A stretch of DNA of 46,715 bases from Methanobacteriota archaeon (lineage in GTDB: Archaea; Thermoplasmatota; Thermoplasmata; SG8-5): assembly GCA_030670795.1 (NCBI GenBank), contig DAOVAY010000001.1, positions 1 through 46,715 of the forward strand, in the 5' to 3' direction. How positions within the stretch are numbered: position 1 is the stretch's first letter; each line of letters opens with the position of its first letter. This document shows positions 1 through 46,715 of this stretch, one piece after another. The translations under genes and the position numbers were made by a program. Below the pieces are notes generated by a model. That model made no database searches and was not told the origin of the DNA. It saw only the letters and a program-made list of their open reading frames with translations.

Positions 1-588
1 CTCGTGGGAAACGCCATAGTCTATGTCATCGAGCCGATGGTCAATGACACCGAAAACGAGGGGGTGATTATAGAGATCGGCGTGGAGATGGACCTGCCGG
101 ATGGCTGGATCGGAATGCGCATCTATTGGGCCAACTACACCATAGACGTCAAGACCAACTCCTCTGTGTTGGGAGTGACCTTTGACAAGGACACGATGGC
201 GATTACATTGAGTGTTAGCGGTCCCAACGGAACTATCGGTGCTTGCGAGGTTGTCGTTCCTAAGTCGTTGATGTCTTCTATGTCGAACTTGGAGGTTCAT
301 CTGGACGGGAGTTCGTTAAATTTCGTTTTGACTCAGAACGAGACACATTTCATCGTTCATATCGAGTATGCTCACAGTACGCACAAGCTCACAACCTATT
401 TGGAGGGGGGGCCCATTGTGGGAGGGGAAGAGAAGGCGATGTTTCCGTATTGGGTCATAGTGGTGATAATGGTCAGTGTGATAGCGGTTGCACTACTTAT
501 TAGGAGAAAGGGAGCGATTTCCGAAGGTGGAGAGGACAAAGAGAAAAGACCCGAGGAGGCGGAAAAATCCCAAGAAGGAAAAGAATAG
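1..588 (+). CDS. C-terminal part of a membrane-anchored (probably surface) protein; the 5' end lies outside the window
   Basis: Frame 1 is open from the window edge to TAG at 586-588. It ends with a hydrophobic helix FPYWVIVVIMVSVIAVALLI, then RRKG and a Glu/Lys-rich tail. No family recognised. Confidence 0.5.
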   Translation, partial: LVGNAIVYVIEPMVNDTENEGVIIEIGVEMDLPDGWIGMRIYWANYTIDVKTNSSVLGVTFDKDTMAITLSVSGPNGTIGACEVVVPKSLMSSMSNLEVHLDGSSLNFVLTQNETHFIVHIEYAHSTHKLTTYLEGGPIVGGEEKAMFPYWVIVVIMVSVIAVALLIRRKGAISEGGEDKEKRPEEAEKSQEGKE

Positions 589-712
589 CCTCCAAAGACC
601 GAAGAAACGACATCAGAGCCGCCCCCACAGTCACCAGAGGAGTGAACGAAATAGAATAGGTGATAAATCAGGCCTGAGTTATTTTCTTCTTTAAATCGGA
701 TTTTATGACAAA

Positions 713-1897
713 TCAGAGGAATAGCTCACGAAGGTGCTCTGGCATATTACTAAACAGATCTAAATCCCCATCCCAATCGCGTAATTCATCTTTGTAATTT
801 GTTTCGATATTAGTAATCGCATCCTGCATTCTGACATGGAGTCTTTCGGTACCCTTTCCTTCAAGCACGACAGCCAGAAAAATATACTTTCCATGCTCTA
901 TATGAATCTCAAGCTCACCATATTGAAGCCGCTTGAGTGTTTCTGTTTTATCGCTCTCTGTGCGGAAAGAATCTTTGATGAAAATCTGTACTGCAGAGAG
1001 CATTCCACTAAGGATTGTTTTGTCAATCACACCTTTGTCCTTCCCAACATGAGATATCAAAAGACCCGATTCGTAAATCATAAATACCTGACGAACATCG
1101 TAAAGTCTTTCTGGTTCCATAATCTTTCTTCTTTTGGTGAAATAGACAACAGTGGAAAACCCTATAGCCAGGTAGAAATATGCCATCACGAACATGCTTC
1201 CTGGTATGTTTTCGAGCGTTGAAATGTCGTATGCGGTGATGACCGCATTTATCAGGTCTCCTACTGTGAACAGCAATATGCCCACAGTCAGATAAGCCCA
1301 GTAAAAGGCCAGCTTGCCCTTGCGGTAAACATGAAGGAGTAAGAACAACACCAACAGCAGGACCATGTCGAGGTAAGGGTATGCGATGGCAATGAACTTC
1401 AAATACATGGAAGGAAGCACTAGTGAGTTACCGACGGCATTTCCTATCGGTATCAGAAGGGCGAGGGAAATACTGAACATAAAAAGTGTGATAAGTATGA
1501 GTAGCCTGACATTTGCATATTCAGCATAAGAAAAAAGTGTTTTCCAGCATGTGTATATGAGGGGCATGTAGCAGACGAGCCCAAGGATAAGCGAGAGGTA
1601 GAATAATGAGAGCACGAGACCTGTGTAAGACATTATTACCCAGAGAATTTCTGCTAAGAGTAGTAAGCCAGCAAAGATAAAAAAAGAGTTTGCAATAGAC
1701 CTGAAAGCCTCATCTTTATTATTTTTGCGTGCGATTATAACGAGTGCACAAATTGCACTCAATCCAACTATTGTAAGACCATTGATGTACATTCCTGCTT
1801 CATGCGTTGGAAGTAAAATATGTCCGAAGGAAATCAGTATTATAATGGGGGTTAGCATGAAAATCAAACGTGAAAACTGCTTTGTCTTGAACTCCAT
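713..1897 (-). CDS. Polytopic membrane protein (about 7-8 predicted TM helices) with a ~125 aa C-terminal soluble domain ending in a WDGDLD motif
   Basis: 394 aa ORF. The N-terminal 260 aa are strongly hydrophobic. The C-terminal domain (nt ~716-1105) is clearly homologous to an insert in the AAA-TPR protein at 17187-20141 (GLLI..D..I.S.ML.AV..F..DS...Y.E..I..E...DWDGDLD). Confidence 0.6.
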   Translation of the reverse strand: MEFKTKQFSRLIFMLTPIIILISFGHILLPTHEAGMYINGLTIVGLSAICALVIIARKNNKDEAFRSIANSFFIFAGLLLLAEILWVIMSYTGLVLSLFYLSLILGLVCYMPLIYTCWKTLFSYAEYANVRLLILITLFMFSISLALLIPIGNAVGNSLVLPSMYLKFIAIAYPYLDMVLLLVLFLLLHVYRKGKLAFYWAYLTVGILLFTVGDLINAVITAYDISTLENIPGSMFVMAYFYLAIGFSTVVYFTKRRKIMEPERLYDVRQVFMIYESGLLISHVGKDKGVIDKTILSGMLSAVQIFIKDSFRTESDKTETLKRLQYGELEIHIEHGKYIFLAVVLEGKGTERLHVRMQDAITNIETNYKDELRDWDGDLDLFSNMPEHLRELFL

Positions 1898-2016
1898 AGT
1901 ATCGCATATATTTTCAATCCTAATAAATGTTCTGCGTTCGTAATTTTTAATCCGAATTCGCCTTTCCGTGATTGTTTCTGATTACACTCATCGGTGCATT
2001 GCCTGCCTTGCCTTTT

Positions 2017-2436
2017 TCACAATTTCTCAAGCGCATAATAAAGCTTGATTTCCTCTATTTCCTCGAATATCTTTGGCACGACCTTTACTCTCATTCCTAT
2101 TTTTATGACTTCTGGCTCTGTGTTTTCAAACCACGAGATAAGTCTTCCGCCGCTGTCGAGGTCGATGAGCCCCAACGTGTACGGCGCGATGTCTTCGAAG
2201 CCTGCCGGGGGAGAGTTTACAGTTGTAAATGTCACGAGTGTGCCGGTGGGTTTCGCATCGATGTATTCGAAGTCTCCGCTGAGGCATTTTATGCAGTCAG
2301 CCCTTGGCGGGAATGTCTCCTCGCCGCAGCTCTTGCACTTACTGCCAACCAGCTTCCCCTTATGCAGTTCATCTGCGAATTCCGAGACTTTCGTATACGG
2401 CGTGTAATTGACTTTTCCAAAATACTTGAACGGCAT
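2017..2436 (-). CDS. DUF35-type Zn-ribbon/OB-fold protein (thiolase partner)
   Basis: Sequence MPFKYFG...CKSCGEETFPPRADCIKC (4-Cys ribbon) followed by an OB-fold-like C-terminus. I placed the start at ATG 2436, preceded by AAGGAGGT and 13 nt after the thiolase stop. The ORF track extends to 2502, overlapping the thiolase. Confidence 0.8.
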   Translation of the reverse strand: MPFKYFGKVNYTPYTKVSEFADELHKGKLVGSKCKSCGEETFPPRADCIKCLSGDFEYIDAKPTGTLVTFTTVNSPPAGFEDIAPYTLGLIDLDSGGRLISWFENTEPEVIKIGMRVKVVPKIFEEIEEIKLYYALEKL

Positions 2437-2449
2437 ATTTTTACCTCCT

Positions 2450-3604
2450 TTATGACCTCTTGTAAATGTGCACAAAGCAGTACTGGCCGATTCCACCGAC
2501 ATTGTGCGTCATCCCGATGTCAGCGCCATCCACCTGTCTTTCTCCGCATTCTTCCCTCAACTGCTTCACGATCTCGACTGTTTGAGATGCGCCGGTCGCT
2601 CCGACAGGGTGGCCTTTTGCCTTCAATCCGCCATCGACATTTACCGGGTGTTTGCCTCCGATATATGCCTGCCCATCTTCCTCGAACTTGCCGCCTCCGC
2701 CCTTCTCCACAAAGCCGATATCCTCCAATGCGATAATTTCTGCGATGGTAAAGCAATCATGGACATCCGTGACCTTGATATCATCCGGCCCGACTCCCGC
2801 CATCGCGTACGCTTGCTTGGCGGCAGCCACAGCGCTGGGTATTGAGGTCATGTCCGGTCTGCGCAGAACTGATATCGGGGCGCTGGCACAGCCCAAGCCT
2901 TCAAGCCATACGGGGGTATCGTTATATTTCTTGGCCAGCTCATCGCTCGTGACAATTAACGCACACGCACCGTCCGCATTGGCGCAGCAATCGTATACTC
3001 TAAGCGGATAAGCCACATAATCGGATGCAAGCGCCTTCTCCAGTGTGATCTCCTTCTGGAAAAGAGCGTAGGGGTTCTTCGCGGCATAGTGATGACTTTT
3101 AACCGCGGTCTTGGCCAGCTGCTCGCTCGTGGTCCCGTAGGTTTCCATGTGCTTGTTGGCGTACATCGCATAGTACGCCGGGAACGTGATTCCAAAAATC
3201 GATTCCCACTGGACGTCACCCACCCGCCCCATCAATCCCTGTATCTCCGCGGTGGTGAGCTCGGTCATCTTCTGCACTCCCAGAACAAGAACCGTATCAT
3301 GCAGGCCCGACTTTATTGCCATGTATGCGCTTCTCAAAGCAGCTGAGGATGACGCGCAGGCGGCCTCGGTGAGCCAGGTCGGTTTGTCATTCAGGCCGAG
3401 GTACTCTGTGATCATGCCCGGTAGCGAACGTTGTTTATGATACTCGGGTGACGAGCCCACGATAACGGCATCGATGTCATTCCTGTCCAGGTTGTTCACG
3501 TCATCCAAAACTTCCCTGTAAGCCTCGAATGCCAGCTCCTGGACGGTAGCGTCGCTCCTCCTCCCGAACTTGCCATGTCCTACACCTACAACACCAACCC
3601 TCAC
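2450..3604 (-). CDS. Thiolase-family acetyl-CoA C-acyltransferase (archaeal type)
   Basis: 384 aa. Thiolase hallmarks are present: active-site region EAACASSSAAL and C-terminal H..G..G and NVGG motifs. It is adjacent to the DUF35 gene, as is typical in archaea. Confidence 0.9.
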   Translation of the reverse strand: MRVGVVGVGHGKFGRRSDATVQELAFEAYREVLDDVNNLDRNDIDAVIVGSSPEYHKQRSLPGMITEYLGLNDKPTWLTEAACASSSAALRSAYMAIKSGLHDTVLVLGVQKMTELTTAEIQGLMGRVGDVQWESIFGITFPAYYAMYANKHMETYGTTSEQLAKTAVKSHHYAAKNPYALFQKEITLEKALASDYVAYPLRVYDCCANADGACALIVTSDELAKKYNDTPVWLEGLGCASAPISVLRRPDMTSIPSAVAAAKQAYAMAGVGPDDIKVTDVHDCFTIAEIIALEDIGFVEKGGGGKFEEDGQAYIGGKHPVNVDGGLKAKGHPVGATGASQTVEIVKQLREECGERQVDGADIGMTHNVGGIGQYCFVHIYKRS

Positions 3605-3613
3605 ATCATCACC

Positions 3614-4357
3614 TCAAATATACTGGCCGCCATCGACTTTGATGACTTCCCCGGTTATGTGTCTTGATTTCTCAGAGCATAAGAATACTACGACATTTGC
3701 GACGTCATCCGATTCAGCCAGTCGACCCAGAACTGTTTCGTCGGTAGCCGTGTCCAGGAATTGCTGGGGTATCTTTTGAGCCATCTCTGTCATGACCATA
3801 CCAGGACAAATGCAATTGACATTTACATTGAACTTGCCGAGCTCCTTGGCCAAAGACTTGGTCAGAGCGATTTCCCCGCCTTTGGATGCAGAATAATTTG
3901 TCTGGCCGAACTTTCCTCTGAGGCCGTTGATCGATGAAATGTTCACGATCTTACCATACCTTCGGTCCTTGAAATGGCCTGCTGCCAGTTTGTTGTAGAT
4001 AAAACAACCTTTGAGGTTTGTGGCGATCACAGTATCGAACTGCTCCTCCGACATCTTCCATATGACACCGTCCCAGTTTATCCCGGCATTGTTTACCAGG
4101 ATATCCAGATGCCCGAACGTCTCCAACACCTTTTCGAACATCTTCTGGGCATCTTCGTAACTGCTGACATCTGCCTTTACCGCCAGGGCATCTCTCCCCA
4201 TCTTTTTGATCTCCTCGACGATCTCTTTTGCCTCCTTGTCGCTTTTCCTGTAATTGATAGCGACATTGCAGCCCTCCCTGGCTAACATTAAAGCTACAGC
4301 CCGTCCGATTCCTCGGGTCCCGCCAGTGACTATCGCACACTTTCCTTTGAGTTCCAT
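3614..4357 (-). CDS. Short-chain dehydrogenase/reductase, 3-oxoacyl reductase (FabG-like)
   Basis: TGGTRGIG dinucleotide motif, NNAG, S...YSASK catalytic tetrad region. Start chosen at MELKGKCAIVTGG (ATG 4357, AAAGGTGA upstream). The ORF track start is 4396. Confidence 0.9.
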   Translation of the reverse strand: MELKGKCAIVTGGTRGIGRAVALMLAREGCNVAINYRKSDKEAKEIVEEIKKMGRDALAVKADVSSYEDAQKMFEKVLETFGHLDILVNNAGINWDGVIWKMSEEQFDTVIATNLKGCFIYNKLAAGHFKDRRYGKIVNISSINGLRGKFGQTNYSASKGGEIALTKSLAKELGKFNVNVNCICPGMVMTEMAQKIPQQFLDTATDETVLGRLAESDDVANVVVFLCSEKSRHITGEVIKVDGGQYI

Positions 4358-4423
4358 TGGTTTCACCTTTAATCGTTGGTGTATACAACCCCCCATATAT
4401 TTAGTTTTTATTTTTACAGTTGA

Positions 4424-4680
4424 TGGTCGAGAACGCCCAAGCTCTTTAGGCTTGGGATGGATCGACCAGTATCTTGGTAAAGAAGGGAATCCGCCGTATG
4501 CTCATCGATAAGTAGTCACATAAACACGAAGCCAAGATACTGGCTTCGGGAATTTGAGCATATGGCTGTTTAAATGTGAACTTCCAGGCCAGGTTCACAA
4601 CGCCAAGTCGTTTCGCAAAACACGTAGTGGTTTGCGTTAAGACGAGCTGTGGCTCGTCTGTTTATGGCCTGGTAGTTTAC
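4424..4680 (+). ncRNA. Candidate structured RNA / repeat element, copy 1 (longest)
   Basis: One of three homologous intergenic copies. Helices: H1 4424-4430/4462-4468, H2 4436-4442/4450-4456, H3 4493-4503/4556-4566, H4 4527-4534/4541-4548, H5 4576-4590/4666-4680, H6 4641-4647/4652-4658. G.U pairs are only possible on the + strand transcript. Confidence 0.55.
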
Positions 4681-4756
4681 AGAGAACAAAGGAAAAAGTT
4701 ATAATACAGTTTCATTATATCGGTTTTGTAGCTACATTGTAGTTGGGAGGCCTTTG

Positions 4757-4897
4757 ATGGAAGACACACCTTCTAAATTTGAGGTTTACGGTCAGGAGAT
4801 GATCGAGAAGCACGTGAAAAAGTCTGGCAACAGCGGCAGGATATACCTTCCACCTGATTGGATAGGCAAGAAGGTCAAGATAATAAGGGTGGAGTGA
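4757..4897 (+). CDS. 46-aa AbrB/SpoVT-like miniprotein resembling the archaeal DUF2080 ('transposase-associated') family; not in the supplied ORF track
   Basis: My translation: MEDTPSKFEVYGQEMIEKHVKKSGNSGRIYLPPDWIGKKVKIIRVE*. GGGAGG lies 7 nt upstream of the ATG. The stop is 7 nt before the next gene. The G-x-S-x-R-I-Y-L-P..WIGKKV pattern is typical of swapped-hairpin AbrB-like proteins. Confidence 0.55.
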   Translation: MEDTPSKFEVYGQEMIEKHVKKSGNSGRIYLPPDWIGKKVKIIRVE

Positions 4898-4904
4898 GGG
4901 ATTT

Positions 4905-5354
4905 ATGACACAAATTTCAGTACGTTCGATGGTGGAGAAAGACATAGACCAGGCAGCCGAAATTCACAGGAAGGTCTTGCGGAAAGGATTGACCCAGGAC
5001 ACATCCTACAATATCGAAGAATTGTTCAAGGCCTCAATTGCCAGCAATCCAAAAACCTGCCTCGTCGGGGAGCTGGACGGTGAGGTCGTGGGATTCATAA
5101 TCGGCAGGGTCAAGGAGTGGAGTTTCGGTGTGGAACGCAGCGGCTGGATAGAATTGATAGAGGTCGACCCAGCTCACATGGGGGAGGGAATCGGCAAGAC
5201 CCTTGCAAAGGACTTGATCGCCTATTTCAAATCAGAGGGCATAGGCGAGATATACACCTCCGTGGGGTGGGACATCGGTGACATCATCGCCTTCTTCAAA
5301 TCGATCGGTTTCGACAAGAGCAGTTTCATCAATCTTAAATTTGAGTCTGATTGA
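4905..5354 (+). CDS. GNAT-family N-acetyltransferase (paralog 1)
   Basis: 149 aa with a GNAT core (VVGFIIG...ELIEVDPAHMGEGIGKTL). Paralogous to 12406-12861. Confidence 0.8.
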   Translation: MTQISVRSMVEKDIDQAAEIHRKVLRKGLTQDTSYNIEELFKASIASNPKTCLVGELDGEVVGFIIGRVKEWSFGVERSGWIELIEVDPAHMGEGIGKTLAKDLIAYFKSEGIGEIYTSVGWDIGDIIAFFKSIGFDKSSFINLKFESD

Positions 5355-5385
5355 CTTATGAGCATTAGTAAAGAGAGGGATAGAA

Positions 5386-6507
5386 ATGATTGAACAATTC
5401 AAGGAATGGGAAAAGAACAGGCACGAATACGCCAAGGATTGGCAGGAGCGCACCGGAGGTAAAGTGATGGGTTACTTCTGCACATATGTGCCGGAGGAGA
5501 TACTCTATGCAGCAGGGATATTGCCGGTGAGGATACTGGGCAGCCATGAGCCCCAGGACGTTACCGAGCCTCACATCTTTGCTATGTTCTGTCCGTTCTG
5601 CCGCGATTGCCTGGCCCAGGGGCTGAAAGGCAGGTACGACTATCTCGACGGAATAATGATCGCACAGTCCTGTCTGCACATAAGACAGACGTTCTGGAGC
5701 TGGGAGAAGCATGTTGGTGTGGAATACAGCAAGTTCTTCATAATGCCCCACAAGATCCAGAGCAAGGATGCCCCGGAGTTCCTGAGAGGCGAGATGGAAG
5801 ACCTCAAGAAAGAGATCGAGGAATTGACAGGCAAGGAAATAACGGAGGAAGCGCTCGACAACGCCATTGCAGTCTACAACAAGAACAGGGAACTGATGAG
5901 GAAGTTGTACGACCTTCGCAAGGAGCCCAACCCGCCGATATCCGGTGAGGAGGCCATGGAGATCACCATGGCCCAGCAGATGGTGGACAAGGCAGAGCAC
6001 AACAAGGCACTGGAAGAACTGCTGGCCAAACTCCCGTCAAGGACAGACACCCTATCCGGAACAAGGCTGATGATTGTAGGTTCTGAGGACGACGACCTCC
6101 AGTTCCTCAACATGGTGGAAAACTGCGGTGGCTTGTTCGTGATAGACGATCACTGCACAGGAAGCCGTTATTTCTGGAACCAGGTGATACCCGAAGAGGA
6201 CCGATTGATGGCTATTTCTAAGAGATACATAGACAGGCCGCCCTGCCCGTCCAAGGACTGGGAAGAGCGCAAACGCATACCGCACGTGCTGACCCTCGCG
6301 AAGGAATGGGATGTTGCGGGTGCGATAATCATGCAGCAGAAGTTCTGCGACCCGCACGAGCTGGACTTTGTGGCCATAAAGAAGGCCCTCGAGGAGAACG
6401 GTGTGCCCACCCTGTTCCTCGAGTTCGATGTGACAGTACCAATCGGCCAGTTCAAGATAAGGGTGGAGGCATTCTTGGAAATGATCGGAGATGAGGATTT
6501 GTTCTGA
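5386..6507 (+). CDS. Benzoyl-CoA reductase / 2-hydroxyacyl-CoA dehydratase family subunit, BcrC/BzdN-like
   Basis: 373 aa. N-terminus ...[28 protein letters not shown] plus conserved Cys residues of the HgdB/BcrC family. Ends with GDEDLF. Confidence 0.85.
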
Positions 6508-6520
6508 GGAGGTGTATGAT

Positions 6521-7864
6521 ATGGTAGAAGCAGAAGTGAAATACCCGACAGAATCATTAAAGTGCTGGAACAAGGCAAAAGATATCAGAATGAAGTATTA
6601 CCAAGATTACGCAGAGGCCCATGACAAAGGCGGGCTCAGGTGGGCTGGCGGGGCCTGGACCTTCGATGCGATCCCAGCAGGCCTTGGGGATGATGTATAT
6701 CCGATAACCAGTGAGCCATACGGCGCATCAATCGCGTTCGACAAGGAACTCTCATTGGAATGCATGGAGGCAACCGAAGTAAAGGGCTACCCCAGAGACT
6801 TGTGTTCCTACATGCGCAACTACTGGGGCTCGATACTTACGGACAAGTTCGCATTCGGATACAAGGACGGAGAATTCATGCCCAGATTTGCAGGTGCCGA
6901 ACCCCTGCCGTTCCCGAAACCCGATTTCCTCTGGCAGGACCACATATGCTGCTCGCATGCCAAGTGGTACCAGGTTGTGTCAGAACTCGAAGGTGGGATA
7001 CCAACATACACAGTGGACAACGCTGTAGGGCCAGCTCACGAGATCAATGATAGAAAAATTAAGTTCGTTGTTGAGCAGCTAAAGGAAGGCATCACATTTC
7101 TGGAGAAGACCACTGGCCGAGACTTTGATGATGAACTTATGTACAAGGCCATAAGGAATCACTTTGTTTCAACATCGAAGTGGGCCGAGATCTGCGAGCT
7201 GAACAAAGCCATTCCAGCACCACTGGATGAAAAATCCATCTACTCGCTCTATGTGTTCGGCACTCTTCAAAAGGCAGGGCAACAGGTGGCTGATTTTTAT
7301 GAAAAAGACCTTCTTCCGGAAGTACAGGACAGGGTCAGAAGAGGCATCGCCGCAGTCCCGACCGAGCGTTTCAGGGTGATGTCGGACACACAACCGCCGT
7401 GGAGTTTCCTCAAGGTGTTCAGATATCTCGAGAAGTTCGGTTGCGTTTCCGTCGGTTCTCTATACACCTTCGGGCTCATCGGCCAATGGGAAATAAAAGA
7501 GGACGGCACCTGGGGTCCGATGCCTATTCCGGACGTGGAGTTCTCCGGCAGAGACCAGGCTCTCTACGAGTATGTGAAATACGAATTGAACAAGCCGGAA
7601 TGGCAGCATTTCTATTCCTGTCATATCAAGAGCGACATGATGGTCAGGATAGCCAGGGAGTGGAAGCTCGATGGCGCGATGCTCCATTACAACAGAGGTT
7701 GCGAGGGCTTGAGCATCGGAATTGCGGAAAACAGACTGGCACTTCTCGATGCAGGCTTTCCGGTAATGGCATTCGAAGGAAATAATGCGGATGAGAGGGA
7801 ATTCGACGAGGCCAGGACAAAGGCCAAGATAGACGCGTTCATGGAAACACTTGGAGCAAAATAA
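6521..7864 (+). CDS. Benzoyl-CoA reductase / 2-hydroxyacyl-CoA dehydratase family subunit, BcrB/BzdO-like
   Basis: Sequence ...[16 protein letters not shown]...SEPYGASIA...[12 protein letters not shown], typical of BcrB/BadE-type subunits. Start set at ATG 6521 after GAGGAGGTG. The ORF track start is 6491. Confidence 0.85.
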
Positions 7865-7871
7865 TGGAGGA

Positions 7872-8657
7872 ATGAAGATGATCACAATGGGAATAGACAT
7901 GGGAGCGAAGACCATAAAAGTCGTGATACTGAAAGACAACGAAATCATTGGAAAATCCATCGTGGTGGCAGGCTTTGAGGTGGAAAAAATGGCCAACGAG
8001 GCGATCGACAAGGCCCTGAGCGAAGCCGGCATTACGAGGGACGACATATCCAAAACAGTCTCGACTGGTGCTGGTGAGAAACAGGCCCCCTTCTACGACG
8101 AGACTAAATCCGTGGTGGGCTGTGATTCGCTCGGAGCGGCATTTCTTCATCCGCCTGTCAGATGCGTCATAGATGTCGGCGCGGAAGAGGGCAGGGGAAT
8201 GAGATGTGACGAGACCGGTAAGATACTGGACTTTGAGGTCAATGAGAAATGCGCGGCCGGTGCAGGAGCTTTCACAGAGGCAATGTCCCGAGCATTGGAA
8301 GTGCCACTTGAAGAGCTGGGCGCCCTGTCTTTGAAGGCGACGGAGGACGTCCCGATGAACGCTCAGTGCACTGTATTTGCGGAATCTGAGGTCGTGACGA
8401 TGGTACACAACAACGTTCCGAAGGAAAACATGGCAAAAGCAGTTCACGACGCAATGGCCAGCAGGATAACTTCGATGGTCAGGAAGATAGGCTTCAAGAA
8501 AGATGTGGTCCTCATAGGCGGTGTGGCAAAGAACGTCGGTTTTGTGAGCTCTCTCAATGCTGACCTTGAACTTGAAGTCGTTGTACCAGAAGAGCCGGAG
8601 TTCGTCGGAGCCCTGGGCGCGGCATTGGCCGCGGCCGGCTGGAAAGGAGGTGCATGA
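7872..8657 (+). CDS. BcrA/BcrD/HgdC-family (BadF/BadG) ATPase subunit 1
   Basis: Acetate/sugar-kinase fold ATPase motifs (GIDMGAKTIKVV, DVGAEEG, EKCAAGAGAF with cluster-ligating Cys). ATG 7872 or 7878 follows GGAGG. Confidence 0.85.
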   Translation: MKMITMGIDMGAKTIKVVILKDNEIIGKSIVVAGFEVEKMANEAIDKALSEAGITRDDISKTVSTGAGEKQAPFYDETKSVVGCDSLGAAFLHPPVRCVIDVGAEEGRGMRCDETGKILDFEVNEKCAAGAGAFTEAMSRALEVPLEELGALSLKATEDVPMNAQCTVFAESEVVTMVHNNVPKENMAKAVHDAMASRITSMVRKIGFKKDVVLIGGVAKNVGFVSSLNADLELEVVVPEEPEFVGALGAALAAAGWKGGA

Positions 8658-8658
8658 C

Positions 8659-9525
8659 ATGACGGAAAAACAAGAGTTATGGAGATGGACAGAATCGAGA
8701 TGGACCAATCCAGATATAGATTGGAAGGGAAAATTGATCACCTCGGGTGTGGACGTGGGCTCGGTAAGTTCGCAGGCGGTCATATTGGCAGATGGCGAGC
8801 TCTATGCCTATTCCAACATGAGAACCGGTTCGAACAGCCCGGATTCGGCAATGAATGCAATAAACTGGGCAATGGAAGACACAGGTCTTACGCTGGACGA
8901 TATAGCTTATACTGTCGGCACGGGATACGGGCGGGTCAATGTGCCCTTCAGCCAACGCGCCATCACCGAGATCGCGTGCCATGCCAGAGGGGGCAACCAC
9001 ATGTACGGCCCAACTGTAAGGACAATCCTGGACATGGGCGGTCAGGACTGCAAGGCCATACACTGCGATGAAAAGGGCAAGGTGACTAACTTCCTCATGA
9101 ACGACAAATGCGCAGCTGGCACTGGTCGGGGCATGGAGGTTTTTGCAGACCTCCTTGGCGTGTCGATCAATGATATAGGGGAACTTTCTCTTGATATAGA
9201 CGAGGAGCCTCCACCGGTAAGCAGCACGTGTGTGGTCTATGCAAAGACAGAAGCCACCGGCCTTCTCAGGGAAGGTTGGCCGACGAACAAGGTACTGGCT
9301 GCTTACTGCTCGGCGATGGCCCACAGGATAATGACCCTCCTGGAGAGAATTGGCGTCGAGAAGGACTTTGCAATAACCGGCGGGATAGCCAAGAACAAGG
9401 GCGTTATTACCAGGCTGCAGAAAGAGGTAGGGACAACGATATTGGAGACTGAATACGATACTCAAATCGCCGGCGCCCTGGGTGCGGCCCTGTTTGCAAA
9501 AGCACTGAAAGAGAAGGGGAAGTAG
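8659..9525 (+). CDS. BcrA/BcrD/HgdC-family ATPase subunit 2 (distinct paralog)
   Basis: Motifs GVDVGSVSSQAVIL, DMGGQDCK, NDKCAAGTGRG. ATG 8659 is 1 nt after the previous stop and follows GGAAAGGAGG. The ORF track start 8557 overlaps the upstream gene. Confidence 0.85.
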   Translation: MTEKQELWRWTESRWTNPDIDWKGKLITSGVDVGSVSSQAVILADGELYAYSNMRTGSNSPDSAMNAINWAMEDTGLTLDDIAYTVGTGYGRVNVPFSQRAITEIACHARGGNHMYGPTVRTILDMGGQDCKAIHCDEKGKVTNFLMNDKCAAGTGRGMEVFADLLGVSINDIGELSLDIDEEPPPVSSTCVVYAKTEATGLLREGWPTNKVLAAYCSAMAHRIMTLLERIGVEKDFAITGGIAKNKGVITRLQKEVGTTILETEYDTQIAGALGAALFAKALKEKGK

Positions 9526-9537
9526 GGAGATGAAAAC

Positions 9538-9825
9538 ATGATAGCAAACTACGGATACAAGGACGGCTCCGGGGAATACTTCATAACGATCGACACCGAC
9601 AAGTGCAACGGTTGCAGAGACTGTGTGACTGCCTGTCCATATGGGGTGCTTGGCGTGGGGCCGGATGAGAACGACCCGCTGTCCGATGATGAAGTGGCTT
9701 TTGTCACCGAGGCGGAGAGAAAGAAGATAAAGTACACTTGCGCTCCCTGCAAACCGACGACCGACAGGCCCCAGCTCCCCTGTGTGGCAGCCTGCAAGCC
9801 AGGTGCAATATCACATTCCTGGTAA
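9538..9825 (+). CDS. Small [4Fe-4S] ferredoxin
   Basis: 95 aa with CNGCRDCVTACP and a second Cys cluster (CAPC...CVAACKPG). Confidence 0.8.
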   Translation: MIANYGYKDGSGEYFITIDTDKCNGCRDCVTACPYGVLGVGPDENDPLSDDEVAFVTEAERKKIKYTCAPCKPTTDRPQLPCVAACKPGAISHSW

Positions 9826-9868
9826 ACTTCAGATCACTCTTAATTTCCCGATTATCGAGAGGGATAGC

Positions 9869-12379
9869 ATGAGCATCACATTGAGAATCAACGGTGAAGT
9901 CATCAAGGCCGAAGAGGGTATGACGATACTGGAGGCAGCCCAGGCCAGCGAAATTTACATTCCGAGGCTGTGCTATCATCCGAGTCTCGGAAGCTCCCAC
10001 GGTCTTGAGCCCGTCGAGGCGGTGTACAGGGAGGACGGCGAGTTTCACAATGACGGTTCCGGGCCGGAGGACGGTTTTTCAGGCTGTCGTTTATGTCTCG
10101 TTGAGATAGACGGACGCGGCGGGCTTTTCACGTCCTGCGATACTGTCGTCAAAGAAGGCATGGTGGTCAACACAGAGACCGAGGCGGTAAAGGAGGAGCG
10201 GAGGGACAACCTCGCAGAGATACTGAGAGACCATCCCCACGCCTGTCTTCTTTGCGCCCAGCAGGAGGGCTGTTCAAGAACGCAATGCTCTACAAACGTG
10301 CCGGAGGACGAGCGCTGCTGTCCCCTGCTGGGGCACTGCGAGCTACAGAAAATATCACAGTATGTTGGTGTCAGGGAGGACCTTACAAAATACGTGTTCA
10401 AAGACCTTCCAAAACACGAGGACGAGGCGCTTTTCAACCGCGATTACAACCTGTGCGTCTCCTGCTTGAGATGTATCCGAGCATGCCGTGATTTGAGAGG
10501 GATAGAAACTCTGGGCTTCGTCTACCGGAACGGCAAGGCCATCGTTGGCCCCACCAAGAGTACGGATTTAGCCGGTTCGGACTGCCGGTTTTGCGGTGCC
10601 TGCGCCGAGGTGTGCCCCACAGGAGCGATAACAGACAAGGATTTGCCCAGAGGAGAGAGGGAGGATGTACTGGTCCCGTGCATTGCGAATTGTCCGGCAG
10701 GCATAGACATACCGAGATATATCTGGCACGTCAGTGAGGGCAGGTATTCAGAGGCTACGGCGGTGATAAAAGAGAAGATACCGTTCCCCAGGATCCTGGG
10801 ATGGGTGTGCTTCCATCCATGTGAGGACGCTTGCCGCAGAGGAGAACTCAACAAACCAATGGCCATATGCGCCCTGAAACGGTTTGCCGCAGAGCATGTC
10901 AACGACACATGGAAGCCGGATGTAAATGAACCTACCGGAAAAACAGTGGCGGTGATAGGAAGCGGCCCTGCAGGACTATCTGCGGCATACTATCTGGCCT
11001 TATCGGGGCACGGCGTGACTGTTTTCGAGGAAGGGGACAAAATAGGCGGCATGTTGAGATACGCCATTCCTGATTACCGCTTGCCCCCGGACGTACTCGA
11101 CGAGGAGCTGAAAGTTCTGGACGAGCTCAATGTGGAATTAAGAACAAACACCAGGATCGGAGAAGGCATTACGATACCCGACCTGAGGCAAGACTTCCAG
11201 GCGGTGTTTATCGGCACTGGTGCCACCCAAAGCAAGAAGATACCGGTAGACGGCTCCGAACTGGACGGTGTCGAATGGGGCCTTGATTTCCTGAGGCATG
11301 TGAAAAAGAAGGAAGTGACTTCAATTACTGGACGAGTGACTGTCATCGGCGGTGGTAATGTCGCCATAGATGTCGCGAGAACTGCTGTGCGATTGGGTGC
11401 CAGCGAGGTCCAGCTTGCCTGTCTGGAGAGTGATGAAGAGATGCCGGCTCACGATTGGGAGATAGAGGAGGCCGGTGAAGAAGGGGTAATTATGAACCCC
11501 TCCTGGGGCCCGAAGAGAATCCTCGGCGATGACAAAGTAACGGGAATCGAGCTGGTCAAATGTACCTCAGTGTTCGACAGCCGGGGCAACTTCGCTCCCG
11601 AATTTGACGATACTACGACCACGACCAAAGAAACAGAGAATGTGATTCTGGCAATAGGTCAAAGCTCGGACCTTTCCTTCGTTACCGACATAGACACAAA
11701 AAAAGGTACGATACCCACAAATGAGGAGATGCAGACCAACACTGCCGGCGTCTTTGCCGGCGGCGAAGTTGCGAGGGGACCATCATCTGTCGTGGAGGCA
11801 GTGGCGGACGGAATGTCCGCAGCTTCGGCGATAGATAAGTATCTGGGCGGCACCGGAGAAATCCATGAATCATTCATGGAACAGGATGAGCCGAGTCCGA
11901 GAATCGGCAAGGCAGAGGGCTTTGCCGAAATGAGCCGGGCAGAGGTTCCGAAAAGACCGGCCGGGGAACGGAAAAAATCCTTTGATGCTGTAGAACTCGG
12001 CTATGATGACAGCCAGGCCAGGCAGGAGGCGGGACGCTGTTTGAGATGCGACCTGCGCCTCATGATACTGCCTGTGACCCTTCCGCCGGACAAGTGGCTG
12101 GAGCTCAACGAGGAAAATGTAGCAGAGGTCCCCGAAATCGAAGGGGTGTTCCAGCTGTTGGATGAGGACAAAAACTTAATAGTCATCAAGGGCACGATGG
12201 ACATAAAATCTGACCTGATGGAAAAATTGGGTTCGCAGACGAAGGCAAGGTATTTCGGGTTCGAGCCGGACCCGATGTATTCGAAGCGCGAAAGCGAGTT
12301 GATCCAGCAATACGTCCAACAGTTCGGGAAGATGCCGGAAGGTGACGGTGAGGAGGATGACCTTGATGATTTATTTTGA
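9869..12379 (+). CDS. Multidomain Fe-S flavoprotein: NuoG/HydA-type N-terminal 2Fe-2S plus 4Fe-4S domains fused to a GltD/NfnB-like NAD(P)H oxidoreductase, with a C-terminal extension
   Basis: MSITLRINGE...CRLCLVEIDG; HPHACLLCAQQEGC; CVSCLRCIRAC; CRFCGACAEVCP; VAVIGSGPAGLSAAYYL...GGMLRYAIPDYRLP. Start at ATG 9869 (ORF track start 9782 overlaps the ferredoxin). Ends with DDLDDLF. Confidence 0.85.
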   Translation: MSITLRINGEVIKAEEGMTILEAAQASEIYIPRLCYHPSLGSSHGLEPVEAVYREDGEFHNDGSGPEDGFSGCRLCLVEIDGRGGLFTSCDTVVKEGMVVNTETEAVKEERRDNLAEILRDHPHACLLCAQQEGCSRTQCSTNVPEDERCCPLLGHCELQKISQYVGVREDLTKYVFKDLPKHEDEALFNRDYNLCVSCLRCIRACRDLRGIETLGFVYRNGKAIVGPTKSTDLAGSDCRFCGACAEVCPTGAITDKDLPRGEREDVLVPCIANCPAGIDIPRYIWHVSEGRYSEATAVIKEKIPFPRILGWVCFHPCEDACRRGELNKPMAICALKRFAAEHVNDTWKPDVNEPTGKTVAVIGSGPAGLSAAYYLALSGHGVTVFEEGDKIGGMLRYAIPDYRLPPDVLDEELKVLDELNVELRTNTRIGEGITIPDLRQDFQAVFIGTGATQSKKIPVDGSELDGVEWGLDFLRHVKKKEVTSITGRVTVIGGGNVAIDVARTAVRLGASEVQLACLESDEEMPAHDWEIEEAGEEGVIMNPSWGPKRILGDDKVTGIELVKCTSVFDSRGNFAPEFDDTTTTTKETENVILAIGQSSDLSFVTDIDTKKGTIPTNEEMQTNTAGVFAGGEVARGPSSVVEAVADGMSAASAIDKYLGGTGEIHESFMEQDEPSPRIGKAEGFAEMSRAEVPKRPAGERKKSFDAVELGYDDSQARQEAGRCLRCDLRLMILPVTLPPDKWLELNEENVAEVPEIEGVFQLLDEDKNLIVIKGTMDIKSDLMEKLGSQTKARYFGFEPDPMYSKRESELIQQYVQQFGKMPEGDGEEDDLDDLF

Positions 12380-12405
12380 TATTAGAGATTTAGGGAGGAA
12401 CAGAA

Positions 12406-12861
12406 ATGAAAATTGACAAAGAAAAATTGATGGTTCGCGTCATGAAAGAAGGTGACATCCAGGCGATAATAAACATAGATGCCAAGGTGACGGGGATCAA
12501 GAGAGCGGAGTATTATGAAAGAAAGGTAGCATCGATGCTGGACAACAAGGGTAGCATTGCAACTTCACTGGTTGCAGATAACGACGGGCTCGTTATAGGC
12601 TTCATAATGGGCAACATTTACACAGGCGAGTTCGGCATTCCCCAGACCACGGCATCACTCGACACCATCGGAATAGACCCGGATTATGCAAATCAGGGCA
12701 CAGGCGCACTTCTGCTCGAGGAGTTCATCAGACACGTCAAGGTGGCAGGGGTTAAGGACATCCAGACCCTCGTGGACTGGGACAATATCCGGTTGCTGAG
12801 GTTCTTCAACAAGAACGGATTCATACCTTCAAGGACTCTTAACCTTGAGAAGAGGATATGA
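12406..12861 (+). CDS. GNAT-family N-acetyltransferase (paralog 2)
   Basis: 151 aa with a GNAT core (VIGFIMG...IGIDPDYANQGTGALLL). Its C-terminus resembles that of 4905-5354. Confidence 0.8.
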   Translation: MKIDKEKLMVRVMKEGDIQAIINIDAKVTGIKRAEYYERKVASMLDNKGSIATSLVADNDGLVIGFIMGNIYTGEFGIPQTTASLDTIGIDPDYANQGTGALLLEEFIRHVKVAGVKDIQTLVDWDNIRLLRFFNKNGFIPSRTLNLEKRI

Positions 12862-13115
12862 TGGCCGAAGTCATTGATATTAAGAAAAACCCTTTGGAGA
12901 AGGAGGGTTGGCAACGGCGCTCCATACTCGACGAGCCGCGTTTGAGCGAGGTCGTGGAGATGTACGAGAGCATGGGACTGGATGTTATTGTGGTCGACTT
13001 CGAGCCGGAACTGGCGGAAGGGTGCAAGACCTGCCTGGCCTGTCAAACCGGAAAGTTCAAGGTCGTTTATACTAGACCCAAGAACGGTGACGGAGGTTCG
13101 GATGACCTCTTCTAA
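12858..13115 (+). CDS. 85-aa conserved-looking hypothetical protein with a C-x2-C-x2-C motif and a C-terminal SDDLF
   Basis: Its ATG overlaps the GNAT stop (ATGA at 12858-12861). Sequence GWQRRSILDEPRLSEVVEMYESMGLDV...CKTCLACQ. Family not recognised. Confidence 0.55.
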   Translation: MMAEVIDIKKNPLEKEGWQRRSILDEPRLSEVVEMYESMGLDVIVVDFEPELAEGCKTCLACQTGKFKVVYTRPKNGDGGSDDLF

Positions 13116-13755
13116 GTTGCTTGTTGAGCGATTGGCCGTAGGCCCGCTTTTCACGAACTGCTACATTGTATGGGATGAAGGCACAGGCCGCGGCGTGATA
13201 ATCGACCCAGGTGAAGAGGGAGAAAAGATATTGATGAAAGTCAGTGACATCGGAGTAAAGATAGATAACATCCTTGCCACACATTGCCATTTCGACCACA
13301 TAGCTGCAGTTGCTCAACTCAAGAGGGAGATCGATGCAAACTTCTTGGCTCACAAGAAGGATTTGTTCTTTGTCGAGGACGGCCAAGCCTCGGCCCGAAG
13401 ATGGGGTTTTGATATCGAGCAACCCCCGAATCCGGATAGATTTATCGAGGATGGGGAAAAGATAGCAGTTGGAAATCTTGCTTTGGATGTATTGCATACG
13501 CCAGGACATTCGCCGGGCGGCGTGAGCTTCCTGCACGAGGGCATGGTCTTTGCAGGAGATTGCCTGTTCCAACGCTCGATCGGAAGGACAGACTTTCGCA
13601 AAGGTTCTTTTGAAATATTAGAAAACACCATCAAGACTCGACTTTACACCCTGCCAGACGATACGATAGTTTATACAGGCCACGGCCCAGTCACCACAGT
13701 GGGCGAGGAGAAGATGCAGAACCCGTTCGTTAAACAGTCAGGGGGCGTAACTTGA
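13102..13755 (+). CDS. Metallo-beta-lactamase-fold hydrolase (glyoxalase II-like)
   Basis: THCHFDH motif, HTPGHSPG, downstream GH. Start at ATG 13102 after GGAGG (ORF track start 12982). Confidence 0.85.
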   Translation: MTSSKLLVERLAVGPLFTNCYIVWDEGTGRGVIIDPGEEGEKILMKVSDIGVKIDNILATHCHFDHIAAVAQLKREIDANFLAHKKDLFFVEDGQASARRWGFDIEQPPNPDRFIEDGEKIAVGNLALDVLHTPGHSPGGVSFLHEGMVFAGDCLFQRSIGRTDFRKGSFEILENTIKTRLYTLPDDTIVYTGHGPVTTVGEEKMQNPFVKQSGGVT

Positions 13756-14033
13756 TGAAGCTGGCAATAGAACTGACCAAGCCTTTCTCGGATGCTGTCG
13801 GCAAACGCGAGCTGGAAGTAGATTTCGATGGCAGAAGTGTCGAAGAATTACTTCAGCATATGACAGAAAAATACCCGAAACTGAGGAAAGAAATATACGG
13901 CGAAACAGGCGAGGTCACAGAGTATGTGATCGTATTTGTGAACGACAAGCCGATATCCGCCCTGGATGGAACGGATACTGGACTGAAGAATGGGGATAAG
14001 CTCTTATTCTTTTTTCCCATCAGTGGTGGATGA
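13755..14033 (+). CDS. MoaD/ThiS-family ubiquitin-like protein with C-terminal Gly-Gly
   Basis: ~92 aa ending ...FFFPISGG*. Its ATG overlaps the stop of the MBL gene (TGATG). It lies directly upstream of AOR. Confidence 0.75.
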   Translation: MKLAIELTKPFSDAVGKRELEVDFDGRSVEELLQHMTEKYPKLRKEIYGETGEVTEYVIVFVNDKPISALDGTDTGLKNGDKLLFFFPISGG

Positions 14034-14048
14034 GTAAAAAGTGATAAA

Positions 14049-15878
14049 ATGTTGAACAGAAAGCTCGGTATCATTGATCTATCCAAAAGAAAGGTTAAAA
14101 TTACGCAAACTCCAGACAATCTGAAAAAAGCCTTTTTAGGGGGACGGGGACTTAACATCCATTATCTTTATGATATGGTGAAGTCAGACATCGACCCGCT
14201 CGGACCTGAAAATGTCTTAATTTTCGGGACCGGCTTTTTGACAGGTACCTTGGTTCCGAATTCCAGCCGCTTCAACGTTTCAGCCAAATCACCGGAGACA
14301 GGCATACTCGGAGATGCGAACTGCGGCGGCTACTTCGCAGCAGAACTGCGGTATGCCGGCTTTGACAGACTCATTATCCTTGGCAAAGCGAAGGAACCGA
14401 GCTATCTGCATGTGACAGATGGCACGATCGAGATCAAAGGCGCGAAGGAATATTGGGGGTTAGACACCACAGATGTACAACTGGCCTTCAAGAAAGACCT
14501 CGGTCAAGTGGAGGCCGCGGTGTGCGGTGTGGCAGGCGAGAACCTCGTCAGGTTCGCATGCGTCAGGACTGGGGTGAAAAACGCTGCCGGCCGCTGCGGT
14601 CTCGGCGCGGTAATGGGCTCGAAAAATTTGAAGGCGGTTGTGACCAAGGGAACACAAGGTATCGAGATAGCTCATCCGGAGAAGATGTTCGAGGTTGTCG
14701 AGGAGCTCAAGGATTATTTGATGAGCTCTAAGATCACTCCGATACTCGGCAGTGTCGGAACTCCGCTTCTCTACGAGGTCAGCAATGCATTCGGCGCAAT
14801 AAGAACGAAGAACAGCCAGCTTAACGCCTGGTCAGATACATTGAACGCGGATGTCGTGGAGACCTTCGTGGACAAGATGATAGGATGCTCGTCCTGCTTC
14901 GTCCATTGCCGCCACAGGAACAAGCTCGGCGGCGAGGGCCCGGAGTATACTGCCCTCGGTCTTCTGGGTGCGAACCTCGGAATTGAGGACACGGCACATG
15001 TCATCGAGCTCAACAACATATGCAATGAGCTCGGTCTGGACATATCCTCCTCTGGTACGATTCTCGCGTGGGTGTTTGAGCTGTACGAGCGTGGGATTAT
15101 CGATAAGAAGATGGCCGGCGAGAAACTCCGCTTCGGCGATTTCGAGTTGGCAAAGAGCCTCCTCTATAAAATATCGCGAAGAGAGGGTTTCGGAGACATA
15201 CTGGCGGAGAGCACGAGGAACGTCGAGCGATTTGGTGAAAAATCAAAGGATTACCTCATCGCGGTCAAGGGCTTGCCGCAGAGCGACCCGCACGATGTCA
15301 GATACATGAAAGCGTTCGCGTTGGGAATAGCCACCGCCTCGAGAGGCGCAGATCACCTCCGAAGTAGGCCGACGCTCGAAATATTCTTCAACCTTCCAAA
15401 AGAGGTCAGGGAGCGGATTTACGGCAAGGGCGTGACAAATGACCCGACATCCTATATCGCAAAGGAGAAGCCCGTATATTTCTCTGACAACATCTTCGCT
15501 GCCATCGACTGTCTGGGCATATGCAAGTTCATTTGTCATGGTTTCAACAGCCCGCATTACGTGGACTATGCCTGGATGAAGAAGCTCATTCATTGCACAT
15601 CCGGCTGGCAGTTCAAAGAGAAGGAGATCGAAGCTGTCGGGAAGAGGGTTATCGACATCGAGAGAATGTTTAACACCAGAGAAGGAATCACGCGAAAGGA
15701 CGACACACTGCCAAAACGATACTTCGACGACCCGATGCCCTTGAAGATAGCAAAAGGACATCATATCGACAGGAAAGAATTCGACAAACTCCTCACAAGA
15801 TACTATAAAATTAGGGGTTGGGACAAAGACGGCCAGGTCAAAAAGGAGCGCGTCAGGGAGCTGGAGGCACTGCAATGA
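14049..15878 (+). CDS. Tungsten/molybdopterin aldehyde:ferredoxin oxidoreductase (AOR family)
   Basis: 609 aa. AOR N-terminal domain (GGRGLNIHYLYD...), 4Fe-4S Cys motif region (CSSCFVHC) and conserved C-terminal domains. Confidence 0.9.
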   Translation: MLNRKLGIIDLSKRKVKITQTPDNLKKAFLGGRGLNIHYLYDMVKSDIDPLGPENVLIFGTGFLTGTLVPNSSRFNVSAKSPETGILGDANCGGYFAAELRYAGFDRLIILGKAKEPSYLHVTDGTIEIKGAKEYWGLDTTDVQLAFKKDLGQVEAAVCGVAGENLVRFACVRTGVKNAAGRCGLGAVMGSKNLKAVVTKGTQGIEIAHPEKMFEVVEELKDYLMSSKITPILGSVGTPLLYEVSNAFGAIRTKNSQLNAWSDTLNADVVETFVDKMIGCSSCFVHCRHRNKLGGEGPEYTALGLLGANLGIEDTAHVIELNNICNELGLDISSSGTILAWVFELYERGIIDKKMAGEKLRFGDFELAKSLLYKISRREGFGDILAESTRNVERFGEKSKDYLIAVKGLPQSDPHDVRYMKAFALGIATASRGADHLRSRPTLEIFFNLPKEVRERIYGKGVTNDPTSYIAKEKPVYFSDNIFAAIDCLGICKFICHGFNSPHYVDYAWMKKLIHCTSGWQFKEKEIEAVGKRVIDIERMFNTREGITRKDDTLPKRYFDDPMPLKIAKGHHIDRKEFDKLLTRYYKIRGWDKDGQVKKERVRELEALQ

Positions 15879-16333
15879 AGTATCTGTACGTTTACCCTGA
15901 GAAATGTACCGGATGCAGGGAGTGCTCTCTCGCCTGTTCGCTCACCAAATTCGGTGAGTGCAATCCGAAGAAGGCGGCCATTACCGTTATCAGGGACGAG
16001 TTCAACAAATACGAGTTTCCCATTGTGTGCTATCAATGTGAGGACCCGGTATGCTTGAAATACTGCCATCAAAACGCTTACAGCATAGAGGACGGGGTTG
16101 TCATCAGGGACGAGGACAAGTGCATTGGTTGCAGGTTGTGCGCCGTACTCTGCCCGTATAATGCGATAACAGCCATCGACGGCGAGATAATCAAGTGCGA
16201 CCTGTGCGGCGGGGACCCGATGTGCGTTAAATTCTGTACTACCGGCGCAATTGAATACCTGGACGAGACCGAGGAGCTGGAAAAACGGCGGAAGGAAATG
16301 GCGGAAAAGTTCCTGGAGATATCCGGAAAATAA
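15875..16333 (+). CDS. 4Fe-4S multi-cluster electron-transfer protein (AOR partner, AorA/HybA-like)
   Basis: MKYLYVYPEKCTGCRECSLACS..., CYQCEDPVC, CIGCRLCAVLCP, CDLCGG..MCVKFC. Its ATG overlaps the AOR stop (ATGA). Confidence 0.85.
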   Translation: MKYLYVYPEKCTGCRECSLACSLTKFGECNPKKAAITVIRDEFNKYEFPIVCYQCEDPVCLKYCHQNAYSIEDGVVIRDEDKCIGCRLCAVLCPYNAITAIDGEIIKCDLCGGDPMCVKFCTTGAIEYLDETEELEKRRKEMAEKFLEISGK

Positions 16334-16343
16334 GACTTACCGA

Positions 16344-17153
16344 CTATTTTTTCGCCGTATGCCAGCCCCAGACTTGATACAAAGTTGAAAATCCGTTATC
16401 TCGTATGTGGTCAAGAAGCGCATCCAGCAATTTTAATCGCTCTTCATATGGGGTCTTTGGATAAAGACCGGCGGACTGTGCCGGAATGCTGTAAAAATCT
16501 TTTACCTCGTCTCTAGTCATTTCTATGGATGAATCGCCTCCACGAATATCCCCGAATCCAACCTCACCAAGGGTCTCTGGCAGCGTCCGGAGGTCCACGA
16601 TTTTCCGTCCGTAAGGTGCAAACTCCAGCCCGTCTTCGTTGGCTGACATAAATAGGTTTCCGCCGTCAATCTCACCGAACATCCCGATAAGATAGTTCAT
16701 TCCCACAATTCCGCCGGAATCCAATACTTCAAAAGCGGCGTGAAGGGTCCGGTCGAGGTCAGGTATCAGGAAGATACTGGCGTTGTATAATATAACATCA
16801 ACTTTGAAATTTATATGCTCTTCAAGTTTTTCCGCATCACACAAGACGAATTCAGTGTTGGGCACATCACTTGATTTATCCTCCGCCACGCCCAACATCA
16901 TCTCTGAAAAATCTATACCAATGACTTTTCCTTCCTTTCCGACAAGCTTTGCCAAAGCCAAGGTGGAGGCTCCGGTACCGCACCCTATATCGCACACACA
17001 CATCCCTTTTCGGATGCCGCAGACTGTTGCCAGCTCATAGGTGAGATTGTCGAAAAAACCGTATTTTTTTTCGAAGAGTTCATATGATTCCACAGATTTG
17101 TCAAAGTTGGAGCAGATGATTTGTTTTATGAATTCAGGGTCTTTAGTAGTCAT
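16344..17153 (-). CDS. Class I SAM-dependent methyltransferase
   Basis: 269 aa. Motif I VCDIGCGTGASTLALA and an acidic post-I residue (IGIDFS). Confidence 0.85.
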   Translation of the reverse strand: MTTKDPEFIKQIICSNFDKSVESYELFEKKYGFFDNLTYELATVCGIRKGMCVCDIGCGTGASTLALAKLVGKEGKVIGIDFSEMMLGVAEDKSSDVPNTEFVLCDAEKLEEHINFKVDVILYNASIFLIPDLDRTLHAAFEVLDSGGIVGMNYLIGMFGEIDGGNLFMSANEDGLEFAPYGRKIVDLRTLPETLGEVGFGDIRGGDSSIEMTRDEVKDFYSIPAQSAGLYPKTPYEERLKLLDALLDHIRDNGFSTLYQVWGWHTAKK

Positions 17154-17186
17154 TAATTATTCTCCAACTGCTCAAAACGCTTTGGT

Positions 17187-20141
17187 CTATAGTTCCTCCA
17201 GTGCCTTCCTGCACTTCTCGGCCCTGTGCTTCGAGCCCATTTCCTCAAACATCGAGAGGGCCTTTTCAAGGTGCTCCTTGGCCTTGGCGGTTTCTCCTTT
17301 AGTTTTGAAGAGGAGGCCATACTCATAGAAAAGGCGTGCCAGTTCTTCTTTATTATCAAACTCTTTGATAATTGATTTGGCTTTCTCGAACTCTTCAATA
17401 GATTTGTCCCAATCTTTCTTTTCCCGATAGACCATCCCAAGTACACGATGGCTAATGCCCTCTTCCGTATTCGCCCCGATTTCAACTGATGTCTCAATAG
17501 CTTTTTCTGCGTTTTCGAGTGCTCTCTCAACCTCTCCTAAATCCAGATATGTTGTCGCTAGGCCACGGTAGTTATGAACAGAGAGTTTTTTCTCTCCGAT
17601 TTCCAAACAAATTACTAGGCTCTGCTGGTAGTACTTCAAGGATTTATCTGGGTGGTCTTTACCTATATACACCTCGCCGATGTTACTATAGGTGCTAGCC
17701 ATGAGTTGTTTATCGCCCATTTTTTTGCATATATCCCGGCTCTCCTCGTACATCTCTAACGCGCCATCGTAGTCCCCTCTAGCATAAGCAATGGTCCCCA
17801 TGTTGCCATAGGTTTTAGCCATGCTGCGCTTGTCACCTAGATCCATGAATATCCGTAGGCTCTTCTCATATAGCTCCAGCGTGCGATCGTAATCTCCTCT
17901 GATTTCGGCAATTATTCCCATGTTGCCATAGGTCTTAGCCAAGCCTTGCTTGTCACCCAGACCCTTGTAAATCTGGAGACTTTTCTCCCAAAGCTCTAGC
18001 GTGCCATCGTAATCTCCTCTGTCACTGGCAATTATTCCCATGTTGCCATAGGTCTTGGCCATGCTGCGCCTGTCCCCCAGTTCTTCGTATATGCGCAGAC
18101 TCTTCTCGTACAGCTCTAACGCGCCATCATAATCGCCTCTGGTTCTAGCAATTACTCCCATGCTGTTGTAGGTTTTGGCCATGCCTTGCCCGTCCTCTAG
18201 CTCCTCTTTTATCCGCAGGCTCCTCTCATACAACTCCATGGCGCTATCGTAGTCTCCTCGAAGCTCCTTCAATTTCCCATCTTGGAGTAGTACCTTCGCT
18301 TCCAAGGTCTTGTCCCCACAATCCATAGCATATCCTCTGGCCTGTCCGCTCTCCTCAATAGCTATGTCAACCTCGCCAACGAACTCGTGAATCTTCGAGA
18401 GCCCGAGTAAGGCATCTATCTTCACGCACAAATCCTCTGCGACCTCTAGCGCTCTCTCATATGCCTTTATCGCCTCGTCGGCACCGTAATCTGTCCAGGC
18501 GTGGGCACCCACATCTATCAGATACTTCGCTGCCTTTTCGTTAATGCCAGCCTTGTAATAGTGATGTGCTAGCCCGCTCACCACTTCAACTAGATTTTCT
18601 TTGTTCAGTTCCGCTATCGTGTCAGCAACTATCCTATGATATTCCCTTCTCAGCTCCTCAGAGATGCCGTTGTACAGAACCTCCCTTATCTTACCATGGT
18701 CGAACCTATATTTGTCTTTGAGGTAGTGGATAAGTTTATGGGATTTCTCGATATCGCTCAGGTTCTTGAGGAGCGTGAGCCTTCGCATCTCTGTTGTCTT
18801 TTCTAGGACATCAAGTGAGAACTCCTCGCCCACCACGCTCGCGCACTCAAGTATCTCCCTCTGCTCTTTCCTTAATCTGTCTAAGCGTCTCTTAACAACA
18901 TCATAGACCTTCGTCGGTACATCCAATTTATCAATGTCTGTGACCAATCTCCAGATGCCGTCCTCCCTTCGTGCTATAGCTCCATCCTCGACAAGTAGTT
19001 TTAATATCTCTAGTAGGAAGAAAGGAGTGCCTTCTGTCTCCCTGTAAACCTTGTCCAAGAACCCTTTCTCAAAAGATACTTTCCCAAGGGTGGACTCCAT
19101 GACCTTCTCAGTATCGACCTGGCCTAAGCGTTCCAGAATCATTTTCTCTAACAAGTCCTCCCTGTTCATGTTCTGCATGGCGGTTTCAAGCTGGTGAATC
19201 TTTCCATCCTGGGATTCCATTATGTCCTCTGGTCTATATGTTCCGAGTATCAATGTCTTGTTTTCCTTTGTATTCCGTGCAAGGTAATGAAGCAATGCCA
19301 AAGAGCTGGAATCTGCCCACTGCAAGTCATCTAGGAACAGAAGGTTTGGTTTATCGCTAGATAGCCTTTGGAGCCCAAGAAGCACACTGTCGAATAGATT
19401 TTCTTGGTGAATCTTAGGGTCATCAATGAGGAACCTACCATCGTATTTACCGCTTGTCACTAACTTTGACACTATGTTCTCAACACCCTCAACTTCGTCC
19501 AGGTCTCCATCCCAGTCAGTCAGAAGATTGCCATACTCTTCTTGAACCTCTATCAGTTTTTCCTTCATGTCGTTGACCAGAAACTCATTCAAGCTACCCT
19601 TGGTTACAGTGATCAGGTGCAAACCCTCGCATTCTTCGACCAATATTTTATACTCCTTATATCCCAGTATGTTCAGGCCACCAGTTCGATCGATCTGGTC
19701 GATCATCTGCATTGAATCTTGGACAAAAGTGCCTACGGCCTTCAGCATCGAGGCGAATATCTGCGGGTCAAGCTCTAATTCTTCTCTCTCCGACCTTGTA
19801 ATTAGTAAACCAGCATCGTTCATCAGGTAGGTGGAGACAACTAGCGGTGGCGGGTCCCCCGATATCAGATGGAGTAGGCCAGCTTCCCTGAGAGCTGATT
19901 TAATTGGCATCAGCGGTTCCAGACTTTCAGCCAGGCACCAGCCTTGAATTATCTGAACGCCCTTTGATTCTGCAATCTCAATAAGTTCGGATACCAGGCG
20001 GGTTTTGCCTATACCTGCCTCTCCCGAAATGAAGATGGTGGAGCCTTTACTGGAAATGGCATTGTCTAGAGATTGTTTAAGTTTAGATAATTCCACATCC
20101 CTTCCAACAAGGTCTGGGGTTTTGATGGCTAGCTCTTCCAT
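17187..20141 (-). CDS. AAA_16/STAND-like ATPase with a ~170-aa domain inserted between Walker A and Walker B, followed by a long TPR array
   Basis: LVGRDVEL...GEAGIGKTRL (Walker A), then the insert, then LLFLDDLQWAD (Walker B), then about 10 or more TPR units. I prefer ATG 20141 (MEELAIKTPDLVGRD). The ORF track uses a GTG at 20204. Confidence 0.8.
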   Translation of the reverse strand: MEELAIKTPDLVGRDVELSKLKQSLDNAISSKGSTIFISGEAGIGKTRLVSELIEIAESKGVQIIQGWCLAESLEPLMPIKSALREAGLLHLISGDPPPLVVSTYLMNDAGLLITRSEREELELDPQIFASMLKAVGTFVQDSMQMIDQIDRTGGLNILGYKEYKILVEECEGLHLITVTKGSLNEFLVNDMKEKLIEVQEEYGNLLTDWDGDLDEVEGVENIVSKLVTSGKYDGRFLIDDPKIHQENLFDSVLLGLQRLSSDKPNLLFLDDLQWADSSSLALLHYLARNTKENKTLILGTYRPEDIMESQDGKIHQLETAMQNMNREDLLEKMILERLGQVDTEKVMESTLGKVSFEKGFLDKVYRETEGTPFFLLEILKLLVEDGAIARREDGIWRLVTDIDKLDVPTKVYDVVKRRLDRLRKEQREILECASVVGEEFSLDVLEKTTEMRRLTLLKNLSDIEKSHKLIHYLKDKYRFDHGKIREVLYNGISEELRREYHRIVADTIAELNKENLVEVVSGLAHHYYKAGINEKAAKYLIDVGAHAWTDYGADEAIKAYERALEVAEDLCVKIDALLGLSKIHEFVGEVDIAIEESGQARGYAMDCGDKTLEAKVLLQDGKLKELRGDYDSAMELYERSLRIKEELEDGQGMAKTYNSMGVIARTRGDYDGALELYEKSLRIYEELGDRRSMAKTYGNMGIIASDRGDYDGTLELWEKSLQIYKGLGDKQGLAKTYGNMGIIAEIRGDYDRTLELYEKSLRIFMDLGDKRSMAKTYGNMGTIAYARGDYDGALEMYEESRDICKKMGDKQLMASTYSNIGEVYIGKDHPDKSLKYYQQSLVICLEIGEKKLSVHNYRGLATTYLDLGEVERALENAEKAIETSVEIGANTEEGISHRVLGMVYREKKDWDKSIEEFEKAKSIIKEFDNKEELARLFYEYGLLFKTKGETAKAKEHLEKALSMFEEMGSKHRAEKCRKALEEL
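17700..18290 (-). repeat. Tandem ~120-bp coding repeats (about 5 units) encoding near-identical 40-aa TPR pairs
   Basis: The 120-nt period is visible directly. For example, attattcccatgttgccataggtcttagcc (17911-17940) is matched at 18031-18060 with one mismatch (A/G at 17936/18056). The protein repeat is AKTYGNMGIIA..RGDYDG.LELYEKSLRI...LGD. Confidence 0.8.
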
Positions 20142-20209
20142 TAACAAAAGCAATGCGATTGAGATAGAAAAGGTTTTGGAGCGAAGAATAAAACCCCACT
20201 CCACTCGAT

Positions 20210-21451
20210 TTATCTATCTGTTTGAGGAGAGACAGTATCAGGCGCGATTACTAGGTTATCATCCAACAGCCTGTCTTCGAATTCACTCACATCTTCGCCC
20301 CTTTTCATCAGTGTATAAATGATGCCGGTATTTCGAATGCTACCGATAAACTGGAGTCCCAATATTTTGTTGTCTTTCAAAAGGAGCTTTTTGTGGTAGT
20401 GTGGGGTGGGACGCGATATTGTCTTGCACTTGCCGATGACTTGTGAAGTGGAGCCTACAGCCACTACCGGCGTTTCGAAAATATCCAGCACATTCACCAC
20501 CTCCGCACCCGCATATGTCGCGGGCGCCCCGGCCATGTTCAGGCCTGCAATTCTGCCCTGCTCTATTGCGTTCGGCCAGATGGCAAAGGAGCCCTGTTGC
20601 CCCATGATTTGCTCACGGACTTCCACAATGTCGCCGGCGGCGTAGATGTCTTTCTTGTTCGTCTGCATTGTCGAATCAACTATTATCCCCTTGTTGATTT
20701 CAATGCCAGCGTCTTGTACGATGCCGGTGTTCGGCACAACACCTATCGCAATCACGACCATGTCACATCTTAGTTTCTTCTTTCCGAGAGATACGCTTTC
20801 CACGGTTTTATTGCCGTTAATACTCTTTACGGCATCGTTCAGCACGAGTTTTATGCCGTGTCCTTTGAGGATATTTGCAACCTTTCGGGACATGTCTGGG
20901 TCCAGCATTCTTGACAGGATATCAGGAAGTAACTCCACGATGGTAACCTCAATTCCTCTTTTCCTCAACATCACTGCTGTTTCGATGCCCATGAATCCCC
21001 CGCCCACGACCACGACCTTGTTGACACCCAGTTCCACATGCGCCAATATGTCGAGAGCAGAATCCAGCGTGCCCATAACGTGCACACCCTTTAATTCCAA
21101 CCCAGCTATTTCTTTCGGAATGAGGGGGCTCGCACCGGCTGCGATGAGTAACTTGTCAAATTTGATGTTATCCCCTTTCGCAAGCTTGATTTCCTTTTTG
21201 CGCGGTAATATCCGGATGGCCTCAGTGTTCTTCATGAACTTTGCATTAAGGCGATGATAGAACTTCTTGTCGAAACGAAGTATCGTCTGTTCGTCTGCTT
21301 CGCCGGAGAGCATGTTGGGAAGAGAGCATGGCGAGTATGCTGGGTATTTCTCACGCGAGATTATGGTGATGTCGGATGTTTCGTCAATCTTCCGTATGGC
21401 CTGAAGTGCACTCACCCCGGCACCACCGTTCCCGATTATTACGTAATGCAA
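20210..21451 (-). CDS. FAD/NAD(P)-dependent pyridine-nucleotide-disulfide-family oxidoreductase (NADH oxidase / CoA-disulfide-reductase-like)
   Basis: MHYVIIGNGGAGVSA (FAD GxGxxG), single Cys in YSPCSLP, second Rossmann motif VVVVGGGFMGIE, and AAGD. Confidence 0.85.
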   Translation of the reverse strand: MHYVIIGNGGAGVSALQAIRKIDETSDITIISREKYPAYSPCSLPNMLSGEADEQTILRFDKKFYHRLNAKFMKNTEAIRILPRKKEIKLAKGDNIKFDKLLIAAGASPLIPKEIAGLELKGVHVMGTLDSALDILAHVELGVNKVVVVGGGFMGIETAVMLRKRGIEVTIVELLPDILSRMLDPDMSRKVANILKGHGIKLVLNDAVKSINGNKTVESVSLGKKKLRCDMVVIAIGVVPNTGIVQDAGIEINKGIIVDSTMQTNKKDIYAAGDIVEVREQIMGQQGSFAIWPNAIEQGRIAGLNMAGAPATYAGAEVVNVLDIFETPVVAVGSTSQVIGKCKTISRPTPHYHKKLLLKDNKILGLQFIGSIRNTGIIYTLMKRGEDVSEFEDRLLDDNLVIAPDTVSPQTDR

Positions 21452-21462
21452 TGGGATTCCAC

Positions 21463-22416
21463 CTATTTTTTATACTCTGGCAGCTCGACCCCCCTAATCA
21501 GGGAGACGATAGTTGAATTGTATGGTGTTGGTATTCCATGAATCTTGCCGTACTCTACTATCTTGCCGTTGAGAAATCCAATCTCTGTTTGGCTCCCCCG
21601 TTCCACATCCACATGCATGGAGGTCTTGTGATGTCCTGCGTTGTCCAGATAATCCATGCAATGTTCCAGAAATCCAGAGTCATAATGAATGCCAACCGCC
21701 TTGGCAACCCCAATTCCCTCACGCAATAAAGCCTCTACAAGTTCCCTGGTCTCTCCAAATTCCATCATCTGTTTCATTGTTCTTCGTGTGAGAGCACAGA
21801 CAGGACTCAGGGCAGCGTTGAGTATGACCTTCTCCCATTCGTATTTCTTGATTTCCGGGGTGAAAGCAGTCTCCAGGCCCGCTTTAGTGATGACCTCTGC
21901 CAGGTCTTTGGCCTTTTCTTCTGCCATTGGATCAATCATGCCGATGTAATTCGGAGCATTGAAGAATGACATACCGATCTTTCCATTGTCCATGAGGTTT
22001 CCGGCATAGTTGACGACAATCCTCAGTACATTCTCCTTTCCAAAGACGCCCGCAATGACCTCCTCGGTGTCCATGCCGTTCTGGAGGCTGATAAAGGTTG
22101 TGTCAGGTTTCACAACCTTGGCAATCTCCGGTATGACCCTCTCCAAAAGGGATGCTTTGACAGAAACGAATATCGTGTTCACATCTTTATTCTGCAATTC
22201 GTCGATGGAATAGCAGATGTTCTCCTGAGGAAATCTCACGTTCAACTCTCTAAAGCCAGTTAGTGTGAGACCACTCCTTTTTATCTCATCCAAGTGATCT
22301 TCAAGTATATCCACAAGGACAACTTCGTGCCCTGCGTTCGCAAGGTGGGATGCCATGATACCACCCACAGGTCCTACACCAACAACTCCAAATTTATGAT
22401 CATCCACCATATTCAA
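21463..22416 (-). CDS. PanE/ApbA-family 2-dehydropantoate / D-2-hydroxyacid reductase
   Basis: 317 aa. FGVVGVGPVGG N-terminal Rossmann motif and a ketopantoate-reductase-type C-terminal domain (...SMHVDVERGSQTEIGFLNG). Its start overlaps the upstream gene's stop. Confidence 0.8.
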   Translation of the reverse strand: MNMVDDHKFGVVGVGPVGGIMASHLANAGHEVVLVDILEDHLDEIKRSGLTLTGFRELNVRFPQENICYSIDELQNKDVNTIFVSVKASLLERVIPEIAKVVKPDTTFISLQNGMDTEEVIAGVFGKENVLRIVVNYAGNLMDNGKIGMSFFNAPNYIGMIDPMAEEKAKDLAEVITKAGLETAFTPEIKKYEWEKVILNAALSPVCALTRRTMKQMMEFGETRELVEALLREGIGVAKAVGIHYDSGFLEHCMDYLDNAGHHKTSMHVDVERGSQTEIGFLNGKIVEYGKIHGIPTPYNSTIVSLIRGVELPEYKK

Positions 22417-23657
22417 TCCACCTCTAACTGTTCTATGAATGCTTCGAAATTCGTCTTTGTTTGTTCGTCAGAAAGACATCTCAGGTCGTTCAAATCTCCG
22501 TTAATGACGAGAGCGGGTATGCCAGTCTCTTCTTCAAGCCGTTGTGGCATGCCGTAGCGATTGTTGGAGTTGTTCGGACAGGTTTTTGCATCGTGATATA
22601 TGACACCGTCAATTTTGAAGAAATCAATCATCTCTTTCAAATATTTCTCCTTTGCCTCATCCGAGCGGACGATGAACAATTCGGTATATGCTTTTGCCAT
22701 GCTTTTGAACGGGTCAGAAGCATCAAAATCGGAGAATATCCAGCTGTTGCAATACGTGGATGCGACAATGCACGCCTTCCTGCCCGCAAAGAATTCGGAA
22801 TGGTCCCGCAATCTGCCCCAGACAGGCATGCCTTCCCAAAAAAATCTGAACTGTTCGCCATCTACCGCGCCTTCCTGTTCTCGAATTTTTTCTTCCAATT
22901 CTGAGAGTAATAATTTATAGTAATCCACCGCCTGCTGCGTCCCCCTCAATACCACTGCCGGTCCCATGTGAATTGTACTGTCAAAGAAAGTAAGCGGGGA
23001 AGGTGCAGCTACCGCCGTGTCCAACACATTCTTCCAGAGGTCAGAGCACTCCCGCGACATAGACAACACTCTTTTTAACTCGTTCATGTCAAACTTGTTG
23101 CCGGATATTTTCTCCAAAGGCTCGATCATCTCTTCCATCTGGTGCGCTATGGATTGAACATAGGTGTCTGTAACGTCATTGATCCCTCTGTGTGTGTGAA
23201 TCCCGACCATCGGAGCGTCGAACTCCGATGCAAACCACCCGAACCAGTCCTGTACATCCCTGCACTGGTTGGTGTTGAAAACCAATACATCCGGTTTGGG
23301 CACATTCTTTATTTCAGGATAAGCCCTGGACAATGGCGTGACCTTCTTCAAATACGCACCGATGTCTGCCGTGAGGTATGAACAAATGTCAGGTGAATAC
23401 CCTATAGCATTGGCATAAGGTATCAAGTCCGTGGCCATCCTCGTGACACCCAGCATGGCAGAATGATTTTCAGGAAAATAAACTGAAAAACCCATGCTCC
23501 TCAAAATTTCGGCAGGCCCCACACTAGAACACCACGCGACCTTTTTTTCACTGCTTTTTGCGGCATGGTCCAGCTGATAATAATACTCAGCCATGATCTG
23601 CTTCATTTCTTTAGTTGATTTGATTTCCTTTCGAGCCGACTTTATCTCCCCAGCCAT
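22413..23657 (-). CDS. Stand-alone 2-hydroxyacyl-CoA dehydratase / BcrC-HgdB-family protein (double-cubane-cluster-protein-like arrangement)
   Basis: 414 aa with family-typical sequence KKVAWCSSVGPAEILRSMGFSVYFPENH and conserved Cys residues. No second B/C-type subunit gene is adjacent. Confidence 0.8.
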   Translation of the reverse strand: MAGEIKSARKEIKSTKEMKQIMAEYYYQLDHAAKSSEKKVAWCSSVGPAEILRSMGFSVYFPENHSAMLGVTRMATDLIPYANAIGYSPDICSYLTADIGAYLKKVTPLSRAYPEIKNVPKPDVLVFNTNQCRDVQDWFGWFASEFDAPMVGIHTHRGINDVTDTYVQSIAHQMEEMIEPLEKISGNKFDMNELKRVLSMSRECSDLWKNVLDTAVAAPSPLTFFDSTIHMGPAVVLRGTQQAVDYYKLLLSELEEKIREQEGAVDGEQFRFFWEGMPVWGRLRDHSEFFAGRKACIVASTYCNSWIFSDFDASDPFKSMAKAYTELFIVRSDEAKEKYLKEMIDFFKIDGVIYHDAKTCPNNSNNRYGMPQRLEEETGIPALVINGDLNDLRCLSDEQTKTNFEAFIEQLEVD

Positions 23658-23791
23658 CTTATCTCCTTCAATTATTTGAGTACAGTGGAATAAATCATAA
23701 GTTGCATCTTATTGTTCATATCCACAAATATAGCAACCAGGAATTATCATGGAACCTATTAATCATTTTGGTGTTTTGATATTATTGTCAA

Positions 23792-24015
23792 AGGTCAAGA
23801 ACACTCAGGTCTTTAGGCCTGAGATGAATTGACCTGAATATCATTAAAAGGAGGAGACCGCCGTATGCGCATCAATACCTATTGAAGGAACTCGAAGTCA
23901 TCAACTTCGAGAAATCGCGCATATGGCCGCTTAAAAGTGAACTTCCAGGCCAGGATAGAAACGCCAGGTTGTTAAGACGAGCTGTGGCTCGTCTGTTTAT
24001 GGCCAGGTAGTTTAC
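23792..24015 (+). ncRNA. Candidate structured RNA / repeat element, copy 2
   Basis: Helices: H1 23792-23798/23829-23835, H2 23804-23811/23816-23823, H3 23860-23870/23917-23927, H4 23891-23898/23904-23911, H5 23937-23951/24001-24015, H6 23976-23982/23987-23993. Confidence 0.55.
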
Positions 24016-24103
24016 GCCACCCATACTAATGATTAAATATTGACAGGCACTTTACCTCAGATAGTGGGCCATACCCAGTTATAATCCCTCTAAAGGTGAA
24101 GTT

Positions 24104-24895
24104 ATGAAAAGTGAGGAATATTTCGCAGGCATCGATGTCGGGACATCGTACGTGAAAACCGCGATCATAGACGATAAAAACGATATCATAGGCTCCTTCA
24201 TAGAACGTACTGGTGCAGATATAAAGTCATCAATTAATGTCGCCTTTGAAGGGGCCATTGCTGAGGCCGGAATACCCAGATCAATGATAAGGAATGTTAC
24301 TGCAACAGGATTTGGAAAGAGCCAGGCACCTGTTGCCGACACGGTAAAAACAGAGATAAGCTGCCATGCCAAAGGTGCTTTTCATCATTTTCCAGGAAAA
24401 ATCACGATCATCGATATCGGAGGCCAGGACACAAAAATCATAAAAGTCGACGAACATGGGAAAAGATTGGGTTTCAAGATGAACAGAAAGTGTGCCGCAG
24501 GGACAGGAGCGTTCCTGGAAGAGATCGCAGCCAGACTTAATTTATCAATGGACGAGATGAACACTCTTGCAGTCAAGTCTGACAAAGAAGCCGCTTTGGG
24601 GAGTTTCTGTACAGTTTTTGCAATCACAGAGGTGATCACACGCGTTAAAGCGGGAGAGAAAGTGGAAAACATGGTCAGGGGCGCATTTGAATCGGTTGCC
24701 AGAAGGGTTATCGAGATGGATGTGCTGGATGGCCAAGTGGTTATGACTGGCGGCGTGGTGGCACACAACGACATAATTGCCGACATTCTGGGTGCACTTA
24801 TTGAAAACAAGATCTCGATTCCACCACAACCCCAACTGACTGGCGCTTTCGGAGCCGCGCTGTTTGCGAGAGAAGGTCAAGAACCAGAAAAATAG
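24104..24895 (+). CDS. HgdC/BcrAD-family ATPase (dehydratase activase / reductase component)
   Basis: 263 aa. Motifs GIDVGTSYVKTAII, DIGGQDTKII, NRKCAAGTGAFLE. This is the third paralog of the family in the window. Confidence 0.9.
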   Translation: MKSEEYFAGIDVGTSYVKTAIIDDKNDIIGSFIERTGADIKSSINVAFEGAIAEAGIPRSMIRNVTATGFGKSQAPVADTVKTEISCHAKGAFHHFPGKITIIDIGGQDTKIIKVDEHGKRLGFKMNRKCAAGTGAFLEEIAARLNLSMDEMNTLAVKSDKEAALGSFCTVFAITEVITRVKAGEKVENMVRGAFESVARRVIEMDVLDGQVVMTGGVVAHNDIIADILGALIENKISIPPQPQLTGAFGAALFAREGQEPEK

Positions 24896-24963
24896 CGGTT
24901 TTTTTATATTTGGTCTTGCATTACAGGGGACAACGGAGGACAGCCGCATAAGGGATTGTTTGC

Positions 24964-26535
24964 ATGACTTGGTTAAACATTGGGGAAAAGGTCAGGGTCA
25001 ATGCTGCCAAGTATCCTGATAAACTCGCCTTGAAAGATGCACGAGGTCAACTGACTTTCAAAGAGTATGACGAAAGGACCAACATGCTGGCCAACGGCTT
25101 CCTCAAGCAAGGTCTGGAAAAAGGCGACAAAATAGCGGTTTTGTCCAATAATTCATTGGAATTCATGGAGATTTATGTCGCTGCAGCCAAAGCCGGTATC
25201 ATAGTCGTTCCGCTGAACTTTCGATTGCATCCCGACGACCTGACATATATCATAAAAAATTCAGATTCGAAAATGCTACTCGTAGAGTCCCGTTTTCGGG
25301 AACCAACCAGAGAAATCTGGGAAAAAGCCGAGGACGCGGAGCTCGACAATGTCAGGCGGGTTCTGATAGCGGACGAACCAATAGACGGTTGGGAATATTA
25401 TGAGGATATAATAAGAACTGGGGAAAACATATATCCCTCTGTAAAAACAGAACCGGAGGACACCTGGGTCATCTTATACACATCTGGTACGACTGGCAGG
25501 CCCAAAGGAGCCATCCGCTCTCATCGCTCCTATGTGGCATTTTTCCTGGTCAATCAGGCAGAGTTTTCCTTTAATCCGCAAGATTACGGTATGATATTGA
25601 TGCCGTTGTCGCATGTCAACTCGACGTTCTATTCCTTCGTCTTCACTTACCTCGGTGCACCGGTCTATATTCACCGCGAGTATAATTTCAATCCGGAAGA
25701 AGCACTGCAAATTATCAACCGTGAGAAGATAACCTTCACCTCGATGATTCCTACACATTTTAATCTCATTTTGACGCTTCCGGAAGAGGTCAAGAAGAAA
25801 TACGACCTCAATTCTATACGGGCCCTTCTCACATCATCCGCTCCGGCCACCAGACAAATGAAATTAGATGTAATAGAGTTATTTAAAGAGGCCCAACTCT
25901 ACGAGGGGTATGGCTCAACCGAGGCCGGCCTCGTCACCATTCTCAGACCAGAGGACCAAATGAGTAAATTGGGGTCAATAGGCAAAGAATGCATCGGAAC
26001 CGATTGCATCAAGCTCTTGGATGAGGCCGGCGATCCCGTACCCGTTGGTGAAGTAGGCGAGCTCTACTCGCGGGGTCCCCAGATGTTCGACAGATACTAC
26101 AAATTACCTGAAAAGACCAAAGAAGCGTTCATCGGGCAATATTTCAGCGCGGGGGACATGGCCAAAAAGGACGAGGACGGCTTTTACTATCTCGTCGACA
26201 GGAAGGCCAATATGATAATTACCGGGGGTGAGCACGTCTTCCCCTCCGAAGTTGAAAAGGTTGTTAAAAGACACCCCATGGTCAGGGACTGTGCAATTGT
26301 CGGTTTGCAGGATGCCAAGTGGGGCGAGGCCGTTACAGCGGTCTGTGTACTTTGTGATGGAGGAACACCATCAGACGAATTGATTGAAGACATCAGGCAG
26401 TTTTGCGAAGACAAGGTGGCCAGATTTAAAAAACCGAAACGTGTTTTGTTCATAAGTTCCGAGGAAATGCCGAAAACCGCGTCCGGAAAGATTGTCCATC
26501 GCCTTTTGCGAGAGAGATTCGACCAGAAGGAATAA
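24964..26535 (+). CDS. AMP-forming acyl-CoA synthetase/ligase (ANL superfamily)
   Basis: 523 aa. YTSGTTGRPKGA (A3 motif), GYGSTE, and C-terminal SGKI. Confidence 0.9.
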   Translation: MTWLNIGEKVRVNAAKYPDKLALKDARGQLTFKEYDERTNMLANGFLKQGLEKGDKIAVLSNNSLEFMEIYVAAAKAGIIVVPLNFRLHPDDLTYIIKNSDSKMLLVESRFREPTREIWEKAEDAELDNVRRVLIADEPIDGWEYYEDIIRTGENIYPSVKTEPEDTWVILYTSGTTGRPKGAIRSHRSYVAFFLVNQAEFSFNPQDYGMILMPLSHVNSTFYSFVFTYLGAPVYIHREYNFNPEEALQIINREKITFTSMIPTHFNLILTLPEEVKKKYDLNSIRALLTSSAPATRQMKLDVIELFKEAQLYEGYGSTEAGLVTILRPEDQMSKLGSIGKECIGTDCIKLLDEAGDPVPVGEVGELYSRGPQMFDRYYKLPEKTKEAFIGQYFSAGDMAKKDEDGFYYLVDRKANMIITGGEHVFPSEVEKVVKRHPMVRDCAIVGLQDAKWGEAVTAVCVLCDGGTPSDELIEDIRQFCEDKVARFKKPKRVLFISSEEMPKTASGKIVHRLLRERFDQKE

Positions 26536-26548
26536 TAACTGTTCTAAA

Positions 26549-27148
26549 TCAATCCGGTGCCGTCACCGCCAAGCCACGTTCGAACGCCTTCGAGTTCAGG
26601 TCAACGGTCTTGGGCGGTACCTCTGAGAGTATGTACTTCTTAAACTCATCAGTTTCGATCGGCAATTTTCCAGTTCCGGCAAGGGCGCCTAACATGACAG
26701 CATTTGCCATGACGTGGGAGCCAACTTCAATTGCAATTTTGGTGGCATTCAACACAGTCAGGTGGTCGTTGACTTCCTCTATAGCCCCTATGACATCGTC
26801 CAAGTCTGGATATTTCACGTCACTGATGTTTACGCTCACTGGGATAAACATAGCTTTGTTGGTGATGATCACGGTTTCCGGATGGGCCTTTTGGATAGCC
26901 CTGAACGCTTCAATCGGCTCGAAGGAAAGTATCAAGTCTGCCTGACCGTCCCCTATCATAGGGCTGTAAGTGTCTCCGATACACACGTGGCATGTCACGA
27001 CGCCGCCTCTCTGTGCCATGCCGTGGACCTCGCTCATTATCACGTTCTGGCCGGTGTTCATTATGGCTTCGCCAATGACCTTTGAGGCGAATACCACACC
27101 TTGACCGCCAACTCCGACAACGAGGATACGCAGGACATCATTCTTCAT
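26549..27148 (-). CDS. iorB: Indolepyruvate:ferredoxin oxidoreductase beta subunit
   Basis: MKNDVLRILVVGVGGQGVVFASKVIG... Its ATG overlaps the iorA stop (ATGA). The ORF track start is 27217. Confidence 0.85.
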   Translation of the reverse strand: MKNDVLRILVVGVGGQGVVFASKVIGEAIMNTGQNVIMSEVHGMAQRGGVVTCHVCIGDTYSPMIGDGQADLILSFEPIEAFRAIQKAHPETVIITNKAMFIPVSVNISDVKYPDLDDVIGAIEEVNDHLTVLNATKIAIEVGSHVMANAVMLGALAGTGKLPIETDEFKKYILSEVPPKTVDLNSKAFERGLAVTAPD

Positions 27149-29010
27149 GACGATTCCTCCACAGGTTCTATTGCGTTGAAGGGGCATACCTGGACACAGT
27201 AACCGCATCCAAGACATATGGCCTCATGTATGTCGATTTTTCCATCCTTATTTTCGAATATTGCGGGGCAGCCAAGTGTGTCTATGCATATTCTGCACTC
27301 TTTGCAGGTTTCCCTGTTAACTTTATATTGAGTTAAGGTCCCCGTTCTCCTCTTTTCCCTGACCTCCAAAAGGATGCAAGGCCGCCTGGCAATGATCACC
27401 GCAATTCCATCGTGTGCTAGTGCATCCTCATATGCTTTTGTGGTCACAGCCAGGTCGTTCGGGTCAACTATCCTGACGAAATCCGGGCCGCAGCCAAACA
27501 CGATGTCTTCAATAGATACCTCAATTGTCGGCTCACCTGAACCGGACCGCCCCGTACCTGGATTGGGCTGGTGCCCCGTCATTGCGGTGGTCCTGTTGTC
27601 CAGTATCGTGTAAACGAACTTATGCTTGTTATATACGGCATTGACGAGGCCATGGATACCTGAGTGGAAAAAGGTCGAATCCCCCAAGAAGGCAAGTACT
27701 GGCTGGTCAGTTGCCTTAGAGAATCCGCCGGCGGCGCCAACGCTCGAACCCATGCAAAGTAGGAAATCTGCGGTCTGAAGGGGCGGTTGGATGCCCAAGG
27801 TATAACAACCGATGTCTGTCGAAAATATCGCCTCTTTGAACTTGTCGCCGAGAGCCTTCTTCACGGCGTAATATGTATGTCTGTGAGGACAACCGGGGCA
27901 AAGACTCGGCGGCCTGTCAGGCAGAGGTATGTGTTTCGGTTCGAGCTTTCTGTCGGGAGCATCAGTGCCGAGGACTTTGGACATGCCCTGTTTGATCGTG
28001 TCTGGTGTGTATTCATATAACTTCGAAAAATGCCCGGTATCTTTACCACAAATCTCGGTATCCAAACCTTGACGTTGCACAATTGACCTCAACTGCTCCT
28101 CCAGATACGGCTCGAGCTCTTCCACCACCACGACTTTCTTCACCCCTTGCATGAATTTCAAGCACATTTCCGATGGAATAGGACGGGTCATTCCAAGTTT
28201 CAGGACCTTGCCCTTTATATCCTGTTCTCTCATGAAATCGATTACGTAATTGAACCCGGCCCCAGAGGTGATGATGCCTATCTCGTCGCCTCCCAGCTCA
28301 AACACCTTGTTGAAACTGCTCTTCTCAGAAATTTCCGCAGCTTTTTTCATCTGTTGAAGTAAGATAGCATGGCGTTTTCTTGCATGGACTGGTATGGTTA
28401 TGAAGCGGCCCGGGTCCTTTTCGAAAAATCCTTTATCTTGCGGTTCACCCAGCTCTCCAAGTATTACTGGCCCTCTCATATGATTGATCCTCGTCGTTGT
28501 CCTTAAAATAATCGGGAGTTCGAGCTCTTCAGATAAGTCAAAAGCGATTCTGGTCATTTCCTTCGCCTCTTCCGGCGACGAGGGTTCGAGCATCGGGATG
28601 TTTGCAAGCATGGCATAATAACGGTTGTCCTGCTCGTTCTGGCTCGAGTGGCAGGACGGGTCGTCGGCGGTTATTATCACCAAACCGCCGCGAACTCCGG
28701 TGTAAGCGATGGTCATGTAGGCATCGGCGGCGACATTCAGCCCGACATGTTTCATGAAAGTCATGGACCTCAACCCACACGCAGATGCAGCAGCCACAAC
28801 CTCTATCGCGACTTTCTCGTTGGTCGAATACTCAAAATAAAGGCCGAAGTCCTTTCCAACGCGTTCGAAAGTGTTTCCGATCTCAGATGAAGGGGTTCCC
28901 GGATATGCAGCAGCAACGTCGAGGCCAGCTTCCAGGCTGCCCCGCACTATGGCCTCGTTTCCGAGGAGGAAAAGTTTCTTGCCGACCTCGTTCGTCAAAA
29001 TCTCATGCAT
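27145..29010 (-). CDS. iorA: Indolepyruvate:ferredoxin oxidoreductase alpha subunit
   Basis: 621 aa. N-terminus LLGNEAIVRGSLEAGLDVAAAYPGTPSSEI, a TPP domain, and a C-terminal 2x[4Fe-4S] region (CKECRICI..., CLGCGYCVQVCP). Confidence 0.9.
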   Translation of the reverse strand: MHEILTNEVGKKLFLLGNEAIVRGSLEAGLDVAAAYPGTPSSEIGNTFERVGKDFGLYFEYSTNEKVAIEVVAAASACGLRSMTFMKHVGLNVAADAYMTIAYTGVRGGLVIITADDPSCHSSQNEQDNRYYAMLANIPMLEPSSPEEAKEMTRIAFDLSEELELPIILRTTTRINHMRGPVILGELGEPQDKGFFEKDPGRFITIPVHARKRHAILLQQMKKAAEISEKSSFNKVFELGGDEIGIITSGAGFNYVIDFMREQDIKGKVLKLGMTRPIPSEMCLKFMQGVKKVVVVEELEPYLEEQLRSIVQRQGLDTEICGKDTGHFSKLYEYTPDTIKQGMSKVLGTDAPDRKLEPKHIPLPDRPPSLCPGCPHRHTYYAVKKALGDKFKEAIFSTDIGCYTLGIQPPLQTADFLLCMGSSVGAAGGFSKATDQPVLAFLGDSTFFHSGIHGLVNAVYNKHKFVYTILDNRTTAMTGHQPNPGTGRSGSGEPTIEVSIEDIVFGCGPDFVRIVDPNDLAVTTKAYEDALAHDGIAVIIARRPCILLEVREKRRTGTLTQYKVNRETCKECRICIDTLGCPAIFENKDGKIDIHEAICLGCGYCVQVCPFNAIEPVEESS

Positions 29011-29019
29011 CTTGCCACC

Positions 29020-29925
29020 TCACTCGTTCCCCGCGGTGAACTCCTCCAGCCGCAACAGCTGTTTCCATTCCTTCGTCACGCGGGTCTGGATGTCGTCGAG
29101 GGCGTCCTCCGGCAGGTGTCTGAACCTGCCCTGCATTTTGAGATACGGTAGGATGGGTTCCAGCTCCTTCGGCTTTCTGGAAATCTTGTAGACGCCGTTC
29201 TCGACCTCGTATAGGGGGAAGGCACCGCAGGCAGTAGCCATTTTGGCTATTTCGATGGTTTTGTCAGGAGCCAGTCTCCAGCCTGTCGGGCACGGGGCGA
29301 AGATGTGAATGAATTTAGGCCCCTTGATTCCCTTCGCCTTTTTCAGTTTCTTTATCATGTCCTCTGGATATCCCACGCTCATCGTCGCGGTGTACGGTAT
29401 CTTGTGGGCCACCATGATGTCAACCATGTTCTTCTTCGGCATCCGCTTCCAGTCCTGTGTAGTGCCGACCGGAGTGGTGGTGGTCCATGCGCCGATGGGT
29501 GTCGCGGAACTGCGCTGGATGCCGGTGTTCATGTACGCTTCGTTGTCGTACATGATGTACATGACGTCGGTGCCTCTCTCAACAGCCCCGGAAAGAGCCT
29601 GAATGCCGATGTCGGCGGTACCTCCGTCTCCTGCCCATCCGACAACGGTTATGTCGTCGATTCCCTTGGCAGTCAGTGCCGCGCGGATTCCGGAAATCGA
29701 CGCGCCGGTGACCTCGAAGGCTGTGTAAAGCATAGGGATGTCGAGGCACATGTAGGGATAAACGCCGGGCATCACCGCCCAGCAGCAAGCTGGCACGCTG
29801 ATAATCGTCCTTTTGCCGAGCGCCTTCAACGTATATCGCATGGCCAGCGTCGCGCCGCAGCCCAGACATCCAACGTGGCCGGGCATCATCAATTCTTCTT
29901 CCGGAATCGTAAGCTTGACCATCAT
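29020..29925 (-). CDS. 2-oxoacid:ferredoxin oxidoreductase beta (TPP-binding) subunit
   Basis: Sequence ...PGHVGCLGCGATLAMRY..., GDGGTADIG. Its ATG overlaps the alpha stop (ATGA). Confidence 0.9.
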   Translation of the reverse strand: MMVKLTIPEEELMMPGHVGCLGCGATLAMRYTLKALGKRTIISVPACCWAVMPGVYPYMCLDIPMLYTAFEVTGASISGIRAALTAKGIDDITVVGWAGDGGTADIGIQALSGAVERGTDVMYIMYDNEAYMNTGIQRSSATPIGAWTTTTPVGTTQDWKRMPKKNMVDIMVAHKIPYTATMSVGYPEDMIKKLKKAKGIKGPKFIHIFAPCPTGWRLAPDKTIEIAKMATACGAFPLYEVENGVYKISRKPKELEPILPYLKMQGRFRHLPEDALDDIQTRVTKEWKQLLRLEEFTAGNE

Positions 29926-31106
29926 CCACCCCTCCCGTCCTTCACGTCGACCCATTCTATCTCCATGTCGACGCCGCCCGACCTAATGGCCAGCATGTTC
30001 TCGTAAAGGCGTTCCAGAACCTCGGGAGTGAGGTCCCTGCCCCCCAATCCGGCAATGAAATTTTTAACGATCGGCTTGTCAGCCACCGGCATCAGAGCCC
30101 CGTAAATCTCGGCAGCCATCGGGCCACCGTGTCCGAAACAATAACTGCGGTCCACAATGCCGATGCAGTTGACATTCTTCGCGAGCCAGCGCACCTCATC
30201 GACAGGGAACGGCCTGAAGTACCGCAGACGGGCAAGTCCTACTTTCTTGCCCGCGCTCCGCATTCTGTCAACGACCTCTTTCGCGGTGCTGGCCACGCTG
30301 CCGCTGATGACCAAGACTGCTTCTGCATCCTCGCATTCGTAAAACTCCATCAGGCCGCCGTAAGAACGACCAAATCGGCTCTCGAAGTCCTTCTGGACGT
30401 CCCGCAATTTGTCCCGCGTTTTATCCATCGCCTCCGCGATCTTGTACCTGAACTCCATGTACCATTCCGGCATGACCAGCGAGCCGAAACCGTGCGGGTC
30501 GTCGACGTCGAGCTTCATTTCGGGGTCGTAGGCCGGCAGGAAATCGTCAACCGCGCTCTGGTCGGGCATATCTACTGGCTCGACGGTGTGGGACAGGATG
30601 AATGCATCCTCGATGATCATCGAAGGGAGCATGATGTCCCGCGACTCGCCGACCTTGTAGGCCATTAAAATTGAATCCAACACCTCCTGGTTGCTTTCGC
30701 AATAGATTTGCATCCAGCCAGTGTCTCTTTGGGCCATGGTGTCGTGCTGGTCCGCCCAGACACTCCACGGCGGTCCGTTGGCGCGGTTGATGTTCGACAT
30801 GACGACGGGCGTTCTCGCACCCGACGCCCATATCAGCATCTCGTGCATGAGAAGCAGCCCGTGAGATGAACTGGCCGTGTAAGTTCGCGCCCCGGTAAGC
30901 GATGCGGAGATGCAGGCCGCCATCGCGCTGTGCTCGCTTTCCACCTTGACGAACTGAGTCTCGAACTCGCCGTTCGCCACCAGGCTGGCTATCTTCTCGA
31001 TGATAGAGGTTTGGGGGGTGATTGGATAGGCCGCGATGACCTCCGCCCTCGCCAGTTTCGAGCCGTATGCCGAGGCCGAGTTTCCGGAAATAACCATCTT
31101 TACCAT
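29922..31106 (-). CDS. 2-oxoacid:ferredoxin oxidoreductase alpha subunit
   Basis: MVKMVISGNSASAYGSKLARAEVIAAYPITPQT... Start at ATG 31106, just after the delta stop (ORF track start 31181). Confidence 0.9.
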   Translation of the reverse strand: MVKMVISGNSASAYGSKLARAEVIAAYPITPQTSIIEKIASLVANGEFETQFVKVESEHSAMAACISASLTGARTYTASSSHGLLLMHEMLIWASGARTPVVMSNINRANGPPWSVWADQHDTMAQRDTGWMQIYCESNQEVLDSILMAYKVGESRDIMLPSMIIEDAFILSHTVEPVDMPDQSAVDDFLPAYDPEMKLDVDDPHGFGSLVMPEWYMEFRYKIAEAMDKTRDKLRDVQKDFESRFGRSYGGLMEFYECEDAEAVLVISGSVASTAKEVVDRMRSAGKKVGLARLRYFRPFPVDEVRWLAKNVNCIGIVDRSYCFGHGGPMAAEIYGALMPVADKPIVKNFIAGLGGRDLTPEVLERLYENMLAIRSGGVDMEIEWVDVKDGRGG

Positions 31107-31108
31107 CT

Positions 31109-31399
31109 TCACTCCTCCTCCATAACCATCTGGATAGCATCCTTCGGGCACTCGTTCGCGCAGATTCCGCAGCCCTTGCAATGCTCCATCCTGAAAGTCG
31201 GATAATCGTCATCGCCGATGTCGATAGCCGGCTCCGGGCAGAACTTCCAGCAAATCGCACACTTGATGCATTTTTCTTTCTCGAGGACCGGCTTGAATGT
31301 CTTCCAGAAACCGGTCTGGTTCTCTTCCGACGAGACAAAAGTGATGGGCATAAGGGGCAGGTCCTGGTGCTTCTTGTAATCGCGCTTAAATTTGCTCAT
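31109..31399 (-). CDS. 2-oxoacid:ferredoxin oxidoreductase delta (2x[4Fe-4S]) subunit
   Basis: CIKCAICWKFCPEPAI and CKGCGICANECP. I prefer ATG 31399 after GGAGG. The alternative is TTG 31462, which overlaps the gamma stop. Confidence 0.8.
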   Translation of the reverse strand: MSKFKRDYKKHQDLPLMPITFVSSEENQTGFWKTFKPVLEKEKCIKCAICWKFCPEPAIDIGDDDYPTFRMEHCKGCGICANECPKDAIQMVMEEE

Positions 31400-31458
31400 A
31401 GGAAAACCTCCATAATTTTGGAGGTTTTGAGTTGAATGGTGAGCGATAGCGAACCCAT

Positions 31459-32004
31459 TCAAACCACCCCTTCATATGCATCTCTGGCTGCCTGTGCATT
31501 CTCTTCCTGCTTGACCGGAACATTCTTTTTCACGCTCTCGATGAGCGAGTCGAGCGAGACTATGCCGGACATCTTGACGAAGCCCCCCAGAATCGCGCTG
31601 TTCACGATGGGTGCGGCCTTGCTTCCCAGGCGGTTGTTGATGGCAATGCCAGTTGCGTCGACCGCGTAGATGGTGATGTCTGGCTCGAACCCGAGCTCGC
31701 CCGGTGGCTTAGTTGTATTAACCAGAACCTTGCCGCCATCTTTCAGACCGGCGACCACGTTTACGGCCTTTATCAGCGATTGGTCCATGACAATCACAAA
31801 ATCGGGCTCGTAGATGCTCGACTTGATTCTTATCTTCTTGTCATCAATCTTGGTGTAAGCCGTGACCGGCGCTCCCCTTCGTTCCACTCCGAAGTAGGGA
31901 AATGCGGAGACGTCCTTTCCTTCAAGAAAGGCCGCCTCAGCCAGTATGGTGGAGGCGACAACCGAACCTTGGCCTCCCCTGCCATGAAATCTGATTTCTA
32001 TCGT
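31459..32004 (-). CDS. 2-oxoacid:ferredoxin oxidoreductase gamma subunit; the true N-terminus lies upstream of the first canonical start
   Basis: The ORF track starts at GTG 31887. However, the in-frame upstream sequence TIEIRFHGRGGQGSVVASTILAEAAFLEGKDVSAFPYFG is the conserved gamma N-terminus. The upstream in-frame stop is at 32029-32031. No ATG, GTG or TTG lies between that stop and 31887. GGTGAGG precedes ACG 32004 / ATA 32001. Confidence 0.75.
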   Translation of the reverse strand, partial: TIEIRFHGRGGQGSVVASTILAEAAFLEGKDVSAFPYFGVERRGAPVTAYTKIDDKKIRIKSSIYEPDFVIVMDQSLIKAVNVVAGLKDGGKVLVNTTKPPGELGFEPDITIYAVDATGIAINNRLGSKAAPIVNSAILGGFVKMSGIVSLDSLIESVKKNVPVKQEENAQAARDAYEGVV

Positions 32005-32178
32005 GACCTCACCCGCATGTGAATAGAATCATCGTTTTTTATACTTGCGTGGATGTTTGAGTTTTTGCAAACGTGGCTTGCATAAAAACCCAAACATGGT
32101 TTACCTCTGGTAAACCTCATGCATCGTCACATCCAGCATGCAGAAAATATTAAAAAGCCTGCTCCCTAACGCCCAGCA

Positions 32179-32601
32179 ATGGGCATTCATCACATTCATT
32201 TCAGGACGTTCGTTCACGCCACCGAGTCCCCGGAGAAAGTCAGGTCAGCGCTCGCCCACGTTGTCGGCGACGTCGAAATCGCGGAAAATAAAACATCTGG
32301 CCATTTCGGAAATCCGCTCATAATCCTCGAGACAAAGCTCAAAAAAAACAGGGACATCAAAGCCCTGATGCTCCGATTGAAAGAAGAAGGAATTGTCGAT
32401 TACCTTCTGCAAAACCTCGGGGACCGGCTGGACGACGAGTGCAACTTCCACTTCCGGCTGAGCAAGCAGAAGGCCCTCGAGGAGATACTGGCCATTGCGG
32501 AGGACAAGGACGTGATTGCGTGCACGGCTAAGGTTGCTGCGTACCCCGCGAACAGGGAGAACGCGCTTGCGGTTATCGAGGAGTATCTGACTGGTTTGTA
32601 A
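32179..32601 (+). CDS. DUF54/COG1931-type predicted RNA-binding protein
   Basis: 140 aa. IHHIHFRTFVHATESPEKV...GHFGNPLIILE matches my recollection of this archaeal family. Not verified by search. Confidence 0.55.
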   Translation: MGIHHIHFRTFVHATESPEKVRSALAHVVGDVEIAENKTSGHFGNPLIILETKLKKNRDIKALMLRLKEEGIVDYLLQNLGDRLDDECNFHFRLSKQKALEEILAIAEDKDVIACTAKVAAYPANRENALAVIEEYLTGL

Positions 32602-32611
32602 GGTAGCCAGA

Positions 32612-32623
32612 TTTTATTCTTTT
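32612..32623 (+). terminator. Oligo-T tract downstream of the DUF54 gene (archaeal-type terminator candidate)
   Basis: ttttattctttt lies 11 nt after the TAA at 32599-32601. Confidence 0.35.
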
Positions 32624-32659
32624 GTCCCGCCCCAATCAGTCATCGTTCCCCCCACCCTT

Positions 32660-32708
32660 GCGCCACTCCGCTGGCCTGCCCCAACCCCCACAGGCCTGCT
32701 CGTGGCGC
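32660..32708 (+). other. Extended GC-rich hairpin with a C-rich loop
   Basis: gcgccac-tccgct-ggcctg-ccccaaccccca-caggcc-tgctc-gtggcgc. There are two perfectly complementary segments of 7 bp and 6 bp. Confidence 0.4.
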
Positions 32709-32743
32709 TGGTCTGGTATTGGTTTGAAAGGTCTAACCATTAA

Positions 32744-32752
32744 GTTTTAATA
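32744..32752 (+). promoter_or_regulatory. TATA-box-like element about 30 nt upstream of ATG 32780 (implies a leaderless or very short leader mRNA)
   Basis: The sequence agttttaata lies in an otherwise GC-richer spacer. No SD precedes the ATG. Confidence 0.3.
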
Positions 32753-32779
32753 CATCCCATTGGTTTTACAATTTGGGAA

Positions 32780-32998
32780 ATGATGGCAAGACAAAAGAAG
32801 GAAGTGTCAGGCATTTGCGACGTATCTGGCTGCAAGAATGAGTCCGACCGCTCGCTTTCGCGAAAGAAGGTCGATTCAGCACTGGAGGGCTCAAGCTTGA
32901 AAGGTGATGGCCGCAGGGTCAAGATATGCAAGGACCACTACAAGAAATACAAGAAGAAGACCAAGAAGGACAGAAAACTGGAATCCTTAGGGTGGTGA
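32780..32998 (+). CDS. 72-aa basic miniprotein with a C-x4-C ... C-x2-H (zinc-ribbon-like) pattern and a Lys-rich tail
   Basis: MMARQKKEVSGICDVSGCKNE...RVKICKDHYKKYKKKTKKDRK. Family not recognised. Confidence 0.5.
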   Translation: MMARQKKEVSGICDVSGCKNESDRSLSRKKVDSALEGSSLKGDGRRVKICKDHYKKYKKKTKKDRKLESLGW

Positions 32999-33009
32999 GC
33001 AATCTGACT

Positions 33010-33912
33010 ATGCGGAAGGTAAAGAGCGGGGTTTATGGCCTGAACACTCTCATGGACGGTGGCATAAACGAGAACACGATAACCACGGTAATCGGTTCAT
33101 CGGGGGCCGGTAAGACCACCTTCGCAACCTACTTTTTGAAGCGCGGCCTCGAACTCGGTGAAGATGCTATATTCATCACGCTGGACGAGACACCGCAGCA
33201 GATTATCAAGGAAGTCATCGAGATGGGCTGGGAGGATGTTGAAGATTATATCGATGAGGGGGCGTTGGTGTTCGTGGATGCCGGCGGTCGCCAGTTCTCG
33301 GATTTTATTAAAACGGAATTGGCCGGATTTGTCAACGAATGGAAAGGTTACAACGCCCGAATAGTGGTCGACCCGCTTACGCCGGTGCTATGGTCTGTGG
33401 AAAACAAGTACGAGCAGCGCGACCTGGTATCGTTCCTTCTCAGAGAACTTAGGAAGATAGGCACCGTAATATGTACCCTTGAGGAGCACGGGGTAATGGG
33501 AGACCTGTCGGGAGCCGAATTGATAATACCCATGTATCTGGCCGACAATGTAGTTCACCTCAGGTACCGAAGTCACGACAGTCCCGAGAAGAGAGACTTA
33601 AAAATAATCAAATGCAGAAGTAGCAGGCACAGCCATTTCTGGCACCCTTACAACATCGTGAGGGGAAGCGGCCTCATCGTCCAGAGGGCGAAGCTGGCCA
33701 CCGACCACTCGAAGAGAGTTGTGGACATGACGAATAAGCTGGACAAGATGCTGGCCGACCTGCCGAAGGAGAAAGCCGCCAAACTTACTCCGAAAATCAA
33801 GCAAAGCCTTCACAGGACCGTCGAGACCATCTCCGCCGAGGACATCGGCTCGATGGACCCCGAATATATCCTATTACAATTATTGTTAGAATACGAGCTC
33901 ATAGAGGAGTAG
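33010..33912 (+). CDS. KaiC/RecA-superfamily single-domain ATPase with a ~75-aa C-terminal extension
   Basis: SGVYGLNTLMDGGINENTITTVIGSSGAGKTTFA (Walker A), hydrophobic strand plus D (ARIVVDPL) Walker B region, and KIIKCRSSRH. Start at ATG 33010 (ORF track start 32926). Confidence 0.8.
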   Translation: MRKVKSGVYGLNTLMDGGINENTITTVIGSSGAGKTTFATYFLKRGLELGEDAIFITLDETPQQIIKEVIEMGWEDVEDYIDEGALVFVDAGGRQFSDFIKTELAGFVNEWKGYNARIVVDPLTPVLWSVENKYEQRDLVSFLLRELRKIGTVICTLEEHGVMGDLSGAELIIPMYLADNVVHLRYRSHDSPEKRDLKIIKCRSSRHSHFWHPYNIVRGSGLIVQRAKLATDHSKRVVDMTNKLDKMLADLPKEKAAKLTPKIKQSLHRTVETISAEDIGSMDPEYILLQLLLEYELIEE

Positions 33913-33944
33913 GCCATCAGGACTACTCCAAAAATCAAGAGCAG

Positions 33945-34718
33945 GTGGATGCCTTGCCGAAAATAGGAAGTGCACTTAAAAAAGCAGTCGAAATCAGATC
34001 TGAGACAGATGATGACTCCAAAACAAAAAGACGACCTGCCAGCGTTCTCATGAATCACAACCGCAGGGCGGTTTTTCAGGCACTGTGTTTCAGGCCGTGC
34101 CTAACCGTTTCCGCGATGACCTCCGCCCTATCATTATCAAGGGCGACGATTCTATGGCACCTGAAAACCCTGATGAAGGCCGACTACGTCGACGGAATAT
34201 CGGTCTATCGTAAAGACAGATATTTACCTGCTGGCTTGATTACAAGCGAAGACGACATGATTGTCTTCGCCCTCTTGAACGACGAGAAGTGCGGTGAGCT
34301 GTATCGGGCTGTAGTGGACAACCCTGGCAAGGACGCGAAAACGCTGGCCCGCATCACCGATAATCGTTCAATAAAATCATCTTTAAGGAGTCTCGAGGAC
34401 ACGAAATTGATAACCGCCGTCCGCGACGGGCGACACCTCCGTTACTTTCCGACAGACAAGGTAGAACAGCTGGCTCAATCTGAGCGCAGGAAAACCCTCG
34501 CGTTCCAAAACAACCTCCTGAAACGGCTGAAGGAAGAATATTTACATCCCACTCTCAGAGGTATAAAAGGCAGGGGATTGTTAATCAATCTCGAGGCAAT
34601 CGATGAGGACTCTTTCGTGTCAAATGCACGAAATGTTATTTCGGGAAGCGAACCGACCCGAAATAAGGCCAGCATCGAAATTCCTTATGACATCGTCGAT
34701 GTCTCGCTGTCGTCCTAA
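33945..34718 (+). CDS. Winged-helix (ArsR/TrmB-like) DNA-binding protein
   Basis: NRRAVFQALCFRPCLTVSAMTSALSLSRATILWHLKTLMKADYV is an HTH-like segment. The GTG start at 33945 is uncertain; an internal ATG (MNHNRR) is possible. Confidence 0.55.
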   Translation: MDALPKIGSALKKAVEIRSETDDDSKTKRRPASVLMNHNRRAVFQALCFRPCLTVSAMTSALSLSRATILWHLKTLMKADYVDGISVYRKDRYLPAGLITSEDDMIVFALLNDEKCGELYRAVVDNPGKDAKTLARITDNRSIKSSLRSLEDTKLITAVRDGRHLRYFPTDKVEQLAQSERRKTLAFQNNLLKRLKEEYLHPTLRGIKGRGLLINLEAIDEDSFVSNARNVISGSEPTRNKASIEIPYDIVDVSLSS

Positions 34719-34723
34719 ATTTA

Positions 34724-34931
34724 CTGTCGTCCCATAAACACCCTGTCCTTCAGGGCAGGGATAATGTAAGACGACAGCCAGAGGTGAGGCCGCCGTATGC
34801 TCATCGATAATCATGCATCGAAACTCAAAGCCAATAACTTCTGGTTTTGAGTAATCGAGCATATGGCTGCTTGAATGTAAACTTTCAGGCCAGGATAACA
34901 ACGCACGATCATTTATGGCCTAGTAGTTTAC
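34724..34931 (+). ncRNA. Candidate structured RNA / repeat element, copy 3 (shortest; lacks H6)
   Basis: Helices: H1 34724-34731/34770-34777, H2 34741-34748/34753-34760, H3 34792-34802/34857-34867, H4 34823-34833/34842-34852, H5 34877-34891/34917-34931 (with a 3-nt internal loop). Confidence 0.5.
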
Positions 34932-35057
34932 ATTTTTTTGTAACATAATATACTCAATCAGAGACTACATTGCTCAATTTCTTGTATAGAATATTGATAT
35001 ACTAACTTGTAGATAACTATACATAATAAAAAAGGGGCATGTGTAAAACGGAGTACC

Positions 35058-38000
35058 ATGACGCCTACAAAGAAACGTTTTACCGAGGATTTCATCTCCA
35101 AGTGGAGTAAAGCATCCAGTCCGGAGGAGGTTAACCGGACAGAAGAACTTTTGAAGCGGCAGGAGGCTCTTTTAAGAAAGGACCCGGACAATGCCAGGCT
35201 CTGGATGGCCTGCGGTGAAACCCTCCAGATACTCGGAAAGCACAGCGAGGCCCTGATAGCCTTCTTGAAGGCCAGGGAGTTGGAGCCGACCCTGCCCGGT
35301 CTGAAATTGTCTATTTCAAATGCCCAAGCGCGCGCCGGAAAGCCTGTCGAGGCGGTATCTGGCTATCTTTTGAGTTTACAGGAAGTTTGTGAGTCCATAG
35401 ACAGCCCCCACCTTCATAAACTCAAGGTCAGGGAAAGCGTCGACGACATACTGAAACAGATGTCCCGCGAGCTGTCTTCCGATCCCGAGCGTCAGAGAAA
35501 GGCACAGGCAGTCAACATCCTGACGGGAGTGCCGGGAATCGGCCACCTGAAGGCCAAGGTGCTTTTCGATGCCGGTTTCAGGTCAATCAAGGATTTGAAC
35601 GAGGCCAGTGTCGACGAGCTGGCCGAGGTCGAGGGCATAGGGCTCAAGACAGCCCAGAAGATTAAAATCGTGGTGACATTCCAGGAGAAGGCTGAGGGCA
35701 GACTGGAAGACATGCCGGGCGTCATAGGCCTGGACACCGACGAGAAAGAGGAAATGGAATGCCCCTTGTGTAAGACGATTTTGAGCGCGAGCTCCGCTGT
35801 CTGTTACGAGTGCGGCATGAAGTTCAAAGAGGCCGGCGATACAGAGGACGAGGACGACCTTCATGGACTGCTGGCCGAGTTCGACAGCATTTTGGCAGCA
35901 AAACCAGACGCCATCGCCACCTGGAATCAGAAAGGCGGCGTACTGACCAAGCTGGAAAGATATGAAGAAGCCATCAACGCATTCAACGAAGTTACTGTTA
36001 TCGACCCCAATTATCCAGGCGTCTGGAACATGAAGGCCGAGGTATTCACGAAGATGGGGGAACATCAGAAGGCCGCTTCTTGCTTCAAGCGGGCAATGGA
36101 GTTGGGCGTCGCCACGGCGGTATCGGAGGCGGCGGGTGAAGAGGTCGAGGAACTTCTTCATGAACTGGACACATTCGAGGACGATTCGGAAATAGACAAA
36201 GAAGTCTGGTTGTCCGAGCAGAGGGCGCTCCAGAAAGAGCTTCTGGACCTGGCAGAGGTCGACACGGACGATATCGACCTAGAACTGCCGTCACTGGACA
36301 AAGAAGAGGCGGAACTGCTCGACATCATCATGAAGGACGAGAAAACAGCGGCCGAGTCAGTTGAGGTTGAGATACCCGACATTGACGAAGAGGACATCAA
36401 GAAAATCGAGGAGATCACGAGGGCGCTGGATGAGGAGCGCGTCCCGCTGGCGCGCGTTGAGGAGGAGGTTACCCCAGAGGAGGTTGCGGCCATCGAAGCG
36501 GTCACGAAACCACTGGTGGGCAAGGCCCCGGAGCCAAAAGACCGGGGCATGACCAACGGGCTCGGGCGAGGCATGACTAACGGCCTCGCTAGAAAGGGGA
36601 TGATCAACGGCACCGGGCGCACGAACGGCCTGACGAATGGCGTGGGCAGAACCAATGGTATGACTAACGACCTCACTAACGGTCTGGGCAGGACAAATGG
36701 CTTGACCAATGGTGTTGGGCGTACAAATGGTCTCACCAACGGCCTGACGAATGGCCTGGGCAGGACAAATGGCTTGACCAACGGTGTTGGGCGTACAAAT
36801 GGTCTCACCAACGGCCTGACTAACGGCCTTACAAACGGAGTAACGAACGGTTTGACCAACGGCCTCAGGGCGCTCAAGTCCGGGATGACCAACGGGCTGA
36901 CGAACGGAACCGGCCTGACAAATGGTCTCGGCGGCAGACGATTCAGCAGGGAAGCCAGACGCAACAAATGGAAGTTGTACGTGATACCCTTGGTAACCAT
37001 GCTTATGCTGCTGGTTCCGATGGTTTCGACGACTGCCCCGCAACAAGAGCAGTTTCCGATCAACATAGACGGCGATTTCGCTGACTGGTCCAACGTGCAG
37101 TCGATTTCGTCGAACCCAGTGACGGGCACTTTCAACGCCAACGTTGACGTAACGAGCTGCGCGATGGAGAATAATCTGGAGAGATACCTCTCGTTCTGTG
37201 TCGATGTTGTGGGTATAATGTTCGCTGGCGAGCCGGTAACTCAAGAAGGTTATGTCGACGTCGTGCACATCCTCATAGACACCGACAACAACGACATGAC
37301 TGGCTATTCTGTTCGCGGCATCGGGGCGAACTACATGCTGAGCATAAGCGGATGGAACGGAGGAATCGTTTCTTCCTCGATTTCGGCGTATTCCGACATG
37401 ACAAACCAGGACAACTTCAACGGCTTTATATCGATGACGAACATCCGCGCGGAAATCAACGGCCAGCATCTCGAAACCCAGGTGGCGTGGTCTGCCATGG
37501 ACATTCTGGAGCCGACCGGCGTGACGGCAGTTGTTCACACCCAATCATGGAACGGGCACCACGACTTCTCTGACAGTTTCGTGACCAACGCCCTGACTAT
37601 AGCCAGCGCAACTCAAACCAGCCGGGCATCCGAGACGATGTCCGGGGCAAACCAACCGCTTCTTGATATCGGCATTACCGCGGTAAACGCGGACGTAGAT
37701 ATGGCGAACATTAGAGTTTCGTTGGTGGGCACATTCCAGCAAACCGACGTCGACGCCCTGCGCCTGATTGATTCCGCAGGGGCGGCGGTCTCTCAAATCA
37801 CCAATCCATCGCAAAACACAACATTGAGCATGGTAGGCACCTCAATTCCGAGAGGCCAGACATCCACATTCACTCTTCAAGCTGACATTTCCTCAAACGC
37901 GATTTTGGGCAGAACCATCGGAGCAAGGATCGAAAAGGCAGGCGACATCTCGCTCTTGAACGGCAGCGCGAGTCTGGTTACCATCGAAACCGCCAACGAC

Positions 38001-39263
38001 CTCGGTTACATCAGCGTCGTTCCCGGCAGCCCGATCGTCGACGGGGGATTTTCAGACTGGACATCAGAAAGCAGTGTCGACGGAGCAGGCGAATCAGGAT
38101 TGAGCCAGAGCGCCGACATAAGCAGGTACGGCGCCCAGAACGATGGCTCGAGTTTATTCTTCTATCTCAGTACGGCGGACGACATAATGGCCGGTTATTC
38201 TGTACCCTCCAGATCATCCCGTGCACCATCAGGTCAGACAACAACTACCACCACAGCTGCGGACAGTGACGGCGACGGCCTCTTGGATGACGAAGAGCCG
38301 GAAGAGTTCAGGTTTGACTTCGACAACGACGGCATTCCTGATACGGAGGATAACGACAAGGACAACGACGGAATACTGGACTACGGCTCGGGGGGAAACG
38401 ACACCGAGCTCTACAACCCGGTCACGAAAGCCACGAGGTTCATAGGGACTTACAGGCGTCCCGCAATTACTGGCTATGACACAGCCCGTATTTTCATAAA
38501 CTCGGATAACAACACCGCAACCGGGTATTCAGGAAACGGAATAGGCGCGGATTATATGCTCGAATTCCTCGGCAAGGGTGGGGTGGTAAAAGAGGCCACA
38601 TCTTACGTATTCTCGGGTGCTTACCAGGGATCTTGGAACTGGTCGGAATCCGGAGTGCTGGCCTATCAGAAGGATACGATGCAATTGGAGGCTTCGCTGA
38701 ACGTAGCGACAACATCTGACATCGAAGTGTGGTTCGAGACAACTGCTTGGAATGGGGATGAGGACACATCAGATGATGTTGTACATGCGGTACTAGTAAC
38801 ATTTGCCGTCAGGTCTGGCGGTGGGGGTGAAGGTGTGTTGGGACCGACCTTCCCGGTCATGGTCTATGGGGTGGTGAAAAACAGCACAGGCCCCGCACCG
38901 GACGGAACATGGGTCACCATAGTTGTCAAAGACAGTGGTGGCACGCCACAGGCCTGGTACAACACCACGACTTCCACGATTGACGGCACCCAAGGCAGGT
39001 TTGTCAGAACAGGAATATATGTTCAGGCGGGCTGGACAATAGAGCTCAATGTGTCATATACTTGGTCTGGCTCGACATACACTGGCACCAACGGCACGAC
39101 TGTGGTTTCTAATAAGTACCTCTATAATATGGATGTCAATACCACATCTGCAGTTATTCCAGAGTTCAGATTCATCATTTTACCAATACTGGCATTTATT
39201 CCGTTAATTTCAATGAGTAGACGAAGGAGAAATAAGAAAAGAGCGGGCGGTGGTCGAAAATGA
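35058..39263 (+). CDS. 1401-aa two-anchor envelope protein: cytoplasmic TPR + (HhH)2 + Zn-ribbon + TPR + acidic region + TNGL repeats, TM helix, ~750-aa extracellular region with Asp-rich Ca-binding-type repeats, and a PEF-CTERM-like tail
   Basis: No signal peptide. GVPGIGHLKAKVLFDAGF...VEGIGLKTAQKI (nt ~35514-35666); CPLCKT...CYECG (35760-35816). TM helix WKLYVIPLVTMLMLLVPMV is preceded by RRFSREARRNK. DSDGDGLLDDEEP...DNDGIPDTEDNDKDNDGILD lies at ~38260-38400. Confidence 0.8.
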   Translation: MTPTKKRFTEDFISKWSKASSPEEVNRTEELLKRQEALLRKDPDNARLWMACGETLQILGKHSEALIAFLKARELEPTLPGLKLSISNAQARAGKPVEAVSGYLLSLQEVCESIDSPHLHKLKVRESVDDILKQMSRELSSDPERQRKAQAVNILTGVPGIGHLKAKVLFDAGFRSIKDLNEASVDELAEVEGIGLKTAQKIKIVVTFQEKAEGRLEDMPGVIGLDTDEKEEMECPLCKTILSASSAVCYECGMKFKEAGDTEDEDDLHGLLAEFDSILAAKPDAIATWNQKGGVLTKLERYEEAINAFNEVTVIDPNYPGVWNMKAEVFTKMGEHQKAASCFKRAMELGVATAVSEAAGEEVEELLHELDTFEDDSEIDKEVWLSEQRALQKELLDLAEVDTDDIDLELPSLDKEEAELLDIIMKDEKTAAESVEVEIPDIDEEDIKKIEEITRALDEERVPLARVEEEVTPEEVAAIEAVTKPLVGKAPEPKDRGMTNGLGRGMTNGLARKGMINGTGRTNGLTNGVGRTNGMTNDLTNGLGRTNGLTNGVGRTNGLTNGLTNGLGRTNGLTNGVGRTNGLTNGLTNGLTNGVTNGLTNGLRALKSGMTNGLTNGTGLTNGLGGRRFSREARRNKWKLYVIPLVTMLMLLVPMVSTTAPQQEQFPINIDGDFADWSNVQSISSNPVTGTFNANVDVTSCAMENNLERYLSFCVDVVGIMFAGEPVTQEGYVDVVHILIDTDNNDMTGYSVRGIGANYMLSISGWNGGIVSSSISAYSDMTNQDNFNGFISMTNIRAEINGQHLETQVAWSAMDILEPTGVTAVVHTQSWNGHHDFSDSFVTNALTIASATQTSRASETMSGANQPLLDIGITAVNADVDMANIRVSLVGTFQQTDVDALRLIDSAGAAVSQITNPSQNTTLSMVGTSIPRGQTSTFTLQADISSNAILGRTIGARIEKAGDISLLNGSASLVTIETANDLGYISVVPGSPIVDGGFSDWTSESSVDGAGESGLSQSADISRYGAQNDGSSLFFYLSTADDIMAGYSVPSRSSRAPSGQTTTTTTAADSDGDGLLDDEEPEEFRFDFDNDGIPDTEDNDKDNDGILDYGSGGNDTELYNPVTKATRFIGTYRRPAITGYDTARIFINSDNNTATGYSGNGIGADYMLEFLGKGGVVKEATSYVFSGAYQGSWNWSESGVLAYQKDTMQLEASLNVATTSDIEVWFETTAWNGDEDTSDDVVHAVLVTFAVRSGGGGEGVLGPTFPVMVYGVVKNSTGPAPDGTWVTIVVKDSGGTPQAWYNTTTSTIDGTQGRFVRTGIYVQAGWTIELNVSYTWSGSTYTGTNGTTVVSNKYLYNMDVNTTSAVIPEFRFIILPILAFIPLISMSRRRRNKKRAGGGRK
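36540..36930 (+). repeat. In-frame tandem repeats encoding about 30 copies of a T/M-N-G-L/V-type tetra/pentapeptide, including a near-perfect 66-bp direct duplication
   Basis: ctgggcaggacaaatggcttgaccaa[t/c]ggtgttgggcgtacaaatggtctcaccaacggcctgac[g/t]aa[t/c]ggc occurs twice back to back (~36683-36814). Confidence 0.85.
39159..39263 (+). other. PEF-CTERM-like sorting signal (Pro-Glu-Phe, hydrophobic helix, Arg/Lys cluster)
   Basis: ...VIPEFRFIILPILAFIPLISMSRRRRNKKRAGGGRK*. The tripartite architecture resembles archaeosortase (ArtC-type) substrates as I recall them. Confidence 0.5.
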
Positions 39264-39303
39264 TATATACTACTCGTAACAATATAAATGAGGAGGAAAG
39301 AGG

Positions 39304-42300
39304 ATGAAGCAAGATAGAGTAATGTGGGCATCTAAAATCATATGCACAGTCGTTGTTCTGATGATGGTAACAGCAACGATTTTACCGCTTACCGTGGGAG
39401 ACACGCTCTACGAGATTACATCTGGCGAGGGCGATTCTGGAGCAGGCACAACTGCGCAGTTCGGCTGGAACGTATCAAAGGCCGGAGACGTAGACGGCGA
39501 TGGCACACCAGATATCATCGTTGGAGCACCTAATGCAGATTATGGTGGTAACACAGATTGCGGTGCGGCCTTCATTTTCTTCGGCTATGAAGGTATTGAA
39601 GATAGCGACCTCAATGCCAGCAGCGCAAACGTTTCTATTTATGGGGCCAACGCCGGCGACCACTTCGGTTGGGACGTGAGCGATGCGGGGGATGTCAATG
39701 GTAATTATGCCGACATCATAATTGGCGCACCCGATGCTCTGACCTACGGTACGGACAGGAATGGGAGTGCTTATATTTTCTATGGTAAAGGCCTGGACTG
39801 GGAGGCAGTGACCGACGATGGGGTCTGGGCTTTGTCTTCGACTGCGGCTAACGTCACCATCGATGGCGAGGCAGACGGCGACAGGTTCGGGGCGAGCGTG
39901 AGCTGTGCTGGCAATTATGATAATTTAGTTAATGATGATGTGATAGTGGGGGCGCCGAATGCTGATTCAGGAAAAGGCAGAGCCTACATATTCTATGATG
40001 GCTCCATGTCCACAAGTATCAGTGCAGCAAATGCAGATATAATCATGAATGGAAAACATGAAAATGGCAAATTCGGCACATCTGTTTCATCTGCTGGTGA
40101 CACAGATGGAGTTGGCGGCACAGAGGTTGTTGTTGGTGAGCCAGGTAGTGAAAGGGCGTATGTATATTATCCCCCCTCAGACCAGACTGCGAATGCTGAT
40201 GACCCGGCTAGCGGAACCGTGACGCCAAGCACGAATGGATATGTAAAGACACAAGCAAGCGATGATGATTATGAGATTTTGGAGGAGGAAGCAGGAGGCG
40301 GATCTTCCGTAATCTGGGATGATGATTTTGAGACCGATAAAGGATGGACTGGTTATGGAGGTGGTGGAGAATGGGAGCGAGCGGCTCCGAGTGGTCTTGG
40401 GGGTGAGCACGGGAATTCAGATCCAAGTGCAGACCATACAAGTGGTTCAGGGACGCTCTGTCTCGGGAATGACATCACAGGTGGAGGTACGTATCTAGGC
40501 GACTATGAGAATACCGGAGGAACCACCTACTGGATTACTTCGCCTTCGATAGATTTTACAGGGAAGACTAATGTTCACATGCGCTTCTGGCGCTACCTCA
40601 ACGTCGAGAACAGCGCCTATGACAATGCATACATTGAAACTCAGAACGGTGTAACAGGATGGACCCGCCTTTGGGACAACACAGACTTCCTCGTCACCGA
40701 TAATGTCTGGATTCAGGTAATATATGATGTGTCAACGATGGCTGATAACCAGAACGCTTTCCAGGTGCGTTTCGGTATCGATGGGGACAGTACCTGGTTC
40801 TTTTCGGGCTGGAACATAGACGATTTCGAACTACTAACTGGAACCTTGGCTACGTATGATTATTCCTCTGGTTACAACACGGACAAGTGGTCTTATGATA
40901 AGTCAAACGAGGCTGTCCGACCACCTGGCTCTGGTCCTGCCGTTGCCGGGGAAGCAGCATTCACAAGTGCCAACATTGCTGGAACCGATAATATCCGATA
41001 CTCAACCACTATCACTGCAGGAACCTATAGCTTTCAACGCTTCGAGATCAACATTGCCGAGAATCCTGCAAACATTGATGGACTCTACCTGGAGTATGAG
41101 GGCGGTGCTTCAGGAACAGCTACTGGGACCAACGGCTACATGTGGAACTTCACTTCTGGAGCATGGGAGGTCTGGGCAAACACCCCAATGTATGTTGGTG
41201 GTGATACCGCGTCAGACGTTTCTTATTTGAATGGATTCTCAAACTATATCAGCGGTGGGAAGCTTTACTTTCTGGCCGAGTGTGGTGCATCTGATGTAGG
41301 GATAACACATCGTACCGATCATGTCCAGGTTCAAATATTCACCGAGAGTGCAATTTCAACTAGCAAACTAGAGCACAAATGGACAATTCCTGTAACCACA
41401 GGCGGCACATTCTACCTAGAAGCGAATCGAACAGACAAAGGCGAGGGCGACACATTAGATTTCTATTACTCGCTCACAGGCACTGGCACAGTGGGAGACA
41501 CTGGTGCTGGATGGGTCTCGATGATGGGCCAGATCACGATTCCAACAACTGGTGACCCAGACAGCTACCAAACCTATTCAGACTCAACCCTGGACACCCA
41601 CACAGGCCCTTTGTATATTGGAGTTGTTGACGCAGACAGAACAGGTGACAACACTTTGAAAGATGTGCTATGTGTTGATCATATGTTTGTTCGAGGGATA
41701 TCTTTCAAAGAACTTATTGGAGAAAGAGTAACCCAGAGCACAGATTATACGGCGACAGCAGATACTGCTGTAACTGGCACAGTTACAAACACCTACGCCA
41801 AAACCCAGGCAACAGATGATGATTATGAATCAATACAGGAAGTATCTGTTGCAGCCACATATGATTATGATTATACAACAGACGAAGTGTTTACCCAGTC
41901 TGAGTCTCACACAAACGACCACACAGCCACGCAAGCGCTTGGGGGGAACACCGAGGATATTGTTGAGCTGAGTATGCCTGGTGGTGGAAACGAATATCTA
42001 TACGTTGACGGTTGGGGCAGCGAAAGAACAGCCTGGACAGAAGCTGGCAATGCGCCTTACCTGAATGCACAAGATGAGCCTACACATATCATTAGCACGA
42101 CAAGTGATGGTGCACAGAGCGGAGATTACACATTCCAGAATAGTGCTATTACAGGGACCTTTTCGAGTTCGCAGGTCGAATTCTATGCTAACAATGATGA
42201 TGGTGCGGCTAATGATGAATTCCTCGTATACATTCACGATGGCACTTCGTGGAATTACATTGGCACGGTTCAACCAACAGGTACTATATATGCATGGTTT

Positions 42301-45300
42301 GCACTAGATACTTCAGGCATATTAGATACTGAAACCAAAATTGATGCCGCTAAACTATATGTAGAGTTCAACAGGGTTGGACAAACAGATGATGTTCGAA
42401 TCGATTGCGCTCGCATTTATTGGGAGACCACAGGCGTAGCTCATGAGTCACTCGAGCACAAATGGCAGTTCACTAACACGCCATTGTCAGCCTCGCAATA
42501 TGAATTCCATGCCTTTGTGGGCTGGGACGGGGCTGGGGCTGGGGACGACACCTTCGAGTATTACTACTCAGAGGCAAACCCCCCAACCACCAGTGTCGGT
42601 GACCCCTCAGAATGGACATTGATGTTCACTGACAGCACTGAAGCAGTAAACGAGCAGACCTTCGACCTTGACAATGATGGATACACTGGCGGAACCTTCT
42701 ATGTAGGGGTTATTGACACTGCCAGTTCAGGTGATGGTAAGGACACTTTGATTGTCGATTATTTGTATGTGGAAACATTGATTACACCTGCAACATCAGA
42801 GTTAGAACATAAATGGACCTTTGCCGGTGTCAGTGCTGGAACTGACACGACCTTCTACCTTGAAGCTTACCGCACCAATCTGGATAGTGAAGATTTCGAG
42901 TTCTATTACTCTACCACTGGTGCGGGAAGTGTCAGCACCTGGACACCGATGCCTAGTCTTGATCTTACAAAGACCACTGATGACGATGTCTACCAAGAAT
43001 TTTCTGATGGGACATTGGACGCGTTCACTGGCACTCTCTATGTTGGGGTGATAGATGCGACAAGTGGAGATTCTAACCTGGATACGGTTTACATAGACCA
43101 CATGTACTTCAGAGCATCAGGGGCGATGCTTGATTCTGATTTTGGTTTCTCTGTTGGCTATGTTGATAATTTGAACGATGATGGTAGTAATACACCAGAT
43201 GTGTTGATTGGTGCACCCTCAGCTAACAACGGTTACGCATATGGCTGGTTCGACGGCGATTTTGAAACTATGGCATCCAGAACAGACACGAGCCAAGCAG
43301 ATTTTACTGTTTCGGGAAGTAGCCTGGCATCGAGTAATCCAAATAATAACATTTTTGCAACATCTGGTGGGGACTTGAATTTGAGTGCTAATATAATCTT
43401 TGAAGATGATTTTGAGGATGATACTGTAGGAGGCAACCCTGACGATCCTCCCTGGACAACAACTGAAGATGCGGATGCGGTGGTTTCGATTGTTAATACG
43501 ATTTATTATCCTCCATCAGATCCAAGTGGCCAGTGTGTTGAGCTTGCAGATTCTGGTACGGGACCTGTTGGTGATTATTGTAGAATCACAGCATCATTTA
43601 CTGCAATTGCTGAAGGGTGTGTAGAATATTATCTTCGAGTAAGCAATACCGAGGAAACCGATATATTTGTAAAGACAGGTGCTACAAACGTAATGATTAT
43701 GTTTTTTTCAGGTAATAACATATACTGGCATGACGGGAGTAACCATGACATAGGCGATTATGTCATTGATACATGGTATCACGTAAGACTGATATTCGAT
43801 TGTGACACAAATAAATATGATATATATATCGACGATATGGTAACGCCAGCAAAAACTGGTGCTGATTTTGATACAGGTGCAACCGATGTCAATACAATTG
43901 AATTTGTATCGCCTACCGGCACTACCGTAACAGCCTATATAGATAAGATAAAGGTCTATGATTTTGATACCCCTGGCAACTACACCTCATCAACCACCAC
44001 GGCCCCCTATTATTTAACTGCCGTTAAACCATATTGGAATCTCACAACACCCACGGGTACCACAGCCTGGATAAACATCTCAAGGGATGGTGGTATAACT
44101 TGGAATCAATCTGCCATCTCCAATGGCTGTTGGTACACCTTCCCAAGTGAGGCCATAGGCAAGGAACTGTGTTATAAGATTGAGATGTCAACCACCCATG
44201 TTGGCTTCACCCCTGTTTTGGAGGATATCACACTGTATTACGAATACTGCAATCCTCCGGATGTAACATTCACCGGCTCATCCTCCGGCGACAAATTCGG
44301 CTTTTCGGTAGCTTCAGCTGGCGATATCGACGGCGACAGCATAGGTGACATAATCGTTGGAGCGCCGTATGATGATGACGGTGGAGCAGATGCCGGCGGT
44401 ATATTCGTTTATTGTGGCGGCGCGTATCTTTCAGGAACTGTCTCGGCAGCGAACGCTAACTTCACCTACTTCGGTGAGAACGCTGGCGATATGTTAGGTT
44501 GGTCTGTGAGCACAGCCGGGGATATCAACGAGCACGGATACGATGATGTGATTGCTGGTGCGCCATACTATGACTCCTCCAAGGGGATGGCGTATGCGTT
44601 GTCGATAGCTCTGCCCATGAAAATCACATCTTTTACAATAGCTGAGAACAGTTCTGATGCACTGGACGTGGACCTGAGCTGGAGTTCTGTCAAGGGCGCT
44701 ACAAAATACAAAATATTCAGATCCGACAGACCTTGGAAGTTCAACTGGGCCTCCCCTATTGCCACAATCGATGCTCCGGCGACATCATGGACAGATACAA
44801 CTGCCGCGAGGAACACCACTAATTCGCAAAACATGACCGCCTATTACTATGCGATAAGGGCCGAGAATCCAATAGGTGAGTTGGGCTCATTCAAAATGTT
44901 CGCCATATACCGCATGGACCTTGTGAAAGGATGGAACCTTGTATCGTGGTTCTCGAATGCTACTCAGGACATAGAATCAGAAGCCTTCAAGAACTTGGAG
45001 GATGACGACGGCACGAATCCCGACACTTACGAATACGACAAGGTCGAACGCTGGAATCCGACCACCCAGCAGTGGGAATCATACACTACAGATGGTGATC
45101 TCGGTCCGTTCTCAGATATGGCTCCGGGCTATGCGTATGCTGTGCAGTGCAACCACACAGGCGGCGATGGCGTAATCACATGGACGTACACGGAGGACTT
45201 CGGCTCTCCGACGTTCAGCTCTGCAGACGATTCGGCATTGGGTGCTCCGACAAACTTCCAGCTTGCACGAAATGCCGGCAACCCCGACCATGTGGACTTG

Positions 45301-45795
45301 AGCTGGACCGCGGTTGGCGGAGCCGCCCGTTACAACATTTACCGCTCCACAACGAAATGGGGCTTTGACTTCAACTCTCCAATATATTTCACGGCAAACG
45401 GAGCAGAAGTTACCTGGACTGACACGACATCGACACAGGAGAACGGTGCATACAACCACTCGGTTTACTACTACATTGTCCGGGCTGTTGATGCAAGCGG
45501 CGATATAGAGAAGAACACCAATGCTGTCGGCATGCACAGGATGGACTTTATGACTGGTATCAACTATATCAGCTGGGGCGTGATGAAAATCGAAGACATA
45601 GACGCGGCAGCGTTGGCCAGTCTAACCTGGGGCGGCGATTATTTTGCAGTATCTCGCTGGAACGAGACAGCACAGGAATTCAATAATACTGACTGGGCCA
45701 CAGTAAATGACTTCACCGACTTTGAGCCGGGATACGGGTACGCAGTGTATGCGATACAGGCATGCACCTGGACCTACGTTGAGTACACGACATGA
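39304..45795 (+). CDS. 2163-aa secreted surface protein: signal peptide, two FG-GAP (integrin-alpha-like) blocks, jelly-roll/LamG-like regions, a triplicated ~110-aa 'LEHKW' domain, and two C-terminal FN3-like plus partner-domain modules
   Basis: N-terminal hydrophobic segment IICTVVVLMMVTATILPL. FG-GAP repeats FGWNVSKAGDVDGDGTPDIIVGAPNAD (x4 at ~39460-40150; x3 at ~43140-44590). LEHKW units start at 41368, 42451 and 42802. LSWSSVKGATKYKIFRS and LSWTAVGGAARYNIYRS are FN3-like. Confidence 0.85.
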   Translation: MKQDRVMWASKIICTVVVLMMVTATILPLTVGDTLYEITSGEGDSGAGTTAQFGWNVSKAGDVDGDGTPDIIVGAPNADYGGNTDCGAAFIFFGYEGIEDSDLNASSANVSIYGANAGDHFGWDVSDAGDVNGNYADIIIGAPDALTYGTDRNGSAYIFYGKGLDWEAVTDDGVWALSSTAANVTIDGEADGDRFGASVSCAGNYDNLVNDDVIVGAPNADSGKGRAYIFYDGSMSTSISAANADIIMNGKHENGKFGTSVSSAGDTDGVGGTEVVVGEPGSERAYVYYPPSDQTANADDPASGTVTPSTNGYVKTQASDDDYEILEEEAGGGSSVIWDDDFETDKGWTGYGGGGEWERAAPSGLGGEHGNSDPSADHTSGSGTLCLGNDITGGGTYLGDYENTGGTTYWITSPSIDFTGKTNVHMRFWRYLNVENSAYDNAYIETQNGVTGWTRLWDNTDFLVTDNVWIQVIYDVSTMADNQNAFQVRFGIDGDSTWFFSGWNIDDFELLTGTLATYDYSSGYNTDKWSYDKSNEAVRPPGSGPAVAGEAAFTSANIAGTDNIRYSTTITAGTYSFQRFEINIAENPANIDGLYLEYEGGASGTATGTNGYMWNFTSGAWEVWANTPMYVGGDTASDVSYLNGFSNYISGGKLYFLAECGASDVGITHRTDHVQVQIFTESAISTSKLEHKWTIPVTTGGTFYLEANRTDKGEGDTLDFYYSLTGTGTVGDTGAGWVSMMGQITIPTTGDPDSYQTYSDSTLDTHTGPLYIGVVDADRTGDNTLKDVLCVDHMFVRGISFKELIGERVTQSTDYTATADTAVTGTVTNTYAKTQATDDDYESIQEVSVAATYDYDYTTDEVFTQSESHTNDHTATQALGGNTEDIVELSMPGGGNEYLYVDGWGSERTAWTEAGNAPYLNAQDEPTHIISTTSDGAQSGDYTFQNSAITGTFSSSQVEFYANNDDGAANDEFLVYIHDGTSWNYIGTVQPTGTIYAWFALDTSGILDTETKIDAAKLYVEFNRVGQTDDVRIDCARIYWETTGVAHESLEHKWQFTNTPLSASQYEFHAFVGWDGAGAGDDTFEYYYSEANPPTTSVGDPSEWTLMFTDSTEAVNEQTFDLDNDGYTGGTFYVGVIDTASSGDGKDTLIVDYLYVETLITPATSELEHKWTFAGVSAGTDTTFYLEAYRTNLDSEDFEFYYSTTGAGSVSTWTPMPSLDLTKTTDDDVYQEFSDGTLDAFTGTLYVGVIDATSGDSNLDTVYIDHMYFRASGAMLDSDFGFSVGYVDNLNDDGSNTPDVLIGAPSANNGYAYGWFDGDFETMASRTDTSQADFTVSGSSLASSNPNNNIFATSGGDLNLSANIIFEDDFEDDTVGGNPDDPPWTTTEDADAVVSIVNTIYYPPSDPSGQCVELADSGTGPVGDYCRITASFTAIAEGCVEYYLRVSNTEETDIFVKTGATNVMIMFFSGNNIYWHDGSNHDIGDYVIDTWYHVRLIFDCDTNKYDIYIDDMVTPAKTGADFDTGATDVNTIEFVSPTGTTVTAYIDKIKVYDFDTPGNYTSSTTTAPYYLTAVKPYWNLTTPTGTTAWINISRDGGITWNQSAISNGCWYTFPSEAIGKELCYKIEMSTTHVGFTPVLEDITLYYEYCNPPDVTFTGSSSGDKFGFSVASAGDIDGDSIGDIIVGAPYDDDGGADAGGIFVYCGGAYLSGTVSAANANFTYFGENAGDMLGWSVSTAGDINEHGYDDVIAGAPYYDSSKGMAYALSIALPMKITSFTIAENSSDALDVDLSWSSVKGATKYKIFRSDRPWKFNWASPIATIDAPATSWTDTTAARNTTNSQNMTAYYYAIRAENPIGELGSFKMFAIYRMDLVKGWNLVSWFSNATQDIESEAFKNLEDDDGTNPDTYEYDKVERWNPTTQQWESYTTDGDLGPFSDMAPGYAYAVQCNHTGGDGVITWTYTEDFGSPTFSSADDSALGAPTNFQLARNAGNPDHVDLSWTAVGGAARYNIYRSTTKWGFDFNSPIYFTANGAEVTWTDTTSTQENGAYNHSVYYYIVRAVDASGDIEKNTNAVGMHRMDFMTGINYISWGVMKIEDIDAAALASLTWGGDYFAVSRWNETAQEFNNTDWATVNDFTDFEPGYGYAVYAIQACTWTYVEYTT

Positions 45796-45808
45796 TGGTG
45801 TCGATAGA

Positions 45809-46715
45809 ATGGCTGTGAAAGACAGAAAGCCAATCATTCTTCTTTCTATTTTCCTGATTGCACTCAGCATGAGCCACATAACTCCATCGACAGTTGCCGC
45901 GCCGTTCGCGATCACGGTGAGCGGGAATGTGTTCGATGACACAGGGATGCCAGCACCAATCGGGACGCAAGTGAACATCACCATCTACGACGGCCCAATC
46001 CTGAACAGTGTATACGCAGCCACGGTACTGGATGTATACGGTTTCTACTACAACGATACCGTTTTCGCAGACTACGGATACAACATTTCGGTCAATGCAA
46101 CATTTGATAGTTTTTTCGATGAAAACAATGCCACAGTGGTTTTCGGCAAAGCCTCGTATAAAATACATATTGGCACTGTGATATACAGTGTTGGAATCAA
46201 TCAGCCAGCCGACAAAAATGGCAACCCTGGTGCAACGCTTTTTTACACATTCAATATAACCAATACAGGTAATGTGAAGGATAGATATACATTGGAGGTT
46301 AGCTCGTCGTCAGGATGGTCTGTAGCCATTCCCCGGGGGAACACAACGGATGTCATTATGCCAGGGGGTTCCGAGGATGTTGTGGTCGAAGTTACCATTC
46401 CACCAAACGCCCCCGCATTTACCACAGACACTTTGACTTTCAGGGTCATATCTGTCCTTGAACCTACGACCGAGGGCACAGTTAATGTCGTGACCACCGT
46501 AAACCAAGTAGTAGATGTGGAAGTCATACCTCCATCAGCATCATCTGGCTTGCCTGGTGAAACACTACTATTGACATTTCAGGTGAAGAATACCGGCAAC
46601 GGGAATGATTCATTTTTTCTATCAGCATCCAGTACCAATCCAACCTGGACATGTTCCCTGATTGGTGATTCAAACACACCAGTAATCAATAACGATGCGA
46701 CATTGAGTGTAAATG
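45809..46715 (+). CDS. Secreted protein with CARDB/NEW3-like beta-sandwich repeats; the 3' end is outside the window; absent from the supplied ORF track
   Basis: I translated 302 codons by hand with no stop: MAVKDRKPIILLSIFLIALSMSHITPSTVAAP... (signal peptide), then ...GATLFYTFNITNTGNVKDRYTLEVSSSSGWSVAIP... and ...GETLLLTFQVKNTGNGNDSFFLSASSTNPTW... GGTG lies 8 nt upstream of the ATG. Confidence 0.7.
   Translation, partial: MAVKDRKPIILLSIFLIALSMSHITPSTVAAPFAITVSGNVFDDTGMPAPIGTQVNITIYDGPILNSVYAATVLDVYGFYYNDTVFADYGYNISVNATFDSFFDENNATVVFGKASYKIHIGTVIYSVGINQPADKNGNPGATLFYTFNITNTGNVKDRYTLEVSSSSGWSVAIPRGNTTDVIMPGGSEDVVVEVTIPPNAPAFTTDTLTFRVISVLEPTTEGTVNVVTTVNQVVDVEVIPPSASSGLPGETLLLTFQVKNTGNGNDSFFLSASSTNPTWTCSLIGDSNTPVINNDATLSVN

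Follow-up and report, generated by a model that had tools for sequence, protein, structure and literature searches.

Three copies of a structured repeat in the window

The 46,715-nt window (the whole stretch of DNA analysed here) contains, in its intergenic DNA, three related segments of 207-263 nt, all on the + strand (Table 1). The preliminary description had reported three + strand segments with a common architecture, and these were recovered at the places it gave, with five helices (H1 to H5) in common and pairwise identities of 79-83%. The sequence TTTATGGCCNRGTAGTTTAC occurs exactly three times in the window, compared with an expectation of 0 from shuffles, and CCGCCGTATGCNCATC likewise has three exact matches. 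Conserved sequence begins directly after a TTAC or TTAT tetranucleotide in each of the window copies; the coordinates first proposed held broadly, with the start lying 6 nt earlier in copies 1 and 2 (4418 and 23786) and at 34725 in copy 3. Each of the three copies precedes co-oriented genes, and the DNA to either side is AT-rich and promoter-like.

When the three copies were folded together with RNAalifold, 67 pairs were predicted and 14 of them carried compensatory changes. H1, H2, H3 and H5 were as originally described; H4, which had been thought to be completely different in each copy, is instead a related CTCGAAGCC/GGCTTCGAG stem with a few compensated changes. H5 contains an A.A mismatch in copy 2, and U.G and C.A in copy 3. 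The fold of copy 1 has a z-score of -6.7, and its left end alone folds under DNA parameters with -13.6 kcal/mol (z -5.0); this left end shows compensatory changes among copies. No match to Rfam, with its HEARO/IscB omega-RNA, group II intron domain, ribozyme and riboswitch families, was obtained at gathering thresholds for the window, and only spurious ones at E<=10 for copies 1 and 3, in agreement with the first impression that no known RNA family was represented, and five related loci searched at gathering thresholds gave nothing relevant. No conserved reading frame was found: six-frame translations show scattered stops, and the element is too short for a transposase.

Table 1. Features of the three window copies, with positions in the window
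Feature	Position	Strand	Remarks
Copy 1, candidate target/left cleavage motif TTAC	4414..4417	+	5' flank, within TTTAC 4413-4417
Copy 1, whole element (263 nt)	4418..4680	+	limits from alignments; core (4487-4680) matches covariance model R1 with 126.5 bits
Copy 1, left end (LE)	4424..4468	+	H1 4424-4430/4462-4468; guide AACG 4432-4435; H2, subterminal hairpin, 4436-4442/4450-4456
Copy 1, core helices	4493..4566	+	H3 4493-4503/4556-4566, enclosing H4 4527-4534/4541-4548
Copy 1, H5 long-range stem and enclosed right end	4576..4680	+	H5 arms 4576-4590/4666-4680
Copy 1, right end (RE)	guide AACG 4599-4602; local hairpin halves 4603-4609/4666-4672; terminal TAGTTTAC 4673-4680	+	
Copy 1, optional hairpins	4613-4637 and 4640-4659	+	
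Copy 2, candidate target motif TTAT	23782..23785	+	5' flank; matches own guide AACA 23800-23803
Copy 2, whole element (230 nt)	23786..24015	+	R1 match 126.9 bits
Copy 2, LE	H1 23792-23798/23829-23835; H2 23804-23811/23816-23823	+	
Copy 2, core	H3 23860-23870/23917-23927; H4 23891-23898/23904-23911; H5 23937-23951/24001-24015	+	
Copy 2, right-end guide and optional hairpin	guide AACG 23960-23963; optional hairpin 23975-23994	+	
Copy 3, candidate target motif TTAC	34721..34724	+	5' flank
Copy 3, whole element (207 nt)	34725..34931	+	R1 match 132.2 bits
Copy 3, LE	H1 34724-34731/34770-34777; guide AACA 34737-34740; H2 34741-34748/34753-34760	+	
Copy 3, core	H3 34792-34802/34857-34867; H4 34824-34833/34842-34851; H5 34877-34891/34917-34931	+	
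Copy 3, right-end guide	guide AACG 34900-34903	+	local right-end hairpin decayed

Distribution, ends and empty sites

The segments belong to a dispersed repeat with precise boundaries, with ends built like those of the IS200/IS605 family, with a flank that covaries with an internal guide, and with relatives that lack the element at syntenic sites. Approximately 25 copies were found in window-related Thermoplasmata/Methanomassiliicoccales MAGs and metagenome contigs, with identities of 75-88%. A pattern scan returned 13 loci in two Thermoplasmata/Methanomassiliicoccales MAGs, and 3 of 10 metagenome pattern matches were true, the other 7 being chance matches in coding DNA. The covariance model R1 identified 24 copies in the window and the collected loci, and more in two loci from another assembly (L095 and L096). 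In control loci, R1 found no match in 534 kb of viral contigs and confirmed none of the 61 loci returned by three pattern scans of viral contigs, and phage and plasmid collections gave no match with blastn in distant mode. Two Logan contigs (L024 and L096) terminate inside the repeat, and an exact-protein look-up for the neighbour of copy 2 returned a single short Logan contig that starts inside it.

The neighbours of the copies are unrelated housekeeping genes (primase, MCM, lysyl-tRNA synthetase, eIF2-gamma), and the element occurs in both orientations relative to them; about one-third of the downstream genes are convergent with it (L003, L007, L010, L011b, L013a). Functionally related, co-oriented downstream genes, as would be seen for a cis-regulatory leader or riboswitch, were accordingly not what we found, although in two loci (L001, L005) the element ends just 12-15 nt ahead of a start codon. 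Tandem or nested arrangements and truncated remnants are present among the copies; in L010, a full copy directly follows the TTTAC of a core-deleted remnant, which is a tandem insertion.

The 3' end is sharp and invariably reads ...GTAGTTTAC, with similarity between copies stopping abruptly at ...GTTTAC and, on the other side, at the TTAC flank. TTAC or a one-base variant lies directly 5' of the element in 12/12 copies that have a left end. No terminal inverted repeats were detected in seven copies, whose first 30 nt scored 4-7 against the reverse-complemented final 30 nt (shuffle means of 4.8-5.6), and there is no target-site duplication, the 3' flanks being unrelated to the 5' flanks and to each other. 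Both hallmarks of a classical MITE, a derivative of DDE elements, are thus absent from the copies. Instead, each end carries a subterminal hairpin on the same strand with AACG before its foot (AACG and CTCAGG..CCTGAG at LE; AACG and CCAGGTC..GGCCTGG at RE), the two hairpins having moderate similarity to one another. Their spacing is asymmetric: on the left, TTAC is positioned 15-19 nt 5' of the foot of H2 (18 nt from cleavage site to hairpin foot in copy 1, compared with 19 nt in IS608), and on the right the hairpin plus 8 nt ends in TTAC. H5 buries this right cleavage site in a stem, and its 3' arm is also claimed by the local right-end hairpin, so that the two compete; in L095 the local hairpin has been kept and most of H5 has been lost.

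The flanking tetranucleotide covaries with the 4-nt guide. The flank:guide combinations were TTAC:AACG six times, TTAT:AACA, TTAT:AATA, TTAG:GAAC and TCAC:GACG, with four compensated variants, and under a pairing rule drawn in part from the IS608 literature, 32 of 36 positions were Watson-Crick, compared with a shuffle mean of 26.0 (permutation P ~0.001). The C-1:G pairing rule of IS608 is said to go back to Barabas et al. in 2008.

The loci of copies 1 and 2 were compared with relatives that are related only at the genus or family level (66-87% protein identity). The divergent HGD-D|BcrAD intergenic region that holds copy 2 lacks the element (no R1 match) in four of them (L087, L088, L090, L091), where it measures 140-295 nt, compared with 216 nt plus the 230-nt element in the window. 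With copy 2 excised in silico, conserved blocks aligned to the left and right of the junction, which follows immediately upon a conserved ATTAT in the promoter region, and no bases were duplicated; the empty sites at the junction read TTAT, TTAT, TCAT and GTAT. At copy 1, two relatives (L093, L094) with an 87% identical SDR protein and the same DUF2080-GNAT-HGD-D neighbours are element-free, and homology (78% over 120 nt) resumes at 4684, 4 nt past the 3' end; the left junction contains a 22-nt indel and does not align cleanly. The DUF2080 "transposon-encoded" ORF beside copy 1 was considered as a part of the element and rejected, because it is conserved in element-free loci (L093, L097) and absent beside other copies.

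The H3-H4-H5 core

The most conserved part of the element is an internal core of 141 positions, which ends exactly at the right boundary. In an alignment of 15 copies from at least three genomes, 94.5% of the H3, H4 and H5 positions were paired and 11 pairs were changed on both sides, a level reached by 0 of 500 shuffles, with slid controls 25-41% paired. The helices first described are real and are preserved by compensation in this larger alignment. H3 (11 bp) is nearly invariant and 98.8% paired, with one variable pair that appears as G-C, U-A, C-G and A-U, and H5 is 96.4% paired, but the conservation of both is partly ascertainment, since most of the outside copies were retrieved by patterns in which segments of H3 and H5 were held constant. 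Double changes affect 7 of the 10 pairs of H4. Additional compensations were found in copies not used to build the model: GGAC/GTCC and GTAAGC/GCTTAT in L011b, a U-A pair in L002b, and GCCGCATGC/GCATGCGGC in L022. The core also contains conserved unpaired stretches, CATCRATAA and GGAATGT.

A G.U pair at H3 is kept in 14 of 15 copies, so that the observation behind the original assignment of function to the + strand holds; however, it does not separate RNA from top-strand single-stranded DNA. Because the transposition top strand is the same as the proposed RNA strand, both covariation and G.U pairs could reflect folding of single-stranded DNA only.

Several other identities for parts of the core or its surroundings were considered and set aside. 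One frame is open across H3-H4 in ~10 copies, as a leftover tnpB C-terminus might be, but its stops vary and the covarying base falls at the first codon position. The GCCGUAU motif is similar to group II intron domain V, but no Rfam intron matched and the 3' arm differs, and we regard the likeness as coincidence. The AAC...GTT arms are reminiscent of integron attC, but no cassette array is present, nor do the core sites match. No conserved internal or upstream archaeal promoter was found; the upstream TATA-like boxes lie outside the element.

The position and strand of the core fit a scaffold that ends at the RE boundary and takes its guide from the 3' flank. By analogy, we infer that the core may be transcribed on the + strand as a TnpB-type omega-RNA/reRNA scaffold acting in trans. 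Two features of known omega-RNA loci are missing. The core neither lies at nor overlaps the 3' end of a tnpB, there being no tnpB upstream of any of the at least 24 copies, and in most copies the would-be TAM does not differ from the transposon-encoded end, since the flanking TTTAC is the same as the element's own TTTAC end; only the subfamily of copy 2 and L006 differs (TTAT versus TTAC). This identity of flank and end argues against nuclease homing, since a TnpB with TTTAC for its TAM would not spare occupied sites.

Interpretation and relation to known elements

The segments are probably non-autonomous, protein-less transposable elements of the IS200/IS605 family, of the kind known in haloarchaea as PATEs (palindrome-associated transposable elements), with a core that we infer to be an omega-RNA/reRNA-type scaffold. 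The best account of H1/H2, and of the local hairpin within H5, is that they form the transposon ends (LE and RE) as single-stranded DNA; a candidate RNA would be confined to the H3-H4-H5 core, for which the closest known analogue is the omega/reRNA of IS605 and PATE elements rather than a new class. The proposal that the segments represent a new stand-alone structured RNA gene family gives way to that of a dispersed, insertion-polymorphic repeat with IS200/IS605 end architecture. A Y1 (HUH) TnpA encoded elsewhere in the genome would recognise two hairpins in top-strand single-stranded DNA, the left-end H2 and the local right-end hairpin (CCAGGTC...GGCCTGG). The AACG before each hairpin would act as a DNA guide, pairing with two TTAC motifs, one in the 5' flank and one terminating the element, and the element would be excised as a single-stranded circle and inserted 3' of another TTAC or TTAT without target duplication. 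The 3' extension of the core RNA into the flank might then guide a TnpB-like protein provided in trans. The TnpA and TnpB partners are hypothetical, because Pfam, a crude motif scan and tblastn revealed neither gene next to the copies, within the window or across ~180 kb of related loci: Pfam on ~45 flanking ORFs detected housekeeping functions only, a regular expression for TnpB Zn-finger/RuvC motifs returned nothing, and neither did tblastn with an approximate IS200 TnpA query.

The same PATE-like IS200/IS605 element might have no RNA function, with H1-H5 all being single-stranded-DNA structures that bring LE and RE together for excision and integration by TnpA, and with compensatory changes derived from active master copies selected for transposition only. 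We consider this rather unlikely, although several observations are in its favor: the G.T/G.U asymmetry falls on the top strand of transposition, DNA parameters give good folds for LE and RE, haloarchaeal PATEs, whose defining trait is near-terminal palindromes, require no RNA, a nuclease guide sits awkwardly with a TAM-like flank identical to the end of the element itself, and TnpB was found neither in the window nor in related loci. However, IS608-type transposition requires just subterminal hairpins, guides and cleavage sites, whereas what is conserved most is the internal module, with its near-invariant H3 and its unpaired stretches. H3, H4 and H5 are also kept where LE has been lost (L002b, L013a/b, L017) or where the RE hairpin has been lost (copy 3, L002b), a point weakened by ascertainment. 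It seems improbable that H3-H4-H5 is a stand-alone archaeal guide RNA freed from homing, whose copies a dead or nicking TnpB-like protein (compare TldR) would use as cis-anchored regulators, or which would serve a non-TnpB effector. Since the would-be TAM, TTTAC, is the element's own 3' end, the guide of each copy would address the DNA directly downstream, and this DNA is often a promoter or 5' region (copies 1-3, L001, L002a, L005).

Chromosomal genes that encode a new structured small RNA active in trans or in cis, duplicated with their own promoters and regulating downstream genes, would account for the strong covariation with no Rfam match, for the window copies lying upstream of co-oriented genes amid promoter-like DNA, and for the element ending so near a start codon in L001 and L005. 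This is decidedly improbable when set against downstream genes that are unrelated and about one-third convergent, similarity with sharp limits at the TTAC flank and ...GTTTAC, syntenic loci in relatives precisely without the element, tandem or nested copies and truncated remnants, and a flank that covaries with the guide. The alternative of a REP/REPIN-like repeat that owes its mobility to a RAYT (TnpA-REP, a domesticated Y1) and has the H5 arms as its inverted REP doublet appears extremely improbable. The H5 arms are indeed 15-nt inverted repeats around a spacer, in an element dispersed in intergenic DNA, and RAYTs are relatives of the IS200/IS605 TnpA according to PMC8266576; but REPs are palindromes of 20-40 nt without a distinct LE/RE pair, flank target or guide, whereas here LE differs from RE, the TTAC target is defined and a long internal module is conserved, and no RAYT was seen in the window or in related loci.

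For the PATE-type element favored here, the nearest well-described anatomy is that of IS608 from Helicobacter pylori, the paradigm of the IS200/IS605 family. There, TTAC is located 19 nt 5' of the hairpin IPL and the guide is AAAG; at the right end the spacing is 10 nt, and pairing involves T-4:A+17 and T-3:A+16. Both have same-strand subterminal hairpins, lack inverted terminal repeats and target duplication, and insert 3' of TTAC; both have a 4-nt guide at the foot of each hairpin (AACG here, AAAG in IS608), with guide and target covarying; and in both the hairpin is remote from the cleavage site on the left (15-19 nt here, 19 in IS608) and close to it on the right, where the site is internal to the element (8 nt, compared with 10 in IS608). 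The elements described here differ in being only 207-263 nt long with no tnpA or tnpB, in having a right cleavage motif equal to the target (TTAC/TTAC, compared with TTAC and TCAA in IS608), and in having an extra stem, H1, that closes the left end and a 15-bp long-range stem, H5, that overlaps the right end. The same kind of evidence, covariation of flank and guide, was used to argue for the ISGst elements (Meers et al.).

The PATEs of Haloquadratum walsbyi and the PATE-like elements of Geobacillus stearothermophilus are likewise protein-less, with near-terminal palindromes, no terminal inverted repeats or target duplication, and a greater distance from end to palindrome at the 5' than at the 3' end, and they too form heterogeneous families with core-deleted, "terminal-only" remnants and insertions of other small repeats. 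PATEs are reported to "often encode omega-RNAs", on which TnpB from other elements acts in trans, and the Geobacillus PATE-like elements often carry such RNAs, whereas the core described here is a candidate only. In contrast to the Haloquadratum PATEs, which have been linked to their parents, these copies could be assigned no parent IS605-type element, and they occur in a Thermoplasmata/Methanomassiliicoccales lineage, with no similarity found in Rfam, phage or plasmid collections. They constitute a previously undescribed archaeal PATE family, of a kind of element that is already known.

The likeness of the core to omega-RNA/reRNA is one of position and fold. The reRNA of ISDra2, which ends at RE, is ~150 nt long with its 16-nt guide counted, and the 3' end of the scaffold of prokaryotic omega-RNAs pairs with an upstream part. 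As in ISDra2 and the archaeal sotRNAs at the 3' end of IS1341-type tnpB, the core occupies the right end, on the top strand, and stops precisely at the boundary, has the size of a scaffold (~130-140 nt), and has a 3'-terminal segment that pairs upstream, as H5. It differs in having no overlap with a tnpB ORF, in being known from sequence alone, in matching no Rfam model, and in that the TAM would equal the TEM in most copies, whereas the characterised elements have a TAM differing from the TEM (Meers et al.). If the core is an omega-RNA, it would point to a compact cognate TnpB with a TTTAC-type TAM in Methanomassiliicoccales-related archaea, which would be of interest for miniature genome editors, and the identity of TAM and TEM would raise the question of how self-targeting is avoided.

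Identification of the element explains a repeat that breaks assemblies of uncultured Thermoplasmata and prevents its mis-annotation as a new regulatory RNA, and a covariance model and precise ends are now supplied for an archaeal PATE family. The natural co-variation of guide and target (TTAC to TTAT, TTAG and TCAC) corresponds to the rule for retargeting that experiments on IS608 established.

A dispersed repeat with paired helices

The preliminary description had recognised three plus-strand segments of common architecture, and this observation was real and accurately described: the segments lie in the window at the places described and are 79-83% identical in pairwise comparison, and two long conserved motifs each occur there exactly three times, versus none or about one in shuffled sequence. 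Helices said to be maintained by compensatory substitution were recovered with RNAalifold, which predicted 67 pairs in the three copies, 14 of them with compensatory changes, and the folding of copy 1 gave z = -6.7 relative to shuffles. No match was found in Rfam at gathering thresholds or at E<=10. Some details were corrected. Conserved sequence opens 6 nt upstream of H1, earlier than the start first given, the H4 stems of the copies are related to each other rather than completely different, and the 15-bp closing stem H5 is present, with mismatches in copies 2 and 3.

A pattern search running from the 3' arm of H3 to the 5' arm of H5 detected 13 loci, distributed over two MAGs ('Methanomassiliicoccales archaeon CSMAG_1135' and 'Thermoplasmata archaeon RS_9_71'), and a pattern on H5 gave ten matches in metagenome contigs, three of them true copies and seven chance occurrences in coding DNA. 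R1, a covariance model built on the H3-H4-H5 core (141 positions, 36 pairs) as proposed in kind with the original observation, recovered 24 real copies in the window and the pattern-found loci, including second and third copies absent from model building. R1 also matched two loci of a further assembly (L095 and L096), with zero matches in 534 kb of viral contigs used as control loci. Adjoining genes are unrelated housekeeping genes, e.g., those for DNA primase, MCM, lysyl-tRNA synthetase, eIF2-gamma, a MiaB-like enzyme, homoserine dehydrogenase and pantothenate synthetase; copies are placed upstream or downstream of these genes or convergent with them, and this context does not suggest a shared function. 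Copies are 75-88% identical, within genomes and between genomes alike, and assemblies break inside the repeat (L024, L096), a further sign of mobility. Rather than three local genes, the segments represent a dispersed repeat.

Positions of the element copies and of neighbouring features
Feature	Locus	Position	Strand	Remarks
Copy 1	window	4418-4680	+	
Copy 2	window	23786-24015	+	
Copy 3	window	34725-34931	+	
RS_9_71 subfamily	L008			
RS_9_71 subfamily	L011	120-340	-	
RS_9_71 subfamily	L016	949-1195		
Mini-hairpin	L010	~1690-1725		
DUF2080 ORF	window	4757-4897		46 aa; Pfam 'putative transposon-encoded protein'; begins 77 nt beyond copy 1
HGD-D/BcrAD intergenic	window	23658-23785 + 24016-24103		
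Small hairpin repeat, TTGTAGTTGCG(N20-30)CGCAACTACAA	L005	~1505-1550		inside or adjoining element copy
Same repeat	L013	~2370-2405		inside or adjoining element copy
Same repeat	L016	~878-912		inside or adjoining element copy
Group II intron	L017, metagenome contig FXBF010012006.1	1-520	-	Rfam RF02001 114.9 bits, RF01998 50.1 bits
Two very large ORFs	window	35058-45795		1401 aa and 2163 aa
ORF	window	713-1897	-	394 aa
ORF	window	1972-2736	+	254 aa
ORF	window	7839-8783	-	314 aa

Ends, guide and target

At the 3' boundary, similarity ends sharply after ...GGCCTGGTAGTTTAC, and the 3' flanks are mutually unrelated. On the 5' side, TTAC or a one-base variant precedes every copy having a left end, followed by WGT.... 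Terminal inverted repeats, target duplication and conserved ORFs are absent from the element copies. IS608 likewise inserts 3' of TTAC, and its left cleavage site lies 19 nt from the hairpin foot; the corresponding distance in the element, measured to the H2 foot, is 15-19 nt. The guide, the 4 nt directly before the hairpin foot, is AACG in the element and AAAG in IS608. At the right end, AACG is followed by a local hairpin (CCAGGTC...GGCCTGG) and 8 more nt, TAGTTTAC. The order in IS608 is guide, hairpin and, 10 nt beyond the hairpin and still within IS608, the cleavage site. The predicted layout of the element matches that of IS608.

Guide and target of IS608 pair as T-4:A+17 and T-3:A+16, and guide changes retarget insertion. 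Flank-guide pairing was scored under this scheme, whose C-1:G part reportedly goes back to 2008 work by Barabas et al. The combinations were TTAC:AACG in six copies, TTAT:AACA in copy 2, and TTAT:AATA (L006), TTAG:GAAC (L007) and TCAC:GACG (L016a) in copies at related loci, plus one wobble and two mismatches. Watson-Crick pairs occupied 32 of 36 positions, versus 26.0 +/- 1.6 with flanks shuffled among copies (P about 0.001), and, judged by these sequences, flank and guide covary. Covariation of the same kind, between TAM/TEM and guide, was the evidence of Meers et al. for activity of ISGst elements.

PATEs, protein-less IS200/IS605 derivatives in Haloquadratum named by Dyall-Smith et al., have neither inverted repeats nor target duplications, form heterogeneous families, and carry near-terminal palindromes whose distance from the end is greater at the 5' side. 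The features found here define IS200/IS605-family elements and PATEs alike. According to the best-supported identity, which we consider quite probable, the copies form a previously undescribed Thermoplasmata family of non-autonomous, PATE-like elements of the IS200/IS605 type. Of the earlier proposal of a new structured RNA family, the covarying helices and the lack of an Rfam match stand, with a mobile element as the preferred identity.

In the subfamily of the RS_9_71 MAG, the right end is without the AACG guide, and the 5' domain duplicates the H5 5' arm and loop (AAACTTCCAGGCCC...CCTTTAGGG; 39 nt, identical in L011).

Element-free loci and remnants

The protein adjoining copy 2 has a closest relative only 70% identical. 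A divergent HGD-D/BcrAD gene pair is kept in four relatives (L087, L088, L090, L091), with intergenic regions of 140-295 nt in which R1 found no match. The window's intergenic region of 446 nt equals 216 nt plus the 230-nt element, and with copy 2 removed it aligns to all four via conserved blocks on either side of the junction (left GAACYTATTA...TTTTG, right AATGCYAA..AT.AAATA). The junction-spanning local score against L087 was 47, versus 34.7 +/- 3.8 for shuffles. Copy 2 begins directly after ATTAT, where the relatives have TTAT, TTAT, TCAT and GTAT, and its guide AACA agrees with its TTAT target. The conserved region that copy 2 splits also contains a CATTT block; its blocks are common to the four relatives though the proteins are only about 66% identical, and are probably a shared promoter or operator.

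The copy 1 locus is without the element in two relatives (L093, L094), whose SDR protein shares 87% identity with that of the window and whose neighbouring genes are also DUF2080-GNAT-HGD-D-HGD-D. Homology between these loci and the window (78% over 120 nt) opens at 4684, 4 bases past the predicted right boundary; the left junction could not be aligned (22-nt indel). The DUF2080 ORF, first gene of this conserved row, was rejected as element cargo and taken as a resident gene, because the row is also present in element-free L093 and L097. The region upstream of it, including TTGTAGCTACATTGTAGTTGGG, is about 78-85% conserved.

Terminal-only remnants are known among PATEs, and the counterpart here is in L010, where a mini-hairpin (GTAAACTTCCA-ATACCTTCGGGAA-TGGTAGTTTAC) is directly followed by a full copy. 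The mini-hairpin looks like a core-deleted, terminal-only remnant, and the full copy is inserted right behind its TTTAC. Other small repeats often insert into PATEs; the counterpart is the small hairpin repeat of three related loci, which is reminiscent of the PATE-targeting SMR-A repeats of Haloquadratum. In L016 it belongs to an insertion of roughly 150 nt by which the 3' arm of H3 is split.

The conserved core and adjoining sequences

Over 15 copies the three core helices were 94.5% paired, versus 25-41% in slid controls. Eleven core pairs changed on both sides, which 0 of 500 shuffles equalled. One H3 pair occurs as G-C, U-A, C-G and A-U, H4 alternates between CTCGAAGCC/GGCTTCGAG and CGCGGCG/CGCCGCG, and further compensations were present in copies found by R1 alone.

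In size the core is close to the scaffold of the ISDra2 reRNA; it is on the top strand, and its end coincides exactly with the right boundary. The last 15 nt at its 3' side pair with an upstream segment, as prokaryotic omega-RNA scaffolds do with their 3' end, and omega-RNAs that are used in trans have been reported from PATE-like elements. For these reasons the core might be an omega-RNA-type scaffold, to which we give somewhat less than an even chance. Several observations weigh against this reading, including the retrieval of several outside copies with patterns in which parts of H3 and H5 were fixed. Neither tnpA nor tnpB turned up next to the copies or across about 180 kb of related DNA, and in most copies the motif in the flank is the same as the one that ends the element, whereas TAM and TEM are distinct in characterised elements. 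Moreover, H5 and the right-end hairpin compete for the same 3' arm, and L095 has kept the hairpin and lost most of H5. Because the proposed RNA strand is identical to the transposition top strand, folding at the DNA level, not of RNA, could explain the core covariation.

Of the two very large ORFs after copy 3, the 1401-aa one has matches limited to TPR, helix-hairpin-helix and zinc-ribbon. The 394-, 254- and 314-aa window ORFs had no Pfam match at E<=0.001, and some may be spurious overlaps. In L017, the group II intron starts (GTGTGCC...) directly where an element copy stops on its 3' side (...GGCCTGGTAGTTTA joined to GTGTGCCGGGC), one base short of the canonical ...TTTAC end; from this single case, the terminal stem of the element is a possible homing site for the intron.

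What the first reader, a model, noticed from the sequence alone, without database searches (positions are those of the whole stretch)
5386..12379. Four-subunit, two-ATPase benzoyl-CoA-reductase-like enzyme with its own ferredoxin and a candidate ferredoxin-regenerating flavoprotein
The gene order is BcrC-like, BcrB-like, ATPase 1, ATPase 2, ferredoxin, then a 2Fe-2S/4Fe-4S/GltD-like fusion. Two different HgdC/BcrAD-family ATPase subunits next to two different B/C-type subunits is the architecture of ATP-dependent class I aryl-CoA reductases (Thauera bcrCBAD, Azoarcus bzdNOPQ). Dehydratases of the same superfamily instead use a single homodimeric activator. In those bacterial clusters a ferredoxin gene and a ferredoxin-reducing enzyme accompany the reductase, and here the GltD/NfnB-like fusion could fill that role. 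No dienoyl-CoA hydratase, dehydrogenase or ring hydrolase is in the window, so the substrate may not be benzoyl-CoA. All 13 junctions across the 14-gene operon (4757-16333) are 43 nt or less, or overlapping, which links this enzyme transcriptionally to AOR. Two GNAT paralogs lie upstream and downstream of the reductase-ferredoxin-flavoprotein block.
Basis: partly seen in the sequence, partly recalled or inferred. Interest (0 to 1): 0.6.

Follow-up and report, generated by a model that had tools for sequence, protein, structure and literature searches.

The report
Archaeal Bzd-type benzoyl-CoA reductase operon

Summary
On the + strand lie BzdN (5386-6507), BzdO (6491/6521-7864), two different BcrAD-family ATPases (BzdP 7878-8657, BzdQ 8659-9525), a 2x[4Fe-4S] ferredoxin (9538-9825) and an 836-aa 2Fe-2S/4Fe-4S/GltD-like flavoprotein (9869-12379). 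They sit in a 14-gene operon whose junctions are all 43 nt or less.

BzdN, BzdO and BzdQ pass NCBI's curated equivalog cut-offs for Bzd-type benzoyl-CoA reductase. They score far below cut-off for dehydratase, double-cubane and Thauera-type models. BzdO and BzdN are 58% and 54% identical to the crystallised BzdNO of Aromatoleum sp. CIB. All nine Fe-S cysteine ligands, the catalytic Glu/His, the thioester-binding residues and the benzoyl pocket are kept; the only change is S44G.

The N-O-P-Q-ferredoxin-BzdV module recurs in at least nine phyla, and 21 of 26 carrier genomes have the ring hydrolase Oah. In the two nearest Oah-carrying relatives, Oah lies beside the cluster. This 83.5%-complete MAG lacks it, and synteny breaks exactly there.

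Verdict: a Bzd-type class I benzoyl-CoA reductase operon (bzdNOPQMV), a new member of a known kind. Local peculiarities are the fusion to an AOR operon, two GNATs and the missing downstream genes. Interest is low to moderate.

The parts
5386..6507 (+). BzdN (373 aa), the electron-storage subunit with a double-cubane [8Fe-9S] cluster
   Evidence: TIGR03190 scores 490.1 bits against a cut-off of 453.8. It is 54% identical (475 bits) to PDB 8S02_B. All six cluster cysteines (C32/69/96/257/287/321) and R49, R261, R284 and H324 are conserved. The C-terminal ...E[ED]DLF tail is near-universal in homologs.
6491..7864 (+). BzdO, the catalytic subunit with the aqua-[4Fe-4S] cluster and the benzoyl-CoA site (457 aa from 6491; the likely true start is 6521, giving 447 aa)
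   Evidence: TIGR03191 scores 608 bits against a cut-off of 448.6. It is 58% identical (577 bits) to PDB 8S02_A. C105, C153, C404, E75, H156, Y107, Y325, Q301, W56, L329 and L407 match Aromatoleum C95, C128, C380, E65, H131, Y97, Y298, Q274, W46, L302 and L383; only S44 is changed, to G. A 15-residue insertion (about nt 6860-6910) is found only in the Thermoplasmata homologs.
7878..8657 (+). BzdP, the first ATPase subunit (259 aa) of the BcrAD/HgdC family
   Evidence: PF01869 E=1e-49. It passes only the generic CoA_E_activ domain model (212 bits, cut-off 125). It keeps both cysteines of the bridging [4Fe-4S] cluster (NEKCAAG, NAQCTVFAE). Its ASKHA phosphate motifs are divergent but conserved across phyla (GAKxxK; DVGAEEGR). 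It is 33% identical to BzdQ.
8659..9525 (+). BzdQ, the second ATPase subunit (288 aa)
   Evidence: TIGR03192 scores 430 bits against a cut-off of 380.2. Its ATP motifs are canonical (DVGSVSSQ, DMGGQDCK) and both cluster cysteines are present. The ATG at 8659 lies 1 nt after the BzdP stop, behind a GGAGG.
9538..9825 (+). BzdM-type ferredoxin (95 aa) with 2x[4Fe-4S], the presumed electron donor to BzdPQ
   Evidence: Fer4 family hits. It has eight cysteines arranged CxxCxxCxxxCP ... CxxCx10CxxxC. It is conserved at this position in every complete locus, with an invariant ...H[SG]W C-terminus.
9869..12379 (+). BzdV-type iron-sulfur flavoprotein (836 aa): a NuoG/HydA-like N-terminus (2Fe-2S plus 4Fe-4S clusters), a GltD/NfnB-like FAD/NAD(P)H module with two [4Fe-4S], and a C-terminal DUF7508
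   Evidence: Pfam Fer2_4, NADH-G_4Fe-4S_3, Fer4_Nqo3, Fer4_20, Pyr_redox_2 and DUF7508. The closest solved structures are the NADPH-binding NfnA of NfnABC (9BOV, 9N5U) and StnC (8OH5). A 54%-identical homolog of similar length (859 aa) is named 'BzdV protein'. It follows the ferredoxin in 27 of the loci examined, and the ...DDLDDLF tail is near-universal.
4757..4897 (+). First cistron, a 46-aa DUF2080-family (AbrB/MazE-like) miniprotein
   Evidence: NF033496 scores 72.8 bits against a cut-off of 22; PF09853 also hits. It is 77-86% conserved upstream of GNAT1-BzdN in every Thermoplasmata locus whose contig reaches the operon head (L008-L014, L044) and is absent from the bacterial loci.
4905..5354 (+). 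GNAT1 acetyltransferase
   Evidence: PF00583. It is conserved directly upstream of BzdN in the Thermoplasmata, Aminicenantes and Eubacteriales loci.
12406..12861 (+). GNAT2 acetyltransferase, inserted between BzdV and the small Cys-rich gene
   Evidence: PF00583. It is found only in the closest relatives (L008, L015).
12858..13115 (+). 85-aa CxxCxxC protein with no known family
   Evidence: No Pfam or NCBIfam hit. Homologs of about 70-80 aa lie directly after BzdV in seven loci and further downstream or within longer ORFs in about ten more, across several phyla.
13102..16333 (+). Appended block: MBL-fold hydrolase (13102-13755), MoaD/SAMP1-like protein (13752-14033), tungsten-type aldehyde:ferredoxin oxidoreductase (14049-15878) and a 4x[4Fe-4S] AorA/PadI-like subunit (15875-16333)
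   Evidence: Pfam and NCBIfam hits. This linkage to bzd is seen only in SG8-5 (L008), with a weaker parallel in one Clostridia locus (L023).
2017..4396 (-). Divergent operon: SDR 3-hydroxyacyl-CoA dehydrogenase-like (3614-4396), SCP-x-type thiolase (2450-3604) and a DUF35/BbsA-like zinc-ribbon OB protein (2017-2502). These are probable lower-pathway beta-oxidation enzymes.
   Evidence: Pfam and NCBIfam hits. The SDR and thiolase lie next to the bzd module in Thermoplasmata, Aminicenantes, Gemmatimonadota, Pirellulaceae and Chitinispirillaceae.

Best explanation
[quoted passage not shown] Inferred mechanism: BzdV oxidises NAD(P)H at its GltD/NfnB-like FAD site and passes electrons along its Fe-S chain to the 2x[4Fe-4S] ferredoxin BzdM. 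Ferredoxin may also be reduced directly by the AOR, indolepyruvate:ferredoxin and 2-oxoacid:ferredoxin oxidoreductases encoded in the same window. BzdM then reduces the [4Fe-4S] cluster bridging the BzdP/BzdQ heterodimer. ATP hydrolysis lowers that cluster's potential and injects electrons into the [8Fe-9S] double cubane of BzdN. From there they reach the water-ligated [4Fe-4S] cluster of BzdO, which reduces bound benzoyl-CoA to cyclohexa-1,5-diene-1-carbonyl-CoA by a Birch-like hydrogen-atom transfer, as described for Aromatoleum BzdNO. Shown here: family membership of N, O and Q; conservation of every cluster ligand and active-site residue; two distinct ATPases that both keep the bridging-cluster cysteines; and conserved synteny of the six genes across phyla. 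Inferred, not shown: enzyme activity, the heterodimeric state of BzdPQ, the electron route through BzdV and BzdM, and the physiological source of benzoyl-CoA. The likely sources are benzoate, via a near-cut-off benzoate-CoA-ligase-like gene on contig C65, or aromatic amino acids.
For: Curated equivalog models are passed for BzdN, BzdO and BzdQ. PDB 8S02 (BzdNO of Aromatoleum sp. CIB) matches at 577 and 475 bits, 58% and 54% identity. All three BzdO and six BzdN cluster cysteines are conserved, as are E65/H131, Y97/Y298/Q274 and W46/L302/L383, in the window and in 25 homologs (residue roles from PMC11971306). In the ML tree BzdO groups with Aromatoleum BzdO at 100/100 support, far from the HadB-like paralog. 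The two ATPases are 33% identical and each has both bridging-cluster cysteines. The N-O-P-Q-Fd-V order is conserved in Thermoplasmata, Aminicenantes, Acidobacteriota, Gemmatimonadota, Planctomycetota, Fibrobacterota, Eisenbacteria, Bacillota and Deltaproteobacteria MAGs. Oah (TIGR03200) is over cut-off in 21 of 26 genomes carrying the module, and lies adjacent to the cluster in L044 and L009, the nearest relatives that have it. A homolog of the flavoprotein is named BzdV, and BzdV is described as a putative NADPH:ferredoxin oxidoreductase in the bzd cluster (PMC5658619). As an internal control, the same window has a dehydratase-type module with one HadB-like gene and a single activase.
Against: No biochemical data exist for this enzyme or for any BzdV. 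The own genome (83.5% complete) has no Oah, Had or Dch over cut-off, and no ortholog of its relatives' copies. There is no curated model for BzdP, and BzdP's nucleotide-binding motifs are divergent. Position 44 is Gly rather than Ser. Orthology of the flavoprotein to Aromatoleum's own BzdV could not be tested directly, because no Aromatoleum sequence was retrievable. A class I (ATP-consuming) BCR in a small-genome fermentative archaeon is energetically puzzling, a point already made in the literature (PMC6472368).
Confidence: 0.85

Rival explanations
1. The enzyme is a genuine Bzd-type reductase, but in this lineage the classical pathway is truncated: Oah, Had and Dch are truly absent. Ring reduction would then serve something other than complete benzoate oxidation, for example as an electron sink in amino-acid fermentation or as entry to a different ring-opening route.
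For: Oah, a Had-like ADH and a Dch-like hydratase (150 bits or more) are missing from three related small MAGs: G000, G001 (SG8-5) and G003. In the window, homology to L044 stops exactly at the end of the DUF35 gene, at nt 2024, where L044 and L009 carry thioredoxin, thioesterase, Oah and Had. No remnant exists anywhere in G000. The operon is fused to an AOR module only in this subclade.
Against: The MAG is only 83.5% complete, with an N50 of 20 kb. In SG8-5 the contig simply ends where Oah would lie. The closest relative by BzdO identity (95%) has Oah on the same contig. The retained SDR/thiolase/DUF35 trio is what the classical lower pathway needs. An ATP-consuming electron sink is energetically unattractive.
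Confidence: 0.3
2. The enzyme is a Bzd-type reductase acting on a different aryl- or alicyclic-CoA. Candidates include a substituted benzoyl-CoA, or 5,6,7,8-tetrahydro-2-naphthoyl-CoA as in the thn clusters of N47 and NaphS2, which also combine Bzd-type N/O/activator/Q, a ferredoxin and a BzdV-like oxidoreductase.
For: The thn clusters have the same gene content, including 'BzdV protein', a thiolase and a hydroxyacyl-CoA dehydrogenase (PMC6849830). The S44G change opens a little space next to ring C3. The own genome lacks the canonical downstream genes.
Against: The ring pocket (W46, L302, L383, Y97) and all catalytic residues are identical to those of the benzoyl-CoA-bound structure. Gly44 is shared by all 25 homologs, most of whose genomes encode the benzoyl-CoA-specific Oah. 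Equivalog cut-offs trained on benzoyl-CoA reductases are passed. No sequence of a characterised THNCoA reductase could be retrieved for comparison.
Confidence: 0.1
3. The enzyme is a 2-hydroxyacyl-CoA dehydratase (Hgd/Had/Fld/Lcd type) with two activases, or a double-cubane-cluster protein (DCCP) that reduces small molecules.
For: It belongs to the same Pfam superfamily, HGD-D plus BcrAD_BadFG. BzdN matches the double-cubane model at 194 bits and the HadC model at 192 bits. The organism is an amino-acid fermenter with IOR, AOR and a PanE-type 2-oxoacid reductase in the window.
Against: The scores are far below cut-off: HadB 129.5 against 750, HadC 192 against 700, double_cubane 194 against 350 for BzdN and 30 for BzdO. 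The enzyme is a heterodimer with one double cubane and one aqua-[4Fe-4S], exactly as in BzdNO. It has two different ATPases. A long branch separates it from the window's own HadB-like gene.
Confidence: 0.02

Closest known systems
BzdNOPQ-BzdM-BzdV of Aromatoleum (Azoarcus) sp. CIB; bzd cluster; BzdNO structures PDB 8S02/8S1T/8S2R (Fuchs et al. 2025, PMC11971306)
   Same: The same four reductase subunits in the same order N-O-P-Q, followed by a ferredoxin and a BzdV-type flavoprotein. BzdO and BzdN are 58% and 54% identical. Every Fe-S ligand, catalytic residue and pocket residue is identical except S44G. The acidic ...E-E/D-L-F C-terminus of BzdN is shared.
   Different: The host is archaeal. 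BzdV follows the ferredoxin directly, without the intervening bzdSTU of strain CIB. BzdO carries a 15-residue Thermoplasmata-specific insertion. The operon starts with a DUF2080 miniprotein and a GNAT, and continues into a second GNAT, a small Cys-rich protein, an MBL hydrolase and an AOR module. No bzdWXY (dch/had/oah) is present in the operon or in the assembled genome.
Bzd-type BCR clusters reported in uncultured archaea: Thermoplasmata and Bathyarchaeota (Dong et al. 2019, PMC6472368), 'Ca. Yaplasmales' (PMC9239135), Loki/Thor/Heimdall (bioRxiv 763623), Hermodarchaeota with BzdV plus ferredoxin (PMC8163825)
   Same: The same enzyme type, inferred from metagenomes of anoxic marine sediments. 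The same puzzle applies: an ATP-consuming class I enzyme in strict anaerobes.
   Different: Those reports generally also find dch/had/oah. Here they are missing from the MAG, and the operon is fused to an AOR operon.
Thauera-type class I BCR (BcrCBAD) and 3-methylbenzoyl-CoA reductase MbdONQP (PDB 9G87/9GAI)
   Same: The same superfamily and overall logic: two catalytic subunits plus two ATPase subunits bridged by a [4Fe-4S] cluster.
   Different: The sequence relationship is only distant. TIGR02263 scores 149 against 421 and TIGR02260 scores 41 against 487. MbdO matches at 52 bits and MbdN at 128 bits.
2-Hydroxyisocaproyl-CoA dehydratase HadBC plus activator HadI (PDB 3O3M, 4EHT)
   Same: The same fold family. 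The ATPases share the cluster-binding cysteines and about 190 bits of similarity with HadI.
   Different: HadBC uses one homodimeric activator and two single [4Fe-4S] clusters, and it dehydrates rather than reduces. Model scores are far below cut-off. The window has its own module of that type at 22413-24895.

Membership tests
Bzd-type class I benzoyl-CoA reductase (BzdNOPQ) | BzdN-type subunit passing the curated equivalog model | tested here: met
   TIGR03190 scores 490.1 bits against a cut-off of 453.8.
Bzd-type class I benzoyl-CoA reductase (BzdNOPQ) | BzdO-type catalytic subunit passing the curated equivalog model | tested here: met
   TIGR03191 scores 608 bits against a cut-off of 448.6. 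It matches PDB 8S02_A at 577 bits.
Bzd-type class I benzoyl-CoA reductase (BzdNOPQ) | Six cysteine ligands of the [8Fe-9S] double cubane in BzdN | tested here: met
   Aromatoleum C36/73/100/263/293/327 correspond to window C32/69/96/257/287/321.
Bzd-type class I benzoyl-CoA reductase (BzdNOPQ) | Three-cysteine aqua-[4Fe-4S] site with Glu65/His131, the thioester-binding Tyr97/Tyr298/Gln274 and the hydrophobic benzoyl pocket in BzdO | tested here: met
   All are conserved in the window and in 25 homologs. Only S44 is changed, to G.
Bzd-type class I benzoyl-CoA reductase (BzdNOPQ) | Two different BcrAD-family ATPase subunits, each with the two cysteines of the bridging [4Fe-4S] cluster | tested here: met
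   BzdQ: TIGR03192 scores 430 against 380.2. BzdP passes only the generic domain model. The two are 33% identical, and both keep the two cysteines. Heterodimer formation itself was not testable.
Bzd-type class I benzoyl-CoA reductase (BzdNOPQ) | ATP-dependent reduction of benzoyl-CoA to cyclohexa-1,5-diene-1-carbonyl-CoA | not testable with these tools
   This needs anaerobic enzymology.
bzd cluster electron-donor pair (BzdM ferredoxin plus BzdV) | A 2x[4Fe-4S] ferredoxin gene directly after the reductase genes | tested here: met
   95 aa with eight cysteines in two cluster motifs, conserved in all complete loci.
bzd cluster electron-donor pair (BzdM ferredoxin plus BzdV) | Orthology of the flavoprotein to BzdV of Azoarcus/Aromatoleum | tested here: inconclusive
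   A 54%-identical homolog is named 'BzdV protein' by NCBI, and the literature uses that name for the same gene in Asgard and thn clusters. The Aromatoleum BzdV sequence itself could not be retrieved for a direct comparison.
Benzoyl-CoA degradation pathway (upper part) | Dch, Had and Oah (BamR/Q/A) present in the same genome | tested here: not met
   None is over cut-off in G000, and there are no orthologs of the relatives' genes. The feature is met in 21 of 26 other genomes with the module, and Oah lies adjacent to the cluster in L044 and L009. The MAG is 83.5% complete.
2-Hydroxyacyl-CoA dehydratases (Hgd/Had/Fld/Lcd) | Alpha/beta subunits matching the dehydratase equivalogs, with one homodimeric activator | tested here: not met
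   HadB scores 129.5 against 750 and HadC 192 against 700. Two distinct ATPases are present. The tree separates the two groups.
Double-cubane cluster proteins (DCCP) | A homodimer in which each subunit carries a double cubane and passes NF040772 | tested here: not met
   NF040772 scores 194 bits (BzdN) and 30 bits (BzdO) against a cut-off of 350. BzdO has only the three-cysteine single-cluster site.
Thauera-type class I BCR (BcrCBAD) | Subunits passing TIGR02263/02260/02259/02261 | tested here: not met
   The scores are 149 against 421, 41 against 487, 148 or less against 578, and 144 or less against 313.

The most novel reading that the evidence does not exclude
In the Proteinoplasmatales subclade represented by this MAG, SG8-5 and PMV_4.75, an intact bzdNOPQMV cassette is kept without Oah, Had or Dch and is co-transcribed with a tungsten AOR module. 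If the absence is real, ATP-driven ring reduction in these protein-fermenting archaea would not feed the classical benzoyl-CoA pathway. It would instead act as a ferredoxin/NADPH-consuming sink, or as entry to an unknown ring-opening route through the adjacent SDR-thiolase-DUF35 enzymes. The uncharacterised BzdV, possibly with the conserved 75-85-aa Cys-rich protein, would solve the low-potential electron supply.
Probability: 0.12. Interest if true: 0.6.

Novelty: new member of a known kind. Interest (0 to 1): 0.25.

Why it matters
The locus adds one more well-supported archaeal instance of the Bzd-type benzoyl-CoA reductase. This one is in 'Ca. Proteinoplasmatales'-like Thermoplasmata, which are known from isotope probing as active protein degraders in marine sediments (PMC9123169). 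That hints that aromatic residues or benzoate are part of their diet. The near-perfect conservation of the active site across at least nine phyla shows that the Aromatoleum crystal structure is a valid template for all of them. The open questions are general to the family rather than special to this locus. How is an ATP-consuming reductase afforded by strict anaerobes? What does BzdV really do? Is the missing downstream pathway here real?

Tried and rejected
The dehydratase and DCCP readings were rejected on model scores, cluster ligands and the tree.

Several attempts to compare with Aromatoleum BzdP, BzdQ, BzdM and BzdV directly failed:
- tblastn of BzdO against PLSDB plasmids found nothing.
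- The Lopez-Barragan 2004 and Carmona 2009 papers are not held.

I looked for remnants of Oah, Had, Dch, thioesterase or thioredoxin in the own genome and found none. I tested whether the gene that replaces them (713-1897) has orthologs in relatives. It does not; only its C-terminal ~130-aa domain recurs, as a multi-copy domain.

TIGR03189 (Dch) proved uninformative at its curated cut-off, because 0 of 26 genomes pass it even when Oah is present. I therefore used relative scores instead: 150-260 bits in Oah-positive genomes against about 80-106 bits in G000, G001 and G003.

The promoter/terminator scan was not run because it models bacterial sigma-70 signals. No structure prediction was run, because a 58%-identical crystal structure already exists.

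Full report
WHAT IS THERE. The window is contig C58 of a 1.26-Mb, 92-contig MAG that is 83.5% complete. On the + strand between 4757 and 16333 lie 14 tightly packed genes. With starts refined from homolog alignments and Shine-Dalgarno context they are:
- DUF2080 miniprotein, 4757-4897
- GNAT1, 4905-5354
- BzdN, 5386-6507
- BzdO, 6491 (more likely 6521) to 7864
- BzdP, 7878-8657
- BzdQ, 8659-9525
- ferredoxin, 9538-9825
- an 836-aa Fe-S flavoprotein, 9869-12379
- GNAT2, 12406-12861
- an 85-aa CxxCxxC protein, 12858-13115
- MBL hydrolase, 13102-13755
- MoaD/SAMP1-like protein, 13752-14033
- AOR, 14049-15878
- a 4x[4Fe-4S] subunit, 15875-16333

FAMILY ASSIGNMENT. Pfam places the first two reductase genes only in the broad HGD-D family and the next two in BcrAD_BadFG. 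NCBI's curated equivalog models are decisive. BzdN scores 490.1 bits (cut-off 453.8), BzdO 608 (448.6) and BzdQ 430 (380.2). The same proteins reach only 129-192 bits against HadB/HadC (cut-offs 750 and 700). They reach 30-194 bits against the double-cubane reductase model (350), and 41-149 bits against Thauera-type BcrB/BcrC (487 and 421). The best solved structure is BzdNO of Aromatoleum sp. CIB, PDB 8S02, at 577 bits and 58% identity for BzdO and 475 bits and 54% for BzdN. HadBC, MbdON and DCCP follow far behind.

ACTIVE SITE. I took residue roles from Fuchs et al. 2025 (PMC11971306) and mapped them through the HMMER alignments.
- The six cysteines of the [8Fe-9S] double cubane of BzdN are present, as are its Arg53/Arg267/Arg290/His330 environment.
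- The three cysteines of the water-ligated [4Fe-4S] cluster of BzdO are present.
- The catalytic Glu65 and His131 are present.
- The thioester-binding residues Tyr97, Tyr298 and Gln274 are present.
- The ring-sandwiching residues Trp46, Leu302 and Leu383 are present.

The single difference is Ser44 to Gly, and Gly occupies that position in all 25 homologs examined. A 15-residue insertion after about residue 123 of BzdO occurs only in the Thermoplasmata sequences. An IQ-TREE tree places the window's BzdO in a 100/100 clade with Aromatoleum BzdO. A very long branch separates this clade from the window's own HadB-like paralog (22413-23657) and from a second Bcr-like set found in Gemmatimonadota.

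THE TWO ATPASES. BzdP and BzdQ are 33% identical to each other and 31-35% identical to the lone activase at 24104-24895. Both keep the two cysteines that ligate the bridging [4Fe-4S] cluster in HgdC/HadI-type proteins. BzdQ has canonical ASKHA phosphate motifs. BzdP has GAKxxK and DVGAEEGR in place of GS/TxxxK and DxGGQDxK, and this divergence is conserved in every phylum sampled. The two subunits are thus fixed, non-equivalent partners, which fits a heterodimer; the heterodimer itself is inferred. The same window offers an internal contrast: one HadB-like gene, one activase, a PanE-type reductase and an acyl-CoA ligase (20210-26535), which is the dehydratase-style architecture.

ELECTRON SUPPLY. 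The 95-aa ferredoxin has eight cysteines in two cluster motifs. The 836-aa protein combines three parts:
- a NuoG/HydA-like N-terminus (2Fe-2S, a His-type 4Fe-4S and two 4Fe-4S);
- a GltD/NfnB-like module (two 4Fe-4S, FAD and an NAD(P)H site);
- a C-terminal DUF7508.

Its closest solved relatives are the NADPH-binding NfnA subunits of NfnABC (9BOV, 9N5U) and StnC (8OH5). The database gene call matches my start (P0001), and a 54%-identical Heimdallarchaeota homolog is named 'BzdV protein'. BzdV is the 'putative NADPH:ferredoxin oxidoreductase' of the Azoarcus bzd cluster (PMC5658619). The same label is used for the equivalent gene in Hermodarchaeota and in thn clusters. I could not retrieve the Aromatoleum BzdV sequence to test orthology directly.

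CONSERVATION AND CONTEXT. A scan of species-representative genomes with BzdO returned 39 loci. Mapping the window's proteins onto them shows the order N-O-P-Q-ferredoxin-BzdV in Thermoplasmata, Aminicenantes, Acidobacteriota, Gemmatimonadota, Planctomycetota, Chitinispirillaceae, Eisenbacteria, Clostridia/Eubacteriales and Deltaproteobacteria MAGs. An SDR and a thiolase often lie alongside, as in the window at 2450-4396, where a DUF35/BbsA-like gene follows. The closest relatives are 'Ca. Proteinoplasmatales' SG8-5 (BzdO 92%) and Thermoplasmata RS_9_71 (95%). The DUF2080 gene and GNAT1 head the operon in every Thermoplasmata locus whose contig reaches that far. The AOR block is appended only in SG8-5 and here.

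DOWNSTREAM PATHWAY. The own genome has no Dch, Oah or Had over cut-off, only generic crotonases and one ADH. Among 26 other genomes with the module, 21 have Oah over cut-off and two more have contig-truncated copies. The Dch model's cut-off is passed by none of them, so it is uninformative at that threshold. Even so, Oah-positive genomes have 150-260-bit Dch-like hits, against about 80-106 bits in G000, SG8-5 and PMV_4.75. In RS_9_71 (L044) and CSMAG_1140 (L009), Oah (574 bits) and a Had-like Zn-ADH lie directly beyond the DUF35-thiolase-SDR genes, that is, contiguous with bzd; in L044 a thioesterase and a thioredoxin lie between them. In the window, homology to L044 stops at nt 2024, the end of the DUF35 gene. 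Positions 1-2023 hold an unrelated membrane protein with no orthologs in relatives. No ortholog or remnant of the missing genes exists in G000. In SG8-5 the contig ends at that very point. So the lineage ancestrally had the full pathway next to bzd. Whether this genome lost it, moved it or simply failed to assemble it cannot be decided. I put real absence at about 0.3.

SOURCE OF BENZOYL-COA. A benzoate-CoA-ligase-like gene on C65 scores 355.8 bits against a cut-off of 375, and it is conserved in relatives. Two PaaK-like ligases are also present. The window also encodes indolepyruvate:ferredoxin oxidoreductase (IorA scores 812 bits against 651), a 2-oxoacid:ferredoxin oxidoreductase and AOR. 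All of these produce reduced ferredoxin from amino-acid catabolism, and SG8-5 archaea are demonstrated protein degraders (PMC9123169). The inference is that benzoate or aromatic amino-acid carbon is channelled to benzoyl-CoA, and that ferredoxin reduced by these enzymes or by BzdV drives the reductase.

COMPARISON WITH WHAT IS KNOWN. The locus is a member of the Azoarcus/Aromatoleum-type bzdNOPQ-M-V system. Class I bcr/bzd genes have already been reported in several uncultured archaeal groups:
- Thermoplasmata and Bathyarchaeota MAGs (PMC6472368);
- 'Ca. Yaplasmales' (PMC9239135);
- Asgard archaea.

Notes from other agents of this scan on sister operons reach the same verdict. I treat those notes as leads only; my conclusions rest on the calls above. 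The features particular to this locus are listed here, and none of them changes the kind of system:
- the absence of bzdSTU;
- the Thermoplasmata-specific BzdO insertion;
- the DUF2080 and GNAT leader genes;
- the second GNAT;
- the conserved small Cys-rich protein;
- the AOR fusion;
- the missing downstream genes.

VERDICT. The locus is a new member of a known kind. Confidence in the enzyme assignment is 0.85. Interest is 0.25. The most novel reading not excluded is a truncated pathway in which ring reduction serves another purpose; I give it a probability of about 0.12.

Noticed in passing
window 4757-4897: The first cistron of the operon is a 46-aa DUF2080 'transposase-associated' miniprotein (NF033496 72.8 bits, with a weak MazE/AbrB-like hit). 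It is 77-86% conserved in front of GNAT1-bzdN in every Thermoplasmata locus that reaches the operon head, and it is absent from the bacterial loci. It may be a domesticated regulator.
   Followed up: partly
window 12858-13115; L011:11628-11849, L013:16103-16330, L023:16052-16294, L039:16089-16301 and others: A protein of about 70-85 aa with a CxxCxxC motif and no Pfam or NCBIfam family has homologs in about 17 loci from several phyla. In seven of them it lies directly after BzdV; in the others it lies further downstream or within a longer ORF. It looks like an unrecognised seventh gene of the module. Only the window's copy ends in ...SDDLF.
   Followed up: partly
window 6490-6507 (BzdN C-terminus) and 12359-12379 (BzdV C-terminus): BzdN ends in ...E[ED]DL[FY] in nearly all homologs, including Aromatoleum (EEELF). 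BzdV ends in ...DDLDDLF in nearly all homologs. A shared acidic-Leu-Phe tail on two different proteins of one system suggests a common docking site.
   Followed up: partly
window 7878-8657 (BzdP): BzdP carries conserved deviations in the ASKHA nucleotide-binding motifs: GAKxxK, and DVGAEEGR instead of DxGGQDxK. These are present in every phylum sampled, whereas BzdQ is canonical. The two ATPase subunits may not both hydrolyse ATP.
   Followed up: partly
window 1-2023 compared with L044:1-3690 and L009:1-4470: Synteny with the closest relatives breaks at the end of the DUF35 gene. The relatives carry thioredoxin, an acyl-CoA thioesterase, Oah and a Had-like ADH there. The window instead has a strain-specific membrane protein (713-1897).
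   Followed up: yes
window 713-1105 (C-terminal domain of the 713-1897 protein) and 19485-19835: A domain of about 130 aa from this membrane protein occurs in 14 proteins of the own genome, many of them about 1000 aa long, and in 9-13 proteins of SG8-5 and RS_9_71. It is absent from two other relatives.
   Followed up: partly
window 20210-26535; L023:610-3613; L035:10173-12181: The single HadB-like gene plus one activase (and a PanE-type reductase) recurs within 3-10 kb of the bzd module in a Clostridia locus and a Deltaproteobacteria locus. PanE-like genes lie near the module in four more loci. A functional link between the two modules is possible, for example arylpyruvate to enoyl-CoA to benzoyl-CoA.
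   Followed up: no
L025, L030, L031, L042 (Gemmatimonadota), downstream of BzdV: These loci carry a second, distantly related four-gene Bcr-like set (26-32% identity to BzdN and HGD2, plus two ATPases) immediately after the Bzd module.
   Followed up: no
L038 (DAOVDY010000267.1, labelled Desulfobacteraceae): This 2.5-kb contig encodes BzdO, BzdP and BzdQ at 82-89% identity to the window, far closer than any other bacterial locus. It is probably a Thermoplasmata contig mis-binned into a bacterial MAG.
   Followed up: no
G000:C65:45603-47147: This benzoate-CoA-ligase-like gene scores 355.8 bits against TIGR02262 (cut-off 375.25). Orthologs are present in SG8-5, CSMAG_1140, PMV_4.75 and RS_9_71. 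It is the best candidate for making benzoyl-CoA.
   Followed up: partly
window 15875-16333 and 20210-21451 (minus strand): The Fe-S subunit after AOR and the FAD oxidoreductase 4 kb further on best match PadI (100 bits) and PadH (284 bits) of phenylglyoxylate dehydrogenase. This resembles the AorA/AorC partners of three-subunit bacterial AORs. In SG8-5 the two genes are almost adjacent.
   Followed up: no

Follow-up and report, generated by a model that had tools for sequence, protein, structure and literature searches.

The window, a 46,715-nt stretch of contig DAOVAY010000001.1 from an uncultured Thermoplasmatota archaeon, encodes an ATPase-TPR protein (P0001) with a foreign segment between its Walker A and Walker B motifs, and a membrane protein (P0002) that ends in a similar segment. 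This raises the question of what the segment is, and what it does both within an ATPase core and at a membrane. We find that it is a longin-fold domain, and consider it reasonably probable (roughly 0.6) that the domain family gives the Rab-like small GTPases of these archaea a platform for docking and regulation, coupling the ATPase to them. The relevant features are:

17190..20141, minus strand: P0001, an AAA_16 (STAND-like) ATPase of 984 aa that carries a longin-like insert and ends in a TPR array (ORF list, Pfam, paralogue alignment)
20001..20024, minus strand: GEAGIGKT, the Walker A / P-loop motif at aa 40-47 (read from the sequence; 12 paralogues conserve it)
19455..19850, minus strand: longin-like insert of the NTPase core, aa 98-229 (AF2, Foldseek, homology to the P0002 tail, C11 paralogue)
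19311..19343, minus strand: Walker B LLFLDDLQWAD, aa 267-277 (read from the sequence; AF2-predicted strand 266-271)
17190..18509, minus strand: TPR array, ~aa 545-984 (Pfam TPR_12, TPR_1, TPR_10, TPR_MalT)
716..1897, minus strand: P0002, a polytopic membrane protein of 394 aa whose cytoplasmic tail is longin-like (ORF list)
1139..1867, minus strand: eight hydrophobic (transmembrane) segments, aa 11-253, followed by a basic stretch, KRRK (Kyte-Doolittle scan)
716..1105, minus strand: longin-like tail domain, aa 265-394 (BLASTP to the ATPase insert; profile; own HMM)

The P0001 gene ends with a stop codon at 17187-17189 on the minus strand. Eleven paralogues share the N-terminal motif MEEL..QP.L.GR, and we therefore placed the start at the ATG at 20141 rather than at the upstream GTG at 20204. 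P0001 scores 75.4 bits against Pfam AAA_16 (cut-off 32.6) and contains the GxxxxGK[ST] Walker A and hhhhDD Walker B signatures of an AAA_16/STAND-class P-loop NTPase. Both motifs are intact in the ATPase-TPR paralogues, across which Walker B keeps the pattern hhhh[DE][DE]L[HQ]W.D. The AF2 model places Walker A between strand 34-39 and helix 46-59, and predicts helices and a β-hairpin after the NTPase, at aa 317-434. TPR_12 matches with an E-value of 1.5e-70, and TPR_MalT and TPR_12 together span aa 554-983. AF2 and Pfam together give the STAND-class layout of an NTPase, a helical/winged-helix arm and a repeat sensor domain, and regions of P0001 also match the NCBIfam TOMM kinase/cyclase and AfsR models. 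The protein resembles the MalT/AfsR/TOMM-cyclase-type AAA_16-TPR STAND ATPases in its AAA_16 domain, TPR_MalT match, Walker motifs and post-NTPase helical/winged-helix region, but differs from them in having no effector or DNA-binding domain. Pfam detected neither an HTH nor an enzymatic effector domain such as a nuclease, protease or TIR, in agreement with the earlier note on this DNA, which had recognized no effector or HTH domain in the sequence.

The AAA_16 match covers aa 11-294 of P0001 yet only model positions 2-162, leaving ~123 surplus residues. These reflect a gap of ~220 residues between Walker A and Walker B that is filled by a ~130-aa domain; the large spacing and the intervening domain had been recognized from the sequence, although with a distance of ~230 aa that proved somewhat too long. 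The insertion site lies in the segment that links strand 2 to the Walker B strand. In the AF2 model of the N-terminal module the pLDDT drops below 50 at the junctions (residues 94-98 and 235-247), which limits how precisely the insert can be placed relative to the nucleotide site. One ATPase paralogue in the genome lacks the insert (contig C11, 20439-23033, minus strand). Its NTPase is otherwise the same, but exactly at the insert site there is a low-complexity linker of ~55 aa, and it thus provides an empty-site comparator. The 130-aa folded domain that interrupts the P0001 NTPase is likewise absent from the Pfam AAA_16 model and from insert-less relatives in the phylum.

P0002 has no match in Pfam or NCBIfam, and full-length orthologues with 46-47% identity are present in other Thermoplasmatota MAGs. 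BLASTP aligned aa 104-215 of P0001 with aa 271-380 of P0002 (32% identity over 112 aa, E 2e-12). From the domain copies of this genome we built a profile, which retrieved P0002 at an E-value of 2.3e-39 from a library of 1.84 billion proteins, and the P0002 tail matches our own domain HMM at 2e-44. These results bear out the homology that had been claimed between the ~130 aa in the middle of the Walker A to Walker B interval of the ATPase (nt 19455-19850) and the C-terminal soluble domain of P0002 (nt 716-1105), at positions that agree. The segment is a real, autonomous domain common to the two proteins.

Modelling of the domain with AF2 from a 19-sequence alignment produced a structure with a pLDDT of 82 and a β-β-α-β-β-β-α-α topology (DSSP elements E4-12, E17-22, H30-51, E61-65, E68-75, E78-85, H90-112 and H118-133). 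The longin topology is defined as ββ-α-βββ-α-α, with no N-terminal helix and two C-terminal helices (PMC10933270), and the model agrees with this definition. The best 50 PDB matches returned by Foldseek were all longin or roadblock proteins, with E-values of about 1e-4 and moderate TM-scores of 0.5-0.64. LAMTOR, AP sigma, Bet5/Trs23, Sec22b, VAMP7 and Mon1-Ccz1 are among the top matches; for the solved longin domains of AP-2 sigma, Bet5, Sec22b, VAMP7 and Mon1-Ccz1 the E-values are 1e-4 to 1e-3 and the TM-scores 0.57-0.64. Considering that both the AF2 topology and every top Foldseek match point the same way, the roadblock/longin-like fold guessed from the sequence was right. As a domain architecture, a longin-type platform built into the nucleotide-binding core of a STAND-like ATPase is unusual.

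Sequence comparisons with known members of the fold gave little signal. None of the 19 members matched Pfam Longin, Clat_adaptor_s, Sybindin or Sedlin at E ≤ 10, and searches of PDB sequences, with a single sequence and with the profile, returned noise in the form of de novo helical bundles and a phmmer match to AP-4 sigma at an E-value of 0.6. Matches to Robl_LC7 (PF03259) extend over the whole Pfam model and are weak: the best domain copies reach 15-17 bits, below the cut-off of 23, compared with 34-44 bits for the genome's two canonical roadblock genes. Comparison of the domain with these canonical proteins by hhalign gave a probability of 1.8%, a weak test as the template alignment contained only two sequences. 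The most conserved residues of the domain lie on helix α1 and the W-x-G turn, where, judging from known longin/roadblock-GTPase complexes, they may form a platform surface rather than a pocket.

The earlier note had been unable to name the family, and no model in Pfam, NCBIfam or PADLOC covers the segment. The profile matches 6242 clusters at 50% identity, many of them ~1000 aa long with the domain at ~aa 95-230, in a library that carries no taxonomy. The segment belongs to a large, as yet uncurated family of longin-fold domains. Our genome searches covered the lineage of the window, Thermoplasmatota, and found the domain in uncultured members of this phylum; a locus search for the ATPase type with a sub-alignment gave 80 loci, all from Thermoplasmatota MAGs. 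A literature search found no published description of the domain or of a Rab-longin system in Thermoplasmatota. The 1.26-Mb genome holds 21 copies, 13 in paralogous ATPase-TPR proteins, which form tandem arrays on contigs C17, C69 and C82, and the others in membrane, surface and small proteins. Architectures other than the ATPase type include the polytopic membrane protein, DUF835-domain-TPR and zinc-ribbon proteins, and proteins with two domains in tandem. The domain tree is compatible with a single origin or several origins of the ATPase inserts.

This abundance argues against the dedicated, two-component-like pair of P0001 and P0002 that had been suggested for the locus. The two window copies of the domain are not each other's relatives in the domain tree, and P0002 orthologues have no conserved ATPase or GTPase neighbor; a search of their neighborhoods found no conserved partner gene of any kind. 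Both proteins also lack histidine-kinase and receiver domains, with no Pfam match to HisKA/HATPase_c or REC at E ≤ 1.

A different partner emerged from the distribution of the domain. Among 301 Thermoplasmatota genomes, Rab-like GTPases (PF00071, E ≤ 1e-25) occur in 42, the domain in 42, and both in 41 (Fisher p 2e-48, with genomes counted as independent of kinship). Their copy numbers correlate (Spearman 0.78). We call the GTPases Rab-like on the basis of their best PDB matches, a Thorarchaeota Rab (E 4e-30), Rab8A and Rab1. The genome of the window encodes six of them, two on C20, two on C32 and one each on C28 and C34. The ATPases that carry the insert follow the same trend: they are found in 14 genomes, every one Rab-positive, and in 14 of the 26 genomes with at least two GTPases versus none of the 16 with a single GTPase (p 2e-4). 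Another 26 genomes contain only insert-less ATPase relatives, and neither Rab nor the domain. The partner absent from the earlier note is thus probably a Rab-like small GTPase. The nearest prior report concerns a Thermoplasmatales archaeon and Aciduliprofundum, in which single Rab-like sequences were noted (PMC4915359).

Gene order supports this association for the domain family overall. Of the 150 GTPase genes listed, 10 have a listed domain copy within 1.5 kb, versus 1.1 expected. In the genome of the window, a membrane-longin gene on contig C34 is followed 72 bp downstream by a GTPase gene, and a second domain-GTPase pair lies on C28. Proteins with two tandem copies of the domain also adjoin GTPase genes, as would be expected of a dimeric platform. 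Neither window gene has a GTPase neighbor. ATPase-type genes adjoin GTPase genes at several loci (L021, L025, L026, L034, L074, L118 and L120), but among the closest ATPase-type relatives such adjacency was seen at 3 of 80 loci versus 2-3 expected, and on this count we rejected the idea that ATPase-type genes are regular GTPase neighbors. Since platform and GTPase genes are often adjacent elsewhere in the family, gene order can guide the choice of cognate GTPase-regulator pairs for in vitro tests.

Longin and roadblock dimers serve as platforms for Rab, Rag and MglA GTPases in other systems. By analogy, P0001 would hold such a platform in the core of a STAND-like AAA_16 ATPase that runs on into a TPR array. 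The insert would bind either a GTPase or a partner longin domain, the latter because such platforms normally act as dimers, and a likely consequence is that binding would be coupled to the ATP state and oligomerization of the ATPase-TPR scaffold. Proteins like P0002 would present the platform on the cytoplasmic side and engage the same GTPase pool at the membrane. The domain would then contact the GTPase physically, whether as a GAP, a GEF or an effector, and this contact may be linked to ATP hydrolysis. A bolder version, which we regard as possible but doubtful, is that Thermoplasmatota have a Rab-longin network separate from that of Asgard archaea and eukaryotes, in which the longin-core STAND-like ATPase serves Rab-like GTPases as an ATP-gated hub with a regulator or effector role and the tailed membrane and surface proteins are receptors that feed the network. 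If true, such a hub would let an ATP switch and a GTP switch communicate directly, an arrangement for which there is no described counterpart.

The platform might instead act without GTPases, as in the sensor-plus-switch idea of the earlier note: the insert would heterodimerize directly with P0002-like tails, and the ATPase-TPR scaffold would thereby be tethered to the membrane or activated there. Domains of the longin and roadblock type usually occur as obligate dimers, either homo- or heteromeric (PMC10933270), ATPases and membrane proteins of one genome carry the same domain, and tandem double-domain proteins exist. We nevertheless consider this reading unlikely: ATPase-type and membrane-type genes have no conserved common neighborhood among the loci compared, the window copies are unpaired in the tree, and pairing alone leaves the co-occurrence with Rab-like GTPases in 41 of 42 genomes unexplained. 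Longin-longin pairing is compatible with a GTPase platform.

We also considered that the ATPase-TPR paralogues are NLR/Avs-like immune sensors that detect invaders, with the insert as an adaptor or signalling module. The combination of a STAND-like NTPase with TPRs, the expansion to 13 paralogues with tandem arrays in a 1.26-Mb genome, and weak PADLOC matches to a TPR model and mad8 are what such sensors might show. However, the lack of any effector domain detectable with Pfam, a PADLOC NTPase match of just E 1e-5, and neighbors of P0001-type genes that are housekeeping genes rather than defence islands make this very unlikely, and the insert tracks Rab-like GTPases rather than mobile elements. 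We give equally little credence to a profilin/GAF-like small-molecule or peptide sensor that would gate the ATPase and signal to membrane proteins with no GTPase involved, as the top Foldseek matches are all protein-protein platforms and none ligand binders, the conserved helix α1 and W-x-G turn would form a platform surface, and the GTPase co-occurrence goes unexplained, despite the resemblance of the roadblock/longin core to small ligand-binding α/β folds and the sensor-like polytopic membrane, DUF835-domain-TPR and zinc-ribbon architectures.

Longin and roadblock platforms with Rab, Arf or Rag GTPases are regarded as typical of Asgard archaea and as a hallmark of membrane traffic in eukaryotes. 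The domain shares its topology with these platforms (TRAPP Bet5/Trs23, Mon1-Ccz1, DENN, AP sigma and Sec22b/VAMP7), they are its best structural matches, and its candidate partners are likewise Rab-like. It differs from them in having no detectable profile relationship to the Pfam longin-type families, in its occurrence in Thermoplasmatota, the phylum searched, and in its setting, within an ATPase core or as a fusion to membrane proteins. While GTPase-adjacent platform genes are not general in the Asgard strain MK-D1 (PMC10933270), the Thermoplasmatota domain genes often adjoin a GTPase gene. A similar scenario is observed in MglB-MglA and the Streptomyces conservon (CvnA-D), prokaryotic systems that show genetic linkage of a small GTPase with membrane proteins and a partner from the roadblock superfamily; a role of this superfamily in regulating NTPases was proposed by Koonin and Aravind (2000), as cited in PMC4316618. 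In contrast to those roadblock proteins, the domain falls below the Robl_LC7 gathering score (best 17 bits versus 23) and has no N-terminal helix, and its GTPases are Rab-like rather than MglA-like. A different archaeal phylum thus has a large longin-fold family that is not in the curated libraries searched and whose distribution follows that of Rab-like GTPases in nearly every genome. This suggests a signalling network, linked to GTPases and as yet undescribed, beyond eukaryotes and Asgard archaea. The link bears on the age and spread of switch-platform systems, and a platform in an ATPase core could show how two nucleotide switches are coupled.

Surveying the PDB with the N-terminal module of P0001 returned RuvBL1/RuvBL2 as the top Foldseek matches (E 1e-9), with a TM-score of ~0.3 and an rmsd of ~15 Å. 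In RuvBL1/RuvBL2 (Pontin/Reptin) a folded domain is likewise inserted between the Walker motifs. This domain, DII, contacts partner proteins and influences ATPase activity, and its fold is an OB-fold rather than a longin fold. We rejected homology on account of the low TM-score, and the ATPase clades differ, but retain as an architectural analogy the folded insert that both proteins carry between Walker A and Walker B.

The ATPase-TPR protein is the product of a minus-strand ORF that ends at 17187. Its start was placed at the ATG at 20141 (984 aa) and not at the upstream GTG at 20204, because 11 paralogues in the same genome share the N-terminus MEEL..QP.L.GR. Pfam AAA_16 matches the protein at 75.4 bits (cut-off 32.6) over residues 11-294 with only 161 model positions, leaving about 123 residues outside the model, and the Walker A and Walker B motifs lie about 220 residues apart. 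The two genes that share the intervening segment are laid out as follows.

17190-20141, minus strand: AAA_16-TPR ATPase; Walker A, GEAGIGKT, aa 40-47; insert, aa 98-229; Walker B, LLFLDDLQWAD, aa 267-277
716-1897, minus strand: 394-aa membrane protein; eight hydrophobic segments in aa 11-253, then KRRK, then the shared domain, aa 265-394

BLASTP aligned aa 104-215 of the ATPase with aa 271-380 of the membrane protein at 32% identity (E 2e-12). The coordinates, motifs and homology given in the earlier note are confirmed. The same note had suggested that the two proteins form a two-component-like signalling pair. The genes around orthologues of the membrane protein (46-47% identity) are unrelated housekeeping genes, and neither an ATPase nor a GTPase gene was found beside them. 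A tree of 46 copies of the domain clusters the ATPase insert with other ATPase inserts (support 100/99) and puts the membrane tail on a separate branch. The two genes are not a dedicated pair. Two ORFs in other frames, of 125 aa (17153-17530, minus) and 105 aa (20005-20322, plus), overlap the ATPase gene; their translations are arginine/serine-rich and of low complexity, and they are probably not genes.

The domain is a true insertion into the NTPase core. An 864-aa AAA_16-TPR paralogue from the same genome (C11:20439-23033, minus) can be aligned on both flanks of the segment, lacks the insert and carries a low-complexity linker of about 55 residues at the exact insert site; it offers a natural control with the site empty. 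Within the phylum, relatives of this NTPase that lack the insert are more widely spread than those that carry it. AlphaFold2 modeling of residues 1-450 (pLDDT 73, with low confidence at the domain junctions) puts strand 2 and a short helix (aa 78-86) ahead of the domain; on the C-terminal side of the domain a helix (aa 246-263) leads to the Walker B strand (aa 266-271). The top PDB matches of this N-terminal module were RuvBL1/2, AAA+ ATPases in which Walker A and Walker B are likewise separated by an inserted domain. As the TM score was only about 0.3, we regard this as architectural analogy and not homology.

To what family does the domain belong? No model in Pfam, NCBIfam or PADLOC covers it, and PDB sequence searches returned only noise. 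AlphaFold2, given an alignment of 19 copies from this genome, produced a model with pLDDT 82 and the order beta-beta-alpha-beta-beta-beta-alpha-alpha. This is the longin arrangement, in which the N-terminal helix is absent and there are two C-terminal helices (PMC10933270). Foldseek's top 50 PDB matches were without exception longin or roadblock proteins (E ~1e-4, TM 0.5-0.64), among them LAMTOR subunits, AP sigma subunits, Bet5/Trs23, Sec22b, VAMP7, Mon1-Ccz1 and dynein roadblock. A few copies gave Robl_LC7 matches over the whole model at 15-17 bits, below the cut-off of 23, and no similarity emerged when the domain's profile was compared with that of the two canonical roadblock proteins of the genome. 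We therefore assign the domain to a separate, uncurated longin-fold family and do not place it in Pfam Longin or Robl_LC7.

The genome, a 1.26-Mb MAG about 84% complete, holds 21 copies of the domain.

13 copies: paralogous AAA_16-insert-TPR proteins of ~1000 aa, several in tandem arrays (C17, C69, C82)
2 copies: cytoplasmic end of polytopic membrane proteins, the one described here and one on C34
1 copy: after the single TM helix of a 2217-aa surface protein
1 copy: zinc-ribbon membrane protein
1 copy: DUF835-domain-TPR protein
3 copies: including small proteins on C28 and C65 and a weak match in a 441-aa ORF on C65

A 569-aa protein (C17:22260-23969, plus) unites four parts: the inactive KaiC-like domain DUF835, a linker rich in proline, a longin-like domain and a TPR array. 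It shows the longin-like domain in a further type of cytoplasmic scaffold. A domain profile run against 1.84 billion representative proteins matched 6242 clusters at E <= 1e-3. Many of these have a length of about 1000 aa and the domain at residues 95-230; proteins with the ATPase-insert architecture thus form a large family in their own right. In genome searches within the lineage, the named relatives were all uncultured Thermoplasmata/Thermoplasmatota MAGs, such as 'Candidatus Proteinoplasmatales archaeon SG8-5'.

The first clue to a GTPase connection was a relative's locus in which an ATPase array is followed by two small GTPase genes. The genome encodes six Ras-family GTPases, whose best solved relatives are a Thorarchaeota Rab (E 4e-30), Rab8A and Rab1, and two of the six adjoin domain-bearing genes.

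C34: membrane-longin gene, with a GTPase gene 72 bp downstream
C28: GTPase gene and small longin-like gene, convergent neighbors

Among 301 genomes drawn across Thermoplasmatota, the domain is present in 42 and PF00071 in 42 (at E <= 1e-25, a threshold giving matches in 0 of 14 control genomes); 41 have both (Fisher p 2e-48, uncorrected for phylogeny). Copy numbers are correlated (Spearman 0.78, counting the matches listed), and when the best 150 listed places of each are compared, 10 GTPase genes have a domain copy no more than 1.5 kb away, vs 1.1 expected. Scans with HMMs built here confirmed these pairs (15 loci, being 14 regions and the relative's locus mentioned above, L021). At four of the 15, a GTPase gene neighbors one for a protein with two tandem copies of the domain, as would suit a platform that acts as a dimer. 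These proteins (L028:3553-6279, L029:4959-6617, L030:4199-6100, L031:4711-6483) carry both copies C-terminally, directly beside the Rab-like GTPase gene, and look like built-in pseudo-dimers.

For the ATPase type, phyletic evidence is stronger than adjacency. Adjacent or operon-like ATPase-GTPase pairs occur at L021, L025, L026, L034, L074, L118 and L120. The GTPases of L025 (3733-4764, minus) and L026 (2843-3868, plus) have an N-terminal TPR domain of about 165 aa fused to the G domain and are divergently adjacent to ATPase-type genes in two other families. Around the closest ATPase-type relatives, a GTPase lies within 5 kb at 3 of 80 loci, about as expected by chance. Insert-bearing ATPases were found in 14 genomes, all Rab-positive: 14 of the 26 with at least two GTPases vs none of the 16 with one (p 2e-4). 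In another 26 genomes the relatives are all without the insert, and both the GTPases and the domain are absent.

We propose, with a probability of roughly 0.6, that the domain serves Rab-like GTPases as a platform of the longin type. Within the ATPase core, GTPase binding, or dimerization with another longin domain, would be coupled to ATP-dependent switching of the TPR scaffold; membrane proteins that carry the domain would interact through it with these same GTPases at the membrane. We infer the GTPase binding, the direction of regulation and the coupling to ATP hydrolysis. Three other readings seem less likely, since none accounts for the co-occurrence with GTPases: direct longin-longin tethering without GTPases, a part in NLR-like immunity, and small-molecule sensing by the domain.

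In full-text literature searches, neither this domain nor a Rab-longin system of Thermoplasmatota was found described; PMC4915359 gives only single Rab-like sequences, from a Thermoplasmatales archaeon and Aciduliprofundum. The nearest known kind is a roadblock/longin platform with a small GTPase, of which the Thermoplasmatota system would be a variant.

In small-genome lineages with one Rab-like GTPase, no ATPase-type carrier was found; the domain lies in ORFs of 3900-7500 aa (G246:C3 and C4, G261:C4, G028:C6) that are probably giant surface proteins. Three of the six GTPases of the genome studied here (C34:3663-4580, C32:11449-12369 and C20:79-921, all minus) have a helical C-terminal extension of about 110-130 aa that is assigned to no family. 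At C20:79-2191 (minus), a gene for a 241-aa KaiC/RecA-like ATPase is directly followed on its downstream side by two Rab-like GTPase genes in tandem.

Follow-up and report, generated by a model that had tools for sequence, protein, structure and literature searches.

A gene-less repeat between two operons of an uncultured Thermoplasmata archaeon is probably a non-autonomous IS200/IS605-family element

The locus and its structured element

The window, meaning the whole stretch of DNA that was analysed (46,715 nt), belongs to a Thermoplasmata MAG of 1.26 Mb and 83.5% completeness (G000). Within it, a divergent spacer separates an HGD-D gene on the minus strand from a BcrAD_BadFG and CoA-ligase operon on the plus strand, and the structured element that the initial annotation had placed in this spacer proved to be real. 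The element is the second of three related copies in the window (copy 2) and occupies about 230 bases of the plus strand between the two operons, from 23786 to 24015. Its right limit had been set correctly at 24015, whereas its left limit, previously given as 23792, had to be moved because conservation starts 6 nt earlier. The features of the locus, together with the other two copies in the window, are as follows.

4418–4680, plus strand: copy 1, full length (left end, module A and right end), with a long insert in the loop of hairpin B and TTTAC just before it
22413–23657, minus strand: left neighbour, outside the element; HGD-D family gene (2-hydroxyglutaryl-CoA dehydratase D-component-like; Pfam PF06050, E = 2e-66)
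23782–23785, plus strand: 5' flank TTAT, a TTAC-like tetranucleotide abutting the left end; candidate insertion target or left cleavage site, from the flank listing
23786–23835, plus strand: left end (LE), hairpin domain P0, supported by covariation and the MFE fold and common to the autonomous element
23836–23857, plus strand: purine/A-rich linker TGAATATCATTAAAAGGAGGAGA, unpaired in the fold; its sequence varies but is A/G-rich in all copies
23858–23929, plus strand: module A, a three-way junction (82.9 bits for copy 2 with the covariance model R1; covariation)
23937–24015, plus strand: right end (RE), hairpin B or module B, with a sharp 3' boundary in all copies and covariation in helix 3
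24104–24895, plus strand: right neighbour, outside the element; BcrAD/BadFG-family ATPase, an activase (Pfam PF01869, E = 2e-48)
24964–26535, plus strand: AMP-binding CoA ligase, after the ATPase gene (Pfam PF00501, E = 1e-84)
34725–34931, plus strand: copy 3, with a divergent P0, module A and a short hairpin B, and TTTAC just before it

Folding of copy 2 gave an MFE of −89.4 kcal/mol (z = −6.7 relative to dinucleotide shuffles) and resolved three modules. The outer stem of P0 pairs 23792–23798 with 23829–23835 around an inner hairpin at 23804–23823, and its internal loop carries two conserved, unpaired motifs, one GAGAAC-like (AAGAAC in copy 2) and the other GATGAAT. Module A is closed by the 11-bp helix P1, in which 23860–23870 pairs with 23917–23927 (GCCGTATGCGC with GCGCATATGGC, one G·U pair included), and contains the hairpins P2 (23873–23884) and P3 (23891–23911); across the family, the arms of P1 read GCCGTATGC.. 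paired with ..GCATATGGC. Hairpin B rests on a basal stem of GTGAACT paired with AGTTTAC (GTRAACT in the family) with an invariant T·T mismatch, and in copy 2 holds an extra internal hairpin at 23974–23994, while across copies its loop accepts inserts ranging from 3 nt to over 100 nt. At its right terminus the element reads GGTAGTTTAC (24006–24015 in copy 2), and this boundary was sharp in all copies.

Two simple readings of module A and its surroundings were rejected. A short ORF in module A, with its ATG within P1, was not conserved between copies and so did not support a coding function, and hammerhead-like CUGAUGA strings in the A–B linker were likewise not conserved and had no Rfam match as a ribozyme.

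The three window copies showed 74% mean column identity in alignment, with compensatory changes in their helices. Copy 3 starts 6 nt past the stop codon of the ORF at 33945–34718. On the left side of copy 2, the motif GGAACCTATTAAT (23751–23763) upstream of the HGD-D gene was conserved in the orthologous spacer of the relative G004, so the HGD-D promoter probably lies left of the element. G004 carries a copy at the matching left junction beside its orthologous HGD-D gene, yet a different gene follows it, and synteny between the two genomes breaks at the right end of the element. An exact-protein contig look-up with the downstream ATPase, made in search of an insertion-free strain, returned a single contig, which breaks inside the element.

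Copies are intergenic and show no orientation rule

Searching G000 with an HMM of the three window copies (nhmmer) returned 58 loci, and the covariance model R1, built on modules A and B, returned about 59 full core matches. Some 15 of the copies were full length (P0, A and B), and most of the others, about 40, were short forms consisting of A and B only. With genes called by a crude ORF model of our own (87% coding), all but one of the 59 core copies were intergenic. The gaps holding copies were convergent in 12 cases, divergent in 13 and tandem in 27, a distribution that fitted intergenic length (chi-square p = 0.92), and copies in tandem gaps were sense in 11 cases and antisense in 16 (p = 0.44). 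The genes beside the copies were unrelated in function, and a search for protein families recurring beside them turned up nothing but spurious ORFs that traverse the repeat.

These counts bear directly on whether copy 2 might serve either the activase/CoA-ligase operon or the divergent dehydratase operon as a cis-regulatory 5' leader or a riboswitch. Copy 2 does lie 88 nt upstream of the plus-strand operon, in the same orientation and strongly structured, and the spacings given in the initial annotation between element ends and the next start codons (4680 to 4757, 24015 to 24104 and 34931 to 35058) were accurate, as were the AT-rich, TATA-like strings it quoted between elements and genes. However, those same TATA-like sequences stand between element and gene, the 59 copies have unrelated neighbours and random orientation, the copy at the matching junction in G004 precedes a different gene, and Rfam searches of the window, copy 2 and the tRNA-linked loci at gathering and permissive thresholds matched only tRNAs. 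Nor did copies keep the constant sense position in the 5' UTRs of related genes that a riboswitch or leader calls for, as only 24 of 52 were co-oriented with the downstream gene and all gap classes were used. We therefore regard a leader or riboswitch at copy 2 as extremely improbable. This agrees with the earlier view of a self-contained unit, probably neither the 5' leader of the downstream mRNA nor a metabolite riboswitch; the number of copies and the lack of a neighbour theme, an orientation rule and an Rfam match now speak for that view. The random orientation relative to neighbouring genes argues more generally against a role inside mRNAs.

The suggestion that the element is parked just upstream of promoters fared differently. 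Co-orientation with the downstream gene holds for the three copies in the window but fails genome-wide (24 co-oriented, 28 not), and the genome-wide census, which the initial annotation had itself named as able to overturn its proposal, showed that both the class of intergenic gap and the orientation are random. Because of this randomness the apparent placement upstream of promoters is attributable to chance, and three co-oriented copies out of three in one window are unremarkable.

The family is restricted to one order and differs in presence between genera

With R1, 16 of the order's 21 genomes proved to contain the family, namely all five of family f1 and 11 of the 12 of family f4. The remaining f4 genome, the four genomes of families f2 and f3 and 19 genomes belonging to other families in the class lacked it. 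Copies per genome ranged from 1 to at least 94, these counts being lower bounds from 150 candidates scored per genome, and the density reached about one copy per 20 kb. In the high-copy genomes G004, G010 and G018, many copies were found at the ends of contigs, where near-identical repeats would be expected to fall. Pattern scans of a genome collection recovered only relatives that were already known, and those of a metagenome collection gave two matches, both by chance in unrelated sequence.

At the level of spacers, copies differed in presence between related genomes. G001 has a filled spacer where G000 is empty (C17), as does G003 at another place (C90). Seven G000 loci were sought by their joined flanks in G001 and G002. 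A copy stood at the corresponding position for a single locus (C46:5146), in G002, and G001 had none at any of the seven. For three loci both relatives yielded both flanks; the other sites, where one flank alone was found, are less well tested. At one locus (C32:11312), the G001 sequence runs straight through without room for a copy. No empty site was alignable at base resolution across genera, where the spacers are too diverged.

Element ends are common to an autonomous IS200-type unit

An autonomous IS200-type unit of about 712 nt was found once each in G010 (L070, 1275–1986) and G020 (L069). The two units are 86% identical over 714 nt, with unrelated flanks and at non-syntenic places. Their left end is a P0 domain (GGGAGAGAAC-hairpin-GATGAATCGACC), and their right end, GTAAAC-G-CCAGTCCC-TTTA-GGGGCTGG-TA-GTTTAC, has the architecture of hairpin B and the same terminus as the family. 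The only ORF of the unit encodes a 158-aa protein of the Y1_Tnp family (PF01797, E = 1e-28), without tnpB. This protein aligned to the IS200-type structures 2EC2 and 2F4F (Sulfolobus), to ISDra2 (2XM3) and to IS608 (2A6M), with the HUH motif and the region of the catalytic tyrosine aligned. R1 found no match to module A in the autonomous unit.

We also looked for signs of insertion at the copies. No flanking direct repeat was present in 56 of the 59 copies at p ≤ 0.02; two of the three exceptions were linked to tRNA-Leu genes, and the third (C17) was an internal motif match, not a duplication of the flank. Terminal inverted repeats were absent, the ends GGTCRAGAAC... and ...GGTAGTTTAC not being inverted repeats of each other. 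A MITE derived from a DDE transposon was accordingly rejected, since neither terminal inverted repeats nor a target duplication of fixed length was found.

The left flank differed between two types of left end when 43 full-length copies, drawn from several genomes, were set out in register. Copies with a TG..-type left end (type i) were preceded by TTAC in 17 of about 27 cases and by one-base variants (TTAT, TCAC, TAAC) in the rest, and copies of the second type (type ii), which includes the autonomous units, were preceded by TTAG. In two tandem cases (C47:17697 in G000 and L080 in G010), the GTTTAC end of the upstream copy supplies the TTAC flank of the next. These flank statistics and the two tandem cases make TTAC the candidate insertion target. 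Short A+B copies had no TTAC-like flank.

This arrangement resembles known IS200/IS605 elements in several respects. TTAC is the target of IS608, and in the IS608 pattern no target duplication is made. As in IS608, ISDra2 and other members of IS200/IS605, and in palindrome-associated transposable elements (PATEs), subterminal hairpins are found at both ends on one strand (P0 and B, by covariation) without terminal inverted repeats, and the ends recur in an autonomous relative that codes for a small Y1 HUH transposase, with many non-autonomous copies for each autonomous one. As elsewhere in IS200/IS605, the insertion lacks a target duplication, and a TTAC-like tetranucleotide, here a candidate target, adjoins full-length copies (for the role of such motifs, see PMC10055086). 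The family differs from IS608 and ISDra2 in that its non-autonomous copies carry a covarying module A that is absent from the autonomous element, that most G000 copies have no recognisable left-end hairpin, and that its right-end basal stem of 6–7 bp pairs the terminal GTTTAC with an upstream GTAAAC; its hosts are uncultured Thermoplasmata.

Family membership, the ends common to an autonomous insertion sequence, the lack of target duplication, the flank motif, the presence and absence of copies, the census and the covariation of three modules together lead us to read copy 2 as a non-autonomous, gene-less IS200/IS605-family element (a PATE, similar to a miniature inverted-repeat transposable element or MITE) that has dispersed through two families within a single order of uncultured Thermoplasmata, with a probability of roughly 0.78. 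This identity had not been recognised in the initial annotation. The family itself is an undescribed, high-copy IS200/IS605-derived one in uncultured Thermoplasmata, new as a family within a class of mobile elements that is already known. In genome annotations, copy 2 should carry the label of a repeat or a mobile-element copy and not that of a regulator of the acyl-CoA operons.

The established model for transposition of IS608 and ISDra2 is 'peel-and-paste'. By analogy with it, a Y1 (HUH) transposase given in trans would recognise the subterminal hairpins on one single-stranded DNA strand, and the element would be excised as a circle and re-inserted 3' of a TTAC-like tetranucleotide without target duplication. 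Insertions would survive in intergenic DNA only, in either orientation, which would account for the position of copy 2 in the divergent spacer, beyond both likely promoters.

A cognate transposase (at least 85% identity, with matching ends) was found in 2 of the 16 element-bearing genomes only, and no Y1 transposase gene was found in the G000 assembly, an 83.5% complete MAG; repeats are often lost from MAGs. Because no pair of G000 copies exceeds 89% identity, no Y1 gene is present in the assembly and the flank of copy 2 reads TTAT instead of TTAC, the family in G000 is probably old and appears no longer to move.

Comparison with REPIN and guide-RNA systems

A different, low-copy Y1 gene was present in almost every genome of the order, element-free families included, with homologous flanks within genus g5. 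One alternative is that the family is an archaeal counterpart of the bacterial REPIN-RAYT system, that is, a long-lived, vertically inherited population of non-autonomous hairpins that a domesticated, single-copy Y1 transposase copies only rarely. IS200-like ends are the origin of REPINs (bioRxiv 10.1101/2021.07.10.451892), and the family shares with REPIN-RAYT populations the character of extragenic, IS200-derived hairpins that are lineage-restricted and long-persisting (PMC3116915; bioRxiv 10.1101/2021.07.10.451892): it appears vertically inherited, with 1 to more than 90 copies per genome, and copies persist at the same site across genera. However, the conserved Y1 protein is only 31–35% identical to the transposase whose element has the ends of the family, its gene also occurs in the element-free families, and R1 and nhmmer placed no family copy closer than 1.5 kb to these low-copy Y1 genes; the transposase that does match belongs to a normal IS200-type unit, whose locations are not syntenic. 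A REPIN is a pair of inverted REP palindromes about 100 bp in size, and the single-copy RAYT is flanked by REPs (PMC3116915; bioRxiv 10.1101/2021.07.10.451892), whereas the elements studied here are asymmetric, measure 120–260 nt, are not paired inverted REP palindromes and do not flank the conserved low-copy Y1 gene. REPINs have been reported as not detected in archaea, long-lived populations of this type being reported so far from bacteria only (bioRxiv 10.1101/2021.07.10.451892). On these grounds we consider a REPIN-RAYT counterpart improbable.

The position of the core suggested a further comparison. PATEs often encode omega RNAs, on which TnpB acts in trans (PMC10055086), and like the omega-RNA PATEs of Geobacillus stearothermophilus ISGst (PMC10055086) the family derives from IS200/IS605, carries no gene and has a structured segment of some 120 nt that abuts its right end. 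The core might then be an omega-RNA-like guide scaffold, with the adjacent 3' flank as guide and a transposon-related RNA-guided nuclease in trans, and in support of this the multi-helix scaffold of about 120 nt ends exactly at the right-end boundary and omega RNAs encoded by PATEs are published (PMC10055086). The nuclease, however, was not found where it would be expected: in a search of the own genome and 16 relatives for the TnpB zinc-ribbon/RuvC-C domain (PF07282), neither G000 nor the 13 element-bearing relatives gave a match, whereas 8 of 14 control genomes did. The lack of detectable TnpB in the element-bearing genomes tested, together with an autonomous partner of the IS200 type that carries tnpA only, sets the family apart from the ISGst PATEs (PMC10055086). 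There was also no Rfam match to an omega RNA or to HEARO. The omega RNA of IscB, HEARO (RF02033), which belongs to IS200/IS605-type elements, is similarly multi-copy and strongly covarying, with sharp boundaries and often no adjoining ORF. It is, however, associated with IscB, and its scaffold is placed at the left end, the guide being 5'; the core of the family, by contrast, lies at the right end and has no recurring protein family beside it. A guide scaffold is thus a quite improbable account of the core.

Substitution patterns suggest selection on the A+B fold

The fold of modules A and B was examined over 76 copies from many genomes. Across the 30 pairs, 95.7% of cells were standard, against about 34% when partners were slid, and both sides had changed in 25 pairs. 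P0 behaved in the same manner over 31 copies, with 90.5% paired against at most 44% when partners were slid and 11 of 15 pairs changed on both sides. The many G·U pairs assign the fold to the element strand. Module A was present in every non-autonomous copy. Copy-specific (private) substitutions occurred at 2.3% in stem columns and at 11.9% in unpaired consensus columns, a fivefold deficit in stems, and 53 of the 75 stem changes kept the pairing.

Pairs of copies that match in site and orientation across genera were available for G000 C25 and G003, for C46:5146 and G002, for copy 2 and G004, and for the tRNA-Leu loci. Between such copies, paired columns were 67–87% identical and unpaired columns 35–65%, with 2–9 compensatory changes and 2–4 of the 30 pairs broken. 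In the same-site copy of G003, the P0 left end had decayed but A and B were intact. This pattern suggests selection on the A+B fold in place, in the subset of copies that was analysed. The pattern could also have arisen by re-insertion at the same spacer or by gene conversion; same-site copies are sometimes of different subfamilies.

Three observations sit uneasily with the transposon reading in its plain form. Module A lies outside the autonomous element and is not required by a plain transposon model; short A+B copies lack both P0 and the TTAC flank, yet their presence differs between genera; and stem-biased, compensatory change at the same sites is not what neutral decay of dead copies produces.

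An alternative sees the A+B core chiefly as a structured RNA with a host function, either a small-RNA gene family or an RNA processing or stability element, which selection would keep at each locus; the IS200-type ends would have been its means of dispersal, or copies would have been exapted after insertion. This alternative draws on the compensatory changes and few broken pairs of same-site copies across genera, on the intact A+B beside a decayed P0 in G003, on the excess of private substitutions outside stems, on the G·U pairs that tie the fold to the element strand, and on a TTTATA about 25 nt upstream of the core in the tRNA-Leu-linked copies. Set against this, most copies, read by eye, lack a consistent upstream TATA box or a downstream oligo-T, orientation relative to neighbours is random, most G000 copies are not common to the sister genus, and the same-site copies might be the re-insertions or gene conversions mentioned above. 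A strand-specific fold, moreover, is equally expected of the single-stranded DNA substrate of a Y1 transposase. A core that is primarily a host RNA is therefore rather unlikely in our judgement, with the non-autonomous IS200/IS605 element remaining the preferred reading of copy 2.

Within that preferred reading, the retention of the fold through compensatory changes in same-site copies hints at a further function of module A, and our best guess is an extra function, exerted as RNA or as single-stranded DNA, that selection preserved in place. More broadly, we tentatively entertain that the A+B core is a functional structured nucleic acid kept at fixed loci in an archaeal lineage lacking TnpB, which might represent either a new small-RNA class riding on, or exapted from, IS200-type ends or a first archaeal analogue of REPIN-like populations; the units at tRNA-Leu genes would then be domesticated members. 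If module A is a true functional RNA, or a DNA signal independent of the transposase, it would show how gene-less transposon derivatives gain cargo and persist in archaea.

Copies beside tRNA-Leu genes and compound copies

Conserved units sit directly after tRNA-Leu(TAG) and tRNA-Leu(CAG) genes, and the TATA-like sequence TTTATA precedes their core by about 25 nt. The two G000 copies that directly follow tRNA-Leu genes are flanked by repeats of 12–13 nt of the tRNA 3' end, and such repeats are not an IS200/IS605 signature. The idea that these units descend from an order-wide ancestral gene was rejected, as they were found in family f1 only. Elsewhere in the census, nested and tandem copies were seen, and other small repeats had inserted into some copies.

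Synteny and the divergent spacer at copy 2

Comparison of the window with L102, a stretch of the related genome G004 from another genus, showed that homology takes in the HGD-D gene and the spacer, reaches the element and is lost at its 3' end. In G004 the gene that comes next is a different one, so synteny breaks at the repeat. Within the divergent spacer, the motif GGAACCTATTAAT is kept in the orthologous G004 spacer and forms a TATA-like box when read on the - strand; it probably acts as the HGD-D operon promoter.

Features around copy 2
22413-23657, - strand, HGD-D gene
23751-23763, motif GGAACCTATTAAT
23786-24015, + strand, element copy 2
24016 onward, synteny break (L102, 1269 onward)

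Stop codons at the right end of the element

At six loci of the genome containing the window (G000), the TAA stop of a convergent gene falls within the element's terminal GTTTAC, read as GTAAAC on the opposite strand. Insertion 3' of a TTAC overlapping a "G TAA" stop would restore an identical stop, and because the same stop would be regenerated, such insertions would be neutral.

Stop-overlapping element copies, G000 (contig:position)
C24:1355
C17:44302
C84:1352
C47:17900
C92:17929
C85:1291

Core units after tRNA-Leu genes

Core units, consisting of the three-way junction A and right-end hairpin B, were also observed immediately 3' of the tRNA-Leu(TAG) and tRNA-Leu(CAG) genes in family f1, an arrangement not found in families f4, f2 and f3. 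Each of these cores is preceded by a TATA-like TTTATA about 25 nt upstream and followed by a repeat of the last 11-16 nt of the adjoining tRNA, in which a C/T difference matches its own tRNA; in G001 this repeat continues into the trailer for over 70 nt. The array additionally contains an 85-nt structured unit, unrelated to the core, at the CAG locus of G001 and G002 and at the TAG locus of G002. The array may have arisen by Campbell-type integration or by tandem duplication, or it may reflect a processing signal.

tRNA-Leu-linked core units
G000 (outside the window), C11:22984-23225; C21:700-945
G001, L130 60-520; L137 420-815
G002, L052 1280-1640; L038 1060-1640

Repeats within element copies

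A nested composite, with one core unit inside the P3 helix region of another, was found in identical arrangement at three places in G000. Element copies also carry insertions, in the left-end hairpin P0 or the B loop, of a second small repeat, about 88 nt long (TTAATCAAACATTTAGC...ACGCAACTACAA, with a hairpin at its end; four copies, 76-100% identity by BLAST). A third repeat, 85 nt long and 95-100% identical among copies, occupies one shared site in helix P1, after GAGCATAT, in four separate element copies; either it is site-specific for the element family or the composite was itself copied.

Composite copies, G000
Nested cores, C84:1073-1352; C46:11835-12090; C42:7785-7950
~88-nt repeat, C51:2367-2454; C92:18185-18271; C16:7451-7535; C9:1642-1693
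85-nt repeat, C92:17995-18079; C85:1141-1225; C51:20-104; C39:7129-7213

A low-copy Y1 gene

Nearly every genome of the order, element-free families included, carries a low-copy Y1 transposase-like gene (L064-L068 and L071-L075 in relatives within the order) with 31-35% identity to the IS200-type transposase matching the element family. Its flanks are homologous within genus g5, and this Y1 gene has perhaps been domesticated.
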